Sequence record: NC_048170.1
Reading direction: 5' to 3' (one strand)
Source of the DNA: Escherichia phage vB_EcoM_Goslar
DNA: 64,000 nucleotides
Under the pieces are notes generated by a model that worked only from the letters and a program-made list of their open reading frames with translations, did no database searches and had not been told where the DNA came from. This document shows positions 1-64,000 of this stretch, one piece after another; the stretch's first letter is position 1; every line of letters begins with the position of its first letter. A program made the position numbers and the translations under genes.

Positions 1-30
1 CCTTCCCTGATGGGTTGGAGGAGGGTTATG
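1..30 (+). terminator. partial conserved stem-loop (plus-sense copy, truncated by the window edge) with UUAUG
   Basis: ccttccc-tgat-ggg-ttggaggaggg then ttatg; 5' arm lies outside the window. Confidence 0.4.
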
Positions 31-39
31 CCGTCAAGC

Positions 40-56
40 AAAAAAAAAAAAAAAAA
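40..56. repeat. A17 homopolymer tract
   Basis: 17 consecutive A residues, 10 nt after the UUAUG that follows the partial hairpin. Confidence 0.9.
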
Positions 57-101
57 TGATAGTCACAGGCTCTCCAATGAAGGAGAGCCGTGACCGTCAG
101 T

Positions 102-803
102 TTAGGATGCGGATAATCTCGTGTACTTCTGGCGAATATGATTCTTACGGCGAACTTCGTCATCCTCGTCACGCCATTCGAGATAAGCAACGAATCGACG
201 TAACTGCGCTGCAGTCATCGCTGACGAGCGATCTTCTACATCTAGAACAACGTAACGAACGTCACCAACGCCATCGCAATCGACGTAACTGAATACCAAA
301 AGGCCATCGCCGTATTCAACGATGGTAACTTCGAATCGTTTATCGAACAAATAAAACAGTTCCGATTCAATGATCATCGGAATGACGCACATATCAGGAC
401 GATTGAGGATTTCCATCATCACCCGTAACGCGCGAGGAGTATGGCGAGCGAACTGGTCGTTAAAACGTTGTTTCATCGCTTGTTCCACACCATCTGTTTT
501 TGTTCCAAACCACGGACGTACTACAGATTTCGGTGGTGTAAGACGAAAGCGATATGCTTGTATAAACAACAGAATATCAGCGACGTTGGGAAATTCTTCC
601 TGGTCTTCGTATATCTTGCGGATAATATCCGGAATCGTAACCATCAAGTATTTCTTATCGCCTCCTACTTTCTCGAGATTAGCAATATGCCCTTCTACCA
701 CCGGCAGGTAAACGAAATTATACCAATGACGGTATCTTTCGGTACGTTGGTAGTTTGGGATAAAATTAAGAATACTACTCACTGCGCGTTTTAATGGGTT
801 CAT
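102..803 (-). CDS. hypothetical protein
   Basis: 233-aa ORF, ATG start at 801-803, no recognisable motif; follows the partial hairpin and A17 tract at the window start. Confidence 0.5.
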   Translation of the reverse strand: MNPLKRAVSSILNFIPNYQRTERYRHWYNFVYLPVVEGHIANLEKVGGDKKYLMVTIPDIIRKIYEDQEEFPNVADILLFIQAYRFRLTPPKSVVRPWFGTKTDGVEQAMKQRFNDQFARHTPRALRVMMEILNRPDMCVIPMIIESELFYLFDKRFEVTIVEYGDGLLVFSYVDCDGVGDVRYVVLDVEDRSSAMTAAQLRRFVAYLEWRDEDDEVRRKNHIRQKYTRLSAS

Positions 804-817
804 CGGAAGGATCCTTC

Positions 818-1231
818 TTATGTTTTAATATGCGCATCGTCAATCCCCTCGGTAATCCAGCCGATGGGAAGGACAATCGTTGTTATCCTGTTATGGGTGT
901 AGTGGTTGAGAAAATGGAAATAGTAATTTTTGTTAGACTGTTCGATCCGCAGGTCGAGATGCGCGTCTTCAGGTAACCGCAACCAAGCGCCGTACAGTTC
1001 ATTAAACTTACGCTGAATTTTACCGGGGTTCATTGGAACCCCACGACCGTGGTGGTGTAGCTGACGCAATGATTCAATCAAACACTCAGAGATACCCGTT
1101 GTCGTTCCGTTATCGCTTGTATCAATAACGATGAACTCTCGTGACCCACGACCGAGATAAAAACCGGCGACAAAAGCTGCAGCAACAAAAATTATCGTAC
1201 CGATACCAATATACCAATAGTAAGTATCCAT
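818..1231 (-). CDS. hypothetical membrane protein (single N-terminal TM helix)
   Basis: Track ORF 818..1252 starts at TTG; first ATG at 1229-1231 has SD GTGAGGT; hydrophobic stretch YWYIGIGTIIFVAAAFVAGFYLG. Confidence 0.45.
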   Translation of the reverse strand: MDTYYWYIGIGTIIFVAAAFVAGFYLGRGSREFIVIDTSDNGTTTGISECLIESLRQLHHHGRGVPMNPGKIQRKFNELYGAWLRLPEDAHLDLRIEQSNKNYYFHFLNHYTHNRITTIVLPIGWITEGIDDAHIKT

Positions 1232-1242
1232 AACGACCTCAC

Positions 1243-1770
1243 TTATACCCAATAGTCGGCAAGCGGTTTTACCTTATTAATGGGCAACTGTACTTTACCG
1301 ATGTTCTCTACATCCGCATCAGCGTAGAGAACAATTTTATCGTCGTCTCTTTCCCAACGAATAGTAAATCGGCCAGGAAGAAGATTACCCTGTTCAAGAG
1401 ACGCAGTAACCTGTTGTGTTAATACAGACAGCCAAGCAGGCATCAGTGTTGCAACATCTAAGTCATTTGACCACTCAGCGCGTTGCTCCACTGGGCGTAA
1501 CATACGTTCGACGGTGCGTTGAACTGTTGCGGTGATATAGCCTTTATCTTCGTCACTGATTGGATCAGGGCGAGACACAAAACGTTCAGCAGGCTTGTGG
1601 GTAATATATTCATGCAAATCGATGAGTGGTGTTGTCATAGTACTCGCTCCATCAGAATGTAATTGGGTAACCCGTAGGGTTGTCTGCATGCTATTCAGAA
1701 GCGCAAAAGCGCCATAAACAACAATGATGCTAAGTACGACCAAAACAGAAATCATTAATGTGTATTGCAT
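1243..1770 (-). CDS. hypothetical membrane protein (N-terminal TM helix)
   Basis: ORF 1243..1776; start moved to the second ATG (SD AGGAG 7 nt upstream); N-terminal hydrophobic segment LMISVLVVLSIIVVYGAFALL. Confidence 0.45.
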   Translation of the reverse strand: MQYTLMISVLVVLSIIVVYGAFALLNSMQTTLRVTQLHSDGASTMTTPLIDLHEYITHKPAERFVSRPDPISDEDKGYITATVQRTVERMLRPVEQRAEWSNDLDVATLMPAWLSVLTQQVTASLEQGNLLPGRFTIRWERDDDKIVLYADADVENIGKVQLPINKVKPLADYWV

Positions 1771-1871
1771 TGTCATCTCCTACTCACACGTATCTTGAAG
1801 ATTAGTTAAAATCAACAAAAGAAAAAACGATATAAAGCAAGGTCCTCTGATATCAGAGGACCTTGGATCAA

Positions 1872-2528
1872 TTAGCTTGCAGCTTCTTCATTTGTATCAG
1901 GTTTGCTTCCCCCTAACAAACCGTCAAACAGACCCGTATGTTTCAGGTAGAAGAGAGCGATAGCGCCCATCGCTGCTGCGCTCGTCGCCGTTAACGCAAC
2001 CCCAGCACGATACTGCCATTTACGGTCAGGCTTTTGATCAAGCGCCATACGACGCATGTATTCAGCCTCTGCCTCATTCCGATGAATTTCGGATTCGGCC
2101 AGACGGGCTAAGGTATCGCGGTCAAGGTTATCATAACGTACGTTCATGGTGGTTTCCTCTTGTTTGGAAGTTGATTGCTTAGTGGATTCTTGGTCAACAG
2201 TCGTTTCAGTTGGTTCAAACGGCTGGTTGTTCATTTTCTGATCTTTATTGGTCATGATAGACTCCTTCGATTTTTGAGATGAAATTGATTTAAACCATCG
2301 TGGATGGCGGTATTCGGTTTTACAGGTACAGTTAAGTTTCTCGTGCAGGAAAGCGTAAAAACGTTTTGCGCCTACACGTAAGGCTTTCAGCATTACCCAT
2401 CCACGAGCACTCAAACGGTGTAGCTGTTGCGGTATGTCTAGTTTCCTAGCCAAGCGAAAGTATCTTTCAATCACTTCGATAGGAAACCATTGTTGTTCCA
2501 CATCGGTGAGACTGAAAGTCTTATCCAT
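1872..2528 (-). CDS. hypothetical protein with C-terminal hydrophobic segment
   Basis: 218-aa ORF, ATG at 2526-2528; promoter-like motif D lies 25-50 nt upstream. Confidence 0.5.
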   Translation of the reverse strand: MDKTFSLTDVEQQWFPIEVIERYFRLARKLDIPQQLHRLSARGWVMLKALRVGAKRFYAFLHEKLNCTCKTEYRHPRWFKSISSQKSKESIMTNKDQKMNNQPFEPTETTVDQESTKQSTSKQEETTMNVRYDNLDRDTLARLAESEIHRNEAEAEYMRRMALDQKPDRKWQYRAGVALTATSAAAMGAIALFYLKHTGLFDGLLGGSKPDTNEEAAS

Positions 2529-2551
2529 GAATGAAATCTCGCTGGCTTACT

Positions 2552-2576
2552 TCACTTAAGTAATATAGCCGTGAAA
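2552..2576 (-). promoter_or_regulatory. conserved promoter-like motif, copy D
   Basis: Minus-sense TTTCACGGCTATATTACTTAAGTGA, 25-50 nt upstream of the 2528 start. Confidence 0.4.
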
Positions 2577-2678
2577 AATGTTGGATTAAGTTAAATACCG
2601 CAACCGCAGCTAATTTTATAGGCTTTTAGCCTAAACCAATCATCTTCGGAATCATCATCTTTGAAACAGGAATCTATC

Positions 2679-3500
2679 ATGGAAAAAGTATTTGTTTGTA
2701 AGTTGTTTACCAACGGCAATAGCCAACCAATGTATCTGACCGATCCAGTTCTGGGTAATCGGAACAGTACCGTATTCAAAGAAGCTTTCGAATACGCTAA
2801 AAATAAAGCCGTGAGAACGCTGACGTCTGATGACTGTATCAACGGTATCACGTGGGCAGAGTTATTCGGTGATGCTGTTAGACACTTCGTTCAGAACGCA
2901 AGAAAACAGGAAATCAGTCTCACGACTATCGTTGTGCGCGAAAACGCAGAAATTTTATCAAACGTTTTAGTTGATTTTAATGACGTTTGCGTGTTTAATC
3001 CAGAGAACACGTTTGAACAATATCTTACTGCCCTGAACAACCAGCTCGGTAAAGATATTCATCCCGAATTCGCCAAGTTAACATATCAGTTACTTTTTGA
3101 TGACATCGATCCAAATACGAAGATCAATACCAGCTCGTCACACCTGGTAAAGAAATACGGATCGGTTCTTGCTACGGCAACACCCACCACCGATGGCGGT
3201 TATGATATCGAATTGGATGGTCCATTAAAAGAACAAGAGCCTACTGGGGTTAGGGCGGTACATCACAACCTCGTCGTTAAATCTGATGGATGCGATGAAC
3301 ATTACGCTATGATAAACGATGAAAACAATTACCGTTTAAGTCAAGCGATTGGTGTTCTACGCTATACCGAACCCACTGTTGTAGACGATTATACATCGAC
3401 AACAACGCACACCACGTGTTTCATTTTCATTTATCCCAATGAAAGTGTGTACATTACTGACTGCTACGGCAACACTGTAGATAGCCTACGTCGTTACTAA
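2679..3500 (+). CDS. hypothetical protein
   Basis: Track ORF begins at TTG 2661; first ATG at 2679 has AGGA 9 nt upstream; followed by a hairpin plus T-tract terminator. Confidence 0.5.
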   Translation: MEKVFVCKLFTNGNSQPMYLTDPVLGNRNSTVFKEAFEYAKNKAVRTLTSDDCINGITWAELFGDAVRHFVQNARKQEISLTTIVVRENAEILSNVLVDFNDVCVFNPENTFEQYLTALNNQLGKDIHPEFAKLTYQLLFDDIDPNTKINTSSSHLVKKYGSVLATATPTTDGGYDIELDGPLKEQEPTGVRAVHHNLVVKSDGCDEHYAMINDENNYRLSQAIGVLRYTEPTVVDDYTSTTTHTTCFIFIYPNESVYITDCYGNTVDSLRRY

Positions 3501-3506
3501 TCGTCG

Positions 3507-3533
3507 AGCCTGTCCTTCGGGGCAGGCTTTTTA
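3507..3533 (+). terminator. rho-independent terminator (GC hairpin with TTCG loop, then TTTTT)
   Basis: agcctgtcc-ttcg-gggcaggct followed by tttttat immediately after the stop of the 2679..3500 gene. Confidence 0.6.
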
Positions 3534-3603
3534 TGCTGTTAAATATCCGGAATAAGAATTAACAAAATAGGAAAATGGTGTGAATATAACACAAAGGAGG
3601 GAG

Positions 3604-3726
3604 ATGATTATGTTACTCATTCTAATGGAGAGAGCATTGCTGGCGGGTATCTGCGCATTCTCTGTTAAACACGCTGTTGCTATCATGGCTGAAGAAAGGC
3701 GTAATACGCATAATGTATTACGCTGA
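3604..3726 (+). CDS. possible small hydrophobic peptide (40 aa), not in the ORF track
   Basis: ATG at 3604 preceded by AAGGAGG with 4-nt spacing; translation MIMLLILMERALLAGICAFSVKHAVAIMAEERRNTHNVLR; below the track's length cut-off. Confidence 0.3.
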   Translation: MIMLLILMERALLAGICAFSVKHAVAIMAEERRNTHNVLR

Positions 3727-3835
3727 AAACACTGTGTGCATTAGTGTATGACGAGAAATCGTCGAGGCCCCCGTCTTCACGAGGGCCAACACCTATGCAT
3801 GATTATCCATCGTCTGTTAAACAAAGGTTATAAAC

Positions 3836-4144
3836 ATGAGCAATTTGAACGTTGAGTTTACTTCAACAACGCCTGTCATGAATGGTGTTGGCACTGAAAC
3901 CAAAATCGTATTAGAACCCATTCCAGGGTTACGTGATCTCGGTGATTTTTATCAACTGATGCCGCGTATACGGAAGGCCTTAAACAGTATCGATCTTGAT
4001 TCTAATAAAGATTTCCAACACGATACAGAAAATACCGATCATGTGTTGCTGCCATCGGGGATCGCAAAATTCACCTACACGCAAACATTGAAAGCCTCCG
4101 ATGGTGAAATCCGTCGTTTTATCGTTGAAGTAGAAAGCGCATAA
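3836..4144 (+). CDS. hypothetical protein
   Basis: 102-aa ORF, ATG at 3836; ends at the conserved hairpin 4149-4180. Confidence 0.45.
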   Translation: MSNLNVEFTSTTPVMNGVGTETKIVLEPIPGLRDLGDFYQLMPRIRKALNSIDLDSNKDFQHDTENTDHVLLPSGIAKFTYTQTLKASDGEIRRFIVEVESA

Positions 4145-4148
4145 AAAC

Positions 4149-4180
4149 CATCCTCCCAACCCGTAAGGGAAGGGAGGATG
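4149..4180 (-). terminator. conserved intergenic stem-loop terminator
   Basis: catcctccc-aa-ccc-gtaa-ggg-aa-gggaggatg between convergent genes; minus-sense followed by UGGUUUUUAUGC. Confidence 0.55.
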
Positions 4181-4197
4181 AAATATGCCGTTAAACG

Positions 4198-4827
4198 TTA
4201 TTCAACAAACCCTGCGTTCAACAGATTGTCGTAAACACGATTAGCGACATCAACAGGAGAATGTGTGTTACTGGTGTCTATACACAACGTTTTCGCGTCG
4301 CCGAGATAGTCCATAAAATCCATGTAACGATAACGTCGTTTATTGAATGTCGCTTCATCGATGTTATCAAACATCTGATGTTTAGCGTGACGAACACGGA
4401 ACCGTCTTAAATACGTAGGATAGTCGATATCCAGATAAACATAGTAAGACGGCATGATAATCGACGGTAGGTTCGGCAACAATGCGTCAAACAACTTAAC
4501 GTTGGCATCATTAACCTGATAAACATACGTCGAAGCAATCGAACGATCGCTAAGCACAGTCTTCCCTTCGTTAAGGGCTGGATGAATCACCTTGTTGAAG
4601 AGATGATTGCGTTGCGACATCATCGCCAATAGCTCAGTTTCTGGATCGAATCTGTTCGTTGGCGTCTGATCTTCCAGGATAAGTTTACGAATGGCTTCTC
4701 CGTAGAGCGTACCACCAGGTTCGCGTACGACACAGACATTGTTTAAACGACTATGTAAAGACGAGATAACCGAACTCTTTCCTGAATAATCCAGGCCTTC
4801 AATAACGATATATTTATTACGAGACAT
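4198..4827 (-). CDS. tmk: thymidylate (dNMP) kinase-like protein
   Basis: P-loop IVIEGLDYSGKSS near the N-terminus, size about 210 aa; track start is TTG, first ATG at 4825-4827 has GGAG 9 nt upstream. Confidence 0.7.
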   Translation of the reverse strand: MSRNKYIVIEGLDYSGKSSVISSLHSRLNNVCVVREPGGTLYGEAIRKLILEDQTPTNRFDPETELLAMMSQRNHLFNKVIHPALNEGKTVLSDRSIASTYVYQVNDANVKLFDALLPNLPSIIMPSYYVYLDIDYPTYLRRFRVRHAKHQMFDNIDEATFNKRRYRYMDFMDYLGDAKTLCIDTSNTHSPVDVANRVYDNLLNAGFVE

Positions 4828-4843
4828 TCCCCGCTCCAATTAA

Positions 4844-6019
4844 CTACTTCGTTTTCGCCATTATCGGCTGCGATACTGTAATCTCGACCCGATCGACATC
4901 GGTACGTTTAACGATGATAAGGCTGCGTTCATCACCGAATGGTTCTGAGATCTTACAAGCCTCTTTAAGATTTTCGAGAATCTTGCCATGGGGTTCAAAC
5001 ACCGCAAAACCGGAACTAGCGTCGATTCTTATTAGACTTACACGCGTGCCGTTTACGGTAATAACATCTTCCGTCTTGAATTCACAACAGGAGGGTAGAC
5101 GGAACTGGCCGGGAATACCGGCTACGTATGCCTCACCACCGAACATTTCTATTAACGTCACTGGTTTGAATGTTTTCTCTGGGAAAGCATTATTAAGGAT
5201 ATCGTTTCCATTCACAAACCAGATCGTTACTTTATCTTCGGAATACGCTAGTCGGTACGGTTGGGTTGCGGACGCTTGCGCTTTATGTTGGTTAAACAAC
5301 TTTGATTTTGTCGCAATCACAGCACGACCTTGGGCGTCAAAGTACAGAACTTCATACCCAACACATCCGATAAACACGCGACGGTTATTAAGTTCCGGAA
5401 TTCTGACTACTAACGCATTACCGTCTTCCGTCGGTGTAATGCCGCGTAGGACGATCGATTCGTTATTCAATACTGAGTTGTCCACAACGATGCTTCGCAT
5501 TACCGCTGGGGTTACTGTTTTATCTGCGGTAGGTTCAGGTTGCTCAGCAATGCGGTCAAAAGGTTCGATGGATACCATGGGAACGAAGTATTCAACTATA
5601 TGCTTGTTTGCAGCACCAACGTCCATGACGGTGATCTGCAAACGCGTAGCATCCGAATTCAATGCTTGTTTCACACGTTCTGCATTAGGAGTATCACGGT
5701 CAATACGAATCAAGGCTTTTACCACACCGTCGTCTTCCAACCATCCCGTTAAAACGCGACCGACGATATCGTTCACGTCACGAATCGGGAAGCACAGTTC
5801 AGCGCCATCGAGCACCGCTTCGATTTTACTGCTAATGACGGGCACCTTACCATCGTTAAGATGCGCCAGCAGACCGGTTAATGCACCTTCACTAACCGGA
5901 TGTTTTGTCGTCGTACTGACCAACGGTACGATAAAACGATCTTCGCTGTATTTCTCTGCACCACAGATAACCGGGACTTGAGGGCATCGATCAACCAGAC
6001 CCCATTCAACGGTATTCAT
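4844..6019 (-). CDS. hypothetical protein
   Basis: Long ORF 4844..6097 (TTG start); internal ATG at 6017-6019 has the strong SD AAGAAGGA and avoids overlap with the upstream RuvC-like gene; 5' end uncertain. Confidence 0.45.
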   Translation of the reverse strand: MNTVEWGLVDRCPQVPVICGAEKYSEDRFIVPLVSTTTKHPVSEGALTGLLAHLNDGKVPVISSKIEAVLDGAELCFPIRDVNDIVGRVLTGWLEDDGVVKALIRIDRDTPNAERVKQALNSDATRLQITVMDVGAANKHIVEYFVPMVSIEPFDRIAEQPEPTADKTVTPAVMRSIVVDNSVLNNESIVLRGITPTEDGNALVVRIPELNNRRVFIGCVGYEVLYFDAQGRAVIATKSKLFNQHKAQASATQPYRLAYSEDKVTIWFVNGNDILNNAFPEKTFKPVTLIEMFGGEAYVAGIPGQFRLPSCCEFKTEDVITVNGTRVSLIRIDASSGFAVFEPHGKILENLKEACKISEPFGDERSLIIVKRTDVDRVEITVSQPIMAKTK

Positions 6020-6053
6020 AACGTTTTTTCCTTCTTGGGTTTTGTACATGTTG

Positions 6054-6668
6054 CTAACGGCGTTTTGTACCGACCTTCCCATTTCGATGGTCATCAAGAA
6101 TACGCCATTCTTCGAACAGGAGTTCGGCTGCGAAATAACCTACAGCGATGCTGTCTATCGCATGCTCATCAAGATTCGCTAACACAACACCGTTTCTGGG
6201 TGTGATGTTCATGAGGTTCAACACTTTCTGGCGAACATCGTCCTTACCAACACGGGACGTCATGATCCCAACAGCACGTTTCGCGCTTCGGTTATCAACC
6301 CCTAAGAAAGACACCGTAGGATCAAAATCGATAACCGTTGTCTGAATCGCTGAAAACAGCTCGCTGAGCGCCATCCCGCTTTGCTTGAAACGACCGATGA
6401 ACGGTGTCTCACAAGCAACCGCTTGCGGCTGGTACTCTTGCAATAACGTTGTCAGCGAACGACGGTGTTCTTGGATACGTGCGGCACGATTACCGTATCC
6501 AAGCGCAATATCGCCATCAGGATCATATCGACGTGAAGCGTGCCATGTCCCCGCATACAGCAGTTCAATATCTTCGACACGCACGTCCAAACGTAGTAAC
6601 GACGCACCGAGTGTATCGGTGCCAGGGTCGATTGCCAGAATATCGTAAGCGTATTCTGGTGGGATCAT
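6054..6668 (-). CDS. ruvC: RuvC-like Holliday junction resolvase
   Basis: N-terminal ILAIDPGTDTLG (RuvC IDPG acidic motif), ACETPF, C-terminal DEHAIDSIAVG; ATG at 6666-6668 overlaps the upstream stop as ATGA. Confidence 0.6.
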   Translation of the reverse strand: MIPPEYAYDILAIDPGTDTLGASLLRLDVRVEDIELLYAGTWHASRRYDPDGDIALGYGNRAARIQEHRRSLTTLLQEYQPQAVACETPFIGRFKQSGMALSELFSAIQTTVIDFDPTVSFLGVDNRSAKRAVGIMTSRVGKDDVRQKVLNLMNITPRNGVVLANLDEHAIDSIAVGYFAAELLFEEWRILDDHRNGKVGTKRR

Positions 6669-7477
6669 GGTGTTACAACAGCCTCTACTGACCATGGGAA
6701 GGTTTTCGCAACAACACCTTCCAGGAAGCGTTCAACTTCCGATTGCTCATACACCGAAAGCTTTTCGAACGGCGTTTGGTCTTCGGTTAAACCTACCGCA
6801 TGAATAGGACCCAGGTCTTTAACCAGGGTAACTTCGCCTTTAACGCCTTCGCGCTTAACGATGATCGCATGATCGTTAACCTTGGGATCGTACAGCACGC
6901 GCATCATGGTTACCGCGTCATCCGGTTCATAACCGAAATCGATAGCAACACGAGCATTCGTCCCTTCATCGTCCAGAAGCTTGCTTAGCGCTTTACAACG
7001 GTCTTCAATCCAATCCAACGCCACCACGGTTTCTTGGCGTAGCTGAACCTCAACCTCTTTTCCTTGTTCGTCGATACGTTTCACGGTAACAAAATCGTGC
7101 AATAAACGGTCAGGAAGGAGAGAAGCAATAAGCTCAACGTCGGGTTCAGGTTTTTCGTTTTCCAGAATGATGGTCGCTTGTGCGTCCAGATGTTCTTTAA
7201 AACGGATGTAGCGCGTTAATCGCAGAACCTCGTCTTGGGATTTTGCGTTTTCGGGAATAATCTCCGTCATGACGTTATAAATCTTTTCAGCGAACGTCGG
7301 AATTACGGTGATTGTAATTCGTGCTGGCGTACCACGCTCCTGGTACTCATCGGCTAACTTCTTCGCCATCCCGTTAAAGTAGGTCTGGAGAAACGGTTGC
7401 TGCGTTAAAAACATTTTCTCCAGATCGGAATAGCGATGCTTGCGTGCATGGCCCAGCTTCTTCATCGGCTTTTTCAT
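6665..7477 (-). CDS. hypothetical protein
   Basis: About 270-aa ORF directly downstream of the SbcC-like gene; start chosen at the second ATG (AAGGA spacing 9). Confidence 0.45.
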   Translation of the reverse strand: MKKPMKKLGHARKHRYSDLEKMFLTQQPFLQTYFNGMAKKLADEYQERGTPARITITVIPTFAEKIYNVMTEIIPENAKSQDEVLRLTRYIRFKEHLDAQATIILENEKPEPDVELIASLLPDRLLHDFVTVKRIDEQGKEVEVQLRQETVVALDWIEDRCKALSKLLDDEGTNARVAIDFGYEPDDAVTMMRVLYDPKVNDHAIIVKREGVKGEVTLVKDLGPIHAVGLTEDQTPFEKLSVYEQSEVERFLEGVVAKTFPWSVEAVVTP

Positions 7478-7498
7478 CAACATAAATCCTTATTTATC

Positions 7499-10018
7499 TT
7501 AAATAATCGTGACGTGTTCGTTATATGTTTCAGGGAGAATGATGTTCGTTTTATCAAGAACCATACACTCTGCTTTACGGAACGACGCATGGTTGATAAC
7601 ATAGTGGCTGATGAACCACACCTGACTTACACGGTGACCATCAACCAAACGACGAACAAAATCCATGGCATTAGATTGGTGTTGTGGATCAAATGTTGAT
7701 GCGAATTCATCTAACATCAACGGATAATCCGTAAACCCTTTGTAATGCATCATCGCGATGATAAACGCGATATTGATAATTTCCTTTTGCCCCTTACTCC
7801 CATAAACAATATCTTTTCGCGGTGTCGGATACTTCTCAGTTAAAAGCGGAAAACGATAGTTCAATCCTTGCGCATCGATAGCACATGGGAGTATCTGAAG
7901 TTGGTATTCCCAAATACTCGCAATGATACCATTCATGTATTCGACGAACGCGTTGATTGGACCCGCGATTGTTTCGGCAATCAGTCCGTTAGATGGACTT
8001 AACTCATCCAGAACCAGTTGTGCGTAACTGAGCTGTTCTTCCACCTCTTTTTGTGTCGTTTCCAACTGAGCCAAAAGCTGCTGGTCGGTTTTAGCTTCCT
8101 GTAGTTGTTGTTCGACATGACTTATTCGGCGAACCGTATCAGACATCGCAGCACGTAACGATTTCGTGTAGAGGTGTTGCAGATACTCTAGCCACAGTTG
8201 CGTTAACGCTTTATCGCTGTTATCAGAACGCACCTGATCTTCCATAATCGTCGTAATGGTTTCCAGCCTACCTTCCGTAGCTGTGATGGCTTGTGTTAAC
8301 CGTTCAACGGTAGTCAGCAACTCTGTCCTGTTCTTATAAAGCAATTCTCGACGTTGCTGTAACGGTTCAACATCAACCGCTTGTACACGTTCGAGCATGC
8401 CTTGAAGATGTTTACGTTCCTGTTCGGCTTGTGTGTAACGCGCAAGTTTCTCAAACGCAAGCAACCAATCGTTAATGATGCCAATGCTGCGGAATCCTAA
8501 ACCGTTTTTACGGCCTTCTTCCAGCAGATTGTCCCACATGGGTTTAATGGCGTAATAATCTTTCGTCCAACGTGTTAACTGACGATGCTGTTCCATCCAG
8601 AGCGTATAACGCTGCACCTTCTCATTAAGTTCGGCTAACGATTTCTCTTGTTCTTCAACCCAAGCACGACCCTTCTGAATACGTTGTTCAATACTCGCTT
8701 TGCTGGTCTTTTCTGTTTCACCAACATGAAAGCGATAATTGCATTTTGGACAGCTGGTCTGGGGTTGATGATTCAGGTGGTCAAGATGCGCTTCCAAATC
8801 GGCTAACGCATGTTTCGCGTTACGCAAACGCATTCTTGCCGCCTCTTCCTCCTTGATGTAAGCTTCAGCATCGTAAACATGATAGGTGTTGTCGGTATCA
8901 ATCCATTCTTGGAGTAATTCTGTTAACGGAGCCTGAACTTGCGTGAGCTGCTGTAAACAAACCGCGGCGTCCAGATTCATTGTTAAAAGCTCACCTGGAT
9001 GATCTTGCTGAAGTTGTTCGTCCAAACGTGCGAGACGGGCTTTAATCTGATCGATATCGCCTTCTCCAGACTGTTTCAACTGGTCAAGGATATTATCGAT
9101 ACCCAACAGCTCGTCAACCTGACTTTCGAGTTTCGCATTCGCATTCGCGAGTTGCTCTCTTAGTTCAGCCAGATTCCGCTGTTCTTGTTGCGATGTTCCT
9201 CCTTGGTAACGAACAACCGCATGAAGAAGCTCGCGATTAAAATGATGAGCACGTTGTGCGGATTCCAGAAGCTGTCGTTGATCAACATCACTATCGAATA
9301 ACGGCAATCCCATCATCGCTTCGAGCGCTGAGCGTTGCTGCTTTAACTCTGCTTCCAATCCCTGGTGGTCGGTTCCGGTGTATTTCGCTTCAATGCGCTG
9401 TGATGTTTCAACCAACTTATTCAGTGTATGCTCATTCACCGCTTTCAGTGAACGTACTTGTTGCTTAACAACCTGAAACAACTCAAGCGCATAATCGACG
9501 TTAACCGGACATATCTGCGTTAATCGTTCGCGACGTTTCATTGGCCCCATTTCAGTGAACTGGTAAGCTGTTTCGTAACCTAACAACAAACGAATGGTAT
9601 CGTCATTAAGTTCGAAATGTTCTTCGATCAGTTTCCACTGGGCCGGTTGTGTGCCACCACCATTCAGGTTCTCGCTATCGTTAACGTAGAACTCATGCTT
9701 AAACCCTTTTTCTAAACGACTGATAAGACGGTATTGCTTATTACGGTGTTCGCAGCGGTACTCGTAATACCCGTCTTTATCAAAATCGGCACGCTCAGGA
9801 ACGGTCGGATACAGCAAAGGCAATAGACTACTCTTACCCGAACCATTACTACCTAAAATGAGTTGTACGGGATTATCTGGCCGGATGACCAGCTCCCGAA
9901 TCATCCCGGTATCAAAACGATTGAATCCACGTAAGTGGAGATAGGTGCATCGCATGCTATGATAATCCTTCTTCGATACCTTCTGAACCCGTGGTTCAGA
10001 ATGCGAAGCTGAAGCCAT
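7499..10018 (-). CDS. SbcC/Rad50-like recombination ATPase
   Basis: Walker A LILGSNGSGKSSLL, long heptad-rich central region, CPKC zinc-hook-like motif in the middle, C-terminal LMLDEFAST Walker B/D-loop. Confidence 0.6.
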   Translation of the reverse strand: MASASHSEPRVQKVSKKDYHSMRCTYLHLRGFNRFDTGMIRELVIRPDNPVQLILGSNGSGKSSLLPLLYPTVPERADFDKDGYYEYRCEHRNKQYRLISRLEKGFKHEFYVNDSENLNGGGTQPAQWKLIEEHFELNDDTIRLLLGYETAYQFTEMGPMKRRERLTQICPVNVDYALELFQVVKQQVRSLKAVNEHTLNKLVETSQRIEAKYTGTDHQGLEAELKQQRSALEAMMGLPLFDSDVDQRQLLESAQRAHHFNRELLHAVVRYQGGTSQQEQRNLAELREQLANANAKLESQVDELLGIDNILDQLKQSGEGDIDQIKARLARLDEQLQQDHPGELLTMNLDAAVCLQQLTQVQAPLTELLQEWIDTDNTYHVYDAEAYIKEEEAARMRLRNAKHALADLEAHLDHLNHQPQTSCPKCNYRFHVGETEKTSKASIEQRIQKGRAWVEEQEKSLAELNEKVQRYTLWMEQHRQLTRWTKDYYAIKPMWDNLLEEGRKNGLGFRSIGIINDWLLAFEKLARYTQAEQERKHLQGMLERVQAVDVEPLQQRRELLYKNRTELLTTVERLTQAITATEGRLETITTIMEDQVRSDNSDKALTQLWLEYLQHLYTKSLRAAMSDTVRRISHVEQQLQEAKTDQQLLAQLETTQKEVEEQLSYAQLVLDELSPSNGLIAETIAGPINAFVEYMNGIIASIWEYQLQILPCAIDAQGLNYRFPLLTEKYPTPRKDIVYGSKGQKEIINIAFIIAMMHYKGFTDYPLMLDEFASTFDPQHQSNAMDFVRRLVDGHRVSQVWFISHYVINHASFRKAECMVLDKTNIILPETYNEHVTII

Positions 10019-10069
10019 ACTTCAGCGTTATTTTCTATATCGTTATTTAAATCAGTAGGAGATTACAGC

Positions 10070-11158
10070 ATGAGCGATCTGGCAACAGACAATCGCACAA
10101 AAGGGAGTCAGCTAGCTCCAGACAACAACGTAAGCGTTTTCCGTATCTATGCCTTGGGTACTGTTGCTGCCGACTTTTCCAATAAAAGTCTGGAGGAAGA
10201 TCCTAACCAGACGCTGGAGGTCTTTCTTGATGAGATGATGTCAGGCGCTGATGGGAAAGTTGAAGCGGCGGGAAGCGTTAAAGAAGTCAGTGCAACAGAC
10301 GCTCAAGGGAACAGTTATACGGCGAAAGCGGCAACAACAACCAGCGTACAGTGTTATTGGTTACCTTTCGGCAGTAACCGGATGACAGCACCTAACTTGA
10401 GGAAAGGTCAGCGTGTGGTGGTCTGGCGTACCGCCGATGAAGAACAACTCTACTGGCAACCCAAAGGAGGGGATAGTGAGTTGATGACCATGGAATCGGT
10501 TATCCTCACCGTCAGCGCACGTCCTAGCGCTAAGAAGGACCGTAAATCGATTTCAACGGAAGACTGCTATTACCTAATGGTTGATACCTTCCTCAAGAAA
10601 GCGGTTATCGGCACCAGCGCACAGCTTGGTGAAGTTACCCAAGTTTACATGGAACTTAATCTGGACGAGGGTTACCTACAGGTTGCGGACAGCGTCCATC
10701 AAAATCTGCTGTTACTCCATTTCGTTGAACATATGCTACGTTATCAAAACCAGGACGACAGCATCATCGACGTGACAAAAAAGAACATCACATTCCAGTG
10801 CGAGGATACGCTCAAAGCAATCGCTAAGAACGATATCCGAATGAAAGCAAAAAACATTTATACCGAATGTGAGAACTTCGAACGTACCAGCAAAACAGAA
10901 AGCGTTACGAGCCAGAATGTTTCTTTGAAGTGTGATCGTTACACGGCGCAAGTATCAGGACAGACCACGTTTAAATGTCCGAATACGGTATTCACTGGAG
11001 CTGTAAGCTTCACAGGTGAAGACGGAAACACGATGACGTTGAATGGGAACTTCATACACGTCGCAGGCTCTTGGCGTTCACCAACCGGAACAAACGTATA
11101 CACCCACGATCACGGTGGTGTAGATCGTGGTAGTGGTCGTACAGACCCGTTCCAATAA
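10070..11158 (+). CDS. possible baseplate central spike protein (gpV/gp5-like OB-fold)
   Basis: YWLPF...GQRVVVW...YWQPKGG resembles the gpV/VgrG OB-fold signature; C-terminal THDHGG could be a metal-binding HxH tip; AGGAG SD; low certainty. Confidence 0.3.
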   Translation: MSDLATDNRTKGSQLAPDNNVSVFRIYALGTVAADFSNKSLEEDPNQTLEVFLDEMMSGADGKVEAAGSVKEVSATDAQGNSYTAKAATTTSVQCYWLPFGSNRMTAPNLRKGQRVVVWRTADEEQLYWQPKGGDSELMTMESVILTVSARPSAKKDRKSISTEDCYYLMVDTFLKKAVIGTSAQLGEVTQVYMELNLDEGYLQVADSVHQNLLLLHFVEHMLRYQNQDDSIIDVTKKNITFQCEDTLKAIAKNDIRMKAKNIYTECENFERTSKTESVTSQNVSLKCDRYTAQVSGQTTFKCPNTVFTGAVSFTGEDGNTMTLNGNFIHVAGSWRSPTGTNVYTHDHGGVDRGSGRTDPFQ

Positions 11159-11185
11159 ACAGAAGAAAAAAGAAATGCTATACAA

Positions 11186-11220
11186 CCTCCTTCCCTAGCC
11201 GTCAAGGCCGGGGAAGGAGG
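11186..11220. terminator. conserved intergenic stem-loop (variant loop), between convergent genes
   Basis: cctccttccc-tagccgtcaaggccg-gggaaggagg; 10-bp outer stem, U-rich flanks on both strands. Confidence 0.5.
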
Positions 11221-11235
11221 ATTATAGTTTATTTA

Positions 11236-11625
11236 TTAACGCGTTGCATTCTGGATGATTTCTTTTCCGATCTTAACCAAAGCGGGTATCTGTACAGCGG
11301 TTGCGCCTCGATGACGAAACGCGGTCGTTAACGCAGTATCGATACTCACCGCACGTCCATGAAGACGATCGAAATAGACTTGAGTGATTGCGGTAGCGTA
11401 ATCCTTTCGCTGTTTCTTGGTTTGGCTCAACAGCGCCGCACTATGACTAACGATGAAGTAAGCGATTAAGAAGAACGCCGCTGAACGCGAACCGGGTAGA
11501 AAACCTTGTCGCTTAGGGAGCATCTCACAATCGCGAACACTATTATCGTTCGCCAGCTCTTCCATATCAACACAGCATAATTTTGCATAGGTGTGGAGAT
11601 AGTGGGTAAAAGTTGAATTTAACAT
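11236..11625 (-). CDS. hypothetical protein
   Basis: 129-aa ORF, ATG with GAGGAAAG SD; last gene of a minus-strand block of 8 small genes. Confidence 0.45.
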   Translation of the reverse strand: MLNSTFTHYLHTYAKLCCVDMEELANDNSVRDCEMLPKRQGFLPGSRSAAFFLIAYFIVSHSAALLSQTKKQRKDYATAITQVYFDRLHGRAVSIDTALTTAFRHRGATAVQIPALVKIGKEIIQNATR

Positions 11626-11730
11626 TTTCTTTCCTCGATTACAATGAGTTCAATGTATAGCTTAAACGTCACAGAACGACGTATAACAGTTTGTTTTAAT
11701 TTCTAAGGGGTTTCCTTATCTAAGATTGAA

Positions 11731-12093
11731 TTAAAGCGCTCTGAAGAGTTCTGTAGCGTTCTCGTCACGTAAACAGGCTTCGTTCAACAATTCAGCTAAC
11801 AGCTTCGACCGAACTTCAACAAATGTCCTGAGGCGATGCTCCCATTCTAAACGGATAGTGTACGTATTATCCAGGTTTTTGTAATCAACGACAGATGTAG
11901 AACAACGGGCTTCGCGTTTGTTCACAGCACTCCAAACATCACGGATAACCATCACGCCTTTCTTGGTACACGTAAACGTTAAAATAAAGCGATTATTCGC
12001 TGCTTCTTCACGGACATGACTAAATTCACTTCGTAACGATGAGACTTTGATAAGTCGGTCAATAGCTAACGATAAACCGATACGTTGTTGCAT
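11731..12093 (-). CDS. hypothetical protein
   Basis: 120-aa ORF, SD AAGAGGGG; start lies 1 nt from the stop of the upstream gene. Confidence 0.45.
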   Translation of the reverse strand: MQQRIGLSLAIDRLIKVSSLRSEFSHVREEAANNRFILTFTCTKKGVMVIRDVWSAVNKREARCSTSVVDYKNLDNTYTIRLEWEHRLRTFVEVRSKLLAELLNEACLRDENATELFRAL

Positions 12094-12094
12094 A

Positions 12095-12520
12095 TCAAAT
12101 CCCCTCTTTCAGAATCTCATTAAGACCGTCAGTAATCCAGTCGAACTTCGTCTTAATCATGGCTGGGTTCAATCCATATACTTCCCACACAAGCTGGGGT
12201 TTATGTGTTCCATCGTCCAAACAAAGCACATCGATTGAGAGTACCATACCACCCGTCAATTTCATGTTCTCGCAACTACGAAGATATGCGGATTCTAGCA
12301 ATACTTTCCCTAACGCAGTGCAAGCAAATGTTAACCGGGAAGAGTACAGGTACGATGACGTTTTACAGTAGGTTGCTGATATCGGTTGAATATGTTTGCG
12401 GAGTTTGGCGTCTTCACGTAAAAGCAATAACGTGTGATGTAACCGCGTATGCTCGGTAACCGATGAGCTATACTCACCGATGCACTCTTCGGCGACTGAT
12501 TTAGGCCATTTAATTTTCAT
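12095..12520 (-). CDS. hypothetical protein
   Basis: 141-aa ORF, SD GAGGAA 7 nt upstream of the ATG. Confidence 0.45.
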   Translation of the reverse strand: MKIKWPKSVAEECIGEYSSSVTEHTRLHHTLLLLREDAKLRKHIQPISATYCKTSSYLYSSRLTFACTALGKVLLESAYLRSCENMKLTGGMVLSIDVLCLDDGTHKPQLVWEVYGLNPAMIKTKFDWITDGLNEILKEGI

Positions 12521-12535
12521 GTTCGATTCCTCGTA

Positions 12536-12979
12536 TTAACACTGTGTTCCATTCGATAAGCGGGTGGTATCAAAACGATCCAGTTGGTGTACAATGCTAT
12601 CAGCAACACGATGCAAATAGTGTATTTTGTCCATTCGTGAAATCGCAGAAATCGTCCAGCAAGCCTCTGACGTCCAATAGGTGCCGTCTTCACTAAGGCT
12701 AACGTTATAAACTAACTTCGTCATCACATTTCTCGCCTTATGCTCAGCAGACCAGAATATGTTTTCTAACACATCCTTCCCCGTTTGTGAAAACACGAAC
12801 CCAAGCTTCACGTCGAAGTCGGATGCTTCAAGATTAACGCAGTGAAGATGATTCTCTAACGGCGCAAAAGAGGCTAAACGTTCCAGCGCATGTTGCAGTG
12901 TGGGATGATCGAGCTTTTCGAGATCATCCGCAGGTTGTTCAGGTACAATCGCGATCGATTTACAGAATTTAATTTCCAT
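12536..12979 (-). CDS. hypothetical protein
   Basis: Track ORF 12536..13057; internal ATG at 12977-12979 has SD AAGAGGA; a GC hairpin sits just upstream. Confidence 0.4.
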   Translation of the reverse strand: MEIKFCKSIAIVPEQPADDLEKLDHPTLQHALERLASFAPLENHLHCVNLEASDFDVKLGFVFSQTGKDVLENIFWSAEHKARNVMTKLVYNVSLSEDGTYWTSEACWTISAISRMDKIHYLHRVADSIVHQLDRFDTTRLSNGTQC

Positions 12980-13091
12980 GGCAGGTTCCTCTTGATAGTG
13001 GTTGATGATAGTAACGGGGACGGCGATGTCCCCTTGGTTTCTTATTGCCCCGCCCAAACCCGATGGGGTACAGGCGGGTGATGTTGATGCG

Positions 13092-13499
13092 TTATAGCGG
13101 CATCAGACGTTCTTTAAGTTGGGTTAACTTATTTGCAACGATGGTCTCAACATCGATGATCTTGTTCATGTTGTCGAGGGTATCCTGCCAGATGAAAATA
13201 TCCACGGAACCGGTTCCGACTAACGCGTTCTCAGGACGATGGTCACGGGTCACGTAGCGTGGTCCCTGCGGGCAGGTTTGTAACTCGATCCAAAGCGCAT
13301 CTAACGGACCACGGTCCGTGACACCTAAGGCGAAGAATTCACCTCGTACGACCAGAACATCATCAGCCGTCCTGACACGGGTTGATCCTTCGTACACCAA
13401 TTCCATCTTTGCTCGACAGGCTGGGTTCTCGTTCCACGCCTGGACGGCATCGGCAAGGGCTATTGACGTTGCGGTGGTGTTCGTTTGATCATGTTGCAT
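13092..13499 (-). CDS. hypothetical protein
   Basis: 135-aa ORF, SD CAGGAG. Confidence 0.45.
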   Translation of the reverse strand: MQHDQTNTTATSIALADAVQAWNENPACRAKMELVYEGSTRVRTADDVLVVRGEFFALGVTDRGPLDALWIELQTCPQGPRYVTRDHRPENALVGTGSVDIFIWQDTLDNMNKIIDVETIVANKLTQLKERLMPL

Positions 13500-13576
13500 T
13501 CTAAGCTCCTGTAACGCTCTCTAAGCGTCGTTTTAAGTTAAGGTATAGTTTCCCTTCTTTGGATTCGTTTATTGCG

Positions 13577-13852
13577 TTATACGGCTTTTCTGTGCGCGTA
13601 GAACGCCTTCGTTCCGTTGTTGATTGCTTCAACCACATCCCGGGTTAACACAACGGCGTTATCGCTTCGAGACGACGGTGCGTAATACCCTTCACCGTTC
13701 TCGGTAATCAGGCGATAACGGACTAAGCCTATGCTCGGTTCAACACGTAGCACCTTCTCAAGTTTGTATTTGATGATCTTCGTCAGGCTGACTGTGTCTG
13801 ACGCGTAGATTGCTTTATAAACCTTGTTCTTTGCTGTCGGTTTCATCAACAT
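13577..13852 (-). CDS. hypothetical protein
   Basis: 91-aa ORF, weak SD. Confidence 0.35.
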   Translation of the reverse strand: MLMKPTAKNKVYKAIYASDTVSLTKIIKYKLEKVLRVEPSIGLVRYRLITENGEGYYAPSSRSDNAVVLTRDVVEAINNGTKAFYAHRKAV

Positions 13853-13892
13853 GATTTCTGTTGTACTTTCCTTTTCGCTTGTTGGTGTTGGA

Positions 13893-14192
13893 TTAAGGTT
13901 TAGGTTCCGTTTTGTGTTGTGCGAGTAGTGTGTTGATCTGCTCCCGTTGTTCTTTTAAGCATGCGGGAAGCTGGTCTTCCCGTACCGTTCCGATTTCCAA
14001 CGTGATGTACCAGCGTTGTTCGGAAGCCTGCCATTGAAAACTGCTCTGTAGCCGTAGGATGCTAGGATCACGTACCTTGCTTGCGCTGTAGCGATCGAAC
14101 CAATCCAGGTAAGCGGCTTTCCCTTCCTCGTCGGCAACGTAACGCTGCACGCTGTTCTTCCCTTTGTTCTCGTATCCCGTTGCACGTATCAT
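13893..14192 (-). CDS. hypothetical protein
   Basis: Track ORF 13893..14246; ATG at 14190-14192 gives an ATGA overlap with the upstream stop (pattern recurs in this window). Confidence 0.4.
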   Translation of the reverse strand: MIRATGYENKGKNSVQRYVADEEGKAAYLDWFDRYSASKVRDPSILRLQSSFQWQASEQRWYITLEIGTVREDQLPACLKEQREQINTLLAQHKTEPKP

Positions 14193-14971
14193 GCGAGCGT
14201 TGCTCCTGCATCGTGTTGCGGATAGCGTAGCATGGTAGCATCCCATTGTACGATCCGGCTCCGGCTTACCCGCATCATGATGGATTCATCGTCAAGACCC
14301 GGCTGCGCAACCGGCAACCAACGTTCGTTAAGCACCTTCGCTTCAACGCGTTTCTTGCGGGGATTGTAACGCACCTCGCTAACCCAAGCGAATCCAAGCG
14401 GATGCACAACCCGCGGATAATACATGCGAAGCAATTGATGCATCCGATCTGTTACCTCCAAGCTCGCCTCCGCCATGTAAGGTTTCACCATGGTAAGCTT
14501 TTTGGTGTAATACGTTCCAACGGTATGGTTCGCCCACCCAGGAAGCGCGTGATGGAATCCTACCTGTAATTGTGTATTACCGTTCACCTTCAGCCATCCG
14601 TATTGTCCCGCTGCACGTCCCTCGTCGGTATCGATCCATGTAAGTATATCGATGAATGCATGATCGGTGATCTCGATGCGTTCCACCCGTTCATCCAACG
14701 CACCACGTACCACGAATCCGCTCGTGCTCATCCGTGCAGGATGCTGGCTGCGATGTGCGTACCAATTCTTGTTGCTGGTAAGCAGGTAAGGATACAAGTG
14801 TGCGCCACGCCAAACAACCTTTCCGTTCGTCCCGTCAACGCAGCGTACGCGCATCCCAGCCTGACCGCTGCTGTAGCATGCTACCTTCACGCATTCCGCT
14901 TGCACCGTTGTCGGTAACGCCAGGTATTCATCTTCGGTAAACATCGTATCAAAAATCAATGCTTCTTTCAT
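14189..14971 (-). CDS. hypothetical protein
   Basis: 260-aa ORF, SD AGAGGAA 9 nt upstream; first gene after the AT-rich non-coding island and promoter-like motif A. Confidence 0.5.
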   Translation of the reverse strand: MKEALIFDTMFTEDEYLALPTTVQAECVKVACYSSGQAGMRVRCVDGTNGKVVWRGAHLYPYLLTSNKNWYAHRSQHPARMSTSGFVVRGALDERVERIEITDHAFIDILTWIDTDEGRAAGQYGWLKVNGNTQLQVGFHHALPGWANHTVGTYYTKKLTMVKPYMAEASLEVTDRMHQLLRMYYPRVVHPLGFAWVSEVRYNPRKKRVEAKVLNERWLPVAQPGLDDESIMMRVSRSRIVQWDATMLRYPQHDAGATLA

Positions 14972-15052
14972 TTAAAAAGTTCCTCTGTTTCACGTTAATT
15001 AAACAACGTATTGATTTCTATTTGACAGAATACGAACAGTGTACGTATCTAT

Positions 15053-15076
15053 CATGAAGGTAATGTAGTCGTGAAA
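15053..15076 (-). promoter_or_regulatory. conserved promoter-like motif, copy A
   Basis: Minus-sense TTCACGACTACATTACCTTCATGA; one of four near-identical copies, about 80 nt upstream of the 14971 start. Confidence 0.45.
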
Positions 15077-15638
15077 GGATTTGTGTTACAGAAAGGGTTT
15101 TGTTTGTTTTAAGAAGGGATGGATTTAGAAGAGGTGTTTCAAGGAAGGTAAACGAGGATAGGTATTTTGATTTAAGTAAGCAAGTAAGATGTTATCTGTA
15201 TTTGTTAAAAGTGTATTGTCTATGTTATCTTGTTTATCTTAGGTTATGTCTTATTGTTCAATCGTTTTATCTTGGTATGTTTACGTTGTTTTTATTTATC
15301 TTAAATTAATTTAAAAGTAGATCAATAAGCTTATCTTCAAAACAATGGATAACATGTGTTTACTACCTTAACGGTAACACATGTCATCTGTGCATTACAC
15401 TACGTTACATGCTAGTTAAATCGGATAACTCAAAAAACCATTTGTGATACTCTTCTTCACGTTGTTCATCAGAGTATCTCGTCTATACTCATTGCATTCG
15501 TATACGACATAACCGTTATACGCTAACGCTACGCTTATAGCTTGATAACTCTAAGGATAAAAACATAAACTCGCTTCGCTCGTTTAGTTTTTCTTTTTCT
15601 TAGAGTTATCCTGTTGCTCGTCTCTAAAGGACTTCGCT

Positions 15639-15666
15639 CCTCCCCCGTCCCCCGAAGGGGCCGAGG
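15639..15666 (-). terminator. degenerate member of the stem-loop family (CCCC-CGAA-GGGG core)
   Basis: cctcccccgtcccccgaaggggccgagg inside the non-coding island. Confidence 0.3.
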
Positions 15667-15777
15667 TCGTGGAAATTTTACTTTCCAAATACATTTACAA
15701 CATCTGTAAACTTTTACTCCAGGTACTTAATCTTATCGTTAGAAATTATAAAAGAGAAGAATAAACACAAACATAAA

Positions 15778-15810
15778 CCTTCCTCCAACCCAACAGGGAA
15801 GGAGGAAGGG
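15778..15810 (-). terminator. conserved intergenic stem-loop terminator
   Basis: ccttcctcc-aa-ccc-aaca-ggg-aa-ggaggaagg directly after the stop of 15826..16719; minus-sense hairpin followed by UUUAUGUUUG. Confidence 0.6.
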
Positions 15811-15825
15811 AGAGCTTGATTTTAA

Positions 15826-16719
15826 TTAATCAGCAGTGTTATAACCGAATACTGCTTTACCGTAGGTGTGGGTACCGTTAGCTAATGACAGCACCAACAC
15901 ATGGTTGTACGTAGCGTTAACACCATTGTCGGTAGAACTGGTGGTAGCACCGTTATAGACAAAGGTAGCTGTTTGCAGATTGGCTTTCAGCTCGGTGATG
16001 ATCTCATCACTTACACCGGTCTGCTCTTTGATCAGCGTGGTCAGGTTACCTGCCAGGCTTTCATTGATCTTGGTTTCGTTATTGGTAATCCCCTGTAAAC
16101 CTGCAGTGTAGGTGCTGAAGTCTAACGGATAGGTTAACAGACGTGCTGACGTTTTGGTACCATCGCCTTCATCAACGTAGGTTAAGTTACCCAGGTTGGT
16201 AACCTTGATGATGTTAGCCAGATCCAGCGTAGTGTTATAAACTTTAACTTGAACAGAGCCATACCACGCCAACGAATCTTCTTTGGCTTCCAGGGTGATC
16301 GTCTGGATACCATGCTCGTTGAAGGTAACCGGATTAGATAACGTATCGGCTTTGATGTCTTTATCTTTATCCAGGAACTTCTCACCGGTCGGCGTGATCA
16401 TACCGTAGCGTTGAGCTACAAGGTCAACCACATCACCGATGGTGGTGTCAGCAGTAACGTTAACACGTACAGCGATTTTCTGGAACCACTTAGCCAGATC
16501 CAGACGATGGTAGGTAACATCGCGGTTATTGAAGTAAGGGGTACCTTCACCAGGGCTAAGCGTTAAAGTTGCGTCTGGAGCAGAATCACTTTTGGATTTA
16601 AGGACGTATTTAAGGTCGGTATATTTGAAGTTGGCACCAGTGTCAGTGTTGAGTTTGTTAATCTCATCAACGATAAGTTGCCAAGGTGTTTTTAAAGTAA
16701 GCGATACTTGAGTTGCCAT
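15826..16719 (-). CDS. virion-type protein, paralog family A (YxRxD and LAWxGSV motifs)
   Basis: Contains TYHRLDLAKWF and LAWYGSVQVKV shared with four other ORFs; optimal-codon-rich; SD GAGGT. Confidence 0.55.
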   Translation of the reverse strand: MATQVSLTLKTPWQLIVDEINKLNTDTGANFKYTDLKYVLKSKSDSAPDATLTLSPGEGTPYFNNRDVTYHRLDLAKWFQKIAVRVNVTADTTIGDVVDLVAQRYGMITPTGEKFLDKDKDIKADTLSNPVTFNEHGIQTITLEAKEDSLAWYGSVQVKVYNTTLDLANIIKVTNLGNLTYVDEGDGTKTSARLLTYPLDFSTYTAGLQGITNNETKINESLAGNLTTLIKEQTGVSDEIITELKANLQTATFVYNGATTSSTDNGVNATYNHVLVLSLANGTHTYGKAVFGYNTAD

Positions 16720-16861
16720 TTTCTACCTCTATGGTTGTTACATCACTCTCAAAAGATGTAAGTGTTTACAGAAATCAGTATATTTTATATTAATGTAAAT
16801 ATTATGGAGAACGACTCCGATTCTCCTTTTCGACCATCAAAAAATCAGAGGATACACAATC

Positions 16862-17404
16862 ATGGCCTTAGACTTTAACAAAGCAGCAAAATCCCTTCTG
16901 CTTGATCTTATCAACACCAAAGCAACCCGTTCACTGGCCGAACAAGAACTGCAGTTCGGTACTCCGGCGGCATCTTTCGAACATTCTAAGAACACCGTTA
17001 TTCAGCTGGACGCTGCGCCTGAAGCAGAAAACCTGCAGGGTACTCAGCAGTTCTACTACGATCGTCTGGCTCTGTCTGACGTTTTCGCTGATGTAACCGG
17101 CGATGTTACTTTCGAACTGCCGCACGGTACCGACAGCATTCAGGCTTCTGAACTGGTGAACAAACTGGTCACCAAATTCGGCCTGGCTTCACTGAACGGT
17201 GAAATCAAAGAAGAAACCTTCCAGCTGTCTGGAGGTACTGTTGGTCAGGTAACTCTGAATGCGATCGAGAACGGCCTGGTATATACCGGCACTCTGCAGG
17301 TTGCTCTGACCTATGCAGCAGCACCGAAAGACCAACTGGCAACCGTTCTGGCGGATAACGTAGCTGATGGCTTCGTGAAACCGACCGTTAGCGTTGTTGG
17401 CTAA
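16862..17404 (+). CDS. short paralog of family A, predicted highly expressed
   Basis: QFYYDRLALSDVF and LVYTGTLQVAL motifs; strongly optimised codons (CTG, CGT, ACC, GGT, GAA); SD GAGGA 9 nt upstream. Confidence 0.6.
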   Translation: MALDFNKAAKSLLLDLINTKATRSLAEQELQFGTPAASFEHSKNTVIQLDAAPEAENLQGTQQFYYDRLALSDVFADVTGDVTFELPHGTDSIQASELVNKLVTKFGLASLNGEIKEETFQLSGGTVGQVTLNAIENGLVYTGTLQVALTYAAAPKDQLATVLADNVADGFVKPTVSVVG

Positions 17405-17603
17405 TAAGCACATAGAGCAATAGTATGGGTTTTGTACAGCTCGGCTATTGCTCTTCTACAATTTGGTTGTAACAATCTGCGTGGTTGCACGCTTATCTTT
17501 CTCATTGAGCGCTTCGTATGAAGCGTGGTGTTGAAAGGGTTGTGGATCTCCTCAAGCGGCCAGGGACCCAGACCAACCTGAATAAACACAAACAAACCTT
17601 AAG

Positions 17604-17637
17604 CCCCTCCTCAGCCCTTATCGGGTTGGGGAGGGGT
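17604..17637 (+). terminator. conserved stem-loop terminator (plus-sense copy)
   Basis: cccctcc-tcagccc-ttat-cgggttg-gggagggg followed by cttatacgtctttatg; downstream of the 16862..17404 gene. Confidence 0.55.
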
Positions 17638-17699
17638 CTTATACGTCTTTATGCGTTTCGTTCGTTCTGGAGCGTTTTAGGGCGGTTTACGACAGGGTT

Positions 17700-18335
17700 T
17701 TATTCAACACTGAAACCATTCAAACAGATAGCTTCATAACGCTTACGTTCACGACGTTTACGCGCCTGCCAGCCGTAAATAAACTTCTCGTCTTTCTCAC
17801 GACGTTCAGCTAATTCGATGTAATAGGTGCTCTGCATATCCAGCATCGCATCGATGAGATAATCCTTACCGGTTGCGCCACGCTTAGCGATATAAGCATC
17901 AAGAGCCGCCAGTGTTTTGGGGCCCATTGCGCCATCAGCGTCGATATCTTTCCAGTAAGTTTGACGGTTGTTCATGACGTTCAGGTAACGCTGGAGGTTC
18001 TTAACCGCAACCGTTTTACCTGCATTGATACCCAGGTCAAAGAGACGGTCAGCTAAAAACACAGAACGTTTCATGACGTCATCAAGTTTCATTTTATCCC
18101 AGAAATGGGTCTTGTAGATAAAGAACGCCATTTCCGTGGTAAGGTTACGCATGTTACCGTTCCAGCCGAATTTCGTTTTCAGCGTGGTTTTGTATTGATC
18201 AGCAAGCGCTTGCGTAATGCCGTGGTTTGTACATTTTCCGCTGTCGTCTGGGTCATCAACATACCCGCCTTCAACATCGGTTTTGTCGCGAATGATGAAT
18301 TCGCAGGTAAAATCTTTTTCAGTAATCTTAGCCAT
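17700..18335 (-). CDS. endolysin, GH108-type lysozyme with peptidoglycan-binding domain
   Basis: N-terminal EFIIRDKTDVEGGYVDDPDDSGKCTNHGIT matches the GH108 catalytic region; C-terminal half consistent with a PG-binding domain; SD GAGGAG. Confidence 0.7.
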   Translation of the reverse strand: MAKITEKDFTCEFIIRDKTDVEGGYVDDPDDSGKCTNHGITQALADQYKTTLKTKFGWNGNMRNLTTEMAFFIYKTHFWDKMKLDDVMKRSVFLADRLFDLGINAGKTVAVKNLQRYLNVMNNRQTYWKDIDADGAMGPKTLAALDAYIAKRGATGKDYLIDAMLDMQSTYYIELAERREKDEKFIYGWQARKRRERKRYEAICLNGFSVE

Positions 18336-18461
18336 TAGAACTCCTCGTTGGAATAACGATTTAGAGGAACAGGAAGGGTCTAGAACGCGATAAACGATTT
18401 AATCCAGGCAAACCCCAGGTTAAACTTTTCGAAGCGTTACAACGCGTTCTAGAACGTTGAA

Positions 18462-20510
18462 TTAAATACCCTTGGTTCCTTTCACGTGATGTGCGATTTC
18501 TTCAACCATTGCACGCAGAGCACGAAGCTGTTGGTCGTGTTCGTACCAACCACCTAACAGAACCCCGCTATACACCATGGTGTCAAGACTTAACAGTCCT
18601 TTATCTGATACGTTGATCATTTCAGGGAACTGTTCTTGAACACGCTGTGCGATAACACCGATCTTCTCGACATCAGGATCGTAGTTGTGACGGAAACGGG
18701 CAAGCCCACTGCGCGCCATTTCACGTAAACGTTCACTGAGAGATTCCGGATGATCTTTCAGATAACGAATGTCGTGTTTACTACGTTCATCCGAGCGAAT
18801 GTAAGCGTTAGGAACATCGATATTGCTGTTGAAGTACAGCGCACTACCACCGCCTGCAGAGTTCCCCCAATAGAAGCGTGTGATCTCACCGCCGCCATTT
18901 TCCGTGATGATAACATGTTTACCTAAACGCGTACCACCATTACCATCAACGAAGACCAGTTTGTTTCCGCTGTAAGAACCCCAGAACAAGCGTGTATCGA
19001 TGATGTGTGTTGCAGCGAGACGGGCGTTACGTGGTGTAGAATACACGGTGTTAACATCTTGCTGCGCATGTGCATCGGAAGCGATACCATAGTTCTGTAC
19101 GTTACCCAATCCCACCTGCGCTTTCGTAACAGCGTGAGGGTTATCCCGACGGTTAGCGTGAGCGTTAACCAGATCACCCGCTAATTTCTGAATTGCCCAG
19201 TTGGTAGACTGTGGTGTCATGTAACGGTTCGTTGCAGAACCACCTTGCGCTTCAGCTTGGTTAGCGGTTGGGTAGTTCTCAACACTTCCTAACCCTACTT
19301 GTGCTTTAGACACTTGGTGTGGGTTATTCTTGTCAGCGATATGCGCATTAAGCGGAACTAACGCAAAGGTCTCAATGGACGCTTTGGTTGTGTTCGGTGC
19401 CATTAATCGGTTAGCTGCAACACCGGCACGCGCTTCTTCTTCAGAAGCCATTGGGTAGTCTTGCACATTCCCCAACCCAACCTGCGCTTTGGTTACCCTG
19501 TGTGGGTTGTTGTAATCGGCTTTATGCGCATTAAGTGGGATCAATGCGAACTGTTCAATCGATGCAGCGGTGCGTAGCGGCGTCATGAAACGGTTGTTCG
19601 CTGTTCCGGCTTTCGCCTCTTCATCCGAAGCGGTCGGGAAGTTATCAACGTTCCCAAGGTTAACCTGTGCTTTGGTGACGCTATGTGGGTTATCCCGACG
19701 GTTAGCATGCGCGTCGACCAGATCACCCGCCAGTTTAGCAATCGCCCAGCCAACCGTCTGTGCGGTCATGTAGCGGTCAGGTGCAGTACCGGCTTCTGCC
19801 TCCGCCTTGTTTGCGGTAGGATAGTTCTGTACGTTACCTAGTCCGACTTGGGCTTTTGTTACTTCGTGTGGGTTATCGGTACGGTTAGCATGCGCGTAAT
19901 GCAGATCGGTCAGATCTTTATCCGCCGCTTGCATGTCTTTGCGTAGCTGATCGATTGCCGCCCAGAGACGGTTATCGGACGCAGCATCACCGATAAGTAT
20001 TGCGGCTTTTAACGAATAGATCGCTAAGCAAAGATGTTCGGTACCGTAAATAGCACTAACGTGGTGGATGTGTGGCTCAGGCGGATAAAGTTCCGGTTTG
20101 TTCTTGATGTCATCCCAGTTGATCGGACGATCGTCAAGTTTGAGTTCTTCGATAGCCTGATATAACGCGTCAATAAGACTTACGTAAACACCACCGATGA
20201 TACGATAGTCGTTAACTAACGTCCCCTCGATATCATCGTTGATAATGGCGATGGCTGCACAGATTTCTTTACCCGCGTAAAGCGTTGCATCCTGGTACAA
20301 GAAAATGGGTTTATAATCCACGCCTCGTACCAGTGTCTTACCGGTAAGCTTTTCAGTGATGACCAGACTTTCGGTGAAGAACGGTCCGCCATCAAGGGCG
20401 TAACATTTATTCTCGGTTCGTGGAACGGTATGCTCTTCACCAACGATGTGGTTGCTGGCGAGTGTACCGGTCCAGTCCTCGGGGTACTTCAGGGTAATTG
20501 GTGTCGACAT
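18462..20510 (-). CDS. tail fibre protein with repeat array and C-terminal peptidase-S74 chaperone domain
   Basis: At least six repeats of NPHxVTKAQVGLGNVxNY (about 40-aa period); C-terminal ~110 aa contain S-D-E-R-S-K fitting the S-D-x-x-x-K self-cleavage site of S74 domains. Confidence 0.7.
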   Translation of the reverse strand: MSTPITLKYPEDWTGTLASNHIVGEEHTVPRTENKCYALDGGPFFTESLVITEKLTGKTLVRGVDYKPIFLYQDATLYAGKEICAAIAIINDDIEGTLVNDYRIIGGVYVSLIDALYQAIEELKLDDRPINWDDIKNKPELYPPEPHIHHVSAIYGTEHLCLAIYSLKAAILIGDAASDNRLWAAIDQLRKDMQAADKDLTDLHYAHANRTDNPHEVTKAQVGLGNVQNYPTANKAEAEAGTAPDRYMTAQTVGWAIAKLAGDLVDAHANRRDNPHSVTKAQVNLGNVDNFPTASDEEAKAGTANNRFMTPLRTAASIEQFALIPLNAHKADYNNPHRVTKAQVGLGNVQDYPMASEEEARAGVAANRLMAPNTTKASIETFALVPLNAHIADKNNPHQVSKAQVGLGSVENYPTANQAEAQGGSATNRYMTPQSTNWAIQKLAGDLVNAHANRRDNPHAVTKAQVGLGNVQNYGIASDAHAQQDVNTVYSTPRNARLAATHIIDTRLFWGSYSGNKLVFVDGNGGTRLGKHVIITENGGGEITRFYWGNSAGGGSALYFNSNIDVPNAYIRSDERSKHDIRYLKDHPESLSERLREMARSGLARFRHNYDPDVEKIGVIAQRVQEQFPEMINVSDKGLLSLDTMVYSGVLLGGWYEHDQQLRALRAMVEEIAHHVKGTKGI
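18465..18800 (-). other. predicted S74 self-cleaving chaperone domain (C-terminus of the fibre)
   Basis: YIRS|DERSKHDIRYL with Ser and Lys spaced as in the endosialidase/T5 pb1-type chaperone domain. Confidence 0.55.
19040..19880 (-). repeat. in-frame coding repeat array (about 120-nt units) in the fibre gene
   Basis: Six to seven consecutive copies of the NPHxVTKAQVGLGNV unit with flanking Ala/Gly-rich linkers. Confidence 0.6.
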
Positions 20511-20523
20511 AACCTGGAGGTCC

Positions 20524-23127
20524 TTATAACGTGACTGTACCTAATTTGGTTGTCTTATTGAGATTAATGACAGAGATCTGGGTATCGCTGGTCGTAATCG
20601 TTCCGATATTAACGCGCTGTCCTTTATCATCTTCTTGCTTGTAGATGGTTAACTCCAGCTCTAACTGATTACCATTAGGAACAACGGAAACGTACCATGT
20701 TTTATTACCTGGTGAACTATTATAGTCTTTTAGGTTATAATGGCCTTTAGGTAAGGTCATGACCTTACCGGCAAACAAGCAAGTGATGTCTTCGTTGATG
20801 TAGATATCGTAACCGGAAGCAGCAACGACCGTAGAAACCATGTAACGGTTTTTAACAGCGAGAGCTTTATATTCCGCAACGGAATTACCGACAGCGTTAA
20901 AGACCTGCCCGCCATTACCCATCACCGTAGAGACTGCGGTATCAACATAACCGATTCCCCACACCGGATGCACGTTCCAGCGATAGCCGCTTGTCTGTAG
21001 GTAAGCATACATACCTTCAAATGCGATGGTTGTCCAGTTCCCATCGTTTTGTCGTCCAGCTCGGAACTGATAGGTGTTCTGGTTCCCTGCAGACTGACGG
21101 GAGTACGGAACATGTCCCGCAACAAGCCATCCATCACTAACCTTCTTGTAAGCTAATACACCCCAGGCAGCATCCTGACTACCGATATTTGTTGAATCGG
21201 GTTCTTCGACATAACCCAGCAATTTGGTTACGCCCGTCACCGTAATAGCGCCTTTACGCGCGGATACGGTAACCTCTGCAGCGATTCGTCCATGTACGCG
21301 TGTGCTGGTATTACAGCCAGCAACAAACAGGATACAGGGTGCGTTTGTACCATCTGGAGGCACTGCTAACGCATGTCGCCACTGACTTACCCCTGATAAC
21401 TTAGATCCTGTATATGCGTTCCACACAAGCTGACCGCCTGCCTGCAGATTCGCTGCGGTTATGCTGATGGCTTCACCGGATGGTGCAAGTTTGGTTGCAT
21501 CGTAACCGATTTTGCTTGTTAGGACCGCATCGGTTAAATAAGACCCGCTAACCACCGTATTGTCATCGCTTAAATGCACGGTTAGGAAAGGTAACGACAT
21601 TTGACCCGTTCTAACCACCACGTTGTTGGAAGGCGGAAAACCGTAAACATTAATACCCTCGCCCTGATAATGGTAATTGAGGTTCCAGTCATAGGTCACT
21701 AGACGAGCCTCAAAATTACCCTGTCCGCCAGCCGTACGCGAGTTAACAAAAACCTTGTTCTTAGAAAAGAAACCCAGGTAACCATGGGACGCGAGTGCAC
21801 CAACGACGCGATCCCCGACGCTTTTCCAGTTTGAATCGTACTGTCTTCCACCGGTCGGGCCGAGTTTGGCGAGTTCGTCGAACACGTTTCCAGAGAAACC
21901 ATTGATGGTGTACGATCTCGCTTGGGGGGCGGATAAGTTGTCGTTTTGGATAAGGGCTACCTGACCACGTTCGTTGATTTCGATATTCCCGGTACCGTTA
22001 CCCGAACCCCATTGCCAGAAACCATCGTTATATGCACTTGTCCCCTCCGTTGTGTTGGAAGGTCCTATCCAGTCAATACCGCTGCTGGTTGACGTGTAAG
22101 TCGATTGTCCAGCGCCTGGGTTCATGCTGTAACTGTTGTTGGCGGTTTCGAAATCCAGATAAAACTGATGCAGCCCATTTTTATTCTTGTTATTGCGGTT
22201 GTTCGTCCACCACGCCGAAGCAATCAGAATGCGTGCTTTAGTGCCTTTGGTTGCTGCAAGCAGACGAATCTGGGCACGCCAGACGATTTGACCGATCCCG
22301 TCAGAAGGGAAATCGTTCGCAGTTATGCGGTTGCAGACAATCATCTCGGCGCTGTTGCTTATTGCCGTTCCTTCTATCGTTCTACCGCTAATATTCGTAA
22401 GCTGTGTAGCTGCTACGCTGCCACCGCTGGGACCGATGGAAGATTTAGTTACGGTATAAACATTTAAGTAGAGTTTATAACTGTTAGTGCCAGCAATAGC
22501 GATGTAGATTTTACCGTTAATTTCCCAACAGCAGACATTCGGTGACGTATCAACAAAGTTGGCAAGACTACCATCGAGATACATGGCGACGTGTTTGGAT
22601 GCATCAAACGTTCCGTCTGTCAATGCGATAAACATTTTAGGGCTGCTACCGTCTTCAAAAGCAGCTTGACCTAACATGATACCGTTCTGGTGACAGTATA
22701 TCGCCGTAGGAATACGGTCGAGCGTCGCGGGTTCATAACGACGACTGGTTGGGATAACTTCGGTGATTTGCCCGTTTTGATCTGTTTTACAGATAACGTA
22801 GTAAACCCCTTTCTTTACGCTGTTTGTTGCTGAACGCAATAACACGATGGTACCGTCCGATTCACGACATACGCCGTAACGACGGTATCTGTCGTTTAGG
22901 GAGATAGCACCATCAGCGGAGCCTTCAATTGCCAGAGGAAAATAACTTTGGTCCCCAACCTGTTCGATATCGGTTACGCCAATATCGATGTATTTTTCCA
23001 TCTCGGCGTTGAACTCAGCGGTACTGTAGGCCCCAAGATCACTCGCTTTTAGTCCCGTTGGGTTGTCGCGACTGGCGATACGCGTAGTAACGCTACTCAC
23101 CAGTTCGCTGAACTTTTTCATTGCCAT
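20524..23127 (-). CDS. tail fibre or tail spike protein (receptor-binding candidate)
   Basis: 867-aa ORF inside the fibre module, Gly/Ser/Thr/Asn-rich beta-type composition; SD GAGGTG. Confidence 0.45.
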   Translation of the reverse strand: MAMKKFSELVSSVTTRIASRDNPTGLKASDLGAYSTAEFNAEMEKYIDIGVTDIEQVGDQSYFPLAIEGSADGAISLNDRYRRYGVCRESDGTIVLLRSATNSVKKGVYYVICKTDQNGQITEVIPTSRRYEPATLDRIPTAIYCHQNGIMLGQAAFEDGSSPKMFIALTDGTFDASKHVAMYLDGSLANFVDTSPNVCCWEINGKIYIAIAGTNSYKLYLNVYTVTKSSIGPSGGSVAATQLTNISGRTIEGTAISNSAEMIVCNRITANDFPSDGIGQIVWRAQIRLLAATKGTKARILIASAWWTNNRNNKNKNGLHQFYLDFETANNSYSMNPGAGQSTYTSTSSGIDWIGPSNTTEGTSAYNDGFWQWGSGNGTGNIEINERGQVALIQNDNLSAPQARSYTINGFSGNVFDELAKLGPTGGRQYDSNWKSVGDRVVGALASHGYLGFFSKNKVFVNSRTAGGQGNFEARLVTYDWNLNYHYQGEGINVYGFPPSNNVVVRTGQMSLPFLTVHLSDDNTVVSGSYLTDAVLTSKIGYDATKLAPSGEAISITAANLQAGGQLVWNAYTGSKLSGVSQWRHALAVPPDGTNAPCILFVAGCNTSTRVHGRIAAEVTVSARKGAITVTGVTKLLGYVEEPDSTNIGSQDAAWGVLAYKKVSDGWLVAGHVPYSRQSAGNQNTYQFRAGRQNDGNWTTIAFEGMYAYLQTSGYRWNVHPVWGIGYVDTAVSTVMGNGGQVFNAVGNSVAEYKALAVKNRYMVSTVVAASGYDIYINEDITCLFAGKVMTLPKGHYNLKDYNSSPGNKTWYVSVVPNGNQLELELTIYKQEDDKGQRVNIGTITTSDTQISVINLNKTTKLGTVTL

Positions 23128-23139
23128 TATTCACCTCGA

Positions 23140-23625
23140 TTAAATAGGCGAGTCGGGTAGCTGACCATCATCGATCTCGATGGTGGCCACCTTACGTGTT
23201 GCAGCAAGATGTGATGTACCCTGGATTTTGTTCCAGGTGCCGATACGCATGGCGTTTTTGTAGCTACTATCGCTATCGTTCAGCGTGTAAACAAAACCGC
23301 TATCGGTTACGGCAAGATAGATCCAGCCCACAGACTCACTGATACCAGACACATCCAAAGTCGTTGCTGGTACTGTCCCTACCACCGTGTTGTATTCCGC
23401 TGTACCTTGACCAATGCTGATCCGCCCGTTGCTGTAACTGGCTGCCGGAAGCGTTTTATTTCGACTGAAGAAAAGAAACGGAAGGTAACGCTGGGTAACA
23501 AGCGGTGCAAGTTTAGGAGCCACTTCGGTCTTAACGTAGACATCTGTTTGTTCTGGCGTTACCTCGTGAGGGTTCTTTTGGGTAAGATACGTCCCCCATT
23601 CAGAAAGCAGTGTTGATAGCTTCAT
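23140..23625 (-). CDS. small fibre-associated protein (single fibre-repeat unit)
   Basis: N-terminus LTQKNPHEVTPEQTDVYVK resembles one unit of the fibre repeat. Confidence 0.45.
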   Translation of the reverse strand: MKLSTLLSEWGTYLTQKNPHEVTPEQTDVYVKTEVAPKLAPLVTQRYLPFLFFSRNKTLPAASYSNGRISIGQGTAEYNTVVGTVPATTLDVSGISESVGWIYLAVTDSGFVYTLNDSDSSYKNAMRIGTWNKIQGTSHLAATRKVATIEIDDGQLPDSPI

Positions 23626-23629
23626 GCGG

Positions 23630-24139
23630 TTACCCCATGTAACGTTTTTGGCCGAGGATGAAGACTTTGTTGAATACCACCGAAGTGATTCCTGTTGCGT
23701 TACAGCTCACCTGCCCGACGCGAATTGCTGTTGACGTATCGACCCCAGCACTACTCTGCCAGATCCAATCGATCGATCCGTCTTTCTGACGAATGAAAAG
23801 ATAACCGGTTTTGTTCGCCCAGTCGGAAGTAAGTTTTTTGATGTCTAGCGTTCCTTTCGCCAGAATATAGTCGGTACCGGCGATCATGACGGGTATTTCA
23901 GGATACGAGATTACCGTACCGCTGGCAGTAACGTTGCTGATGCGTTCGCTACGAATATCGGTACAGTCACCGAAATACGCTACGGGGAGTATCCCCTTAG
24001 GGAGCTTTTTGCCGATTCTCGTATCGATCGTGTTTTTATCGGGTGCGCCGATTTGTGCTGCGGTGACTTGGTTAGGGTTATCCTTCCTTGTGTACCAAGT
24101 CGTCATGCGAGCACCTAATTCACTCATTTTTGTGCCCAT
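23630..24139 (-). CDS. small fibre-associated protein (single fibre-repeat unit)
   Basis: N-terminus RKDNPNQVTAAQIGAPDKN; track start is GTG, ATG at 24137-24139 has SD TAGGA. Confidence 0.45.
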   Translation of the reverse strand: MGTKMSELGARMTTWYTRKDNPNQVTAAQIGAPDKNTIDTRIGKKLPKGILPVAYFGDCTDIRSERISNVTASGTVISYPEIPVMIAGTDYILAKGTLDIKKLTSDWANKTGYLFIRQKDGSIDWIWQSSAGVDTSTAIRVGQVSCNATGITSVVFNKVFILGQKRYMG

Positions 24140-24196
24140 TTTCACGTCCTATCGAAAAATAAAAAGAAGGAAAGGTGGGTAGAACCCACCCATCCG

Positions 24197-26350
24197 TTAT
24201 AACGTTTCGAAGTCGGTTGCTTTGATAACCGCGTTGAAGTTGGCAAGGAATTCCTTAAGCAGTGCTTGGAAGACATCACGAAACGCTGTGTTCGTCTGCA
24301 AGCTGGTTAAATAATCGTTCTTAAGGTAATCGCTCAGCTTACCGATCTTCTGCATCTTCTCGCCGTCTTGGTTCTCTCCAGGTTCTTGGCTGTTGATGTT
24401 AACCCATTTGATCCCTTCGAGATCGCCATCGGCAAGGAAGTTGGCGGGTGTCTCATCGTCGTTCAGGATTTTAATCGTATCACTGGATTCAATGCCACCG
24501 TAAGCTTCCAGAAGCTGGTTGACTGTTAGCTTATTGGTGTTGATTGAACCATTGACACCATCGATACCGATGCCTGCACCTGTGATGGATGTCGCCGAAA
24601 GATCGATCGGTCCGGTTAACTTACCACCGTTGATCGGTAACGCACCAACTTGCTCAGCGGTGTGTGTATGGTCAGCTAACGCCGCAAACGCCACGATAGA
24701 CTTATATGTCGAATACGGCGTCATATACGCTGATTGGTTGGTGTTGTCAGCCGCTTCAGTATCGGTAGCGATATTAAAGTTCTGCACGTTGCTGAGACCG
24801 ACCTGCACCTTCGTTACTTCATGCGGGTTGTTCTTATTGACAACGTGTGCTGCAAAACCATCACCAGCTAAAGCAGTGATTGCCGCTTTTGTCGCAGCCG
24901 GTGTCATATAGCGGTTGGTTGCTTCACCCGTTTGCGCCTCTTCGTCGGAAGCAACAGGATAGTTCTCAACGCTTCCCAAACCGACCTGAGATTTTGTTAC
25001 TTGGTGTGGGTTTTCGGTATTCGCAATATGACTACTGAACCCTTGACCCGCCAGTTGCTCGATTGCGTAACGAACAAGTATTGGTGTCATGTACTTGTTG
25101 TTAACTTGACCATCGATAGCTTCTTGGGTGGTGGCAACCCCGAAGTTTTGCACGCTCCCCAACCCAACTTGCGCTTTCGTAACAGCGTGGGGGTTATTGG
25201 TGTTACCGATGTGATCGGTAACCGTTGGGGTGATTAATCCTGCGATAGCGGCTGCCGTGGTCGCAGGGGTCATGTATTTATCGTTAGCAACACCCGCAGC
25301 AGCTTCTACGTTAGATGCTACACCGTAGTTCAATACATTTCCTAACCCAACCTGCGCCTTGGTTACCCCGTGGGGGTTGTTCTTGTCTCCGGTATGGGTT
25401 GTCAACGTAGCGTTAACGTTATCGATACGCGTGCTTAAGCTATCAGTGATTGCTTTGATTGCGGCTCGTACACCCGCTGGTGTTGTGTACAGATCTGTGG
25501 CCGTACCGGTAATGGTTGTATTACTATCGGCTACACCGTAGTTCTCAACGTTTCCGAGTCCCACCTGGGCTTTCGTTACCTTGTGTGGGTTGTTGTAGTT
25601 GCTGATGTGCGCAGCAGCACTATCACCACTCAGGTTAGCGATCATCTTACGCGTCATCGCCAACGTCATGTACAGATTTTCACCGATGGTTTCCAGATCG
25701 CTCTCGGTCGCCGTTGTGAAGTTCTGAACATTTCCTAACCCAACCTGCGCCTTGGTTACCCCGTGGGGGTTATCGCGACGATTCTCGTGCTGCAGCAATG
25801 CAGTCATTGCTTTATTGAACCCTTCTTCAAGCGGTTCTTTCAATGATTCGATTGCAGCCACCACATCGTCCCACGTCATTGTGTCGGTTTCGACATTATG
25901 TTGGTGGTTGATTGGCGGGAATACGGAAGGAACGTCAGCAACCTTTTCCCAGAACGTAACGCGAGGGTCGTAAAGGTTGTTGGCTAAAACGTTAAGAATT
26001 TGTTGTTGATCAAGTGTAAACTCACCCCCCAGTGAATAGTAGTTCAGTTGCAACTGTCCACTGAATGCGGTGTCCAACAGCATGATGGAACCGTATAATT
26101 CCAGGCCGGTCAGCGCAGCCATGGCACGGAAGGGGTGAGTGCATAAAAAGTCAACGCCTTCTTCCAGATACGCGTTTGTTTCAGGGTTGTAGATCTTTAA
26201 CCCATTGCGAAAATATGGCGCGTATTTAGGAACGAGAAAGTTAAATCCGGTCCCCGTGGAAGGACGGACAGTGACGAGTTCTTCTGGAACCCATGCGCCA
26301 TCCAAATTCCCCTGCGGGTTATACGGAAGGCGTTTAATTTCATCTGTCAT
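24197..26350 (-). CDS. tail fibre protein with repeat array
   Basis: At least eight repeats of NPHxVTKAQVGLGNVxN between residues ~190 and 540; C-terminal domain differs from the S74-containing fibre. Confidence 0.65.
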   Translation of the reverse strand: MTDEIKRLPYNPQGNLDGAWVPEELVTVRPSTGTGFNFLVPKYAPYFRNGLKIYNPETNAYLEEGVDFLCTHPFRAMAALTGLELYGSIMLLDTAFSGQLQLNYYSLGGEFTLDQQQILNVLANNLYDPRVTFWEKVADVPSVFPPINHQHNVETDTMTWDDVVAAIESLKEPLEEGFNKAMTALLQHENRRDNPHGVTKAQVGLGNVQNFTTATESDLETIGENLYMTLAMTRKMIANLSGDSAAAHISNYNNPHKVTKAQVGLGNVENYGVADSNTTITGTATDLYTTPAGVRAAIKAITDSLSTRIDNVNATLTTHTGDKNNPHGVTKAQVGLGNVLNYGVASNVEAAAGVANDKYMTPATTAAAIAGLITPTVTDHIGNTNNPHAVTKAQVGLGSVQNFGVATTQEAIDGQVNNKYMTPILVRYAIEQLAGQGFSSHIANTENPHQVTKSQVGLGSVENYPVASDEEAQTGEATNRYMTPAATKAAITALAGDGFAAHVVNKNNPHEVTKVQVGLSNVQNFNIATDTEAADNTNQSAYMTPYSTYKSIVAFAALADHTHTAEQVGALPINGGKLTGPIDLSATSITGAGIGIDGVNGSINTNKLTVNQLLEAYGGIESSDTIKILNDDETPANFLADGDLEGIKWVNINSQEPGENQDGEKMQKIGKLSDYLKNDYLTSLQTNTAFRDVFQALLKEFLANFNAVIKATDFETL
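24730..25780 (-). repeat. in-frame coding repeat array in the second fibre gene
   Basis: Same repeat family as 19040..19880. Confidence 0.6.
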
Positions 26351-26381
26351 GATGCGCCCTTTACAAGTTGTTAGTAAGTAT

Positions 26382-26400
26382 GGGATACCCTGGGGTATCC
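26382..26400. promoter_or_regulatory. palindromic operator-like site in a divergent intergenic region
   Basis: GGATACC-ctgg-GGTATCC between the divergent starts at 26350 and 26455. Confidence 0.3.
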
Positions 26401-26454
26401 TGTGTTAACAGCGGTAAAATATTACTGTAACTATAAAATAAGGGGGCCTCTCCC

Positions 26455-27735
26455 ATGTATACATTGGTAAAAACTTACGGGTTACCCGTAGGTTCTGGCA
26501 CGGCCTGGACAGCGCTTGAGGCGGGTGAAAGTGTCCTGAGTACGTTGTTCTCAACGTATCAAAAACTCAAGATCCAGGTCCACGAAAGCTATGCTGACCA
26601 GCAACAAGTTATTGATCTGTACACATTTCAATCCGAGCTTCAAAACAGCAGCGATACGCTCAATGCGTGGTTGAAAGCGAAATCGGATGCGCATACCAAC
26701 CTTCGAGGACAGCCTGGCGAGCTGTCGATTAAAACCCACAAGCTTTATTGTCACGACGCTATTACTGTAGGCTTTCTCCCTAAAGTCGGTAATAGTGGCT
26801 ATCATCCGAGCAACGCGATCCCTGAGTCGGAACGCACTGATATCCTGTTGACGAAAGCGAATACGAATTACGAAAATATCGGCAAACACTGCTTGTTCAC
26901 CGTAGGCGGTTATGTTCATCCTCACGTCTACGGTAAAGACGTCGGTGTCTATATCCAGGGTGGGTTCAAGACGGCACAGCGCAGCCAAGAAAACGATATC
27001 GGCATGATTGATTTTAGCCGTATCGGGAGTTTGGAAATCCATGCTATCACAGAAGAGATGATTGCTGATTCCACGAAGCTCTTGCCGTATAAGGACGAGA
27101 TGTACTTGCGGTTACCGCGCAAGGTCGCCGAAGATGAAACCGTCGCGCTGGTGTTCGGGGGATATTTACATCTTCTTGACGATTGTTACACGATCGTTAG
27201 CGACACGACAGCGAAAATAAACTGCATTAACATGTTTCTCTATGAACGGTACTTCCGTTCCCGTAAATACCTTGATCTAACATCTCTTGGTATTCTGTTG
27301 AACGAAGAAGACCCACAGTCCGACATTGTTGCCAATCGTTTATTGTCCGATAAAGCATTAAAAGCGTGGGTGACGCATCCTTGCAGTTTCTGGGTGTATA
27401 TCAAAGCAACATCAATTCAGGTTACGCAAGAACCTTTACCACGAAGCGGTGTACCGGGACAGTATTTCTTAGGTAAGAAACCGGAAGGATTGATTCGGGC
27501 CGATCTCGGTGAGTTACCCGCTTACGTGCAGACCTATGAAAAACCGTTATGGGTACTTCACTCGCGCTGGGGACTTCGTAAGAACATGTTGTTTGAAAAT
27601 ACGTTGTACAAACATACGCGCGTTAAGCGACTTAACGATACGCCTTATCTTCACCAGGTCTGGTTGGAAACGCATGCGACGTTGCAGACAGTACACAAGC
27701 TCGAATTGATCGATTCCAGTCAGAAAAACAAATAA
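26455..27735 (+). CDS. hypothetical protein (divergent from the fibre gene)
   Basis: 426-aa ORF, ATG with AAGGGGG SD; upstream TATAAAATA-containing AT-rich stretch. Confidence 0.5.
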   Translation: MYTLVKTYGLPVGSGTAWTALEAGESVLSTLFSTYQKLKIQVHESYADQQQVIDLYTFQSELQNSSDTLNAWLKAKSDAHTNLRGQPGELSIKTHKLYCHDAITVGFLPKVGNSGYHPSNAIPESERTDILLTKANTNYENIGKHCLFTVGGYVHPHVYGKDVGVYIQGGFKTAQRSQENDIGMIDFSRIGSLEIHAITEEMIADSTKLLPYKDEMYLRLPRKVAEDETVALVFGGYLHLLDDCYTIVSDTTAKINCINMFLYERYFRSRKYLDLTSLGILLNEEDPQSDIVANRLLSDKALKAWVTHPCSFWVYIKATSIQVTQEPLPRSGVPGQYFLGKKPEGLIRADLGELPAYVQTYEKPLWVLHSRWGLRKNMLFENTLYKHTRVKRLNDTPYLHQVWLETHATLQTVHKLELIDSSQKNK

Positions 27736-27745
27736 CCAAACATAA

Positions 27746-27777
27746 CCCTCCTCCAACCCGTAAGGGAAGGAGGAGGG
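27746..27777 (-). terminator. conserved intergenic stem-loop terminator
   Basis: ccctcctcc-aa-ccc-gtaa-ggg-aa-ggaggaggg; minus-sense hairpin followed by UUAUGUUUGG; sits between convergent genes. Confidence 0.6.
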
Positions 27778-27786
27778 AATATGCTG

Positions 27787-28692
27787 TTATGCTACATATA
27801 ACGTCAGATAACCGTCGATGAGCGTATTCATCACACTGAGCTGAAGTACGACAGCTTTACTAACATCTGTACGTACACCGAACGGTAGTGTTTTGAATTG
27901 CTCTGGATCGGCTATTACTTGCGCATTCTGCAAGTTGAGCGGTCCAGGCATTGCTGATAATACCCAGCGATCGTTGACCATAAGGCCGTCGATCTCTTCA
28001 GAGAGACCCAATTGCAGTGCGTTCATTTCTGCGATTAGTGCCTCCGATTGCGTATCGCCTGAGGTTAGCGTATACCCATCGGTAAGCGATGCCAGAACAC
28101 CAGCAGATACGAACCAGTTGTACGAAACAATAGCGCCTGGGAGTTTACTGCTATCTCGATCGATGATATAATTCAACCCAGCCAACATATTGTTGCGAAC
28201 GAGGTTGTTGAGGTCGTTATGTCCTGAGGTTAACTCAACAAGTAACTGACCAACCCATACTTGGTTACCGGGTTTAGGTGTTATCACAACCTGTATCGGT
28301 GACTTGGATTTATCCAGATCCGCGTCGACAATCTCGGTTTTGTTGAGAAGGATACCGTACGTCGATGCTAAGACAGGTAGGATCTCAGAGACCTTGGTTA
28401 GTGCATCTAAGGTTTCGATCTCGATAGGCCAGCGGTGCTGTCCGCCAGACCAAGTACCTAGTTTACCAAGATCGATGCGGTTATAATAGATGTCGACAGA
28501 GTTCACCAGCCCTGAACCCGGTTGGGGATGCACGGTTAACTTGCTGTTACGCTTGTACCCGGTGCTTTCAGAAGCCTCACCGATAACCAGTTTATCCAGC
28601 GTTACGCCTCGAGCATCGAAATCGCTATGCTTTCGAATCAGCCGAAAGAGGATTTCTTTCGATTCTAACCCTAGGATTTCACTGTACTCCAT
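27787..28692 (-). CDS. virion-type protein, paralog family A
   Basis: IYYNRIDLGKLGTW motif and overall similarity to 29609 and 30471 ORFs; SD AAGGGG. Confidence 0.5.
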   Translation of the reverse strand: MEYSEILGLESKEILFRLIRKHSDFDARGVTLDKLVIGEASESTGYKRNSKLTVHPQPGSGLVNSVDIYYNRIDLGKLGTWSGGQHRWPIEIETLDALTKVSEILPVLASTYGILLNKTEIVDADLDKSKSPIQVVITPKPGNQVWVGQLLVELTSGHNDLNNLVRNNMLAGLNYIIDRDSSKLPGAIVSYNWFVSAGVLASLTDGYTLTSGDTQSEALIAEMNALQLGLSEEIDGLMVNDRWVLSAMPGPLNLQNAQVIADPEQFKTLPFGVRTDVSKAVVLQLSVMNTLIDGYLTLYVA

Positions 28693-28707
28693 TTAACACC
28701 CCTTAGG

Positions 28708-29592
28708 TTACGGTAGGATTTCTGCGCCCGTCGGGCCTGCCTTACGAGCTTCCAACGCACCAAGGTCGTATTTCAGTGTCAGCGTATCGTTGGTAGTATA
28801 AAGGTTGTGGTAAGTCGAAATCAGATCGGTAACCTGCGCGCCGACGATTTCGTTCATGTCGAAGGCCGAACCTTGACCATCATCAGCACGAACGATTTTA
28901 TCGCCAGCAGAGACCATCCCGATTTCAGAAATAACCGCGTACTCTTCACCACCTTCGGTGAGTTTAGCCACATTGAGATATTCGTTAATATCCCACGGCG
29001 TCCAAACCAAAGAGACTTTACAGCTGTAGTCGTAGTACTCTCCGGTCGCTACCAGAATTCCGGTTGTTGGGATATCCGGTCGGGTGGGGTTGAGGTTCTT
29101 GTCGGTTGGGTGCCATTCGATGGTCTGAGCGACGCCGTCGACGTATTTGGTATAACGCATGGAGCGGACAACGTTATCGAAATCGATGCGACGACCGTAA
29201 TAACAGATATACTTTTTACCGCTTTCCAGTGTCTCAATACGACGTAACCCAAATTTAGCGCGTTCGTCTGTGGTCAAATCGTTACCAACTTCACGCATCA
29301 CGAACGGCTTGATTTTCCACGGTGAAAGATCGCTTGCTTCGTGAGCGATCGGCATCGAGGAAGGGATACCGTTAGCGTTGCGGATGAATTCATGACCTTG
29401 GTTGCCGATACAGAAGTAACGTACAGCAGGATTACCCTCGGGGTAAACCTTTGATTGAATCTGAAGCTTTTCATTCAAGGTGCTGTGTTCTTCCCATGCA
29501 TGAGGAAGACCGAGCGTAAGGTTAGTTTGTACTTGACCGCCGATAATCGTACGGACGATACGATCGGTAGCACGGATTTGTGTAGAAGCCAT
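28708..29592 (-). CDS. hypothetical structural-type protein
   Basis: 294-aa ORF embedded between family A paralogs; SD AGGAAAAG. Confidence 0.45.
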   Translation of the reverse strand: MASTQIRATDRIVRTIIGGQVQTNLTLGLPHAWEEHSTLNEKLQIQSKVYPEGNPAVRYFCIGNQGHEFIRNANGIPSSMPIAHEASDLSPWKIKPFVMREVGNDLTTDERAKFGLRRIETLESGKKYICYYGRRIDFDNVVRSMRYTKYVDGVAQTIEWHPTDKNLNPTRPDIPTTGILVATGEYYDYSCKVSLVWTPWDINEYLNVAKLTEGGEEYAVISEIGMVSAGDKIVRADDGQGSAFDMNEIVGAQVTDLISTYHNLYTTNDTLTLKYDLGALEARKAGPTGAEILP

Positions 29593-29608
29593 GTCTTTTC
29601 CTATTTAA

Positions 29609-30460
29609 TCAGTTATATTGCATCAACAGGATACCGCCGTAGTTCGTGCAGTAATCTTGGCTAAGCGTAACGATAACAGCGTTAGCGAACGCAGGGTTAA
29701 CAGGATAACCCTGTGCGATAAGTTCTGTTGTTTTACCGGTTGCAAGCACGGTGGCTCCGTAAAGGTTGTTTTCGTCTTCACGGCCGTTATAAACCCATGG
29801 GGTTGGCGCAACGTTGTTGAATAAGCTAACCAATGCGCTTAAGTTGCCACCAACTTTTAACCCGGCGAGATCGGAACGGATAGCTGTACAGTCTATAGCG
29901 TAACTGTAGACCAATGCCTGGATACGATTTGCGGTGTAGTACGGGAAATTGAGACCGGTCATCACCGTGGACTTCATCATCCCCGCAATATCGCGTGCGC
30001 TATCGAGGAGGTAGAACGTGACACTTCCCGTCCAAGCCAATCCGGTTGTTTTCAACTCTACGGTGTGAGGGAACGGATATTCATCACCTCGTACAATCGG
30101 AGAATCGACGCAGCTATCCTGATCGATAACGATTCCGTACGTTGATTGAATCAGAGGGATAAGATCGTGCGTTGTTCTAACCCCGGCATCGATAGCAAGC
30201 TTCGGTTCCATTCCCAAGAAGAAGTCTTGAATAGGGATACGATCGTACCATACGTAGCTGCTTTCACGGTATTGTGCCGGTGTTACTGTTGCCGAAGGGG
30301 ATACCTTAGCGCGAGTGTTTCGGCTATACGCGTGGTTTCCGTTTTCAGCAACATCCGTGATATCAAGTGCATCGAAGTTAAAGTCGAAGTCAGGATTGGC
30401 TGCCTGAATAAGTTCAGCGACCAGTACTTTAGGACTTTTGTTTAACAATTTCTGACTCAT
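29609..30460 (-). CDS. virion-type protein, paralog family A
   Basis: YVWYDRIPIQDFFLG, LAWTGSVTFYLLDS, C-terminal DYCTNYGGILLMQYN; SD AAGGAA. Confidence 0.5.
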   Translation of the reverse strand: MSQKLLNKSPKVLVAELIQAANPDFDFNFDALDITDVAENGNHAYSRNTRAKVSPSATVTPAQYRESSYVWYDRIPIQDFFLGMEPKLAIDAGVRTTHDLIPLIQSTYGIVIDQDSCVDSPIVRGDEYPFPHTVELKTTGLAWTGSVTFYLLDSARDIAGMMKSTVMTGLNFPYYTANRIQALVYSYAIDCTAIRSDLAGLKVGGNLSALVSLFNNVAPTPWVYNGREDENNLYGATVLATGKTTELIAQGYPVNPAFANAVIVTLSQDYCTNYGGILLMQYN

Positions 30461-30470
30461 TGTTTATTCC

Positions 30471-31406
30471 TTAGCCTTGTTCTTCTGGAGAACGACCCTG
30501 GAGGCTTGCGGTATGTCCGTCGACGTTGTAATAGAAAATCAATGGACCGCCGACGGCAGTACAGTAGTTTTCATCCAGACCGATCTCGATACCGTATTGG
30601 TAACCCGCTCGTGCTGGAATACGTCCGCCTAACTCGCCGTTGAAAGCCACTTTAGCGTTATACAGGTTATACGGTGCTGCGTTGTCGTCTAATACCCAAC
30701 GATCGGCGGTCATTTCAGCCAGAAGATCGGCGACCACCACATCGCTAATGACGGTACCTGTTACCAGCGAAGCTAGCAACTCACCGTAATCAGAAGTATC
30801 GCGACTGTAACTGTAGATCTCACCGCTAGCGCGTACGCCCTGTCCGAAGAACTTAAGACCATCAAGCTCTTTGATCGCGATAATATCATCAAGATTCGGT
30901 ACACGCGATTTCATCAAGATACGAACACTTCCCGTCCAAGCCAGGCAGCTAGATACGACACGGAGCAATTGTCCGTTAACGGTATCCCAGTTAAGTTCGT
31001 CGTTGACAATTTCTTCCGCGGTAAGGCCAAGACCGAAACGTTCTTTGATGATAGGCCAGATATCACGCATCTTGGTGGCGTCTGGCGCATCGATAAGAAT
31101 AGGCGCTACGTTACGCAGATACGCACCGATATTGATACGATCGTAATACAGCGTCGTCGAACCTTCATAATCGTCTAACTCGGTAAGCTTAGCGGTTGCT
31201 GTCGCCGTAATCTGGGTGTCGCGCTCGTAGGCGCTTTGGTTGGTGGTTGGTGTTCCTAAAACCAATAATTCAGGGGTTAGAACATGCTCTCCGTTCTGAG
31301 GTGGGTTATCGTGGTTGATAAGACCATACACGAGATCGGATGAGGGTAAAGAGACGTCGACCGGGTAAAGTTCGGTGTCGTCAATAGTTGTTACCGTATC
31401 ACTCAC
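30471..31406 (-). CDS. virion-type protein, paralog family A
   Basis: TLYYDRINIGAYL, LAWTGSVRILMKS, C-terminal ENYCTAVGGPLIFYYN; track start is GTG without SD, second GTG at 31404-31406 has GGAGG 6 nt upstream. Confidence 0.5.
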   Translation of the reverse strand: MSDTVTTIDDTELYPVDVSLPSSDLVYGLINHDNPPQNGEHVLTPELLVLGTPTTNQSAYERDTQITATATAKLTELDDYEGSTTLYYDRINIGAYLRNVAPILIDAPDATKMRDIWPIIKERFGLGLTAEEIVNDELNWDTVNGQLLRVVSSCLAWTGSVRILMKSRVPNLDDIIAIKELDGLKFFGQGVRASGEIYSYSRDTSDYGELLASLVTGTVISDVVVADLLAEMTADRWVLDDNAAPYNLYNAKVAFNGELGGRIPARAGYQYGIEIGLDENYCTAVGGPLIFYYNVDGHTASLQGRSPEEQG

Positions 31407-31465
31407 GGTGACCTCCACGCCAGGAATTAATTAAAAAAGACTTTACGATTTGCAGCGCTATCACG

Positions 31466-33877
31466 TTAAGCGTCCTCGATAGGCAAAGGTTTAACAATCA
31501 AACGATTGAGCGGATTCGATAGACGCATACTGATAGGCTTATACGCAACATGATTCGTCTCACTTAGAGCCACTGATCTGAAACGACCGTTCAACTGTTT
31601 GTAAATCGGCTCTATCCAGAGACCTTGAAGATCGCGTTTACGGAAACGTTGTTCGAACGGTTTGATCGGGGTTACGGTCAACCCACGCAACGACTCTGAT
31701 GGCAGACGTTCACGAAGGTCGCGCGGTGCCCGACCTGGGAACGGCGCAAGCCACAACCCGTCAAGCGGATTTTTACGGAAACGTAACGAGATAGGATCAC
31801 TGATGACTTGTGCCCAATATTGCGTACTGAATCGAACGGTTTGGGTGTTCTCGTAACCACTACAATCACACCAGGTTGGTTTCGGAGGCGCTTCCAAACT
31901 TTCAACCGCTGATTCACGCCAGTTCGTCATCGGGTTGTTATCATGCACGAATTTGATAACTTCCGTAGCCTGGTTATCCGTATCATGAACGTTTGCCTGT
32001 GCCCAGTCTTCCCACAGTTCTTCACTACCACTTACTAAACTCGAACCAAGACGGACGGCAATTTTGTTTAGTGGTTTGATTGGATCACTGTTGATTGTCT
32101 GGATAAAATGGATGGTGTAACTGCTCAATGTCTTAAGCAGCTGCAGCATTCCGTATTGAATATCCTTAAGACTGGTGACATCTTCCAAATCTTGACCGGT
32201 GGCCTTTGTGAAGATATCGAGAGCCAGAATTCCCGCCTCTTCTTGACTGATTGCGTCAAGCTCCCAATCCATCGCTAAGAACCATTCCTTGTAAAGCTGC
32301 CCAATACCGAAGTCGACACCAACATCCATGTAAAAGTTTTCAACGATGGCTTCAGCCATACCTCGAGCTTGATAATGCTCTTGGAGCTGGTACATGAACT
32401 GATGACGACGCCAGCCCTGGTAGATCTCGGTAACGGCGGTCAGAAACTCTTCAGTACTGACGACAGCACGCAGCGTCACTTGTTTATCCAAACACCACCA
32501 GATCAGTTTATCGGGAATGATAGCAGGATCGGTAATGCTACGGAGATGGTCGAATGTCGGTAGCGTTAACACCCTGACATGGTTAGCATGGATCTTAGGT
32601 ACTTCAATCAGCGTCATGCCCATCGAATAGTTCAGCAAATACAAGAACAGCTTGTATGCATCTTTCATCGACATCGTCATGGTATCACCCGTCACCGGGT
32701 TGGTTGTCGTTAACCGTGACTGATACATGCCTATTGCGCTAAGATGAATCCATTCATTCAGCAGGAAATCATACTTAGGATACAATTCACTGTCTGTAAG
32801 GTCTTCGGCTTCACTTTCCAACACCTTGGTCGTTAAGGTATTGTTGTCGTGCATCGACATCTTCTCTATCGTGCGGTTAAGCTCGGTATAATACTCCGCT
32901 TCGTTATCCCGCGCTAAAGGGAACTGTTGCTGCATCACGGTGGTGACCTTACGTCTTACCGTGCCATTACCGACGATCTCTTGAAGGTTAAGCGGTTTAC
33001 GCTCCATGTAAACTGCGGGTTTTAACGTTTGGGGTATCTCGGAAGCGTCTTGTTTGATCGAGAACGCACCGATTGGAATCCCACGATCGGTTAATACCTT
33101 TTGAATGAGCTTATCGTAGTTTTCCGTCCTACCCATGTTTCGTTCAACGTAAGCGATGTTACGATAGAACCAGAGCATTTGGGATTCGGTCATGTATCGC
33201 TTGAATCGATCGAGACCTTGATGGCTTGCCAGATAACTCCAGATATGGAAGCTATGGGCATAATGGGTATGACAGTTTTCCCAACGAATACCTTTTATCA
33301 TCTCAGGTATTTGTGTGAATAGAATGGCGTATAGCGCAGGCCAATGAAGCATATCGACGCTCTCATATGCCGGATGTTCCCAGCGTCTGAAGTAATCGTC
33401 GATTTCTTGCTGTAAACGTGGAATAAGATTGGCCTCGCGTGACTCAACCTCTTGTGTATCGTACCAGAGAATCTCGTGATTGCGGGCTGCAATTGCTTTC
33501 TCGATATCGATGGGGTTAAGGATACCCAAGATCAACATACGTTGTTCCGGGTACCGCGCAATTAAACGATTGAAATAATCTCCACCATACGCGTATTCCC
33601 TTGCCGTCATGCGATGCCGTAACATGTTTTCCTTGGTGAACTCGATCTCTTCGAGCGTATCCAGGGAATTTACGGTCATCATTGTCTGACAAGGATGATA
33701 CTCGCCAGCGAGATTCATGTAGTATAACCACGTGCGTGGGTCGTCCCCGACGGCCATCTGGTAGACTTCGGAAACCTTGAGGTTTAACCGTTCTGCCGTG
33801 ATGTCGCTTTTAATAATCAGGGTGTCCGTTAGACGCTGCACGCTTTCCGAATAAAGCTGATAGTCAGTGTTGGACAC
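31466..33877 (-). CDS. large hypothetical protein with C-terminal triple repeat
   Basis: Track ORF starts at TTG 33946; GTG at 33875-33877 has GGAGGA 7 nt upstream; C-terminus has three copies of RFRK(N/R)xLxGLW(L/I)xP. Confidence 0.45.
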   Translation of the reverse strand: MSNTDYQLYSESVQRLTDTLIIKSDITAERLNLKVSEVYQMAVGDDPRTWLYYMNLAGEYHPCQTMMTVNSLDTLEEIEFTKENMLRHRMTAREYAYGGDYFNRLIARYPEQRMLILGILNPIDIEKAIAARNHEILWYDTQEVESREANLIPRLQQEIDDYFRRWEHPAYESVDMLHWPALYAILFTQIPEMIKGIRWENCHTHYAHSFHIWSYLASHQGLDRFKRYMTESQMLWFYRNIAYVERNMGRTENYDKLIQKVLTDRGIPIGAFSIKQDASEIPQTLKPAVYMERKPLNLQEIVGNGTVRRKVTTVMQQQFPLARDNEAEYYTELNRTIEKMSMHDNNTLTTKVLESEAEDLTDSELYPKYDFLLNEWIHLSAIGMYQSRLTTTNPVTGDTMTMSMKDAYKLFLYLLNYSMGMTLIEVPKIHANHVRVLTLPTFDHLRSITDPAIIPDKLIWWCLDKQVTLRAVVSTEEFLTAVTEIYQGWRRHQFMYQLQEHYQARGMAEAIVENFYMDVGVDFGIGQLYKEWFLAMDWELDAISQEEAGILALDIFTKATGQDLEDVTSLKDIQYGMLQLLKTLSSYTIHFIQTINSDPIKPLNKIAVRLGSSLVSGSEELWEDWAQANVHDTDNQATEVIKFVHDNNPMTNWRESAVESLEAPPKPTWCDCSGYENTQTVRFSTQYWAQVISDPISLRFRKNPLDGLWLAPFPGRAPRDLRERLPSESLRGLTVTPIKPFEQRFRKRDLQGLWIEPIYKQLNGRFRSVALSETNHVAYKPISMRLSNPLNRLIVKPLPIEDA

Positions 33878-33904
33878 GATCGGTCCTCCAAGGAGCCAGT
33901 GTAA

Positions 33905-36814
33905 ATGAACGATATAAATAAAGGGCGCGTCGCCCTCGAACGTCAAATGAGCAATAATGACGTTGCGAAGGCACTCATGAACAAATTTGTCGCTCCTGCT
34001 CCGCAGTCACGTCTTTATAACACACGTGATGCGGAAGGAGCGAACGGTCGTTTCGGGTTAGTTGTTCCCGACCAAATGACGATGAACACGGTTACGCGTG
34101 CGACCGCGACAAACATCGAGGATAATAAAAACATCCTCGAGTTGTTCCCTGAACTTAAACGCGTGATGCAGATCTATGTTGCCGCGTTGACGAACCCTAA
34201 CGATCTTAAGACGGTCGAGATGTTTATCGACAGCGAAGATTTCCCCGGCAGAGTCGCAGAAATCGTTCAGCCGATGATCGATACCATCGACACGCATTTT
34301 AAGAATATCTATAAAATAAAGACGCTTATCCCTCGTATCATCGAAGACGTCTTCTTTATCAAGGGCAGTTATAACTTCGTTGTTCTGCCAGAAAGCACGC
34401 TCGACCGCGCCATTAATGGTAACGGTCAACTGAAACTTGAAGAATACGGTTTTAAAGACAACCATTTTGCAAGCTGGGGACTTTTAGGTAACGACAGTCG
34501 CAAACGCCACGAAAATCAATTACCTGCGACGGTTTCGATGGAAGATTATTTCTCAGGCGTTAATGAAACCATACCGTACGATCCTGTTGTTCGCATAGAC
34601 AGCATTAAATTTACCAATACCCTGCTTCGTGATAAGGACGGTAAATTCATTGAAGCGAAGATCGATATTCCGGATATGGTTACGGTTGTCGATAACCCGG
34701 ATATCCTCCGCATGCCTATTCTGCATCAACGTCGAGCAGCGACAGCAGTGCAGCGTGCGTTACGTGCAAACACGTTAGGAGGTAGTGGTTTGGTAACGCT
34801 GTCAGGTGATCCGACCCTAACCGCTAACCGACGTGAGCTGACGCAAGAGCAGGTTAACGAGATCTGGAATAAACTCAACATCCAGCGTCACACCAAGGTA
34901 TCTCCCGTTTACGCGTTGGCAACCCCAGATACACTCGATCGTCAAAGCGTCGGTCATCCTGGTGTGATGCACGTACCACCTGAGGCATTAGAACCTGTAC
35001 ATGCGCCGGGTGATCCGGAGAACCATATCGGATATTTGGTTCAGTTGGATGAGTTTGGTTATCCGGTGCGTTTGGTTGAAGATGCTGCGTATTACAAGCA
35101 GTTGGAAGGTCGGTTGTCGAAGATCACTGCAGATATCGCGGGCACGTCAAGCAACGGCATGGCGAGCGAGATGATTGGTGCAGCCAAGAACATGATCCAA
35201 GGTACGTCATGTAATCAGGTAGACATGTCGGCCTTCGTATCGTCGTACGAATCGCTGATGCAACGTTACATTGTCGAACGTATCGTTAACGGTTATCTTG
35301 GCAGTGCGGTGGAGATCGGTGCGACATCATCGTTTTATCTGTCGATGCTTGCCCGTAGCCTCGCTCACAAGCAGACCCGTGTTTTGTTTATTCCTCGAGA
35401 GATGGTGACTTACATCGCCTATGAATACAACAAATACGGTATCGGTCGTTCGCTGCTTGAAAGTACGAAGATGATCTCGTCGCAACGAGCCATGCTCATG
35501 GTTCAAGAACTGATGGCAAAAATCAAAAGTTCGTTGAACTATACGACGCTAAGCGTAATGCTTGAAGACACCGACAGAAACCCGGTCGATACCGTCGAAC
35601 AAGCACTGCATAGTTTCGCTCGTGTCTACCAGTCTGGTTTCCCGTTGGGTGAAACTAACCCGATGGATATCATCAACGCGTATGAACGAAGCTCGATTCG
35701 ATTGAAGGTTGAGGGGAATAACCCACGCTTCCCGAAATTGAATACAGACGTCAGTGTTGAGCAGCGTAACTATCAGTCTCCTGATAATGAGCTGATGGAT
35801 CGTTACCGTCGTGACCATTTCATGGGCTTGGGTGTGTCTCCGGAGATTATCGATACTTCCTACCAATCTGAATTCGCAGCTTCTGTGATTACAGCTAACG
35901 CGATGCAAGAGAAACAGTTCACGGTTTGTCGTGAGGTGATCACGAATGGATTATCGGACCACATCAAGAAATATACGGCATACAGTCCCGTGTTGTTGAC
36001 GTCGTTACGAAACACGGTTCGTGCGAACATGTCTAAGCTTTCCCAGGCACAATTGAAGCAGCTTTTTGGTAGCGATTTCGAAAACGGTGTTATCCGTAAC
36101 GTTAACGCCTATCAGGAGATTGACGACCAATCAGCAACAATGGATCTGGATTACACTAAACCAGAAGTCCAGGAAGTTATTGCCGATGCTTATGTGTCCA
36201 TGTTCTTAAACAGCCTGCGTGTGCGTTTACCGGATAGCAATGCTCGTCGCCTTGAAGATCAGGTACGTGAATATAATCAGTACAAGGAAGCGATTACTGC
36301 GCAACTTGATGATTATTTAACGCCTGATTACGTCATGGGTCTGGGTGGGGTTGATGAAACAACGCTGCAGATGATCCGCGCATGCATTATTGGTACCGCG
36401 ATGCGTACGTGGGCAAAAGAGAACAACTTCAATCAGGAGCTGGCTGATCTCTTCAGTCTTGACGATAAGAAGAATGCCGTGCAAGATTGGAAACGTATGT
36501 CCATGGAACATATTGAAGTCATGGGTAAATGCATGGGTGATTTTGCATTGTATATTCAGAATCTGACGAAGAAGATTGAAGAGAAGATGGGAGCTCAAGC
36601 ACAGGACGGTAGCGTTTCATCTGATGGTTCGTGGTCATCCGATTCAAGTAGCGATACCGGTTCTTCTGATGACTTCGGTGGCGGTGACGATTTCGGAGAT
36701 ACCGATTTCGATACCGAAACGATGGAGGAAACCTCAACAGAAGAAACAACCACATCTGAGGAAACGACTACCGACACAACGTCAGAAGACGACACTTCAG
36801 GTGGCGTTGTCTAA
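33905..36814 (+). CDS. large hypothetical virion-type protein with acidic S/T/D/E-rich C-terminal tail (portal is one guess)
   Basis: 969-aa ORF, ATG with AAGGAG SD; C-terminal ~70 aa low-complexity acidic (SSDSSSDTGSSDDFGGGDDFGDTDFDTE...). Confidence 0.45.
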   Translation: MNDINKGRVALERQMSNNDVAKALMNKFVAPAPQSRLYNTRDAEGANGRFGLVVPDQMTMNTVTRATATNIEDNKNILELFPELKRVMQIYVAALTNPNDLKTVEMFIDSEDFPGRVAEIVQPMIDTIDTHFKNIYKIKTLIPRIIEDVFFIKGSYNFVVLPESTLDRAINGNGQLKLEEYGFKDNHFASWGLLGNDSRKRHENQLPATVSMEDYFSGVNETIPYDPVVRIDSIKFTNTLLRDKDGKFIEAKIDIPDMVTVVDNPDILRMPILHQRRAATAVQRALRANTLGGSGLVTLSGDPTLTANRRELTQEQVNEIWNKLNIQRHTKVSPVYALATPDTLDRQSVGHPGVMHVPPEALEPVHAPGDPENHIGYLVQLDEFGYPVRLVEDAAYYKQLEGRLSKITADIAGTSSNGMASEMIGAAKNMIQGTSCNQVDMSAFVSSYESLMQRYIVERIVNGYLGSAVEIGATSSFYLSMLARSLAHKQTRVLFIPREMVTYIAYEYNKYGIGRSLLESTKMISSQRAMLMVQELMAKIKSSLNYTTLSVMLEDTDRNPVDTVEQALHSFARVYQSGFPLGETNPMDIINAYERSSIRLKVEGNNPRFPKLNTDVSVEQRNYQSPDNELMDRYRRDHFMGLGVSPEIIDTSYQSEFAASVITANAMQEKQFTVCREVITNGLSDHIKKYTAYSPVLLTSLRNTVRANMSKLSQAQLKQLFGSDFENGVIRNVNAYQEIDDQSATMDLDYTKPEVQEVIADAYVSMFLNSLRVRLPDSNARRLEDQVREYNQYKEAITAQLDDYLTPDYVMGLGGVDETTLQMIRACIIGTAMRTWAKENNFNQELADLFSLDDKKNAVQDWKRMSMEHIEVMGKCMGDFALYIQNLTKKIEEKMGAQAQDGSVSSDGSWSSDSSSDTGSSDDFGGGDDFGDTDFDTETMEETSTEETTTSEETTTDTTSEDDTSGGVV

Positions 36815-36845
36815 ACGGATATAAAAAAAAATAACACATAGTTAA

Positions 36846-36880
36846 CCTTCTCCCCAACCCGATGAGGGAAGGGGAGAAGG
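36846..36880 (-). terminator. conserved intergenic stem-loop terminator (variant loop GATGA)
   Basis: ccttctcccc-aa-ccc-gatga-ggg-aa-ggggagaagg between convergent genes; stem changes are compensatory. Confidence 0.55.
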
Positions 36881-36897
36881 GCTATGCGCTATTTAAT

Positions 36898-37173
36898 TTA
36901 TTTCGAGGTTAACCACGATTCAATTGTGGTGAGTTTGCTTCTCAGTACGCGCCAACTAGGGTGTGGTGGGATCACAGCGCCATTGTCGATTACGGTTAGC
37001 TGAACCTGGTACTTCTGTTGCATACGTGCTACCGTGTCGCTTATCGAGAGGAAAAGCTGGTAACGTTCATATGCCGTCAGTTCACTGTCCTGTTGAACTG
37101 CGTTGGCTGCTAACGTAATTTCGCGTAAGTCCTTTGCATCCACAGAGACGGTAATGAGTTTATATTGACTCAT
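36898..37173 (-). CDS. hypothetical small protein
   Basis: 91-aa ORF, SD AAGGAAA. Confidence 0.45.
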   Translation of the reverse strand: MSQYKLITVSVDAKDLREITLAANAVQQDSELTAYERYQLFLSISDTVARMQQKYQVQLTVIDNGAVIPPHPSWRVLRSKLTTIESWLTSK

Positions 37174-37234
37174 ACGGTTTCCTTATCAACTGGGGTATTG
37201 CAAATACAATACCCGTCGTCGGACGATAAGTTAA

Positions 37235-39793
37235 TTACTGCTCTTCACGTTCCAGCAGATACTCGGAAGCGGTAATACCGTTTACCGTACGTACTGCTTT
37301 CAGACGAGTATCATCACTCAGAATCACGGTAACAGATTGCAGACCTTTTACTTTGGTTTCGAAGGTCTTGAACACCTGATCCAGCATACGAGCAATGCTT
37401 GGGTTGGTTGCAGCCGATGCGTGGGTGTAACCGCTTTGGTTCAGCTTCAGAATCTTGGCGTTGGTCGGTACGCGAACAACAACATGCGGACGCATCGCGA
37501 ATACGCTGTGATTGAACCAGTAAGCGTCGTTACTATCTTCGTCGGTAACGATGTCTGGATTAACACGCATATCCTCGACAGCCGCATCCGCCAAACGACG
37601 TTCGATTTCATCGGCGTCCAGAGAGCCATCTTTCTCCAGTTCTGCACGATACTCACTCATGGCAACCAGATGACGTTCACGATTCGCTGCGGATTTTTCG
37701 TGAGCGGCTTTCAGGTAGTCATGCATGTTGTACAGTTCTGCCATGGAAAGACGAATGTTCCACTGACCTTCGCCATCGCGATTGCAGTAGAGACACTTCA
37801 GCATGTTGACCCAGGTATAGTAGCAATTGGCGAATTCATCTTCAATGAACTTCTGGTCCATTTTAAGATCGTGAATCAGCCAACCGGACAGTTCTCCGAT
37901 ATCATCAACGAAGCTAGAGATGGTGGTTTCAGAGAAGTTCTTCGGTACGATACGTTTGATCAGCTTATTGACGTCTTTGGTCATGCTATCGTTCAGGAAA
38001 TGCCAGATACGCAGAGGAATGACATCTCGATACTGTTGCATGATCTGACGATAAGCTTTGATATCGTCGCTACGACCTTTATCAATAGACAACGCATCCA
38101 GGAATTCATGGATTGCATCCAGCTCTTTGTCGGTATAGGTTCCCAGATAGGAATTGACGGTGGCCAGGAATGCTAATGCGTCGTTTTGGTTGACGTCGGT
38201 GTTGGTCTGCTGAATGATCGCCACTGCAGCTTTAGTTTCAGCATCCTCAACGCTTGACGCTGCGATCGCGTCGGTGACGGTAAACAGTTTCATTTCGCGC
38301 TGCTCACCGACAACGATTGGCTCACGCTGAACCGGCTTGTTAAGACTAACGCGAACAACTTCTGCTTGCGCGATACGATCCAGTTTTGCCATTTCCTGCT
38401 CTGCCATACGACGAGCGGTTGGATCTGATTCAAGTTCGATGTATTCCACTTCTTCCTCCGTGAGGGATGTAATGTCAACAATGGTTTCATGAAGAATTCC
38501 GTTTTCGTCGATACGTGCTCGACGAGCGAAGTGCCTGAAGTCATACAACGTCGGCCAACGACTATTAGGTGCAAAGTCTTTGGCTTTCAGACGCATCTGC
38601 ATAAATTCTTCATGTTGAACAACACGACCGTAACGCTTAGCATCTTCGGTCGCATCAATTGGATTAACGGTCTTTGTTGCCGTAGCGGAACGAGCCGTAC
38701 GAACCGGTTCCGGTTTCACCTGCGCCGGTTCAGGTTGAACGGGTTTCTGCTGTCCAGCCTTAACATGCCATTCTGGCTCTTCGTACTGTTCAGCAAATTG
38801 CTCAGCCGCTGCAAAGATATCGTTGATACCACCAATATCTCCTTCAGGATTTGTCGAGTAAATCCGTGGTTGCGGTGCCTCGTAACGCGGCGCTGTAGCA
38901 GCAGGTGCCTCATCAACGATAGGATCATCATCACCGACATCATACAAACGGTTGAACGCACAATCCTTCGAATCAATGTACGATGGTGTTTGTGGTTGGA
39001 CAACCGTAGGCCGAGGTTGTGTGCCGTATCCTGGTGTTGTTGGAGCCATACCACGCATAACTGCTGGGTTAGGTTGGTATTGTGGTTGTGGGTAGGTTCC
39101 ACCATACATGGCGTACGCAGGCTGTTGTGGTTGACCATACCCGTTGCTAACCATCGCACTTGCTTGCGGCCCACGATAAGTCATCCCCATCTGCATCACC
39201 TGCTGCTTCAAACCACGTGACTTCTGCGCGATTTGCGCTAGGCTTCCGCTTTTATTCAGCTGCGTGTACTTATTCGCGGCTTCCGGGTTAATGCGTGATA
39301 ATTCAATCGCGCGATAATATTCCGGGTACTGATTCGGTTCAAAGAGCCACGTTACAAGATGATACAGCGCAACTGTACTCACGGCAGCAGAGACGATCTG
39401 GTCGTCGGACGCGTTCTGTGGCATCGGGTTGATGTAAGAGAACACGTTCCAACAACAGTCTTCAACAAGCGATTCCATCATCATATCGTTATTGGTATAA
39501 CGTGCGACGAACTCGGTTTGTATTTTGTCTTGCTGAGCGAAGTCTTTCAGGACATTAAAGATGGCTTGACGGATTTTGACGATCGTCGCTTCTTGGGTGA
39601 TGAAGTTATAGTTCTGCTGATATGAGGGTTGTTGGTATTGTGGTGGTTGATAGGCGTTATTCGGGTATGCGCCGTACGGCGATTGCTGATACTGTTGCTG
39701 ACGAACCTGTTCAGCCGCATAATTAATCGTGCTCGTATAAGGGTTTTCGCTATAGCCCATTTGTTGATACATGTTGTTACTGCCATTATACAT
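37235..39793 (-). CDS. large hypothetical protein with Q/Y/P/G-rich low-complexity segments
   Basis: 852-aa ORF, SD AAAGGA; N-terminal YQQSPYGAYPNNAYQPPQYQQPSYQQNY and internal GYGQPQQPAYAMYGGTYPQPQYQPNP. Confidence 0.5.
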   Translation of the reverse strand: MYNGSNNMYQQMGYSENPYTSTINYAAEQVRQQQYQQSPYGAYPNNAYQPPQYQQPSYQQNYNFITQEATIVKIRQAIFNVLKDFAQQDKIQTEFVARYTNNDMMMESLVEDCCWNVFSYINPMPQNASDDQIVSAAVSTVALYHLVTWLFEPNQYPEYYRAIELSRINPEAANKYTQLNKSGSLAQIAQKSRGLKQQVMQMGMTYRGPQASAMVSNGYGQPQQPAYAMYGGTYPQPQYQPNPAVMRGMAPTTPGYGTQPRPTVVQPQTPSYIDSKDCAFNRLYDVGDDDPIVDEAPAATAPRYEAPQPRIYSTNPEGDIGGINDIFAAAEQFAEQYEEPEWHVKAGQQKPVQPEPAQVKPEPVRTARSATATKTVNPIDATEDAKRYGRVVQHEEFMQMRLKAKDFAPNSRWPTLYDFRHFARRARIDENGILHETIVDITSLTEEEVEYIELESDPTARRMAEQEMAKLDRIAQAEVVRVSLNKPVQREPIVVGEQREMKLFTVTDAIAASSVEDAETKAAVAIIQQTNTDVNQNDALAFLATVNSYLGTYTDKELDAIHEFLDALSIDKGRSDDIKAYRQIMQQYRDVIPLRIWHFLNDSMTKDVNKLIKRIVPKNFSETTISSFVDDIGELSGWLIHDLKMDQKFIEDEFANCYYTWVNMLKCLYCNRDGEGQWNIRLSMAELYNMHDYLKAAHEKSAANRERHLVAMSEYRAELEKDGSLDADEIERRLADAAVEDMRVNPDIVTDEDSNDAYWFNHSVFAMRPHVVVRVPTNAKILKLNQSGYTHASAATNPSIARMLDQVFKTFETKVKGLQSVTVILSDDTRLKAVRTVNGITASEYLLEREEQ

Positions 39794-39827
39794 TTCTTAC
39801 GATCCTTTTTATTTATTCGGTTATGTG

Positions 39828-41624
39828 TCAATCGATTATGTCGCGATCGTTAATTTCTACAATTTCTTCATCGAATCGACCGACGTCTTTCTTCAAGCCT
39901 GCATTGGTTGCTGCAACGTCATTTGCAATTTGTGGGGTAATGATTAACCGACCGCGCTCATCGATAGGTGCGTACATACTGAACTTCTGACGTCCGGTTG
40001 GTTCGGAGTGTGGAAGATTCAGATAGCTTGCACAGAACGGGATGGAACCACTAACCAAACGACTCTCGTCAGCCAATGCAGCACCGCCTGCGTTTTGGCT
40101 CTGGAGAACAACATGCGTGCTCACTTTGAACAGCATGCAATCACCAGGTGACTGAATCGATGTTGCCACTTTCTCACGTTTATCACGATTGCTCTGGATA
40201 TTGAGAATCGCTTCCGTTGCAACTTGATTTCGCAACGCCTTCTGTACATCGCGATTGGTCATCTCTTTACGGTTGTTCTGTCGTTTACCACGTTCTGTGG
40301 TTTTAAGATGGAACCCCAGTTTAAAGATGCTCTTACGCACATCCTCCATGACATATTCCAACACCATCAATTCCTTACCGAACATCGTCGTGGTATCAAC
40401 ACGACTCATTTCGATAGTGACATTGTCAATCAGATACGCCATAAATTCGTAGAAGTCGTCGCAAGGAATATTTTCCTGTTTGAACTTCTTCTGTTGAATC
40501 TCGTCAACGTAAAGATCGAGACTGTCGATGTGGTGGTTTACATCACGCAACAAACGCGCATCCGCATTGTTGTTATTAAAGATAATCAAACCGAGTAATG
40601 TACGCCAATGGTCTGGCGCATTCGCGAACTCCTCAACCGGATAGTCTTCCGGAAAACGATCGTAATAACGGTCGATGAGATACAAGAATGCACCGACAAG
40701 GCCAAGAACAATACGTTCCGTGCCTCCACGTCTTACAGCAATTTGAATATCAGGATGTTTGTAACGTACAGCGCTAGCGCTACGGCTTTTACCGCTTTTG
40801 CTGATACTAAAGCCTTTAGGAATAACCCCCATGGTGCGATAGATTACCCATTGGTCACGCGGAAAATCACGTTCAGCAAGGTTCCGTCCGGTTACGGCTT
40901 CGACACCTGCAAAACGTCGGAAACACTCACCCACCCCGTACTTCGCAAAGAGATAGTGACCCAGTGTGGTTACGCTGGTGTGGTTGATGTTGTCACCGTT
41001 CACTTTACTTTGTTTAGTAAGATGATAGATTTGCGACCAGGGTAATGACAGGTAATGACGATAATCGATACCGGTCGGTGTATCATTGCTCAGGAACTGA
41101 TACGGTGTACGTTTAACCGTGATTTTGTCACGCGGAAGCATGATGAACGCCATGTCTTTCGTGTAACTGATTACGGGGTCAGCGAGTACCGCACTGAGAA
41201 TGAAGTTCGCACCACGTAGACGCATTTTACCACCCTGACCTACCGCGGGCAATAGGAGAGGATGTCGGATAATGCAGTAGTCCTTTCCTGGTTCACGACG
41301 GTCACCTGATTCCATCGCGCCGTACCAGCGGAATTCCAGCATCACCATAAACACATCGGAAGGCGCAAGGTCGAAGGTCAGCTTACCGCTATCCTTCCCT
41401 TTGGTTTTCTTTCCTCCGCTTAAGTAGTGGAACTGTTCGCGGGCCATACAACGACGCAGGCCATGATACACCAGATCCTTAGGTAAACTATCTTTGCTGT
41501 TCCGCCAAAGACGATCAACATAGGACTCAACATCTTGCATCTTATCGACGACGATGTTGCGTGCTATCTTCTCGTTCATCTTCGGTGCAAGCTCAGCGAC
41601 AGCTTTGCAGAATCTAGGATCCAT
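39828..41624 (-). CDS. hypothetical protein
   Basis: About 598-aa ORF; track start is GTG, adjacent ATG at 41622-41624 has SD AAAGGAG. Confidence 0.5.
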   Translation of the reverse strand: MDPRFCKAVAELAPKMNEKIARNIVVDKMQDVESYVDRLWRNSKDSLPKDLVYHGLRRCMAREQFHYLSGGKKTKGKDSGKLTFDLAPSDVFMVMLEFRWYGAMESGDRREPGKDYCIIRHPLLLPAVGQGGKMRLRGANFILSAVLADPVISYTKDMAFIMLPRDKITVKRTPYQFLSNDTPTGIDYRHYLSLPWSQIYHLTKQSKVNGDNINHTSVTTLGHYLFAKYGVGECFRRFAGVEAVTGRNLAERDFPRDQWVIYRTMGVIPKGFSISKSGKSRSASAVRYKHPDIQIAVRRGGTERIVLGLVGAFLYLIDRYYDRFPEDYPVEEFANAPDHWRTLLGLIIFNNNNADARLLRDVNHHIDSLDLYVDEIQQKKFKQENIPCDDFYEFMAYLIDNVTIEMSRVDTTTMFGKELMVLEYVMEDVRKSIFKLGFHLKTTERGKRQNNRKEMTNRDVQKALRNQVATEAILNIQSNRDKREKVATSIQSPGDCMLFKVSTHVVLQSQNAGGAALADESRLVSGSIPFCASYLNLPHSEPTGRQKFSMYAPIDERGRLIITPQIANDVAATNAGLKKDVGRFDEEIVEINDRDIID

Positions 41625-41663
41625 CACACACTCCTTTCAGAAAGTTGCTTAAGCAGATTAAAG

Positions 41664-43100
41664 TTACTTTTTCGATGACGCCTTCTCAAGAATCTTGAAA
41701 AAGGTCATACCTATACCGACAACAGCCGCGGTTATACTCGCAGCGGCTTTCCAAACATCGACGTTACGTTGACGTCGCGCTTCTTCCGCTTCACGTTGTC
41801 TTTTTGCCTCTTCATCACGTCGACGTATCTCAGCCGCAAACTCGTCATGCTTACGTTTGGCTTCTTCGTCTCGACGACGAAGTTCAGCGACGAATTCTTC
41901 ATGTTTGCGTTTAGCCTCGTCGTCACGACGTTTTAAATCAGCTTGATAATCTTCGTGTATTTGTCTACGTAGATCATCTTGACGTTTCATTTCGGCTTGG
42001 TGTTGTTCCATCCTACGTTTTTGTTCGTCTTTAAGCTGATCGAGTTCGGCTTTATGTTGTTCATCACGCAGCTTTGCGTCGGCGCGATGCGCCTCATGCA
42101 TCTGTGCGATAACTGCCTTGTGTTCATCCGCCATACGTCGCATTTCAGCCATCACCCCTTTAAGGGTTTCTTCTGATGCCTTACGTTCGTAGCTACGTTG
42201 GTCGAAATCATTTTTGTAGGCTTCTTTTTGGATGGGGTCGCGCCAATGCAATGCCGATTCACGCGTCGGAAAAACATTGTACTTCCACATCTCTTTTTCC
42301 AAATCTTCGACCGGTACGAAGACGGAGTCATTATTCCCGAAGGTAACCAACATACCTGGCGCGCCTGCTCCATTCGTTGGTTTTATTTCGAACGCTTTCC
42401 CCAACACGTTAACCCATAAGCTATACGGATTATGAAAGTCGGGCGGCGTCCAATGGATAGTGAGTTGCGTTCCGAGAATCCGGAAACCCTCTGTTTTTCC
42501 CGTCAAGCTCCGCGCGCACGTTGCGATGTAGGGGTGATCAATCCCTTTCGTAACGTGGTCTGCGCTTTTGTATTCTCCTTTAACTTTTACGATTGCCACG
42601 TTGATTTGCGCGACATAAGCGGGTTGATTAAAGTTCAACGTGTTGAGGTCAATTTGACATATTTCATCCAGCGTATCGTACCAGTCTTGCTGGTCTAATA
42701 GACGCGGCATTTTCTCTGTGTTAACAATACGACGGATATGCGGTTTCCTTATCGCGTAACCTGTGCCGTTTTTAACACGGAGTATATCCCGACGTCTACC
42801 CGCGTAGACGAAGTTTCTGAATGCACCATTCGCATTAGATACGTCATGGCTGTCAACTATTACAGGACTACGAAATTTTGAACGTCGTACGATCCTGAAT
42901 GTATTGCCGTCCTCAACCCTACCAGGAATGTACTGGAACATATTGTCGGAGGTGATAACCAACACGGTATGGCCAGATTCATTAATACATGCCCATCCTA
43001 ATTCCAGGTCATATAACGGTTCAGCATAACCGTCAATGCGATATGCGTGCGTACCATCCCACGGTTCGAACGCAGTATCACATATTGGCATGGAGGGCAT
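41664..43100 (-). CDS. hypothetical tail-anchored membrane protein with tandem coiled-coil repeats
   Basis: ATG at 43098-43100 (SD GGAGG); three tandem 18-aa repeats RRDEEAKRKH(E/D)EF(V/A)AE(L/I), then C-terminal TM helix ASITAAVVGIGMTFF. Confidence 0.5.
   Translation of the reverse strand: MPSMPICDTAFEPWDGTHAYRIDGYAEPLYDLELGWACINESGHTVLVITSDNMFQYIPGRVEDGNTFRIVRRSKFRSPVIVDSHDVSNANGAFRNFVYAGRRRDILRVKNGTGYAIRKPHIRRIVNTEKMPRLLDQQDWYDTLDEICQIDLNTLNFNQPAYVAQINVAIVKVKGEYKSADHVTKGIDHPYIATCARSLTGKTEGFRILGTQLTIHWTPPDFHNPYSLWVNVLGKAFEIKPTNGAGAPGMLVTFGNNDSVFVPVEDLEKEMWKYNVFPTRESALHWRDPIQKEAYKNDFDQRSYERKASEETLKGVMAEMRRMADEHKAVIAQMHEAHRADAKLRDEQHKAELDQLKDEQKRRMEQHQAEMKRQDDLRRQIHEDYQADLKRRDDEAKRKHEEFVAELRRRDEEAKRKHDEFAAEIRRRDEEAKRQREAEEARRQRNVDVWKAAASITAAVVGIGMTFFKILEKASSKK
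41765..41945 (-). repeat. tandem 54-nt in-frame repeats (3 units)
   Basis: Repeated ttcttcgtctcgacgacgaagttcagcgacgaattc-type units encoding the RRDEEAKRKHxEF repeats. Confidence 0.5.
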
Positions 43101-43250
43101 CGTCAACCTCCATCAGATTGAAAACTATCACGCATAATACATTTCCCTTTTTCTTGTTCTTATCAAGCCGACAGCCGACGGTTTCAGCATCGTTCCTAGC
43201 GCGAGAACGACCTTACGTGTTGTCTATGCCTTATTCATCGCAGGCGTCTG

Positions 43251-43274
43251 TCACCTAGGTAATGTAAGCGTCAA
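43251..43274 (-). promoter_or_regulatory. conserved promoter-like motif, copy C
   Basis: Minus-sense TTGACGCTTACATTACCTAGGTGA, about 35 nt downstream (minus sense) of hairpin 43310-43339 and ~150 nt upstream of the 43100 start. Confidence 0.45.
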
Positions 43275-43309
43275 ATTTTTTCTATTCGCAACGATAAACG
43301 GCATAGAAA

Positions 43310-43339
43310 CCTCCCCCAACCCTTACGGGCTGAGGGAGG
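43310..43339 (-). terminator. conserved intergenic stem-loop terminator (variant)
   Basis: cctccc-ccaa-ccc-ttac-ggg-ctga-gggagg; minus-sense followed by UUUCUAUGCCG; downstream of the candidate capsid gene. Confidence 0.5.
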
Positions 43340-43438
43340 CTGACTTATGTATCACGGTGCCGGATGAATGTCCGGTGCAATGAAACCATCTGCAACGTTG
43401 TCATCAAGAATATCATCCAACGAAGCAGCTACGGTAGT

Positions 43439-45661
43439 TCAGTTAGTCTGAACCGGCAGCTTGATGTTTTCAGTGTAGACCTTACGCAGGTTCACAACGT
43501 TAATCAGACCCAGCAGCGGGCAGTTGTTAACGAAGCGGCAGCGCGGCTGAACCATGGTTTCTTTAGAAACCTGACCGTTACGGGTAACCTGAGCAACAGA
43601 TACCAGTTCCGGTACATACAGGAACATACCGAAGGTCAGCGGATCCGGAGAACCCTGGATACCACGAGACAGGGTCACGAAGATCTTATCGCGCAGCATG
43701 ACGTTCGGGTTATCTACAACCACGAAGTTGAAGCTTACACCAACGGTACGGAAATCGCCATCGGTCTGCAGGAACTGCGGGATGTAGTTGTCAGTTGCTA
43801 CTACGCAACGCGGTTTCTCATCAGCGTTGGAAGACAGCAGCTGCAGAGCTGGCTGATAACCAGACTCGGAGTACATGCGGTATGCCATCTCACGAATCAC
43901 GTTCATGATCGCAGCAGACACTTCAGCACGACGTTCTGCAGTGGTGGTACCCTGAACAGATTTCTCCAGGTCCAGATTGATTTCTTCGAACCACGGACGG
44001 ATCAGGTAACGACCGAAACCTTCGATCTGGATGTCACCGAACTGACGGAAGCGAGAGGTCGCAACCGCTTTCAGTGCGTCTTTGTAGCTGAACAGTTTCT
44101 CAACCATCAGGTTGTCGAAACGTGCGTTAGCAGCTTGGATCAGAACGTCCAGGTCAGCAGCGTTTTCTTCCCAATCCAGCGGACGAGGAATGGAGAACGG
44201 AGCCAGCAGGCCGATTGCGTAACGTTCTTGCTTCATGTTGAAGTCAAGGTGCTTACCGCGCTCACGACGGTTGCTGTTGTTACGACGGATACGCAGTTCG
44301 TAACCAACCAGTTTGAAGCTCAGGTCTTCAGCCAGTTGTTTGAACTCTTCGCTCTTACGCGGTTGTTCGATGTTGTCCTGATCAACCAGGCGATACAGTT
44401 CAGCGTTAGCGCCGTTAACACGCAGACCCGCTTTCTCTACGTTGGAAGAACCGTAAACTTCGATCGCCAGCTGAGCAGCGGATTTCGCATCGATGATGTC
44501 CTGCAGCGCTTCGGCTTTCGCACCTTTAACGTCTTTGGTGTTCTCATCAACGAAGATGGAGTGGGTGTCGAACGCCAGGGTCATTTTGCGGAAGTCGCCT
44601 TCCAGGGATTTCTGGAAACCGTTGGTGATCAGACCAGATACGTCGAACGGTACGTAAGAGGTTTTGCTGTGCTTGGTAGATTTGATTTCCACCAGGATTT
44701 TGGTCAGCGTGATCTGAGCATCCAGCGCGTCGGTGTTGTCGCTGTAACCGTTAGCCAGAATGCTGTCGTCTTCAGCGATACCGATCATGTCGATCAGTTT
44801 ATCAACAGCCAGGTAAGACGTTTTATAAGTTACGCCTTTAATTTCGATGTCGCGCGGAGCAACGATAGCTTTGTCAACGAAGTACTGCGCGTTAGCATCG
44901 TCAGCACGATAGATCGGATGCAGATCGGTCACGTCGTTGGACAGAACGTCGTTATACATGAACGCATCCAGCAGCGGACGACGTACCCAATCAGCCGGAG
45001 TACCGTCAGCGTTACGACGCAGGTGGTTGAACACCAGCGGACGACGGAAAGATACGTCGTAACCGATCTGGTTCGGAGCCAGAACGATGGTGTTGTACAG
45101 TTCGTTACCCATGCGGCTCAGACGAGAAGCCTTCACGTTGAACACGACGGAGTACGGCATCATGTCACGCAGTTCTTTCTGGTCGTAGGACAGCTGAACC
45201 AGTTCTTCAGATTCGCAACCGCAGGAATCAGCAGCCATCATGACGAAGTTAGAGCTGTCAACTTCACGACCTGACGGAGTGGTGCTGATGTTCATGGAAC
45301 GTGCTTGTTTAGCATATTCTACCGGGTTGCCATGAGCCAGCATGATCAGTGCTGCTGCACGAGCCTGCTGTGCGTTCATGGTGAACAGCTGTTCTTCAAT
45401 ACGCTGCTTCTCTTCCGGAGTGGTGGTTTCGAAGCCCAGCAAGGTCAGAACCGGTTCTTCGGCTTTACGGATGTCGCTGCTGAAGCTCTTAACATCCATT
45501 TCGTTAACCAGTTTGTCCATGGATTTGAAATCAACCTTAGAAGCAGATTCCATAGACAGGAAGGTGTTCTCCAGACCTTTGTCTGCTGGTTTGCTACCAT
45601 TAGCGGTCAGGAACTGGCGAGTGGCCGCGACCTGTTGGCTAAGAAGGGTTTTATCATTCAT
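43439..45661 (-). CDS. putative major capsid protein (jumbo-phage-like size); tail sheath not excluded
   Basis: 740 aa; strongest optimal-codon bias in the window; SD AAGGA 9 nt upstream; own promoter-like and terminator elements; N-terminal ~160 aa contain S/A/G-x-E motifs (SME, GFE) of the kind cleaved by prohead proteases. Confidence 0.35.
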   Translation of the reverse strand: MNDKTLLSQQVAATRQFLTANGSKPADKGLENTFLSMESASKVDFKSMDKLVNEMDVKSFSSDIRKAEEPVLTLLGFETTTPEEKQRIEEQLFTMNAQQARAAALIMLAHGNPVEYAKQARSMNISTTPSGREVDSSNFVMMAADSCGCESEELVQLSYDQKELRDMMPYSVVFNVKASRLSRMGNELYNTIVLAPNQIGYDVSFRRPLVFNHLRRNADGTPADWVRRPLLDAFMYNDVLSNDVTDLHPIYRADDANAQYFVDKAIVAPRDIEIKGVTYKTSYLAVDKLIDMIGIAEDDSILANGYSDNTDALDAQITLTKILVEIKSTKHSKTSYVPFDVSGLITNGFQKSLEGDFRKMTLAFDTHSIFVDENTKDVKGAKAEALQDIIDAKSAAQLAIEVYGSSNVEKAGLRVNGANAELYRLVDQDNIEQPRKSEEFKQLAEDLSFKLVGYELRIRRNNSNRRERGKHLDFNMKQERYAIGLLAPFSIPRPLDWEENAADLDVLIQAANARFDNLMVEKLFSYKDALKAVATSRFRQFGDIQIEGFGRYLIRPWFEEINLDLEKSVQGTTTAERRAEVSAAIMNVIREMAYRMYSESGYQPALQLLSSNADEKPRCVVATDNYIPQFLQTDGDFRTVGVSFNFVVVDNPNVMLRDKIFVTLSRGIQGSPDPLTFGMFLYVPELVSVAQVTRNGQVSKETMVQPRCRFVNNCPLLGLINVVNLRKVYTENIKLPVQTN

Positions 45662-45810
45662 TGAAAGTATCCTTTACAGAATTAACTTATATAAGTCGGT
45701 CGATAGACCATAGCGTACACGCGTGCATGCGCCACTATAGTATCAGTAAACACTTACCGTTATTGAGGTCGTGATACAACACTAAAAATGCCGCATAACT
45801 TTTCCCTACG

Positions 45811-46431
45811 TCATAAACGACGCAGGCGATAATGGATGGAACGATTGGTGCAATATGAACGGAACAGCGGCAATTGCGCAACTTCCGCAAGACTCATATT
45901 AATTCGCAGGTGTTCAATAACGGCGCTGTAGTTATCAGCAATACGATCGCTCAATAACTCTTCTGCCAATAAAGGAAGACAATCGACAACAATCGCGATC
46001 ACATCCTCATTAACATAACGCACCCGAACACTCAACGGACGTTTGTCTGGGCTGTAAGTTGGATCCGCCAAACGACGTTCAATATCACGCGGATAGCTCG
46101 TCAGTAAATGGTAATAACCATTGTCATAACGATTGATGTACTCGCACAGCACATCAACATTCTTCTCTGGCGGCAAACCTGTTTCGTCATAGTGATACGC
46201 AAACATACCACCAAGCAGGTTGTTAAGATGAACTGCAGGGTTCGCTTGTTCGTGTTCTTTCGTGATGAAGAAAGGCACGTTTTGAGCCGCGAAATAAAAA
46301 CCTACATCATTGGGCGATAGTATGCCGAAAAGACTTTTAGGATCTAATAACACCTGTAAGTCATCACGCGCATTTCGAATGATCGCGTGTTCTACCCAAT
46401 TCGGAACGACGAGATATCGGAGTTCCTTCAT
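45811..46431 (-). CDS. hypothetical protein
   Basis: 206-aa ORF, SD AAGAGG. Confidence 0.45.
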   Translation of the reverse strand: MKELRYLVVPNWVEHAIIRNARDDLQVLLDPKSLFGILSPNDVGFYFAAQNVPFFITKEHEQANPAVHLNNLLGGMFAYHYDETGLPPEKNVDVLCEYINRYDNGYYHLLTSYPRDIERRLADPTYSPDKRPLSVRVRYVNEDVIAIVVDCLPLLAEELLSDRIADNYSAVIEHLRINMSLAEVAQLPLFRSYCTNRSIHYRLRRL

Positions 46432-46470
46432 TATGATTACCTCTTTGCAAGTATCGAAAGGATTGAGTCG

Positions 46471-48081
46471 ATGGACCCAAAACAGATAGCCATTAAGATT
46501 ATTACGTTACTGTTTCGTAATGCACAATTGAACCATCCCGATCCCAGTACGATCGAACATGTTAAATCCGTCTTAGATAAAGTCGAACCCCCGAAAAACC
46601 ATCTCGCTACAGACGTAGATAGAGAGGTTTTCAGCAACCTGATGAACACCATTCATTGGATGCTGGAACAACCGTTATCGGAACCTTTCGATAAACAACA
46701 GTTGTTACAAAGGATACGTTTAGATTGCCTTGAACAAAGCAATCTTTACGAGATTCTTGCCGACGGACTGTACGATATCGAAGACGACGCTCATATCAGT
46801 AAGGTCTGTTCGCTCTATTACAATGAATTACGTAATCTGATTACCCGTCGTCGTGTTTTCGAAACCTTTAAAAACACGTACATGGATATCAGTAACGGGC
46901 GACTTGGGGATAAAGAATTTTTCGATGCGATGGCGAATTTGAAATTATCGCTAGACAGTATCGAAATGGATACCGAAAATCCCGAAGAGATGTCGTGTAT
47001 GATTGACGGCTTTATCGCTGACAGCGAAGACGATATCGAGAAAGTTGAACGTATGTTCGTCAAAGCGATGGAACGTAACAGTCCTGAAGGTGGATTTGTA
47101 ACCGGCTGGCAAGGCTTTAATAAAATGTTGGGGTCGGTCGGTGTTTTACGTCGCGGTACCTTAGGACTGATTGGTGCAATGCAGCACCGAAACAAGTCAG
47201 GTGTGTTGTTAAAACTGTTCACGCATCTGGCACTGTACAATAAACCCCATTTCTTTTTTCCGGAGCGAGCAAAGAAAGCACTACTGATTCACTTGTCAAC
47301 AGAAAACGAAGTAGAAGAAAACACGCTTCAGATATACAAGAACATGCGAGAACAGGAAACAGGCGAATATGTCGATATTCGTAAGATTGACCCTCGCGAG
47401 GCATCACGTTATGTGTTGAAGGTGTTCAACGATGCGGGTTTCTCTGTTTGTATGCGTCGTGTTGATGGGATGAGTTATAAACAACTCGCTAATCTCATCG
47501 ACCATTTCGAACGCATGGGTTATGAAGTCATGGCGTTGTTCATTGACTATCTGAAAATGTTCTCATCGGAAGGGTTGGATAGAAATGGACCGACCGGCGC
47601 ATGGTTACAAGAACTCTTCAACAAAGTACGTAACCTCTGCAGCGTTAAACGTATTTTAGGTATGACCGTACACCAGCTGTCATCCGACGCGAAGATGCGC
47701 GCACGTGACGGTAACGATGAAGAGTTCGTTGACCAAGTCGCGGGTTTAAGTTACTGGGATGGTTGTAAAGGGATTGACCGTGAGATTGACCTCGAAGTGA
47801 TTGTTGATATCGTTAAGGAACCGGGTAAACGTCAAAGCTGGCAAGTCTTTGCGTTAGGGAAAGACCGTCAACCGGATAACGGTTCAACGAAACCTGAAGA
47901 CAAACATTTCGCGATGCCATTCCAAACCATCGGGATGCTTCCTGATGATTACGGTAAGAAAGCAGTATATTGCCGCAAGGTTGGCGGACAACCTGTCTCC
48001 GAGGGAGGTAAAGGTCCGTGGAACAAGTTCGATGAAAACGCAGCACCGAGTAATGAATTACAATTTGATTTAGAATTTTAA
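46471..48081 (+). CDS. DnaB-like helicase-family ATPase (divergent Walker A)
   Basis: Start moved to ATG 46471 (SD AAAGGA); motifs in DnaB order: LIGAMQHRNKSG (H1-like, atypical), FIDYLKMF (H2/Walker B), VHQLSSD (H3-like), VKEPGKRQS (H4-like); only plus-strand gene in this block. Confidence 0.4.
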   Translation: MDPKQIAIKIITLLFRNAQLNHPDPSTIEHVKSVLDKVEPPKNHLATDVDREVFSNLMNTIHWMLEQPLSEPFDKQQLLQRIRLDCLEQSNLYEILADGLYDIEDDAHISKVCSLYYNELRNLITRRRVFETFKNTYMDISNGRLGDKEFFDAMANLKLSLDSIEMDTENPEEMSCMIDGFIADSEDDIEKVERMFVKAMERNSPEGGFVTGWQGFNKMLGSVGVLRRGTLGLIGAMQHRNKSGVLLKLFTHLALYNKPHFFFPERAKKALLIHLSTENEVEENTLQIYKNMREQETGEYVDIRKIDPREASRYVLKVFNDAGFSVCMRRVDGMSYKQLANLIDHFERMGYEVMALFIDYLKMFSSEGLDRNGPTGAWLQELFNKVRNLCSVKRILGMTVHQLSSDAKMRARDGNDEEFVDQVAGLSYWDGCKGIDREIDLEVIVDIVKEPGKRQSWQVFALGKDRQPDNGSTKPEDKHFAMPFQTIGMLPDDYGKKAVYCRKVGGQPVSEGGKGPWNKFDENAAPSNELQFDLEF

Positions 48082-48106
48082 ACGCAAAAAAAAAGATTGT
48101 GCGGTT

Positions 48107-48138
48107 CCCTCCTCCAACCCGTAAGGGAAGGAGGAGGG
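48107..48138 (-). terminator. conserved intergenic stem-loop terminator
   Basis: ccctcctcc-aa-ccc-gtaa-ggg-aa-ggaggaggg; on the minus strand followed within ~10 nt by a U9 tract; between convergent genes. Confidence 0.6.
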
Positions 48139-48154
48139 GTTATGACCGCTTTGA

Positions 48155-48481
48155 TTAACTTATTGTCATGAATTCATTAGGTGAAAATTTCCAGCCGTTC
48201 TCAGTGAGAAGCGTGTTGAGTTTCGCTGCAACGATAAGCCATGCATGCATGGCCGTTACATCGTATTGGCGATTCACTCGACGTTGGTTTTCGATATTGA
48301 TTTGCTCCTGTTCAGTGATGTTTGGATAAAGTGCGATAGCGCTAGGTTTACCCAGCGCGCTAGTCATCACCGCAGTACATTCACTGATAATGTTGTTTAA
48401 GTGGTAGTTATACACCGTTCCACGCATGACGCGATGACGGCATTCGATAATAGCGTCGTAAATGATTTCTCGAGTAATCAT
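48155..48481 (-). CDS. hypothetical protein
   Basis: 108-aa ORF. Confidence 0.45.
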   Translation of the reverse strand: MITREIIYDAIIECRHRVMRGTVYNYHLNNIISECTAVMTSALGKPSAIALYPNITEQEQINIENQRRVNRQYDVTAMHAWLIVAAKLNTLLTENGWKFSPNEFMTIS

Positions 48482-48487
48482 GATAAT

Positions 48488-48889
48488 TTAAAACATACGG
48501 TCGTTTTTAGCACGGGCGTCCATTACCAGATCGTAGATGCCTGCGGTTCGTAAGCACTCTTCGTAGTAACGATGCGCGCCTTCATCAGCCATCCACGATA
48601 ACCCTCGGCTATCCGCAACGATAACCAGTTTGTTATTGTTGAACGCACACACCACACGGTAGGTCGCGTTGTTATTCGGATCGCGAGTGATAAGTTCGTA
48701 AACGCCGTTAACAGGTTTACTGAATTCACCGTTTAACGGGATGAGTTCGGTAGTACCTTCAGCAAACGTTACGTTGATCGGTGATGGGTCTTTAGCGATA
48801 ACAGTATATTCCACATTGTGTTCTTTACTGGTCATGATACCGAAGTAAGAACTCACAGGGGAACGCGGTACACTAAGAATATTAAACAT
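48488..48889 (-). CDS. hypothetical protein
   Basis: 133-aa ORF, SD AAGAGGA. Confidence 0.45.
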   Translation of the reverse strand: MFNILSVPRSPVSSYFGIMTSKEHNVEYTVIAKDPSPINVTFAEGTTELIPLNGEFSKPVNGVYELITRDPNNNATYRVVCAFNNNKLVIVADSRGLSWMADEGAHRYYEECLRTAGIYDLVMDARAKNDRMF

Positions 48890-48943
48890 GGATGTTGTCC
48901 TCTTAATTGGATTTAGATTGTTGGGTATGGATTGGGAAATGAA

Positions 48944-49513
48944 TTAGACGATGAGTGACCAGGTGGTAAGCACCCCGCTTGCGAATTCGAGCTTAAGACG
49001 TTTACCGATAAGTTGTTGTTGGATCATCTTCTCGGTGATGCGTCGATCTTGCTGAACCGCTTTATCAAACGCTTCTTTTGCTTCAGCTTGGTAGAAGTTC
49101 GTTTCTTCGTTGTCGTCGATCTCTTCGAGAGTATCGTCGTCGATGTCGGCAAGTTTCACTCGACCGTTTTCATCAGGTTGTTCTGCAGGTTCATTGTCAT
49201 ACGGCGTGTCTTTTGTTGGTGCGACACGATGTTGCAACTCGACCTGTGTTAACATGATCTCCATCTCACCATCGATAGGAATGATTTCATCGGCGCTGCC
49301 GTTTTCGGTTAGCTCTCGACTTTCCAGTAATGTCGTGGTAACAGAGAACACCTCTTCAACAGGAACCTCGTCATCGTCGATGGTGTTAACCGTGTTGCTG
49401 GTAACTTCGGCAACGACCATCAAATCAAATGCGTGAGGGTCACCTGGCATTTTGATTCCTGGAAGTTTGTTGAGGTACCAAGGATCAAGAATCATGATTT
49501 CTGGATTAAACAT
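48944..49513 (-). CDS. hypothetical acidic protein
   Basis: 189-aa ORF, Asp/Glu-rich; SD AAAGG. Confidence 0.45.
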   Translation of the reverse strand: MFNPEIMILDPWYLNKLPGIKMPGDPHAFDLMVVAEVTSNTVNTIDDDEVPVEEVFSVTTTLLESRELTENGSADEIIPIDGEMEIMLTQVELQHRVAPTKDTPYDNEPAEQPDENGRVKLADIDDDTLEEIDDNEETNFYQAEAKEAFDKAVQQDRRITEKMIQQQLIGKRLKLEFASGVLTTWSLIV

Positions 49514-49716
49514 CGTATTTTTACCTTTCTATGTTAGGTGGATTGCGGATAGAAGAATCAATGCATAGATTGATCGTTCTATGTTAGAAATTATTGCCGA
49601 ACTGGTTATGGTTATAACGCGTGTTTTCGTATTCTGACGGGTCGCGTATTAATAAGGTCATGACTGTATCCTCGATTATTAAGAGAAATTTACAACGATA
49701 ACAGTAACCGCTGTTA

Positions 49717-49740
49717 TCATCTAGGTAATGTAGTCGCGAA
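49717..49740 (-). promoter_or_regulatory. conserved promoter-like motif, copy B
   Basis: Minus-sense TTCGCGACTACATTACCTAGATGA, about 35 nt downstream (minus sense) of hairpin 49776-49807. Confidence 0.45.
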
Positions 49741-49775
49741 ATAAACTGGAGTAATGCGAAATAAGACAGCATAAG

Positions 49776-49807
49776 CCCTCTCCCAACCCGTAAGGGAAGG
49801 GAGAGGG
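49776..49807 (-). terminator. conserved intergenic stem-loop terminator
   Basis: ccctctccc-aa-ccc-gtaa-ggg-aa-gggagaggg; compensatory stem changes relative to other copies; followed by CUUAUGCUG. Confidence 0.6.
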
Positions 49808-49811
49808 AATA

Positions 49812-51179
49812 TTAAACGGTTGGACGAACGGTGTTGTCTTTTTCTGGTGCAAGCCATAACGTGACCGTACCATGGCATGTCCACTGTGGTTCACGTACAG
49901 AAGAACCTGCCATCGTAACAGCACAATCGGTACGCATGATAACCCCGTATGCTTCGCAGAGATTGTTATCCTGCATCCACACAACTTTAGCAGGCATGCC
50001 GGGATACAACAAATCCATGTTTGCGTATTCCCACACCAACTGCATTGTTCTACCGCGTAATCCAGCAGTATTGCTTAATTCACGCCATCGGTTATCGGTT
50101 ACGCGTCCCATCCCTTTCGCCACCTTCACGTTATCGCCACGTTCTTCAGTTACGTACTCGCTAACGTTTACAGTACGACTGATTATTGTATCGCCCCCTT
50201 TTGATAACGTCATTCCCTGGCTCATCTGACTTGCCGAAACAAAACGCCCACCCGCATTACCTAACAACGAAGCCGCGTTATTGATGTCGCTTACCGACGC
50301 CCCTCTCGTACATGCAATTTCCACGTATTTGTCACGATTGATCCAGGTCTTGTCCATGCCCGGAAACATATCGGCAGGATAGTTGTAAAAGATAGCCGTG
50401 CGCCGACCATCAGAAAAACGGGTTTCGTCATAGAGAGGATAAATATACAGATACGGAGATTGATAATAACAACCGACGTCCGCTGAATAAATACCGACCT
50501 GGTTCTGGATTTTGTCTACGAGATCCATTGCGTTGGTACCGTGCGGAAGAATAAGCAACTTGAACAGGTTGTCGTTATTCGGTGCAACAATATCCACACC
50601 CTGCATTTTGAATCCGGTGTCAGCTTCAACCGCAGAAAGTATCTTGCTGAATTCGAGCCGTAACACATCCAGCACTTTCGACCCGGTATAGTTCTCACCG
50701 GTTTCTGATTGCATGAAGCTTTCAAGAACAGGATCGAACAGTTGAAATTGAAGGTCGACCATTTGTTCGTAGTCTTTCTTCGAAGAATCGGTTGCGGTAC
50801 GTTCGTCGGTAGCAGACATACGACTGTCTACGGTTGTTAAACAAACCGCCCGGTAGACATAAGCCTGTGTGGCATCGTCTACGGTTTGGCGTTGTCCACG
50901 CATCAGGCTGTACGCCTGCACGATGATGCGCATTTTAAGTTGTTGTTGGTACGGTAGAATGTATTTTCCGTAACTGCCGGGCGGGAACTTTACAGAGATA
51001 TAAAGTTCATCTCCTGCGTTACGTTCATAGTCTCGATACGTGTGGACTTGAGTCACTAAAGGAACAGACACCGTCATTGACGGCGTGATTAATTCCGCGG
51101 TGACTTTATACGCAACAGCAACTGCTTCCTGCGCAAATGTACCGATATACCGTCCTAACGGCGTCTGTTTGTAATCCAT
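49812..51179 (-). CDS. hypothetical structural-type protein
   Basis: 455-aa ORF at the end of a long co-directional block. Confidence 0.5.
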   Translation of the reverse strand: MDYKQTPLGRYIGTFAQEAVAVAYKVTAELITPSMTVSVPLVTQVHTYRDYERNAGDELYISVKFPPGSYGKYILPYQQQLKMRIIVQAYSLMRGQRQTVDDATQAYVYRAVCLTTVDSRMSATDERTATDSSKKDYEQMVDLQFQLFDPVLESFMQSETGENYTGSKVLDVLRLEFSKILSAVEADTGFKMQGVDIVAPNNDNLFKLLILPHGTNAMDLVDKIQNQVGIYSADVGCYYQSPYLYIYPLYDETRFSDGRRTAIFYNYPADMFPGMDKTWINRDKYVEIACTRGASVSDINNAASLLGNAGGRFVSASQMSQGMTLSKGGDTIISRTVNVSEYVTEERGDNVKVAKGMGRVTDNRWRELSNTAGLRGRTMQLVWEYANMDLLYPGMPAKVVWMQDNNLCEAYGVIMRTDCAVTMAGSSVREPQWTCHGTVTLWLAPEKDNTVRPTV

Positions 51180-51181
51180 GT

Positions 51182-51787
51182 TTAACGACCCCGTTGCTGT
51201 TGTTGAATGATGAATTCTTCGATCTTCGTACCACGGAATTCGCTGTGACGAACTGCTTGCAGTTGCTCTTCAACGGTTGGGCCTGCATTGAGACCACCAC
51301 GACGTGCGCGGTTGATGCCGATTTTACGGCGCTGGCCGATTTCACGCAAACGTGAAGATAATCCGCTCATTTCGGTTGGGTCTTTAATACGACCGCGTGC
51401 AACGTTCCACAGACCGCCCATGAACTCTTCGAGAATACGGCTGGCTTCGAGAGACGGTACGCGCGCGTTGGGATCGTTTTCAAGATTGTATTTAACGTAT
51501 TCCGTGTGTTCCAGAAGAAGCATGAACATCTTCATGGCGTTCACGTCGGGATTTGCAATACGCATAGGAACACCACGAGAATGTTTTTCAGCGGCCTGCG
51601 GTACGGTAAGCTGTGCGGGCACCTCTTCGTTCATGGCCATATCGTCGATTTCTGCAACCCCTGAAGAGTAGACGCCGCTGACCTCATTGGTGTAGTTATC
51701 CACCATGAATTTACGGGGAATCCAGAATTCGAATTTACGTTCAAATAGACGTTTGGTTGGGGTATCTTTAACGTGTTGTAGACTCAT
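51182..51787 (-). CDS. hypothetical protein
   Basis: 201-aa ORF; ATGA start/stop overlap with the upstream gene. Confidence 0.5.
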   Translation of the reverse strand: MSLQHVKDTPTKRLFERKFEFWIPRKFMVDNYTNEVSGVYSSGVAEIDDMAMNEEVPAQLTVPQAAEKHSRGVPMRIANPDVNAMKMFMLLLEHTEYVKYNLENDPNARVPSLEASRILEEFMGGLWNVARGRIKDPTEMSGLSSRLREIGQRRKIGINRARRGGLNAGPTVEEQLQAVRHSEFRGTKIEEFIIQQQQRGR

Positions 51788-53100
51788 GGTTCAATAGCTC
51801 CTGCTCGTAACAGCATAATAACGAACGGTGTGAAATAATAACGATCTAGCGGAGAAAGCAACGGTATTGCGTCGACCATCTGTTTCAGTGCTGGATGACT
51901 GATTGCTTTCTCGTCGACCATATCACGTACCATACTCTCAATGATCGTCATTGGGGCTTGGTTGCGATAGAAAGCCTCTGTGAAAACATAGTACGGATCG
52001 TCCGCTACCGATGGAAACAACGGAACGCCGTCATACTCCATCGATGTAAGGTTGGTCACCAACGGATTTGTCGGTGGTGTGTTTTCAGGTACAGCCAACT
52101 CTTTACCGACGTCTTCACCGAGCGACGTGGTCGCAGGCCACATACAGAACCGCGCACCACTAAAACGAATCCCGCCTGCAGCCGGGTATTGATAGAAACG
52201 CTTTGTTGACAACAGTGTGAATTTCACCGTCAACCGCGCCTCGTCTTCCCGACGTCCATCCATGACCCATTCAAAGACAGAAATCGCATTCGCTTCCTGG
52301 TTATCGTCTACGTTAAGGCGTCCAAAGTTCCATGATGGCTTTCCTTCAAGCGACGACCATAATTTCGTAAACGCGTTAACGCACCAGGGATCGTAGGTTG
52401 CAGCATCTTGACCAGGAACAAGCAGTGTGTTGAGTTCACGGCTGTAGAATTCATGGTAATACGCGTGACAAAGCCCCAGCGCACGACGGAGATAATCATA
52501 CTTACGATTGTATTTCTCCGTTGCCATTACGGGATGTTTTCCGTGCTTTAACTGGTCTTGGTCGTACAGTGTATCCTCAACGATTTTCGCTTCCAGTTCG
52601 ATAAGCTGTTTTTCGTCAAGAATACGTTGGAAGGAAATATCACATTCGTAAGCCGGTGCTAAGCTGATGTTCTTCGGCGTGATTCGGGTGATTGTGTACA
52701 CCGCGATACGATGATCGAGACCGGAGATTAACAGCATGTTACCTAAAAGAGGAACCGATACCGCCGGAAGTATACACGTACCCTCTGATTGAAAACGCGC
52801 AGTACCGTTGTCGTACGATGGCGTCAATGACGACATTAACTTGATAGGGTAATGTCTGATGCGACGGTACTGCTGTTCAGCGATGTCACGGTTAGCTTGA
52901 AAACTGCTTTGTTCATCATCGCGACCGAGAATCTGTTCGTAATAATCGCATTCTACGGAATAACCGGATGCGTAATTCACTAACCCGATTTGACTATTGT
53001 ATTGCTCATCCACCACCGCAGAACGATAAACATCGTCGCGAGCCTTCGCGGGTTGTTGGGGGTTGATGTTGGGTTTCGCGGGCTTCTTAGCGAGCGCCAT
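51784..53100 (-). CDS. hypothetical protein
   Basis: 438-aa ORF, SD TAGGAG. Confidence 0.5.
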   Translation of the reverse strand: MALAKKPAKPNINPQQPAKARDDVYRSAVVDEQYNSQIGLVNYASGYSVECDYYEQILGRDDEQSSFQANRDIAEQQYRRIRHYPIKLMSSLTPSYDNGTARFQSEGTCILPAVSVPLLGNMLLISGLDHRIAVYTITRITPKNISLAPAYECDISFQRILDEKQLIELEAKIVEDTLYDQDQLKHGKHPVMATEKYNRKYDYLRRALGLCHAYYHEFYSRELNTLLVPGQDAATYDPWCVNAFTKLWSSLEGKPSWNFGRLNVDDNQEANAISVFEWVMDGRREDEARLTVKFTLLSTKRFYQYPAAGGIRFSGARFCMWPATTSLGEDVGKELAVPENTPPTNPLVTNLTSMEYDGVPLFPSVADDPYYVFTEAFYRNQAPMTIIESMVRDMVDEKAISHPALKQMVDAIPLLSPLDRYYFTPFVIMLLRAGAIEP

Positions 53101-54652
53101 AGCGTTTTACTCCTACGATGGTACCGACAAGAATTCTCGGTACGAATAAACTACGATGTTTGAACCATGAAGCTGTTGTTGGGATACGTTTGATGGCTTC
53201 GATAAGCCCGATTAGCGTATAGCACCCCCGACTGTTCTTCTTAGGCCAGTACTTTTTATCTAGACCTAATACTGCAAACAGTTCATCCACCAGATTGGGA
53301 TAACAACACAACGCTTCAAGTGTTTCAACCTGTAACTGACTTAAATCTAACAGTATCGCTAGACGAACGTGGTAATCACTCCGTAAGTCTAACGGATCTT
53401 TCGCTTCAAGATCGCCAACGTCGGTTAATGTCCACGCGTCTCTTGCGTAGCGGTATTTGCCCTTCCAAACCTCAAGGAAAAAAGGAGACTGGTAATGACA
53501 TTTTGACCATTCCGGGTACTCGCGGAACCATCGAACAAGATCGGGATGGAATTCACCTTCTTCGGCTAACGAGTCCAACGTCACCAATAGGTTAGGTTGT
53601 TCGGGATCGATAGCAAGCAGCGCGGTGAAAAGCGTGCTTGATGGAAGCTCGGTTTCCACGCTCGATGGAGGCAACCATTCATCCAAATCGGGATACCGAT
53701 ACGCTTGAATCGACGCACCCTGCTCGGGCAAGAACGAATCACGAAGAATGTCCTGATACTGCACCACCATACCACCACGACGCGCACGGGATTTATCGCG
53801 CACCGAGAGGCTCGGTTTGTATAGGTACTCTTCGGGGAGTATCTGTTGGTGTACTTGAACCGGATACCGTGCTACGATGTGTGTTGGTGTGTCGTACGTG
53901 TAACGGTAAGAGAAGGTTGCGTTGTATGAAGAACTGTTCTCATTCTTCTCGGGTTTCGGAGCGTCGGTGAAATCAAATTGACCAGAGATCTCTTCTTGCA
54001 TTTCCCTGATAACCAATTTAACGCTCTTACCGTCACCTGCAACCGTCGTCATGGTGGTTGCACGGTTGTCGAACCCGTCTCTAAGATACTCACTGAATTT
54101 ATCCCCATAACCCGCGACAGCCTCTCGGTGGGTGTGGATAACTTTTAACAACATGAGAAACTGTGTAGGGATCGCATAGCTGTATTCGGCACTGAGAAAC
54201 GCGGCAACATGCTGACTTGTGAGCAAGCGTTTCATGTCGTACCACCAACGTTCGGCGGTGACCTGATCCTCGAACCGTTTGGTGATCTGCATGGTCGCAA
54301 CCATCGTACTGTAAACAGGTACTAGCGATACGCCAAGGTTACGGTCTTCAAATACTGGAAGACTGTTTCGTTTGTAAACGGTATCGTACATGGACGCCTG
54401 TTCTTCAGGGACAATGTTAAGCTCAATTTGGATGAACCCGTCAGCAGGCCCTTTTACATCCTGATCAACAACTTGCGGCGGTTGCTCGTTCGCAGCGCTC
54501 ATTTTAGCGTGAAGCGCTTCCCCTCGAAAAAGAATGTTCTCCCGATTATAATCCCACCCGCAAAGCTCGCTGATCTGCCGTAACACCGCGATTGCAACCG
54601 GACGTGTTACCGTCGCGTATACGTCATTGATTTTTCGATCAAGTTTAGGCAT
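53087..54652 (-). CDS. hypothetical protein
   Basis: Track ORF starts at GTG 54679; ATG at 54650-54652 preferred (SD GAGGA). Confidence 0.45.
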   Translation of the reverse strand: MPKLDRKINDVYATVTRPVAIAVLRQISELCGWDYNRENILFRGEALHAKMSAANEQPPQVVDQDVKGPADGFIQIELNIVPEEQASMYDTVYKRNSLPVFEDRNLGVSLVPVYSTMVATMQITKRFEDQVTAERWWYDMKRLLTSQHVAAFLSAEYSYAIPTQFLMLLKVIHTHREAVAGYGDKFSEYLRDGFDNRATTMTTVAGDGKSVKLVIREMQEEISGQFDFTDAPKPEKNENSSSYNATFSYRYTYDTPTHIVARYPVQVHQQILPEEYLYKPSLSVRDKSRARRGGMVVQYQDILRDSFLPEQGASIQAYRYPDLDEWLPPSSVETELPSSTLFTALLAIDPEQPNLLVTLDSLAEEGEFHPDLVRWFREYPEWSKCHYQSPFFLEVWKGKYRYARDAWTLTDVGDLEAKDPLDLRSDYHVRLAILLDLSQLQVETLEALCCYPNLVDELFAVLGLDKKYWPKKNSRGCYTLIGLIEAIKRIPTTASWFKHRSLFVPRILVGTIVGVKRYGAR

Positions 54653-55028
54653 CGATGTCGTCCTCGCTAATTTCCTCACCTCCTTGTTGTCGATATCCGG
54701 TATAATGAATCAGACTGCTCTGTAGAAGCTCTTTAACGAGCCCTAGACGCGTTTTATCTGTTTCATTGGACGTTTCCATTAATGTTTCTATTTCGTTGTT
54801 TAAAACAGCGTATAGCGCTTCTAACGGCAATCCTTGGATGATTGGTTTGTTGGTACCTTCCGGTAGTGCCGCAACAGGAATCTGCACGACGGTTTCATGT
54901 GAGGTATGTGGGTTGATACGGCAAATATACATACCGGGTACTGAATGTCGCGGGCACGCCGCTACCAAGCATGTCTGTTGCTGCGCACCGTTAAGTGCGA
55001 GTGAAAGAAATTTTGCTTCACGTGTCAT
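54645..55028 (-). CDS. hypothetical protein
   Basis: 127-aa ORF. Confidence 0.45.
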   Translation of the reverse strand: MTREAKFLSLALNGAQQQTCLVAACPRHSVPGMYICRINPHTSHETVVQIPVAALPEGTNKPIIQGLPLEALYAVLNNEIETLMETSNETDKTRLGLVKELLQSSLIHYTGYRQQGGEEISEDDIDA

Positions 55029-55079
55029 CGCAGATTCCTGTTTGAAAGATAAGATATCACATGATGGTCGACAGCATAA

Positions 55080-55101
55080 AGCCCACCCCGAAGGGCGGGC
55101 T
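55080..55101 (-). terminator. variant hairpin terminator with the same downstream UUAUG
   Basis: agccc-acccc-gaag-ggcgggct, minus-sense followed by UUUAUGCUG; directly after the stop of the 1125-aa gene. Confidence 0.5.
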
Positions 55102-55116
55102 GTTTATGCGTACGGA

Positions 55117-58100
55117 TTACTTGTAGGCACCGCAATGTGCTTTGATGAGGAAAAGCACCGCTTGCATCGGTTTATTGAACTGTTGCCATAACGTCAATGC
55201 AGGATGGAACAACCAATCTTCCAGGCCAAGAACAATACCGTAGTTAACGACATTATTAACATCGTTCTCAACGTTGAGTTCGCTGTCCAGGAATTTATCG
55301 ATTGAACGCAGGGTCTGCATGGCGTTGTCAGCAATAAGCCAAGCTTCATGTGCTTCACGAGCCGCACGCAGCACTGCCTCCAGTTCGCTGATAGTAGCTA
55401 CCGGTAATTCCTCACTGGTGAGGTCGTCAGAAACCGTAAACTGGCGATTGATACCGGTGTAGATCCACTGCATCAGTTTCGCTGCTTCCTCGTTCGGGTT
55501 GTTGCGCGTTGTCGCATAAGTCGCGCTCACCTTCACGATGTGCGTTTCACCAAGATACGCTTTGGACCCAACACCTTTACGATCGCTGTCTTTCCACGGT
55601 TGTACGGTAGCGACCATGAGCTTATCCCATTTCTGAATAGGAATACGCTTCAGACCAACAACCGATCCGGCGGATGTTTCGGACTGGTTGCTCTTCCGCA
55701 CTTCGCTGAGCTCACGATCGATAGCAACGATTAATTCACGCGTCATGTTACCGAGCATTTTGATTTCACCCAACGCAGCGATGAGCTTCTTCACATCGGT
55801 AACAGGTTCACCACCGATGGTAAGATGACGGATGAAACGTTTCAGAATAATCCGTTCCGCTGCTGGATTACCGCGACGCGCTTTGGCCAGCGCTTGCTGT
55901 GTTTCGGCGAACAGCTTATCCCATGGAGCCGTAGCGGCGGTATAGTAACGGTGGTTGGTTTCAATCCAGTTACCGATACGGTTGACCGCGCTCTTAACGG
56001 TATCCATGAATCCTTCCATCGCAATTTCGGTAGCTTCCACGTTACCCTGGAAGTTATCAGGACCGATCTCGCGTGCCGCTACCAGAATACCTTCCACCGC
56101 ACTCACCGCATGACGACCGATAGCCAGATTTCGCTGCGCTTCTTCAGCACGCTCAACGAATTCCACTACCGCAGGATCGTCGACGATTTCCGCCTCGGCA
56201 ACAGCACGCGTACCCGCATCACCTTCCAGCGTTTCGATGGTGACAACCGGATCGTTTTCACCGGCAACATCCTGGTACTCTTCCTGTTTGAGATCGCCGT
56301 TATCAGCCGCTGCGACAGCGGTGAGTATACGGACGGTAACATCACCGAGTTCTTTTGCAGTGAATCCGTAGACGGTGCATGCTGTTGTCGCAAAGTTCAT
56401 CAGTGTGCGTGTGCGTTTAACGATGTAGCCAACATCATAATCGCTACCGCTCTTATCGATGTCACGGATTAACCGTTCAGCTGTCTCCTGAAGTTGTGTA
56501 GCTGCTTTCAGAAGGTCTTCGTCAAACAGTTTCGTTGACGCATCGATCAGCATATCAACGCTAACGTTAGACGGTACAGCATCATCCTGCTGTTTCATGG
56601 CGCTAAGTTCGTCACGGAACTTACGAATACCGTCTAAAGCGGCGTCAGCGGTATGTCCGAACGCAGCCACGCCTGACATTGTTGTTGCCGTCAGCATGTC
56701 TGAATCTGCGTTTGGACTTTCGCCTTCTTTAAGATTCTTCAACTGGTCGAAGAACTTACGAGATGCTTCAGCGATACGTTTACTGTCTTTGACCGCGTTT
56801 ACGATCTTATCGACAGATTTAGCGTCGTTCGCGAGCAGAGTATCCAGTTTATTCCACTCAACGTCAACCTTCTTGGTATCGCTTGGTGGTGGAAGCAGTT
56901 TCATCACTGGCGTTGTACGTTGTTCTTTGGTGAGCTTATCGGCCTTCTCATCGATTTTCTTTTTACTAACACCGAAGAGTTTTCTTAGGCGTGCCACGAT
57001 TGCTTTTAAGAACTTCGCGACCGCTTCGTAAACCGATTTCAGAATCTGTTTAAAGCGACCTGGCTGCTTTTCCCCGTCTTCCAGATTGAGATCGCTATTC
57101 AGTGCGACATCAAGCTGTTTGTACGATTCCATGATGTATTCGTCTTTGATTTCAGGACGAATCTCGAAGCTTTCCATCGGACCTTCAGCCGGACGGAATT
57201 CCATTTTCAGTTCGCCTTGCAGGGTAGGGTCGATAATAGCGATAGCTTCACCCTGACCATCAGCGTTAAAGCGTTCAGCGTAACGAGTACGGCGAACAAT
57301 AACACTCTTATCCCCATCAAGACGACGTACCACCATGGTGCCAGGAATGTACGGTTGTTCTGTTTCAATGACGGTTACATCTGCTTCACCTTCGCCGAGA
57401 ATAACCGATGCGCGCTGTTCAACAACAGGAACATCTAATACGCCACGGGCTTCCAGCTCTTGACGAATTTCGAACGACTCTTGTTTCAGATCTTCATCTT
57501 CTTCGTTTTCGTCGTCTTCATCATCGTCACCTTTGGTGTTTTCATTACCCTCGGTGGTTGTGGTGTTTGTAGCAGCAGCGTCGGCGTCTGTGTTGGTAGG
57601 TTCTTCGGACGCAGGTTCGGTGGTGCCGTCCTCGGCAGGCGTTTCGTCAGCGTTATCGACGTCAACATCACCTTGCAGCTCCGTTTCTTGAGCAACTGCT
57701 TCGGCTTTCTGCTCGCCGGTATTACCATCATTAGCGTCGACAACAGGTTGTTCGTCAGCGACGGTATCTTCAACCTTTTCTACTTTCTCCACGACACGTT
57801 TAATCACGGTGACTTTGATGGGTTCTTCCGTTGTTTTGGTTTCTGGCGTCACCTCGGCTGCCGCAGCCGCTGTTTCAGCAACAGGTTCTGCTTTTTCCGG
57901 TTCGACGACATTACCTTTAACACCTTCGGTGGTTTCTGCAGGTTGCGCTGCCTGTTCGATTTGCGCCGGATTGGTTGGATCGATGGCGTTAGCCGCATCC
58001 TGAATCTTGTTCTTCAGGTTGTCGCGGTCAGCGTTAACGGTCGGGTCGTTGGTCACTTTCGGTGCCGGTGTTTCGGTCGGCGCGTTTGCCGGATACGGGT

Positions 58101-58494
58101 TCTTCGGCTCCTCGCCAGGTGCGGTCGGTACCGCGATCAGAACGAACGGCTGAACGTCGTTACCGTCTTCCATGGTTACGCCGCCGTTGCTTGGCGTGAA
58201 ACGGATTCGCAAACTACCATCGATAGGACGGGTCACAATAACAGCACGTACGACATCCTCGCCGTTTTCATCTGTGCTACGAATCACGCGAACAGCGTCA
58301 TCAACGGTAGCCCCTTCCTCGAGCGTATCTGATTCGATCGTCGCTTCGATGCTGTCTGGCCGTGCCGCTGTAGGTAATGCGATCACTTGCTCTTCTTTAT
58401 CAGTAGAAAGCGTTGCTTTGACTTCGATAGGTGTATCGCCGCTTTCCAGGTTAAGATGCGACTTACGCATCAGATCAGCTAACGATTTTTTCAT
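55117..58494 (-). CDS. large hypothetical virion-type protein with acidic low-complexity region
   Basis: 1125 aa; central Thr/Glu/Asp/Ala-rich disordered segment including DDDEDDENEEDEDL; internally duplicated ~80-aa unit (ESFEIR motifs). Confidence 0.5.
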   Translation of the reverse strand: MKKSLADLMRKSHLNLESGDTPIEVKATLSTDKEEQVIALPTAARPDSIEATIESDTLEEGATVDDAVRVIRSTDENGEDVVRAVIVTRPIDGSLRIRFTPSNGGVTMEDGNDVQPFVLIAVPTAPGEEPKNPYPANAPTETPAPKVTNDPTVNADRDNLKNKIQDAANAIDPTNPAQIEQAAQPAETTEGVKGNVVEPEKAEPVAETAAAAAEVTPETKTTEEPIKVTVIKRVVEKVEKVEDTVADEQPVVDANDGNTGEQKAEAVAQETELQGDVDVDNADETPAEDGTTEPASEEPTNTDADAAATNTTTTEGNENTKGDDDEDDENEEDEDLKQESFEIRQELEARGVLDVPVVEQRASVILGEGEADVTVIETEQPYIPGTMVVRRLDGDKSVIVRRTRYAERFNADGQGEAIAIIDPTLQGELKMEFRPAEGPMESFEIRPEIKDEYIMESYKQLDVALNSDLNLEDGEKQPGRFKQILKSVYEAVAKFLKAIVARLRKLFGVSKKKIDEKADKLTKEQRTTPVMKLLPPPSDTKKVDVEWNKLDTLLANDAKSVDKIVNAVKDSKRIAEASRKFFDQLKNLKEGESPNADSDMLTATTMSGVAAFGHTADAALDGIRKFRDELSAMKQQDDAVPSNVSVDMLIDASTKLFDEDLLKAATQLQETAERLIRDIDKSGSDYDVGYIVKRTRTLMNFATTACTVYGFTAKELGDVTVRILTAVAAADNGDLKQEEYQDVAGENDPVVTIETLEGDAGTRAVAEAEIVDDPAVVEFVERAEEAQRNLAIGRHAVSAVEGILVAAREIGPDNFQGNVEATEIAMEGFMDTVKSAVNRIGNWIETNHRYYTAATAPWDKLFAETQQALAKARRGNPAAERIILKRFIRHLTIGGEPVTDVKKLIAALGEIKMLGNMTRELIVAIDRELSEVRKSNQSETSAGSVVGLKRIPIQKWDKLMVATVQPWKDSDRKGVGSKAYLGETHIVKVSATYATTRNNPNEEAAKLMQWIYTGINRQFTVSDDLTSEELPVATISELEAVLRAAREAHEAWLIADNAMQTLRSIDKFLDSELNVENDVNNVVNYGIVLGLEDWLFHPALTLWQQFNKPMQAVLFLIKAHCGAYK

Positions 58495-58509
58495 AAAGCG
58501 TTATTCCTC

Positions 58510-59616
58510 TTAAAAGTAATATTTCAGCGCCTCGCGAGAGACATCAAGCATAGCCGCTGTTGAATTCGTAAAGAACTCGGCATAGCCCACAAGCGGCACC
58601 TTGATCCACGCGGTATACGCTGTAAGGTATCGAGAAAGGGCTACCATAGCATCATCAGAAGCAGTAGTAACTGACAACTGACCTTGTTGACGATAAACGT
58701 CGTTAAGTTTTGCTTGTAGATTCCCTGCGATTTCGAGTAACTCGTTGGCGTACTTTTTACGATGGTAACTAACCAGCAAATCAACACCCGTATTTACAGA
58801 CTCGAGTAGAAGACCAACTTGTTCTAATGTTGGCATTGTAACCACCATATCCCGTTCAACGGATGGGACATCCTGGACTTCAAACCGTGCGGATTGAATG
58901 GCGAGGGACTGTTGAATTGATCCAGAACCTGAAGCGGTAACTTGATCGAGTCGTAGCATACGGTTGCCCAGTAACGTCACGTTGACGAGTTTCGATTCGT
59001 TCAGCGTACTGTAGACTTTATGCAATAACGTATACGCATCACGGTTAATCACATCGATTAATGCGGTATCCGTCTGTTTTAAGATAATGTCGAGTGCTCT
59101 ATCTAACGTATTAGCGAACTGCTTAAAATCATCACGGAACGACGAAGACAAGAGATATTCAGCGATCGCTAAATTCTGTTTGTATAACGTATTCCCGGTT
59201 GTGAAATCGAACCCAAAACTGTTCCCATACCGTAGGTGCGGAGCCAACGTCGACGAAGCTTCGAAGCTTTGCGCGATAGGTTTACGACCAACGGCTTTTG
59301 TGTAGTGACGGCGGATGTTGCTGAGTTCGAGCTGTAGTGCGCGACTACGATCGATAAACCGTGCGATAAACGCGGTAATGTTCCGCAACGTTGTCCAGAT
59401 TGCATCGATGATAGCTTTGATGATCTTCATCGCAAGTTGATCGTACGATTCCATTGTGAGGAGATCAGCACTTTCCGTGGTATAACTGGTTGATAGCATA
59501 CCACCCGCTTGCTGATAAATAAGCTGGTGAATTTGTCGTTGCGTTGCTGTCTCTGGCACAGGTAATGTTTTTAACAAGCTTAACGCTTGAATCTGTCCAT
59601 CATTGGTCTGCAGCAT
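58510..59616 (-). CDS. paralog family B protein (tandem array member)
   Basis: Track ORF 58510..59667; ATG at 59614-59616 has SD TGAGGAA; shares the helical core LTMESYDQLAMKIIKAIIDAIW with the three downstream ORFs. Confidence 0.45.
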   Translation of the reverse strand: MLQTNDGQIQALSLLKTLPVPETATQRQIHQLIYQQAGGMLSTSYTTESADLLTMESYDQLAMKIIKAIIDAIWTTLRNITAFIARFIDRSRALQLELSNIRRHYTKAVGRKPIAQSFEASSTLAPHLRYGNSFGFDFTTGNTLYKQNLAIAEYLLSSSFRDDFKQFANTLDRALDIILKQTDTALIDVINRDAYTLLHKVYSTLNESKLVNVTLLGNRMLRLDQVTASGSGSIQQSLAIQSARFEVQDVPSVERDMVVTMPTLEQVGLLLESVNTGVDLLVSYHRKKYANELLEIAGNLQAKLNDVYRQQGQLSVTTASDDAMVALSRYLTAYTAWIKVPLVGYAEFFTNSTAAMLDVSREALKYYF

Positions 59617-60901
59617 TGCTGGTTTCCTCAAGTTCGAGATGCGCGTCAAGATAATCATTAAGACCATCGATGACGTCGCAGACAGTTAACAGGAATCGGG
59701 CAAAAGCAACCGCCTGGAAGCCGACGACGTTACGCGCGATACCCACGCGTTGAACGATAGCGGATGCTGCGGTATCGTTATTGCCCATCTGTTGTAGCAA
59801 ACGTTCATACGGTTGAATCCATTCGTCCTGGTCGGCAAGGCTTGCTTCAAGACAACGTTTAAATTCCAACTGTCGTAGCGTAGACCATAACGTACTTAAT
59901 GCGTTGATGATCGCGTTGGTTCCGTCGATAACATCGTTTAACGGTAAGAAACGGAATCCGTCTTTTGCTGATTGGAAAGGTGCGGCTTCCCACACAACGC
60001 TGAACTGCGTTCCTGTTGCGTCTTCGATGTTGTGTAATTTAAGATAGGAAGCACCAACAGGAACGTCAACGACCAGATCGTCTGTTCCGGTAGGTGTTAA
60101 CGGCTTCTCGCATAACGCCTCGTTGATGGCCTCGAGAATATTCTCCCAACAGGCTTCGTTTTCCGCAGCGATACCTTCTTTGTTATCCGCTGATGGTGCT
60201 TTTAGTAGCTGCATTAATAACGGATCAAGTTGACGGTGCCATGCTGCGAGGATTCCTGTGTTCGTTACGATGTTTTCTGCGGTTTGTCGTAAATCAGCAA
60301 TACTGCTTACCGCACCGCCTTTCGGATGGAGATATCGCCAGTTGTAGGGAAAGTTCTCCCAGAATGCGTTATCTTCATCGACGTCGTATTCGGAAATAGT
60401 TTTCAACGCAGCCGCTTTCTTTAATAACGGCTTCACCTGACGAACGAATCGACGATAACAGCGATTGCAGATATCGATCGCATAGCGGTATAATTCGTTC
60501 ATGTAAAGCCATAATGCACGGGTTGCTTCTTTTGCTGTCTTGTCAAAACTTTCCATGTTCAGACTCATCCCGCTGGAAGTTTCCTCTTCCAGACCCTCGA
60601 TGATGTGGTTTGGATCCATCCCCATCCCGGCTGCTGCGGTCGATGCGATATGTTTGATGGTGTTGATATCGCGTTCCTCGACTTCAGCCATGTTTGGGAC
60701 AATATCCAGCCTGAGTTTATTTAATGTTTGAAGGTGTTGTTCACCTTCTTTCATCGCCGTGTTTGTTTCGTCGATTGAGTGAAACTGATTCTCAATATTA
60801 CTGGCATCGAGAATGTTGCCAGCGATACCGAACGATTCTACAGGTTCATCATCAATCCCTTGAAACAACGATGTCATGGGTTGTTGTAACACGTTTTCCA
60901 T
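59600..60901 (-). CDS. paralog family B protein
   Basis: Conserved IKHIASTAAAGMGMD and ALWLYMNELY blocks; SD TAGGAG. Confidence 0.5.
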   Translation of the reverse strand: MENVLQQPMTSLFQGIDDEPVESFGIAGNILDASNIENQFHSIDETNTAMKEGEQHLQTLNKLRLDIVPNMAEVEERDINTIKHIASTAAAGMGMDPNHIIEGLEEETSSGMSLNMESFDKTAKEATRALWLYMNELYRYAIDICNRCYRRFVRQVKPLLKKAAALKTISEYDVDEDNAFWENFPYNWRYLHPKGGAVSSIADLRQTAENIVTNTGILAAWHRQLDPLLMQLLKAPSADNKEGIAAENEACWENILEAINEALCEKPLTPTGTDDLVVDVPVGASYLKLHNIEDATGTQFSVVWEAAPFQSAKDGFRFLPLNDVIDGTNAIINALSTLWSTLRQLEFKRCLEASLADQDEWIQPYERLLQQMGNNDTAASAIVQRVGIARNVVGFQAVAFARFLLTVCDVIDGLNDYLDAHLELEETSNAADQ

Positions 60902-61008
60902 TTGGGACTCCTACGTAGGAAAATCTTGGCGGGTGATCATGTCCGCCATTTACCTTCTGAACCGTTGATTCAGAAGTCAAAAGATAACCGGATACCAACG
61001 CCATAAAA

Positions 61009-61041
61009 CCTTCCTCCAACCCGTAAGGGAAGGAGGAAGGG
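61009..61041 (-). terminator. conserved intergenic stem-loop terminator
   Basis: ccttcctcc-aa-ccc-gtaa-ggg-aa-ggaggaagg; minus-sense followed by UUUUAUGGCG. Confidence 0.6.
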
Positions 61042-61050
61042 ATATAGTGG

Positions 61051-62340
61051 TTATGCTTTTTCGGTTACAGCATCGAAGTATTTCGCTGCAGCAAATACGG
61101 CATCCGCATATTGACGGTTAGCAACACGGAGGATCTTAGCTGCTAATACCGCACTCAAGAGCGCCATTTCAGAAATGGCGCTTATATAAGGGCGAACGGT
61201 TTCACGATCTGCTTCCGGTAGATTGTCGAGCATACCGTCCCATTTGGTTTTAATTTTCATACCGTTCAGTTTAGCGGTACGTTCGACAGTACTCGTTAAA
61301 CTTTCCGTCTGGTTAAAATACGCAGGGTCAACAATACGAAACGCGTTAAGATACGAAGTCAGTGCGGCTTTCAATTCGTCGTCGTTATTGAAAATGTTCG
61401 CGTTTTCGATACTACCAGTCGCGGTTTCTTCCACTTCGATCTGAATATTCTTCACGAGCGCGCAGGCCTTAATGGTATCTTTCTCAGCCATAAGAGCGTC
61501 AAGACCTTTAACAACATATCGTTTCCCACCGCTTTCTGGTATTTTGAGTCCTTTTAACGCGGGCTTGATGGCGTAAATATAGTCGTCCAGAATATCGGCA
61601 AGTGTCGTCAAATCGGTTAGTTTATTAACTTTCTTGTTAATGTCGTCGGTTTGGAGTAGTAAAAAAGAGGATGCTTGTGTGGATGCCGCTAACTGCTCAA
61701 TATGTTTACGGACCTCCAACGCGTTAACTGTTTTTGCGTTAGGGAACATGCTAATCATATTCCCGGTCGGTTTATTTAGTTGTTTGATGTGACGCTCGCC
61801 TTTATTTACAGCGGTTGCAACATCGGTAATTTTTTTATACGCTACCGCAAGGTTTTTGAAAAGCAGCTGAATCAGTTTACATAACTGTTCAGCCATGTTC
61901 GCAATGATTACCCAAACTGCGTATAGCGCTTGTGCTGCGCGTTCTTTAAAGCCTTCCAGTACGATAGCCTGCCCTTCCACCAAACGATCGTCAGCTTGGA
62001 ACATGTCTTCATCAGACATCCCCAGGTTAGCTGCTGACGTCGAAGCAATCTGGCGGATAAGGGCGATGTCGCTCGCACGTGCTTCAGGGATCGTAGGTGC
62101 GATCATGTACGCGGTATCTTCCAGCGTTGCTGAGGTACGCACCGCAATTTCAGCCAGTTCGCTGGATTCGTCGATCGTCTCGTCGGTGCGTCGAATCACC
62201 AACTCAACTTCGTCCTCTTCAATTTCTGCGTTAGGATCGTTCTGCTCCGCTGGAATTGCCGCAAGAAGATCTTCGGCGCTGAGCAGTGCGAGTTCGAATG
62301 CGTTTTTATTGACGTTATCAAAAAGAGAAATGCGGGCCAT
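61051..62340 (-). CDS. paralog family B protein
   Basis: IRQIASTSAANLGM and LVEGQAIVLEGFKERAAQALYAVWVII blocks; acidic N-terminus; SD AAGGAA. Confidence 0.5.
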   Translation of the reverse strand: MARISLFDNVNKNAFELALLSAEDLLAAIPAEQNDPNAEIEEDEVELVIRRTDETIDESSELAEIAVRTSATLEDTAYMIAPTIPEARASDIALIRQIASTSAANLGMSDEDMFQADDRLVEGQAIVLEGFKERAAQALYAVWVIIANMAEQLCKLIQLLFKNLAVAYKKITDVATAVNKGERHIKQLNKPTGNMISMFPNAKTVNALEVRKHIEQLAASTQASSFLLLQTDDINKKVNKLTDLTTLADILDDYIYAIKPALKGLKIPESGGKRYVVKGLDALMAEKDTIKACALVKNIQIEVEETATGSIENANIFNNDDELKAALTSYLNAFRIVDPAYFNQTESLTSTVERTAKLNGMKIKTKWDGMLDNLPEADRETVRPYISAISEMALLSAVLAAKILRVANRQYADAVFAAAKYFDAVTEKA

Positions 62341-62349
62341 GTTAGTTCC

Positions 62350-63666
62350 TTAACCTTTGGTATAAGCGTTAACGAGAGTGTTGATAAATGAAGTCAGTGC
62401 GCGAAGATACTGGTAAGCGAATTGGTTTTCAATACGGTTCTCTTTACCGCAAAGCAGAATCGCACGCTTAACGAGTTTAGGATAGATCTCGACATACGGT
62501 TGGTAGCTTGCATCAAAATTCTGCTCGTTGAAGCGTTTCATGGTGATTTCCTGGATACGCTCCATGGTGCGAATTTTATTGCGAGAGAATATCTCAGAGA
62601 AAGCACGTCCGCGTTTTGTTACCATCAACAAATCTTTCGCGAACGTCAGTTGTCGAACGCTACGTAATTCGTCAGGTGTTGGCAGGACATACGTTTCTGG
62701 ATCGTTATCCCATTCAACATCTTCAACGATAATATCCAAGTCGAGGTAACGTTTAACAGCATCGATGATGTTGTCTTTTGACGCATCGAATTCTTTCAAG
62801 AAGACTGCGCCGTTGATGTAGCGGATGCGTTTCCCAGAAACTGTTGGGGTGATAACATCAGCACCTTCCACGGAACCGCGATTTTCCAGTGTCGATTTGA
62901 CAGCGTGCAAGAAAGACAGATAATCAACAGGAAGTTTTTCAACCTTATCTAAATGGAAGTCGATGATGTTTAATCCTAACCCATCAATAACTGAATAGCC
63001 GTCCGATTTAAGGAACATCTGATTGAAGGTATCGATGTTGCTTTTCAGCGTGTCTACGCCACCAACGCTGTTACGGTTAGGGAAAAGTGTCCGCCACTCC
63101 GCTTTAAACGCAACCTCTTTATTTTCCTCGTATTTGCCTTTAGGCATTTGTTCGAGGTCTGCAACGGCTTTCTGAAAATTGCGCGTCTCGTCGTAAACAA
63201 GACGGGTAAGCTTCTCGAAGGCTGCTGCCAAGGTCAGGGCAATATCAACAATGATATCCCAGATCTTTTTCATGGCTTTTACAACGGTGTCCTTAAACCC
63301 CTCAACAACCAAAGCTTCTCCAACCTCAACACGATCGGTTGGCGTCAGCAATGCTTCGGAGGGTAGACCCAGAGCAATCGACGCGGATTCTTGAACGTTA
63401 CGAACCAACGCAACATCACTGTAGTTAGCCGATTCGATAGTCGGAGCAACATCAAAACTGATTTCCCGTAATGCAGCAACAGCAGGGAAAGCACGATCAA
63501 GCGCATCTTCATGTTCGTCGATTGCCGCCAAACGTAATTCGACGCCATCGGCATCGATGACTTCAGCGGCAGGCTCCACAGCAAGCGCCTCAGCAACAAT
63601 AGGATCTTTTTCAAACGCCTCAAGGCTGATATCGCCTTGGGTCGCAAATAGCGGTATGTGTACCAT
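62350..63666 (-). CDS. paralog family B protein
   Basis: VRNVQESASIALGL and VEVGEALVVEGFKDTVVKAMKKIWDII blocks; track start is TTG, ATG at 63664-63666 has GGAG spacing 9. Confidence 0.5.
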   Translation of the reverse strand: MVHIPLFATQGDISLEAFEKDPIVAEALAVEPAAEVIDADGVELRLAAIDEHEDALDRAFPAVAALREISFDVAPTIESANYSDVALVRNVQESASIALGLPSEALLTPTDRVEVGEALVVEGFKDTVVKAMKKIWDIIVDIALTLAAAFEKLTRLVYDETRNFQKAVADLEQMPKGKYEENKEVAFKAEWRTLFPNRNSVGGVDTLKSNIDTFNQMFLKSDGYSVIDGLGLNIIDFHLDKVEKLPVDYLSFLHAVKSTLENRGSVEGADVITPTVSGKRIRYINGAVFLKEFDASKDNIIDAVKRYLDLDIIVEDVEWDNDPETYVLPTPDELRSVRQLTFAKDLLMVTKRGRAFSEIFSRNKIRTMERIQEITMKRFNEQNFDASYQPYVEIYPKLVKRAILLCGKENRIENQFAYQYLRALTSFINTLVNAYTKG

Positions 63667-63714
63667 GTGTTGTCTCCAGTAATGATTCAAAAGATAAACC
63701 TGAGCGGCATAGAA

Positions 63715-63746
63715 CCCTCTCCCAACCCGTGAGGGAAGGGAGAGGG
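63715..63746 (-). terminator. conserved intergenic stem-loop terminator (GTGA loop)
   Basis: ccctctccc-aa-ccc-gtga-ggg-aa-gggagaggg; minus-sense followed by UUCUAUGCCG. Confidence 0.6.
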
Positions 63747-63768
63747 AATATGTCAGTTTATTAACTGA

Positions 63769-63999
63769 TTACTGCTGTGCTGCGTCAGCCGGTTTCTCAG
63801 CCGCCTGGCCGCCGTACTCTTTCAGCATTTTAGCAACGCCATCCAGGACAGCGTTACCTGCCTGAACACCGTATTTCATCAGACCGGTCTGCGGGTTCAC
63901 GTAGCAGGAACGTGCGTCTTTCAGTGCAGACAGTACAGCTTGAACACGCTGTTTTTCCTGAGCGGAAACTTCGCCTTTCTTAGACAGATCGGCTTCCAT
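63769..63999 (-). CDS. small protein, predicted highly expressed; 5' end may lie beyond the window
   Basis: 76-aa ORF with strongly optimised codons; ATG at 63997-63999 touches the window edge. Confidence 0.4.
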   Translation of the reverse strand: MEADLSKKGEVSAQEKQRVQAVLSALKDARSCYVNPQTGLMKYGVQAGNAVLDGVAKMLKEYGGQAAEKPADAAQQ

Positions 64000-64000
64000 A

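Follow-up and report, generated by a model that had tools for sequence, protein, structure and literature searches.

The 1125-aa open reading frame at positions 55117..58494 of the window (the whole 64,000-nt stretch of DNA analyzed here) probably encodes a multi-module precursor of internal head (inner-body/ejection) proteins, the counterpart of phiKZ gp97 by position and architecture. From its sequence we infer that the protein is cut by the prohead protease and that its helical modules are packaged and ejected. The predicted features are as follows (↓, candidate cleavage position).

55117..58494 (-): whole reading frame, 1125 aa, putative inner-body/ejection protein precursor in the phiKZ gp97 position (ORF list, ~107 homologs, synteny).
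58444..58494 (-): aa 1-17, basic N-terminal leader ending LNLE↓S, candidate targeting peptide with the first candidate cleavage site.
58168..58443 (-): aa 18-109, beta-rich unit 1, ending TME↓DG (AF2 strands, homology).
57478..58167 (-): aa 110-339, acidic disordered pro-region, net charge -44, ending DLKQE↓SF (composition, dN/dS, conservation).
57505..57669 (-): aa 276-330, hypervariable, indel-prone acidic filler inside the pro-region (identity, indels, dN/dS).
57172..57477 (-): aa 340-441, beta-rich unit 2, bracketed by both ESFEIR motifs (homology).
56281..57126 (-): aa 457-738, helical module A, predicted mature piece of 31.1 kDa, net charge 0 (AF2, motifs).
56356..56901 (-): aa ~532-713, allelic cassette, the core of module A (blastn, identity, clustering).
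56014..56280 (-): aa 739-827, acidic linker or second pro-region, net charge -16, ending IAME↓GF (composition).
55120..56013 (-): aa 828-1125, C-terminal PF12699-like helical domain, predicted mature piece of 33.5 kDa, net charge +2 (Pfam, homology to protein P0120).

The reading frame is genuine, as originally predicted, with an ATG start and an AAGAGGA ribosome-binding site ~10 nt upstream of it. About 107 homologs with 80-98% identity are located on contigs of 236-250 kb, carried by assemblies from Salmonella or E. coli samples. The source phage is a phiKZ-like jumbo phage, and a phiKZ-type major capsid protein is encoded in the window (PF25620, E=5e-218). The gene is the final one of the PF12699 inner-body operon, the slot held by gp97 in phiKZ, where gp89-gp97 lie directly upstream of gp98. 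A homolog of phiKZ gp98 is found downstream, with a 127-aa ORF between them, likewise present in both related loci; gene order is kept in these two loci, and the neighbors there score 59-61 bits on PF12699. The upstream paralogs, or orthologs of those paralogs, also match PF12699, and the gene thereby occupies the syntenic inner-body operon expected of this family in a chimallivirus-type genome. An injected protein, one of the roles suggested earlier, fits this setting, because the gene closes the PF12699 operon and its phiKZ counterpart gp97 is packaged, proteolyzed, ejected with the DNA, and dispensable (bioRxiv 10.1101/2022.09.17.508391, 10.1101/2024.03.24.586471). A tail-fiber or collagen-like surface protein was rejected because of the gene position and the PF12699 link.

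The family is narrow: a profile search of 1.84 billion representatives recovered its own two lineages and one other protein. No match was found in 50,697 phage records (megablast, tblastn), in complete E. coli genomes or PLSDB plasmids (megablast), or among PDB sequences (phmmer). The full-length protein has no match in Pfam or PHROGs; its lack of a Pfam match and of direct similarity to phiKZ gp97 speaks against the precursor reading. The full-length AF2 model is of low confidence (mean pLDDT 37), too poor to be usable for a fold search.

Profile comparisons suggest that the C-terminal ~300 aa form a divergent PF12699-type domain. Residues 741-1125 matched PF12699 with E=5.2e-6 (profile positions 72-320 of 387); the score, 26.4 bits, falls 0.6 bits short of the 27-bit gathering cut-off, and the match begins at aa 807 (profile position 72), inside the aa 739-827 linker. 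The C-terminus is homologous to P0120 (E=8e-5 in a profile search of 1.84 billion proteins, E=3e-5 in BLASTP), whose own C-terminus scores 35.7 bits on PF12699, above the cut-off. An hhalign comparison of the C-terminal profile with eight PF12699-type proteins was negative (probability 0.6%), the manually built alignment of the eight being itself poor (26% column identity). Residues 774-1124 are mostly helical in the full-length AF2 model, with pLDDT mostly <50.

Seven near-invariant motifs of the type x-[M/Q/L]-E↓[S/G/D/E] were found in the 108 sequences, defining the candidate junctions E17↓S18, E109↓D110, E339↓S340, E441↓S442, E456↓S457, E738↓E739, and E827↓G828. LNLESGD, at the end of the leader, occurs in 107 of the 108 sequences, while VTMEDGN (end of unit 1) and IAMEGFM (end of the linker) are invariant (108/108 each). 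Several of the motifs reappear at equivalent junctions of the distant lineage, which has LKME↓S in the place of the leader site. Both E[SG][FY] (4 observed vs 0.41 expected, p=0.002) and ME[SGD] (4 vs 0.38, p=0.0004) are enriched, although these p-values are optimistic, as the patterns were defined after inspection of the sequence. The whole net negative charge falls in the predicted pro-pieces, the predicted mature modules having charges of 0 and +2; judged by composition, the junction motifs part acidic segments from two uncharged predicted helical modules.

Whether these sites are cut bears directly on the main alternative, that the protein stays unprocessed as one large multi-domain head protein in which ME[SG][FY] marks the starts of duplicated or fused homologous helical modules. 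In several paralogs the motif does stand where the PF12699 profile match starts, and therefore shared ancestry could explain its recurrence. The published cleavage rules are S/A/G-X-E in phiKZ and A-X-E in SPN3US (PMC5694885); the strict motif is fitted by A-M-E827↓G alone, the other six of the seven sites deviating at P3 (L, T, K, P, and I included), and 42 SPN3US head proteins are uncleaved (PMC10052503). Nonetheless, the unprocessed protein is unlikely: the motifs also occur without a helical module after them (E17↓S18, E109↓D110, E339↓S340), the charge partition falls exactly at the motifs, and PF12699 proteins of phiKZ and SPN3US are cut at the equivalent position (PMC5694885, PMC11297242). 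The phiKZ counterparts of the motifs, G-M-E↓S in gp93 and A-M-E↓D in gp97, obey the S/A/G-X-E rule (PMC5694885), and propeptides of phiKZ-related phages carry multiple cleavage sites (PMC9026906, PMC10052503). No prohead protease was detected among the 30 larger ORFs of the window searched against PHROGs (about half of the ORFs of at least 100 aa).

The acidic stretch resembles a cleavable pro-region more than a DNA mimic. The original prediction described a central Thr/Glu/Asp/Ala/Pro-rich stretch of ~300 aa and quoted DDDEDDENEEDEDL from it; the quoted sequence is located at aa 323-336 and the composition holds, but the stretch is ~210-260 aa long and lies in the N-terminal third. Residues 126-338 consist of T/E/D/A/P by 62%, with 57 D+E vs 16 K+R (net -41), a pI of 4.05, and one aromatic residue, and contain the most acidic 100-aa segment among long ORFs of the 64 kb (net -34, the runner-up being -27). 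Disorder, predicted at the same time, agrees with AF2 pLDDT values of 20-30 and nearly no secondary structure over aa 121-385, in a low-confidence model. A comparison of four DNA loci shows strong purifying selection over most of the acidic region, dN/dS being 0.02-0.10 over aa 126-275. Two conserved islands, KNPYPANAPTE and VVDANDGNTGEQKAE, are kept in the distant lineage (E=1e-12). In aa 276-330, mean pairwise identity is 0.68 and dN/dS 0.2-0.5, with indels after aa 280, 306, 315, and 325. Selection on aa 126-275 exceeds what mere filler would need, an observation that runs against the precursor model. In related phages such propeptides are cut to pieces, which mostly exit the head (PMC10052503, PMC9026906).

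Two further readings keep the acidic region in the particle. According to the first, it remains in the virion and enters the cell along with the DNA, where it would mimic DNA or serve as a polyanionic decoy for host defenses that bind DNA. The net charge of -41 across 213 aa would suit this role, and strong purifying selection on aa 126-275, together with islands common to a lineage only 30% identical, implies that the acidic sequence matters. Established DNA mimics, Ocr among them, are folded and present their charges in a fixed array, whereas the region here is rich in Pro and Thr, with disorder predicted; neither a folded carboxylate array nor a known-family match of the Ocr/ArdA type was found in Pfam, PHROGs, PDB, or the low-confidence AF2 model. 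Relative to the conserved protease-type motifs, the region also falls on the propeptide side. Ejection is known for the family counterpart phiKZ gp97 (10.1101/2022.09.17.508391), but the phiKZ ejection experiments carried C-terminal tags and are therefore silent on the N-terminal acidic part. The suggestion of mimicry made from the sequence alone has nothing beyond charge to favor it as such, and we consider this role quite improbable. The second reading is that of a structural polyanion retained in the head, a spacer or counter-charge that organizes packed DNA or stores ejection energy, instead of a propeptide needed just for assembly. T4 offers a precedent, as acidic internal peptides that stem from its core proteins are retained. 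Heads of SPN3US still contain some propeptide fragments (PMC10052503), and purifying selection on aa 126-275 would also be compatible with such a role; it is, however, very unlikely, as constraint is weakest in the most acidic part (aa 276-330), with its indels and dN/dS of 0.2-0.5.

The leader and the two beta-rich units make up the rest of the N-terminal part. In phiKZ, gp93 is cut at E13↓S14 and gp162 at E17↓R18 (PMC11297242). Strands of unit 1 are predicted by AF2, with low confidence, at aa 36-38, 46-54, 68-74, 80-86, and 94-101, and the unit has its homolog at the N-terminus of the distant lineage's protein (E=2e-5); unit 2 is homologous to a unit that is placed there after the helical modules (E=1e-10). 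The prediction that two duplicated ~80-aa units flank the acidic stretch, each with an ESFEIR-type motif, was not borne out for the motif: ESFEIR occurs exactly twice (aa 339-344 and 441-446), both copies follow the acidic stretch, and unit 1, which ends in TMEDG, lacks it. Since 309 of 5000 composition-preserving shuffles contain an exact 6-mer repeat, the ESFEIR repeat alone is not significant, and its copies look like recurring module-junction motifs, not pieces of a duplicated domain. The duplication itself gains weak support from a profile-profile alignment of units 1 and 2 (P=0.002 over 81 columns, vs P of 0.1-0.8 in five control comparisons), each profile being built from both lineages, but the probability was only 13.6%. 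Smith-Waterman alignment of aa 1-130 with aa 336-465 scored 41 (z=1.7), a score reached by 72 of 1000 shuffles, and self-BLAST gave the identity match alone. A recent tandem duplication was rejected because no DNA-level repeat is present. Propeptides of the neighboring paralogs showed no significant similarity to the beta units or to the aa 739-827 linker.

Module A, bounded by YIME↓SY and DLKQE↓EY, was modeled alone by AF2 as an all-helical bundle with pLDDT 70. It has no Pfam match and no detectable relation to PF12699, and Foldseek searches of the model against BFVD and PDB gave nothing at E<=1e-3, the TM-scores of ~0.25-0.3 corresponding to generic helical bundles. When module A, the modules of the sister lineage, the C-terminal domain, the neighboring paralogs, and phiKZ proteins were compared by hhalign, the best probability was 38%, and the weak matches were limited to the first helix after the junction motif. 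From sequence comparison, the core of the module is, as a new point, an allelic cassette, in which identity drops to 25-27% between flanks that are 97-99% identical. It has no blastn similarity to a related locus (L004) that is otherwise 92-96% identical over the ~15 kb compared; in four relatives its identity is 25-33%, their other parts being 93-100% identical (excluding the acidic region and the module A edges); and it falls into seven clusters at 90% identity vs one cluster each for the N- and C-terminal parts. A further new point is that the sister lineage has one, two, or three helical modules. As its core is swappable and highly variable, module A may be the part that meets the host.

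The preferred precursor model can be outlined as follows. The protein would be made late in infection and then enter the prohead, where the leader and beta-rich segments may hold it on the inner capsid surface, like the N-terminal pieces of phiKZ gp93 and gp162. The acidic disordered pro-region would keep the cargo soluble and occupy space in the DNA-free prohead. The prohead protease would then cut after E17, E109, E339, E441, E456, E738, and E827; the acidic pieces would be degraded or expelled during DNA entry, and the helical modules, of ~31 and ~33.5 kDa, would remain in the head and be ejected with the genome. More speculatively, the protein could be a natural cargo-delivery polyprotein, with a conserved chassis (leader, capsid-binding beta units, acidic pro-region, and C-terminal PF12699 domain) and, between protease sites, one to three helical modules that can be exchanged. 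Taken as a whole, this tentative reading would further have the module A alleles deeply diverged through recombination and host-immunity selection, that immunity sensing ejected inner-body proteins in the manner of Juk-like systems, and the islands of the acidic region serving as a specific docking signal, not filler.

The role of the abundant PF12699 proteins injected by chimalliviruses has been called a "key unsolved mystery" (2026 Goslar preprint, 10.64898/2026.04.21.720040). The present family offers natural variation usable on this question, as the swapped module, the number of modules (one to three), and the conserved acidic pro-region hint at the part that faces the host and the part that serves assembly; this variation may also indicate sites for the insertion of foreign cargo to be delivered by jumbo phages. 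If the processing model is wrong, the gene simply encodes a large divergent head protein.

Among known systems, the T4 internal proteins IPI, IPII, and IPIII are packaged in the head by means of an N-terminal signal, which the prohead protease removes by cutting after Glu, and leave with the DNA on ejection, as is proposed for our protein; their mature parts are poorly conserved among related phages, parallel to the module A cassette, and this divergence has been interpreted as the mark of an arms race against host defenses (PMC9026906). They are not homologous to the protein studied here, being small, basic, and single-module, with 10-residue targeting sequences; a T4-type targeting sequence of ~10 residues cut at (L/I)-X-E is not seen in our leader, where L-N-L-E17 has N at P3.

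Closer are the PF12699 (phiKZ_IP) proteins phiKZ gp93/95/162, SPN3US gp53/54, and Goslar gp53-58, which share the operon position. As predicted for our protein, PF12699 proteins have a ~31-34 kDa helix-rich C-terminal domain, acidic N-terminal pro-regions, and Glu-specific junction motifs (PMC5694885; 10.64898/2026.04.21.720040), and the predicted modules of 31.1 and 33.5 kDa compare with 31.5 and 31.9 kDa for mature SPN3US gp53 and gp54 (PMC5694885). Our protein differs in being ~2-3 times longer than usual members, with several modules in one chain; virion presence and ejection are known for the phiKZ, SPN3US, and Goslar members only (10.1101/2022.09.17.508391; 10.64898/2026.04.21.720040). 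Residues 14-84 of phiKZ gp93 and the N-terminal fragment of phiKZ gp162 (gp162N) line the inner capsid surface, and our protein resembles them in layout only: in gp162 and gp93, as predicted here, a leader cut at ~E13-E17 is followed by a segment of ~70-120 aa up to a second Glu site. gp162N is an internal duplication of the gp93-like segment (PMC11297242), with which our two beta-rich units bounded by Glu motifs may be compared, their strands being of low confidence.

Closest in layout are phiKZ gp97 (816 aa) and Phabio gp143 (905 aa). No direct match to gp97 was obtained when our protein was searched against phiKZ gp89-gp98 (phmmer --max), and the C-terminal profile aligned with the gp97 C-terminus at a probability of 0.1% (hhalign). 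The acidic region is ~230 aa long in our protein vs ~500 aa in the two others, in which a hyper-acidic low-complexity N-terminus takes up 450-550 aa, and only our protein has the two beta-rich units and an extra ~280-aa helical module without PF12699 signal. All three are nevertheless encoded by the last inner-body operon gene before the gp98 homolog (in our case with the 127-aa ORF intervening), and all have an acidic low-complexity N-terminal region followed by a near-neutral C-terminal part of ~300 aa, a PF12699 domain in gp97 (38.5 bits), that starts with the motif x-M/L-E↓D/G-Y/F.

Among the products encoded in the window are head-tail joining proteins, a divergent helicase of the DnaB-like type and a major capsid protein of phiKZ type (PF25620, E=5e-218), whose identity to entries in a collection of 50,697 phage records does not exceed ~34%. 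The target gene is preceded, ~10 nt 5' of its start codon, by a Shine-Dalgarno-like AAGAGGA:

55117..58494, minus strand: target ORF, 1125 aa, ATG start

Close homologues (80-98% identity, 1109-1134 aa) are encoded on 236-250 kb contigs, near-identical versions of which recur in metagenomes and in numerous sequencing projects on Salmonella enterica or E. coli; complete E. coli genomes and PLSDB yielded no match.

The homologue of phiKZ gp98 (53087-54679) is the second gene downstream of the target. phiKZ itself has a run of structural head genes, gp89-gp97, immediately 5' of gp98, and gp97 ends this run. Four paralogous genes are found upstream of the target, two of them with weak matches to PF12699 (phiKZ_IP, internal head and ejection proteins); L003, a related contig of 259 kb, carries their orthologues, which reach 59-61 bits on this family, and the gene order is conserved in L003 and in another comparison locus, L004. 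Within the inner-body operon, the target therefore stands where phiKZ has gp97. A 127-aa gene (54645-55028, minus strand), with a 124-aa counterpart in a sister lineage (E=7e-11) and without a family match, separates the target from the gp98 homologue and overlaps the start of the latter. The mechanical starts of ORFs 58510-59667 and 62350-63690 (both minus strand; 385 and 446 aa, against 368 and 438 aa for the L004 orthologues) are probably too far upstream, the 385-aa ORF having a 68-nt overlap with the previous gene.

Full-length scans gave no PF12699 hit for the target, nor for phiKZ gp97, whose C-terminal domain scores 38.5 bits when scanned alone. Target aa 741-1125 match the family with E=5.2e-6 and 26.4 bits, the cut-off being 27. 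A profile of this C-terminal part, searched against 1.84 billion representative proteins, retrieved, beyond its own two lineages, a single outside relative, P0120 (E=8e-5), from a contig with a phiKZ-type capsid gene. The alignment of P0120 with the target begins at a common EGFMD motif (BLASTP E=3e-5), and the P0120 C-terminus clears the Pfam cut-off for PF12699 (35.7 bits). Direct similarity of the target to phiKZ gp97 was undetectable, and an ad-hoc profile-profile test of the C-terminal domain against PF12699-type proteins was negative. Given the position, the near-threshold match and the transitive link, the domain is treated here as a putative, very divergent PF12699-type domain. P0120 itself (L011, 5772-10568) consists of two modules and an acidic linker, and its gene adjoins that for a 720-aa SUKH/SMI1-domain protein.

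The original prediction placed a disordered acidic stretch of ~300 aa in the centre of the protein, between two copies of a ~80-aa unit, each with an ESFEIR-type motif. The stretch exists, although it is shorter than predicted and lies nearer the N-terminus: aa 126-338 (T/E/D/A/P 62%, D+E 57 vs K+R 16, pI 4.05, one aromatic residue) include DDDEDDENEEDEDL, located at aa 323-336, and the most acidic 100-aa segment in any long ORF of the window (net -34, compared with -27 for the runner-up). Disorder is predicted by AlphaFold2, with pLDDT of 20-30 and near-zero secondary structure over aa 121-385 in a model that, with an 18-sequence alignment as input, is poor overall (mean pLDDT 37). Pairwise dN/dS is 0.02-0.10 for aa 126-275 and 0.2-0.5 for the filler at aa 276-330, the most acidic part, which contains indels and has a mean pairwise identity of 0.68 (108 sequences). 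The islands KNPYPANAPTE and VVDANDGNTGEQKAE are common to the sister lineage. The acidic region is constrained over most of its length.

There are exactly two copies of ESFEIR (aa 339-344 and 441-446); rather than flanking the acidic stretch, both follow it and bracket one beta-rich unit (beta unit 2, aa 340-441), and the motif is absent from the unit preceding the stretch (beta unit 1, aa ~18-109). Some exact 6-mer repeat arises in 6% of composition-preserving shuffles. Duplication of the two units is weakly suggested by profile-profile alignment (P=0.002, 81 columns, 13.6% probability; P 0.1-0.8 in five control comparisons), but Smith-Waterman comparison was not significant (z=1.7; score reached in 72/1000 shuffles) and no DNA-level repeat was found in the target.

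The leader (aa 1-17), beta unit 1, acidic region, beta unit 2 and C-terminal domain (aa 828-1125) are common to the target and the sister lineage (P0110-P0119; 1089-1670 aa, ~30% identity; E 2e-5 to 3e-42). Sister-lineage proteins carry one, two or three tandem helical modules of ~290 aa, paralogous to each other (E 1e-10 to 1e-42), with total lengths of 1089, ~1375 and ~1668 aa, respectively; one of these homologues is encoded at L003 10001-14128. These modules precede beta unit 2, whereas in the target module A (aa 457-738) follows it and has no similarity to them past the first helix. Modelled alone, module A forms a helical bundle (pLDDT 70) with no significant structural neighbours.

Among 108 sequences, the N-terminus, beta unit 2, linker (aa 739-827) and C-terminal domain show mean pairwise identities of 97-99%, and two places are variable: aa 276-330 and the module A core (aa 531-695; 0.77).

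56356-56901, minus strand: allelic cassette, module A core (aa ~532-713), no DNA similarity to L004

The window and L004 are collinear with 92-96% DNA identity, save 545 nt (56354-56898) without a blastn match. In four relatives the core is 25-33% identical to that of the target, against 93-100% for the N-terminus, beta unit 2, linker and C-terminal domain. Clustering splits the core into seven groups at 90% identity and into three at 50%; the N-terminal part gives a single cluster, as does the C-terminal part. Some alleles are mosaic combinations of sub-blocks. As dN/dS is 0.03 within one allele class and saturated between classes, the cassette represents old alleles moved by recombination rather than ongoing rapid change. 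The constrained acidic region, the cassette and the module copy-number variation deserve follow-up.

A Glu-containing motif is present at every module junction of the target:

E17/S18: LNLE/S
E109/D110: TME/DG
E339/S340: LKQE/SF
E441/S442: PME/SF
E456/S457: IME/SY
E738/E739: LKQE/EY
E827/G828: AME/GF

All seven are near-invariant in the 108 sequences, also beside variable segments. E[SG][FY] and ME[SGD] exceed their frequency in shuffles ~10-fold (p=0.002 and 0.0004, respectively; optimistic values since the patterns were picked after inspection). The PF12699 domains of the window's paralogues also begin with a junction-type motif, as do those of phiKZ gp93, gp96 and gp97, where it agrees with the published S/A/G-X-E protease rule (PMC5694885). 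Computed cutting at the seven sites assigns all net negative charge to pro-pieces (-10, -44, -8, -3, -16); the two remaining pieces, of 31.1 kDa (net 0) and 33.5 kDa (net +2), are uncharged.

In phiKZ, gp93 is cleaved at E13/S14 and gp162 at E17/R18 and E137/D138; their N-terminal pieces coat the inside of the capsid, pairing strands with the capsid protein, and the helix-rich parts are free after cleavage (PMC11297242). Propeptides have multiple cleavage sites and are mostly lost from the head (PMC9026906, PMC10052503). By analogy, the precursor may be docked in the prohead through its leader and beta units, and its acidic, disordered region would serve as a pro-region. Cutting at the seven motifs would be the work of the prohead protease, whose gene was not found among the 30 larger ORFs of the window scanned against PHROGs; the putative packaged and ejected products are the two helical modules. 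The predicted role as an injected protein is reasonable for the C-terminal modules, but nothing except charge favours the acidic stretch as a DNA mimic.

Several other features were observed in the window. A conserved stem-loop with the core CCTTCCCTTACGGGTTGG occurs in 8 copies (0.04 expected), nearly all on the coding (minus) strand:

1-18: stem-loop
4156-4173: stem-loop
15785-15802: stem-loop
27753-27770: stem-loop
48114-48131: stem-loop
49783-49800: stem-loop
61016-61033: stem-loop
63722-63739: stem-loop

Three aligned copies (49783, 61016, 63722) are intergenic; the stem CCCTCTCCC/GGGAGAGGG, with compensatory changes in one of them, is followed by an invariant TATG, the core of phiKZ-type late promoters. 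The element could be a terminator followed by such a promoter. For an 852-aa ORF (37235-39793, minus strand) beside the DNA polymerase, PHROGs yielded no match and Pfam a single weak, below-cut-off signal, to a Cas9 C-terminal domain (E=0.0017). The virion structural family phrog_1037 has four paralogues (15826-16719, 27787-28692, 29609-30460, 30471-31418; minus strand), and two repeat-rich paralogues (18462-20510, 24197-26350; minus strand) match virion structural phrog_2163 and tail/tail-fibre PHROG families.

The target is most likely a divergent member, built of several modules, of an established class, the gp97-type inner-body/ejection proteins of chimalliviruses. In phiKZ, PF12699 proteins (gp97 among them) are abundant virion components that are proteolysed and ejected with DNA, and gp97 is deletable (10.1101/2022.09.17.508391; 10.1101/2024.03.24.586471). 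The predicted target pieces are close in size to mature gp53 and gp54 of SPN3US (31.5 and 31.9 kDa; PMC5694885). phiKZ gp97 (816 aa) likewise has a hyper-acidic N-terminus, ~500 aa rich in E/D/T/A/V/P, and Phabio gp143 (905 aa) resembles phiKZ gp97 in both position and charge layout.

Follow-up and report, generated by a model that had tools for sequence, protein, structure and literature searches.

A six-gene operon of PF12699-type internal head proteins in Escherichia phage vB_EcoM_Goslar

Described operons of PF12699 head proteins

A chimallivirus virion contains PF12699 ('phiKZ_IP') proteins in thousands of copies, and a subset of these proteins is injected with the DNA. [quoted passage not shown] The phiKZ paralogues are proteolysed and several are co-injected (gp90, 92, 93, 95, and 97 are injected); once injected, gp93 has membrane proteins and metabolic proteins of the host among its binding partners, and it co-purifies with host membrane proteins. 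As fibre-like minor capsid proteins, the N-terminal segments of phiKZ gp93 and gp162 stay attached to the inner face of the capsid (PMC11297242). [quoted passage not shown] Both are present at >600 copies each, and their P3 residue is always Ala; for cleavage, the proteases of phiKZ and SPN3US need S/A/G at this position. The internal proteins IPI-IPIII of T4 are small, are packaged via an N-terminal targeting sequence (a capsid-targeting sequence of ~10 residues), are trimmed after Glu by the prohead protease, and are ejected with the DNA. To the proteins considered here they are a functional analogy only, with neither sequence nor fold in common (see also the discussion in PMC10052503).

The closest description is of Goslar itself, a nucleus-forming jumbo phage of E. 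coli. Its gp53-gp58 are PF12699-fold proteins found by mass spectrometry in purified virions, at copy numbers per virion, with an error of about ±50%, of ~330 (gp53), ~70 (gp54), ~50 (gp55), ~60 (gp56), ~50 (gp57), and ~2150 (gp58), and no ordered inner body was seen (10.64898/2026.04.21.720040). Goslar has one dominant member, in contrast to phiKZ. Among the Goslar members, injection has been shown for gp58 only, which marks the EPI vesicle. The preprint states that Pfam easily recognizes the two end members only, and it does not discuss processing, a junction motif, or evolutionary rates of gp53-gp58.

The locus analyzed here holds the same genes in the same order, with nothing different in kind; since these genes are already described, it adds no new kind of system. 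A first-pass annotation, made from the DNA letters alone, had proposed head-internal or ejected proteins of the phiKZ/SPN3US type with propeptide-like N-termini. This reading is supported, was published for Goslar in 2026 (10.64898/2026.04.21.720040), and agrees with the MCP, synteny, AF2/Foldseek results, and virion mass spectrometry; the detection of all six in purified virions disposes of the possibility that they are absent from virions. Virion presence and copy numbers are taken from the Goslar literature, and the genes, their paralogy, predicted fold, and synteny, as well as the identity of the phage, are shown here.

Gene order, paralogy, and predicted fold

The window, a stretch of 64,000 nucleotides from sequence record NC_048170.1, contains the four consecutive minus-strand ORFs of the annotation at the expected positions, with the helix motifs quoted for them. 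The array is, however, one of six genes and not four, with gp53 and gp58 also members (the arrow marks the candidate junction discussed below):

63769-64000: gp58, cut off by the window end, a PF12699-type array member
63708..63746, minus strand: family hairpin with TTCTATG, CCCTCTCCCTTCCC-TCAC-GGGTTGGGAGAGGG, the hairpin proper at 63715-63746, upstream of gp57
62350..63666, minus strand: gp57, acidic N-terminal module (residues 1-122), junction E122↓G123-F, helix-rich PF12699-type domain
61051..62340, minus strand: gp56, 429 aa, junction E129↓G130-F
61002..61040, minus strand: family hairpin with TTTTATG, CCTTCCTCCTTCCC-TTAC-GGGTTGGAGGAAGG, the hairpin proper at 61009-61040, between gp56 and gp55
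59600..60901, minus strand: gp55, 433 aa, junction E117↓S118-F
58510..59616, minus strand: gp54, 368 aa from Met18, junction E56↓S57-Y
55117..58494, minus strand: gp53, 1125 aa, junction AME827↓GF, C-terminal PF12699-like domain

The correspondence of the four ORFs to gp57, gp56, gp55, and gp54 is by the gp50 and gp51 names in the PDB and contiguous numbering: window proteins match 'Tail Adaptor Protein gp50' (w438) and 'Tail Terminator protein gp51' (w530, 100% identity over 521 aa). The MCP encoded in the window is of the phiKZ type (PF25620, 5e-218) and has its matches in PDB 11bt and in the mature chain (583 aa) of 36za; the MCP of the preprint is likewise 740 aa long with 583 residues modelled, and the roles given for gp50 and gp51 are the same (10.64898/2026.04.21.720040). 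With gp50, gp51, and MCP identical or nearly so to the deposited Goslar chains, the phage is Goslar or a very close Goslarvirus; the newly proposed genus 'Bapsvirus', considered at first, was rejected on these PDB matches. Counted from Met9, gp57 has 438 aa, the length of all its homologues, and gp58 is complete (443 aa) in relatives of 95-97% identity (L004, 8567-9898). The longest ORF of gp54 reaches 59667 (58510-59667, 385 aa); translation probably begins at Met18 (59616), based on a GAGGAA Shine-Dalgarno sequence 7 nt upstream and the same start in a 92%-identical homologue (P0121).

The six genes occupy the position of phiKZ gp92-gp97 and are syntenic with them. A PhiKZ_gp91 homologue (PF25618, 1.2e-46) lies directly upstream of gp58, and the array is placed between it and neighbors matching phiKZ gp98, gp99, and gp101 (5e-30, 3e-32, and 9e-41), an operon layout that is the same in a distant sister lineage. 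The large last member of each operon, gp53 here and gp97 in phiKZ, are positional counterparts. Position and helix-rich fold are what the two arrays share, whereas BLASTP identity between them is at background level and gene number differs. Megablast of the region found no match in INPHARED phages (a set without Goslar), complete E. coli genomes, or PLSDB plasmids, and tblastn of gp57 found none in phages. We consider it very likely that gp54-gp57 form the low-copy middle of a late operon of six genes, gp58-gp53, for PF12699 internal head proteins. With similarly good confidence, we regard this operon as equivalent to the 'inner body' operon of phiKZ (gp92-gp97) and to gp53/gp54 of SPN3US.

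Three of the ORFs had been described as separated by family hairpins. The hairpins exist, at two sites only: upstream of gp57 and between gp56 and gp55. The hairpin/TATG cassette has 7 true copies in the window; the one at 63708..63746 is a putative terminator of gp58 with a late-promoter-like TATG before gp57; we take TATG to be the phiKZ late promoter motif, and the presumed promoter role of the cassette follows from that. Transcription would be late, from these cassettes, and neighboring genes may be translationally coupled; the gap between gp57 and gp56 is 9 nt, gp55 and gp54 overlap by 17 nt, and the gp56-gp55 spacer is 149 nt.

Of the paralogy suggested for all four ORFs, alignment bears out the part concerning gp55, gp56, and gp57, by BLASTP (gp56-gp57 2.3e-18, gp55-gp57 8.4e-10, gp55-gp56 7e-8) and by hhalign (4e-13 to 8e-19). 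For gp54, BLASTP found no significant similarity to the other three, the score on their HMM fell inside the range of shuffled sequences, and hhalign gave P = 0.002 over 40 columns only. Such results would be expected if gp54 were an unrelated helical protein in the array by chance, which we regard as very unlikely: gp54 aligns to 296 of the 387 PF12699 model positions, P0122, its orthologue (E 7.7e-26), reaches 59.6 bits on that profile, its junction motif aligns in register, and its predicted structure resembles that of gp57 in architecture. It is through the PF12699 profile, this orthologue, and the shared predicted fold only that gp54 is tied to gp55-gp57.

The Pfam gathering score for PF12699 (27 bits) is exceeded by gp58 in its complete form (69.8 bits) and not by gp54 (21.3 bits), gp57 (21.2 bits), or gp53 (22.3 bits, residues ~808-1062); gp55 and gp56 had no Pfam match at all. 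Their membership is transitive, with clear orthologues or adjacent paralogues above the threshold, such as the sister-lineage orthologue of gp55 (28% identity, 5.6e-34), at 28.3 bits. The gp54 family also aligns to the phiKZ/SPN3US members in hhalign (3e-6, 88% probability). Wider searches returned little: PHROGs gave nothing useful for gp53-gp57, PDB sequence searches with gp54, gp57, and two family profiles found no relatives, a profile search with the gp55-gp57 alignment recovered same-species homologues only, and exhaustive phmmer of gp54 against 1.8 billion representatives yielded two clusters only, so that a deep profile could not be built. The searches revealed neither an enzymatic nor a binding domain in the array proteins. 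Precomputed Pfam labels of many gp57 homologues (≥94% identity) include PF12699.

AF2 models were made for gp54 (pTM 0.60, pLDDT 62) and gp57 (pTM 0.71, pLDDT 72), both of moderate confidence, and have a common helix-rich architecture of the PF12699 type. Searched against BFVD with Foldseek, the two models hit the same proteins of phiKZ-like phages, annotated as 'internal head / virion structural' and including those of 201phi2-1, PhiEaH1, Psa21, Noxifer, and RP12 (best E 3e-8 for gp54 and 1e-11 for gp57, TM about 0.55-0.68), and at least 31 of the best 50 matches are common to the two models. Against the PDB, Foldseek gave nothing significant. About 20 of the best 50 of these non-significant matches of the gp57 model are ClyA-family pore-forming toxins or T3SS tip proteins (TM 0.1-0.25, E ≥0.04), the ClyA-family ones being SmhB, AhlB, ClyA, Cry6Aa, MakE, and SmhA. 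The C-terminal helices of gp55 and gp56 are moderately hydrophobic.

N-terminal modules and candidate maturation junctions

Each protein very probably has two parts, an acidic, partly helical N-terminal module and a helix-rich domain of ~300 residues that opens with a 51-residue helix; in the models of both gp54 and gp57, this predicted helix begins exactly at the junction. SPN3US gp53 and gp54 have the same plan as the array, with ~125-137 residues of acidic propeptide (pI 4.1-4.4) in front of a basic domain of ~300 residues. The N-termini had been called divergent and acidic. They are acidic in gp55-gp57 (pI 4.05-4.2), while that of gp54 has 56 residues only and is weakly acidic; far from being divergent, the ~76 residues that precede the junction are conserved better than any other part of gp55-gp57 (17-39% identity, compared with 9-23% in the C-terminal remainder), and their helix-loop-helix is both the best conserved and the most confidently predicted part. 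It is the N-terminal module that the low-copy paralogues have in common, rather than the helix-rich domain, a modest point that comes out of the present analysis. The supposed richness in S/A/G-x-E triplets disappears against composition-matched shuffles (5 vs 4.1 in gp57, 4 vs 4.2 in gp56, 1 vs 3.1 in gp55, and 0 in gp54).

A Glu↓Gly/Ser-Phe/Tyr junction is invariant across the array members, and the predicted maturation junctions of all six Goslar proteins are another such point; for gp58, the mature N-terminus is predicted at S111 and/or S150. The mapped SPN3US sites align with this junction, and in hhalign E122 of gp57, E56 of gp54, and E827 of gp53 fall in register on E125 of SPN3US gp53. 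By homology, cleavage of the array proteins would be at or near the junction. S/A/G occupies P3 only in gp53 (A-M-E) and gp58 (A-T-E, S-F-E); in gp57, gp56, gp55, and gp54 the residue is V, V, N, and T, which makes the exact scissile bond uncertain. The long acidic N-terminal region of gp53 contains three further E↓S-F/Y motifs (after residues 339, 441, and 456), and self-BLAST found no internal repeats in this protein. In the capsid structure of Goslar, the first 157 residues of the MCP are missing, and G-C-E150↓S of this protein aligns to the cleavage sites E163↓N of phiKZ and ATE130↓Y of SPN3US. No prohead protease gene was found within the 64,000-nt window, and the 80 loci found by scanning IMG/VR with an S80 protease alignment did not include Goslar-like contigs.

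In the maturation pathway that we propose, the N-terminal module would direct the protein into the prohead, an S80-family prohead protease would cut at or near the junction, and the helix-rich domain would remain in the DNA-filled head and later enter the early-infection vesicle together with the DNA. For gp54-gp57, ejection and any function after injection are inferred by homology.

Evolutionary rates and alternative roles

In a structural region that is otherwise highly conserved, the operon evolves fastest, and genes have been gained or lost and alleles replaced, a feature added by the present analysis. Within the species complex, dN/dS is 0.06-0.31 in the array and 0-0.04 in the flanks; gp54-gp57 are under purifying selection (0.06-0.18, with gp57 at 0.06-0.07). 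Compared with the sister lineage, Goslar has identities of 27-30% in array genes and 54-57% in flanking genes. The sister lineage has one array gene fewer and no orthologue of gp57; its first array gene was considered as one and rejected, being the orthologue of gp58 (44% identity). The most variable array member within the species complex is gp56, whose homologues span 65-98% identity: in relatives with flanks 99-100% identical, it has 78.6% amino-acid identity and a dS of 0.8-1.0, as opposed to ~0.15-0.2. This gene underwent allelic replacement, as did gp53 in one relative.

These rates bear on two other readings of gp54-gp57, each of which we consider unlikely. The paralogues might be diversified injected effectors against host factors such as defence systems or membranes, shaped by an arms race and without a structural role in the head; the divergence of the array relative to its flanks, the missing gp57 orthologue, the allelic replacements, and the spread of gp56 homologues would all fit, as would the host proteins bound by injected phiKZ gp93. 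Yet every dN/dS is well below 1, so that relaxed constraint accounts equally well for the data, the array proteins have no detected enzymatic or binding domain, and host interaction is reported for phiKZ gp93 and not for gp54-gp57. The same fast divergence would be unusual for stoichiometric shell components next to structural genes that are 99-100% conserved, and so argues against gp54-gp57 being fixed parts of the capsid lining, where each vertex-proximal asymmetric unit would have one bundle, held in place by the conserved helix-loop-helix of the N-terminus, and gp58 would be the only bulk ejected protein. Their ~50-70 copies each are near 55 (5 x 11 vertices) or 60, albeit with the ±50% error of these estimates, and the vertex-binding complex of Goslar is surrounded by density that looks like a PF12699 helical bundle but carries no assignment to a protein (10.64898/2026.04.21.720040). 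The capsid-bound N-terminal segments of phiKZ gp93 and gp162 (PMC11297242) and the conservation and confident prediction of the helix-loop-helix in gp55-gp57 would suit such a lining, against which stands the injection of phiKZ gp92, 93, 95, and 97.

We retain the reading of gp54-gp57 as internal head proteins of the phiKZ type. A further proposal, in our view very improbable, is that the helix-rich domain could resemble ClyA, as a helical bundle that acts on membranes and has a small beta 'tongue', and that the injected paralogues might build, shape, or open the lipid EPI vesicle. If so, the fast-evolving gp54-gp57 would tune this vesicle role to host envelopes or defences. The only points counted for it, all of them weak, are the non-significant PDB Foldseek matches of the gp57 model, the hydrophobic helices of gp55 and gp56, and the co-purification of phiKZ gp93.

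Extent and identity of the internal head protein operon

The four consecutive minus-strand ORFs described in the first-pass annotation are present, and all four are genuine coding genes, as their dN/dS values of 0.06-0.18 against two relatives (95-97% identity) indicate. An array of four was too short a description: the downstream ORF carries a PF12699-like domain (Pfam phiKZ_IP, internal head protein) and another member lies upstream in relatives, so the operon order is Z-D-C-B-A-E. Goslar gp numbers were assigned assuming contiguous numbering, which also makes the neighboring 127-aa ORF gp52.

Genes of the operon, in order of transcription
63769-64000, minus strand, Z (gp58), only the last 76 codons inside the window
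62350-63690, minus strand, D (gp57), 438 aa counted from Met9 at 63666
61051-62340, minus strand, C (gp56), 429 aa
59600-60901, minus strand, B (gp55), 433 aa
58510-59667, minus strand, A (gp54), 385 aa as the longest ORF
55117-58494, minus strand, E (gp53), 1125 aa, acidic, with a C-terminal PF12699-like domain

The length of D from Met9 is that of all listed homologues (at least 120). The start of A is most likely Met18 (59616); its ATG overlaps the final codons of B and follows a GAGGAA Shine-Dalgarno sequence at a distance of 7 nt, and a representative 92% identical to A (P0121) starts there. The upstream edge of the window falls within Z, which in relatives is a 443-aa gene between a gp91 homologue (PF25618, 1.2e-46) and D. 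The C-terminal tail of Z is variable, since its last ~20 residues (63769-63830, ...KMLKEYGGQAAEKPADAAQQ) are wholly different from those in L004 (9830-9898, ...KMLRDYTVLPAMAISKEANKEQK), a relative with 95% identity.

Paralogy of the four genes held directly for B, C and D, and A needed more sensitive evidence. All-against-all BLASTP linked C and D (2.3e-18), B and D (8.4e-10) and B and C (7e-8), with all three alignments confined to the N-terminal ~200 residues, and profile-profile comparison backed these links (4e-13 to 8e-19). A had no significant BLASTP match to B, C or D, and against a B/C/D HMM it scored no better than its own shuffled copies. Below the PF12699 threshold of 27 bits, A matched model positions 89-384 of 387 (21.3 bits), D positions 13-124 (21.2 bits) and E the family over residues ~808-1062 (22.3 bits), E aligning in register with known members by hhalign; B and C had no Pfam match. 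An exhaustive search of 1.8 billion representatives with A found one distant cluster only, P0122 (24% identity, E 7.7e-26), a bona fide PF12699 member (59.6 bits). B has an above-threshold orthologue in a sister phage lineage (sB, 28.3 bits), and C and D are linked to B through direct sequence similarity.

Models of A (5-sequence alignment, pLDDT 62, pTM 0.60) and D (13-sequence alignment, pLDDT 72, pTM 0.71) predict a common architecture in which an acidic, poorly ordered N-terminal part precedes a 51-residue helix (A 58-108, D 122-172); central helices with short strands follow, and then a long C-terminal helical hairpin. In Foldseek searches of BFVD, the two models matched a common group of phiKZ-like 'virion structural / internal head' proteins (201phi2-1, PhiEaH1, Psa21, Noxifer and RP12 are among the source phages); the lowest E-values were 3e-8 (A) and 1e-11 (D), and the two lists of top 50 targets have at least 31 entries in common. 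No solved structure in the PDB resembled the models by Foldseek (best match E 0.04).

By its sequence, the window belongs to a jumbo phage of phiKZ-like type. Its major capsid protein (MCP), encoded at 43439-45661, falls into family PF25620 (PhiKZ_MCP, 5e-218), and downstream of the array three large genes are homologous to phiKZ gp98 (5e-30), gp99 (3e-32) and gp101 (9e-41), which puts the array where phiKZ carries its gp92-gp97 'internal head protein' operon. The MCP also matches PDB entries 11bt/11fg/11mk/11ml (740 aa, 1645 bits) and a 583-aa chain of 36za corresponding to residues 158-740; in the Goslar cryo-EM preprint, 583 of 740 MCP residues are modeled, with the N-terminal 157 missing (10.64898/2026.04.21.720040). 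Of two further ORFs, the one at 51784-53100 matches 'Tail Adaptor Protein gp50', and the one at 53087-54679, read from Met10, agrees with 'Tail Terminator protein gp51' at 100% identity across 521 aa, against only 99.4% in IMG/VR relatives; the preprint names gp50 the stopper and gp51 the tail terminator (10.64898/2026.04.21.720040). These matches identify the phage as Goslar or a near-identical Goslarvirus. The composite entry 36za seems to name its chains inconsistently: the chain that matches the 455-aa ORF at 49812-51179, a phiKZ gp101 homologue, over its full length (1-455, 1039.5 bits) is 'Inner-peripheral baseplate spoke gp220', and the gp51 sequence is 'Collar Protein gp126' there vs 'Tail Terminator protein gp51' in 11lc.

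Reading the array as an internal head protein operon is correct and already published for Goslar. According to the preprint, gp53-gp58 is syntenic with phiKZ gp92-97, Pfam recognizes two members (gp53 and gp58), the fold likeness of gp54-57 was seen by AlphaFold only, and purified virions contain all six, at ~330 (gp53), ~70 (gp54), ~50 (gp55), ~60 (gp56), ~50 (gp57) and ~2150 (gp58) copies (10.64898/2026.04.21.720040). Our results agree on Pfam recognition, synteny and the six-member set. The phiKZ/SPN3US-type interpretation is thus supported by the phiKZ-like context, the PF12699 links and virion presence, and the detailed description of the array was confirmed in part; what the present analysis adds is limited to the predicted junctions and the pattern of evolution.

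N-terminal modules, junctions and proposed fate

The N-terminal regions had been described as acidic, divergent and rich in A/S/G-x-E triplets. Acidity applies to the modules of B, C and D (117-129 residues, pI 4.05-4.2), followed by near-neutral to basic remainders except in B (pI 4.7), the same pattern as in SPN3US gp53 and gp54; A has only 56 weakly acidic residues ahead of its junction. S/A/G-x-E triplets were not enriched over shuffles, and the described divergence did not hold: conservation within B/C/D is highest in the ~76 residues leading up to the junction (17-39% identity vs 9-23% in the C-terminal remainder), confidently predicted in D as a helix-loop-helix (39-76 and 82-99).

The junction between module and helix-rich domain has the form ...L/I-x-x-E|(G/S)(F/Y)... 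and is invariant across the B/C/D-type alignment (6 sequences).

Predicted junctions
D, LVVE122|GF
C, IVLE129|GF
B, LNME117|SF
A, LTME56|SY
E, IAME827|GF

By hhalign it aligns on E125 of SPN3US gp53, where mass spectrometry mapped cleavage at AQE125|GWKETL (gp54, AQE124|SY; PMC10052503). P3 is V/V/N/T in D/C/B/A and not S/A/G, a caveat to the predicted cleavage at exactly this bond. The specificity of the prohead protease is probably conventional, given that MCP G-C-E150|S aligns with phiKZ GLE163|N and SPN3US ATE130|Y; E150 lies a few residues ahead of S158, the first ordered residue. N-terminal segments of phiKZ gp93 and gp162 stay on the inner capsid surface after cleavage (PMC11297242), and by analogy the B/C/D modules may do the same.

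The acidic N-terminal 800 residues of E contain three extra E|S-F/Y motifs (LKQE339|SF, GPME441|SF, YIME456|SY), and in the sister lineage each homologue has four, mostly LK(Q/T)E|(S/G)(F/Y). Motifs in such number suggest that E is a polyprotein-like precursor processed into multiple fragments; in self-BLAST, E showed no internal repeats.

In the best-supported reading, the array genes would be expressed late, the N-terminal module would bring each protein into the prohead, the S80 protease would trim near the conserved junction, and the helix-rich domain would be kept inside the filled head and delivered with the DNA into the EPI vesicle. Goslar gp58, which is injected and marks the EPI vesicle, and phiKZ gp92/93/95/97 are literature precedents for delivery. 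It is rather unlikely that gp54-57 are instead fixed capsid-lining components around the vertices, at roughly 55-60 copies, a proposal consistent with unassigned PF12699-like density in the preprint (10.64898/2026.04.21.720040); we consider it equally improbable that they are diversified injected effectors. A ClyA-like, membrane-active role for the PF12699 domain, prompted by the models, is speculative.

A sister lineage and divergence within the operon

Contigs carrying P0122 relatives represent a distant sister phage lineage with the same array layout as Goslar.

Sister-lineage gene order
1, gp91-like, 177 aa
2, sD, 447 aa, PF12699 at 60.8 bits
3, sC, 461 aa
4, sB, 452 aa, PF12699 at 28.3 bits
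5, sA, 387 aa
6, sE, 1666-1978 aa
7, gp98/99/100/101 homologues

sC, sB and sA are orthologues of C, B and A (1e-32, 6e-34, 7e-31), the giant sE proteins are orthologues of E, and Z, not D, is the orthologue of sD (44% identity, 8e-104). D has no sister-lineage orthologue, its nearest type being C, which points to a gain of D in one of the two lineages or its loss from the other. This uncharacterized lineage (L007, L008, L009, L010; Logan SRR32006993, SRR25909052, SRR33371455; ENA ERZ27271673) has a five-gene PF12699 operon, with the gp57 counterpart missing and the gp53 homologue expanded to 1666-1978 aa, and a pattern scan of IMG/VR did not recover it.

Flanking structural genes are 54-57% identical between Goslar and this lineage, and A, B, C and the E C-terminus only 27-30%.

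Divergence within the Goslar species complex
Flanks, 98.4-100% aa identity, dN/dS 0.00-0.06, dS mostly ~0.15-0.23
D, B and A, 95-98% aa identity, dN/dS 0.06-0.10
C, 78.6% aa identity, dN/dS 0.15-0.18, dS 0.8-1.0
E (one relative), 84.5% aa identity, dN/dS 0.31

The 127-aa flank ORF reaches dN/dS 0.30 on 4 substitutions only. Judging from these identities and rates, the operon evolves fast within a structural block that is otherwise conserved; whole-gene values gave no hint of positive selection. C and E divergence was measured against L001 and L002, where neighboring genes are 95-100% identical with dS mostly ~0.15-0.2. The high dS at C indicates that a divergent allele took its place, and the pattern at gp56 and gp53 points to allelic replacement through recombination inside the operon. 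Among the matches listed, C homologues are 65-98% identical and D homologues at least 94%.

Draft assemblies of Salmonella, Shigella, E. coli and Enterobacter isolates contain near-identical array genes on contigs of 237-249 kb (P0001-P0120), and none occurred in complete E. coli genomes or plasmids. The draft-assembly copies fit a published account in which Goslarvirus grew from 1 to 237 genomes through 'bacterial assembly-associated phage sequences' (PMC12768965).

Hairpin cassettes and other paralogue families

The hairpin family is real, with only two copies flanking the array, upstream of D and in the C-B gap, rather than separating three of its genes as annotated. Its form is (C)ATAT-CCCTCCTCCTTCCC-TTAC-GGGTTGGAGGAGGG, then T(T/C)TATG, with a 14-bp stem and TTAC loop. 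The core has nine matches in the window vs 2.2 expected by chance; the seven true copies are all intergenic, at gene ends.

Cassette copies
4130-4200, intergenic, gene end
27730-27800, intergenic, gene end
43290-43360, intergenic, gene end
48090-48160, intergenic, gene end
49760-49830, intergenic, gene end
61002-61040, C-B spacer
63708-63746, upstream of D

Since phiKZ late promoters center on TATG, the cassette may be a terminator fused to a phiKZ-type late promoter. D and C are 9 nt apart, B and A overlap by 17 nt and A and E are 15 nt apart, with an AGGAA-type Shine-Dalgarno sequence at each of these junctions.

Five virion structural proteins (phrog_1037 / phrog_2935) form a second paralogue family, which may correspond to SPN3US paralogue family B.

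ORFs of the second family
15826-16719
16862-17404
27787-28692
29609-30460
30471-31418

Two paralogous repeat-rich proteins of ~700 aa, at 18462-20510 and 24197-26350, match phrog_2163 and many tail-fibre families, each in 4-6 stretches; they may be the abundant Goslar DUF7941 filament proteins gp22 and gp23.
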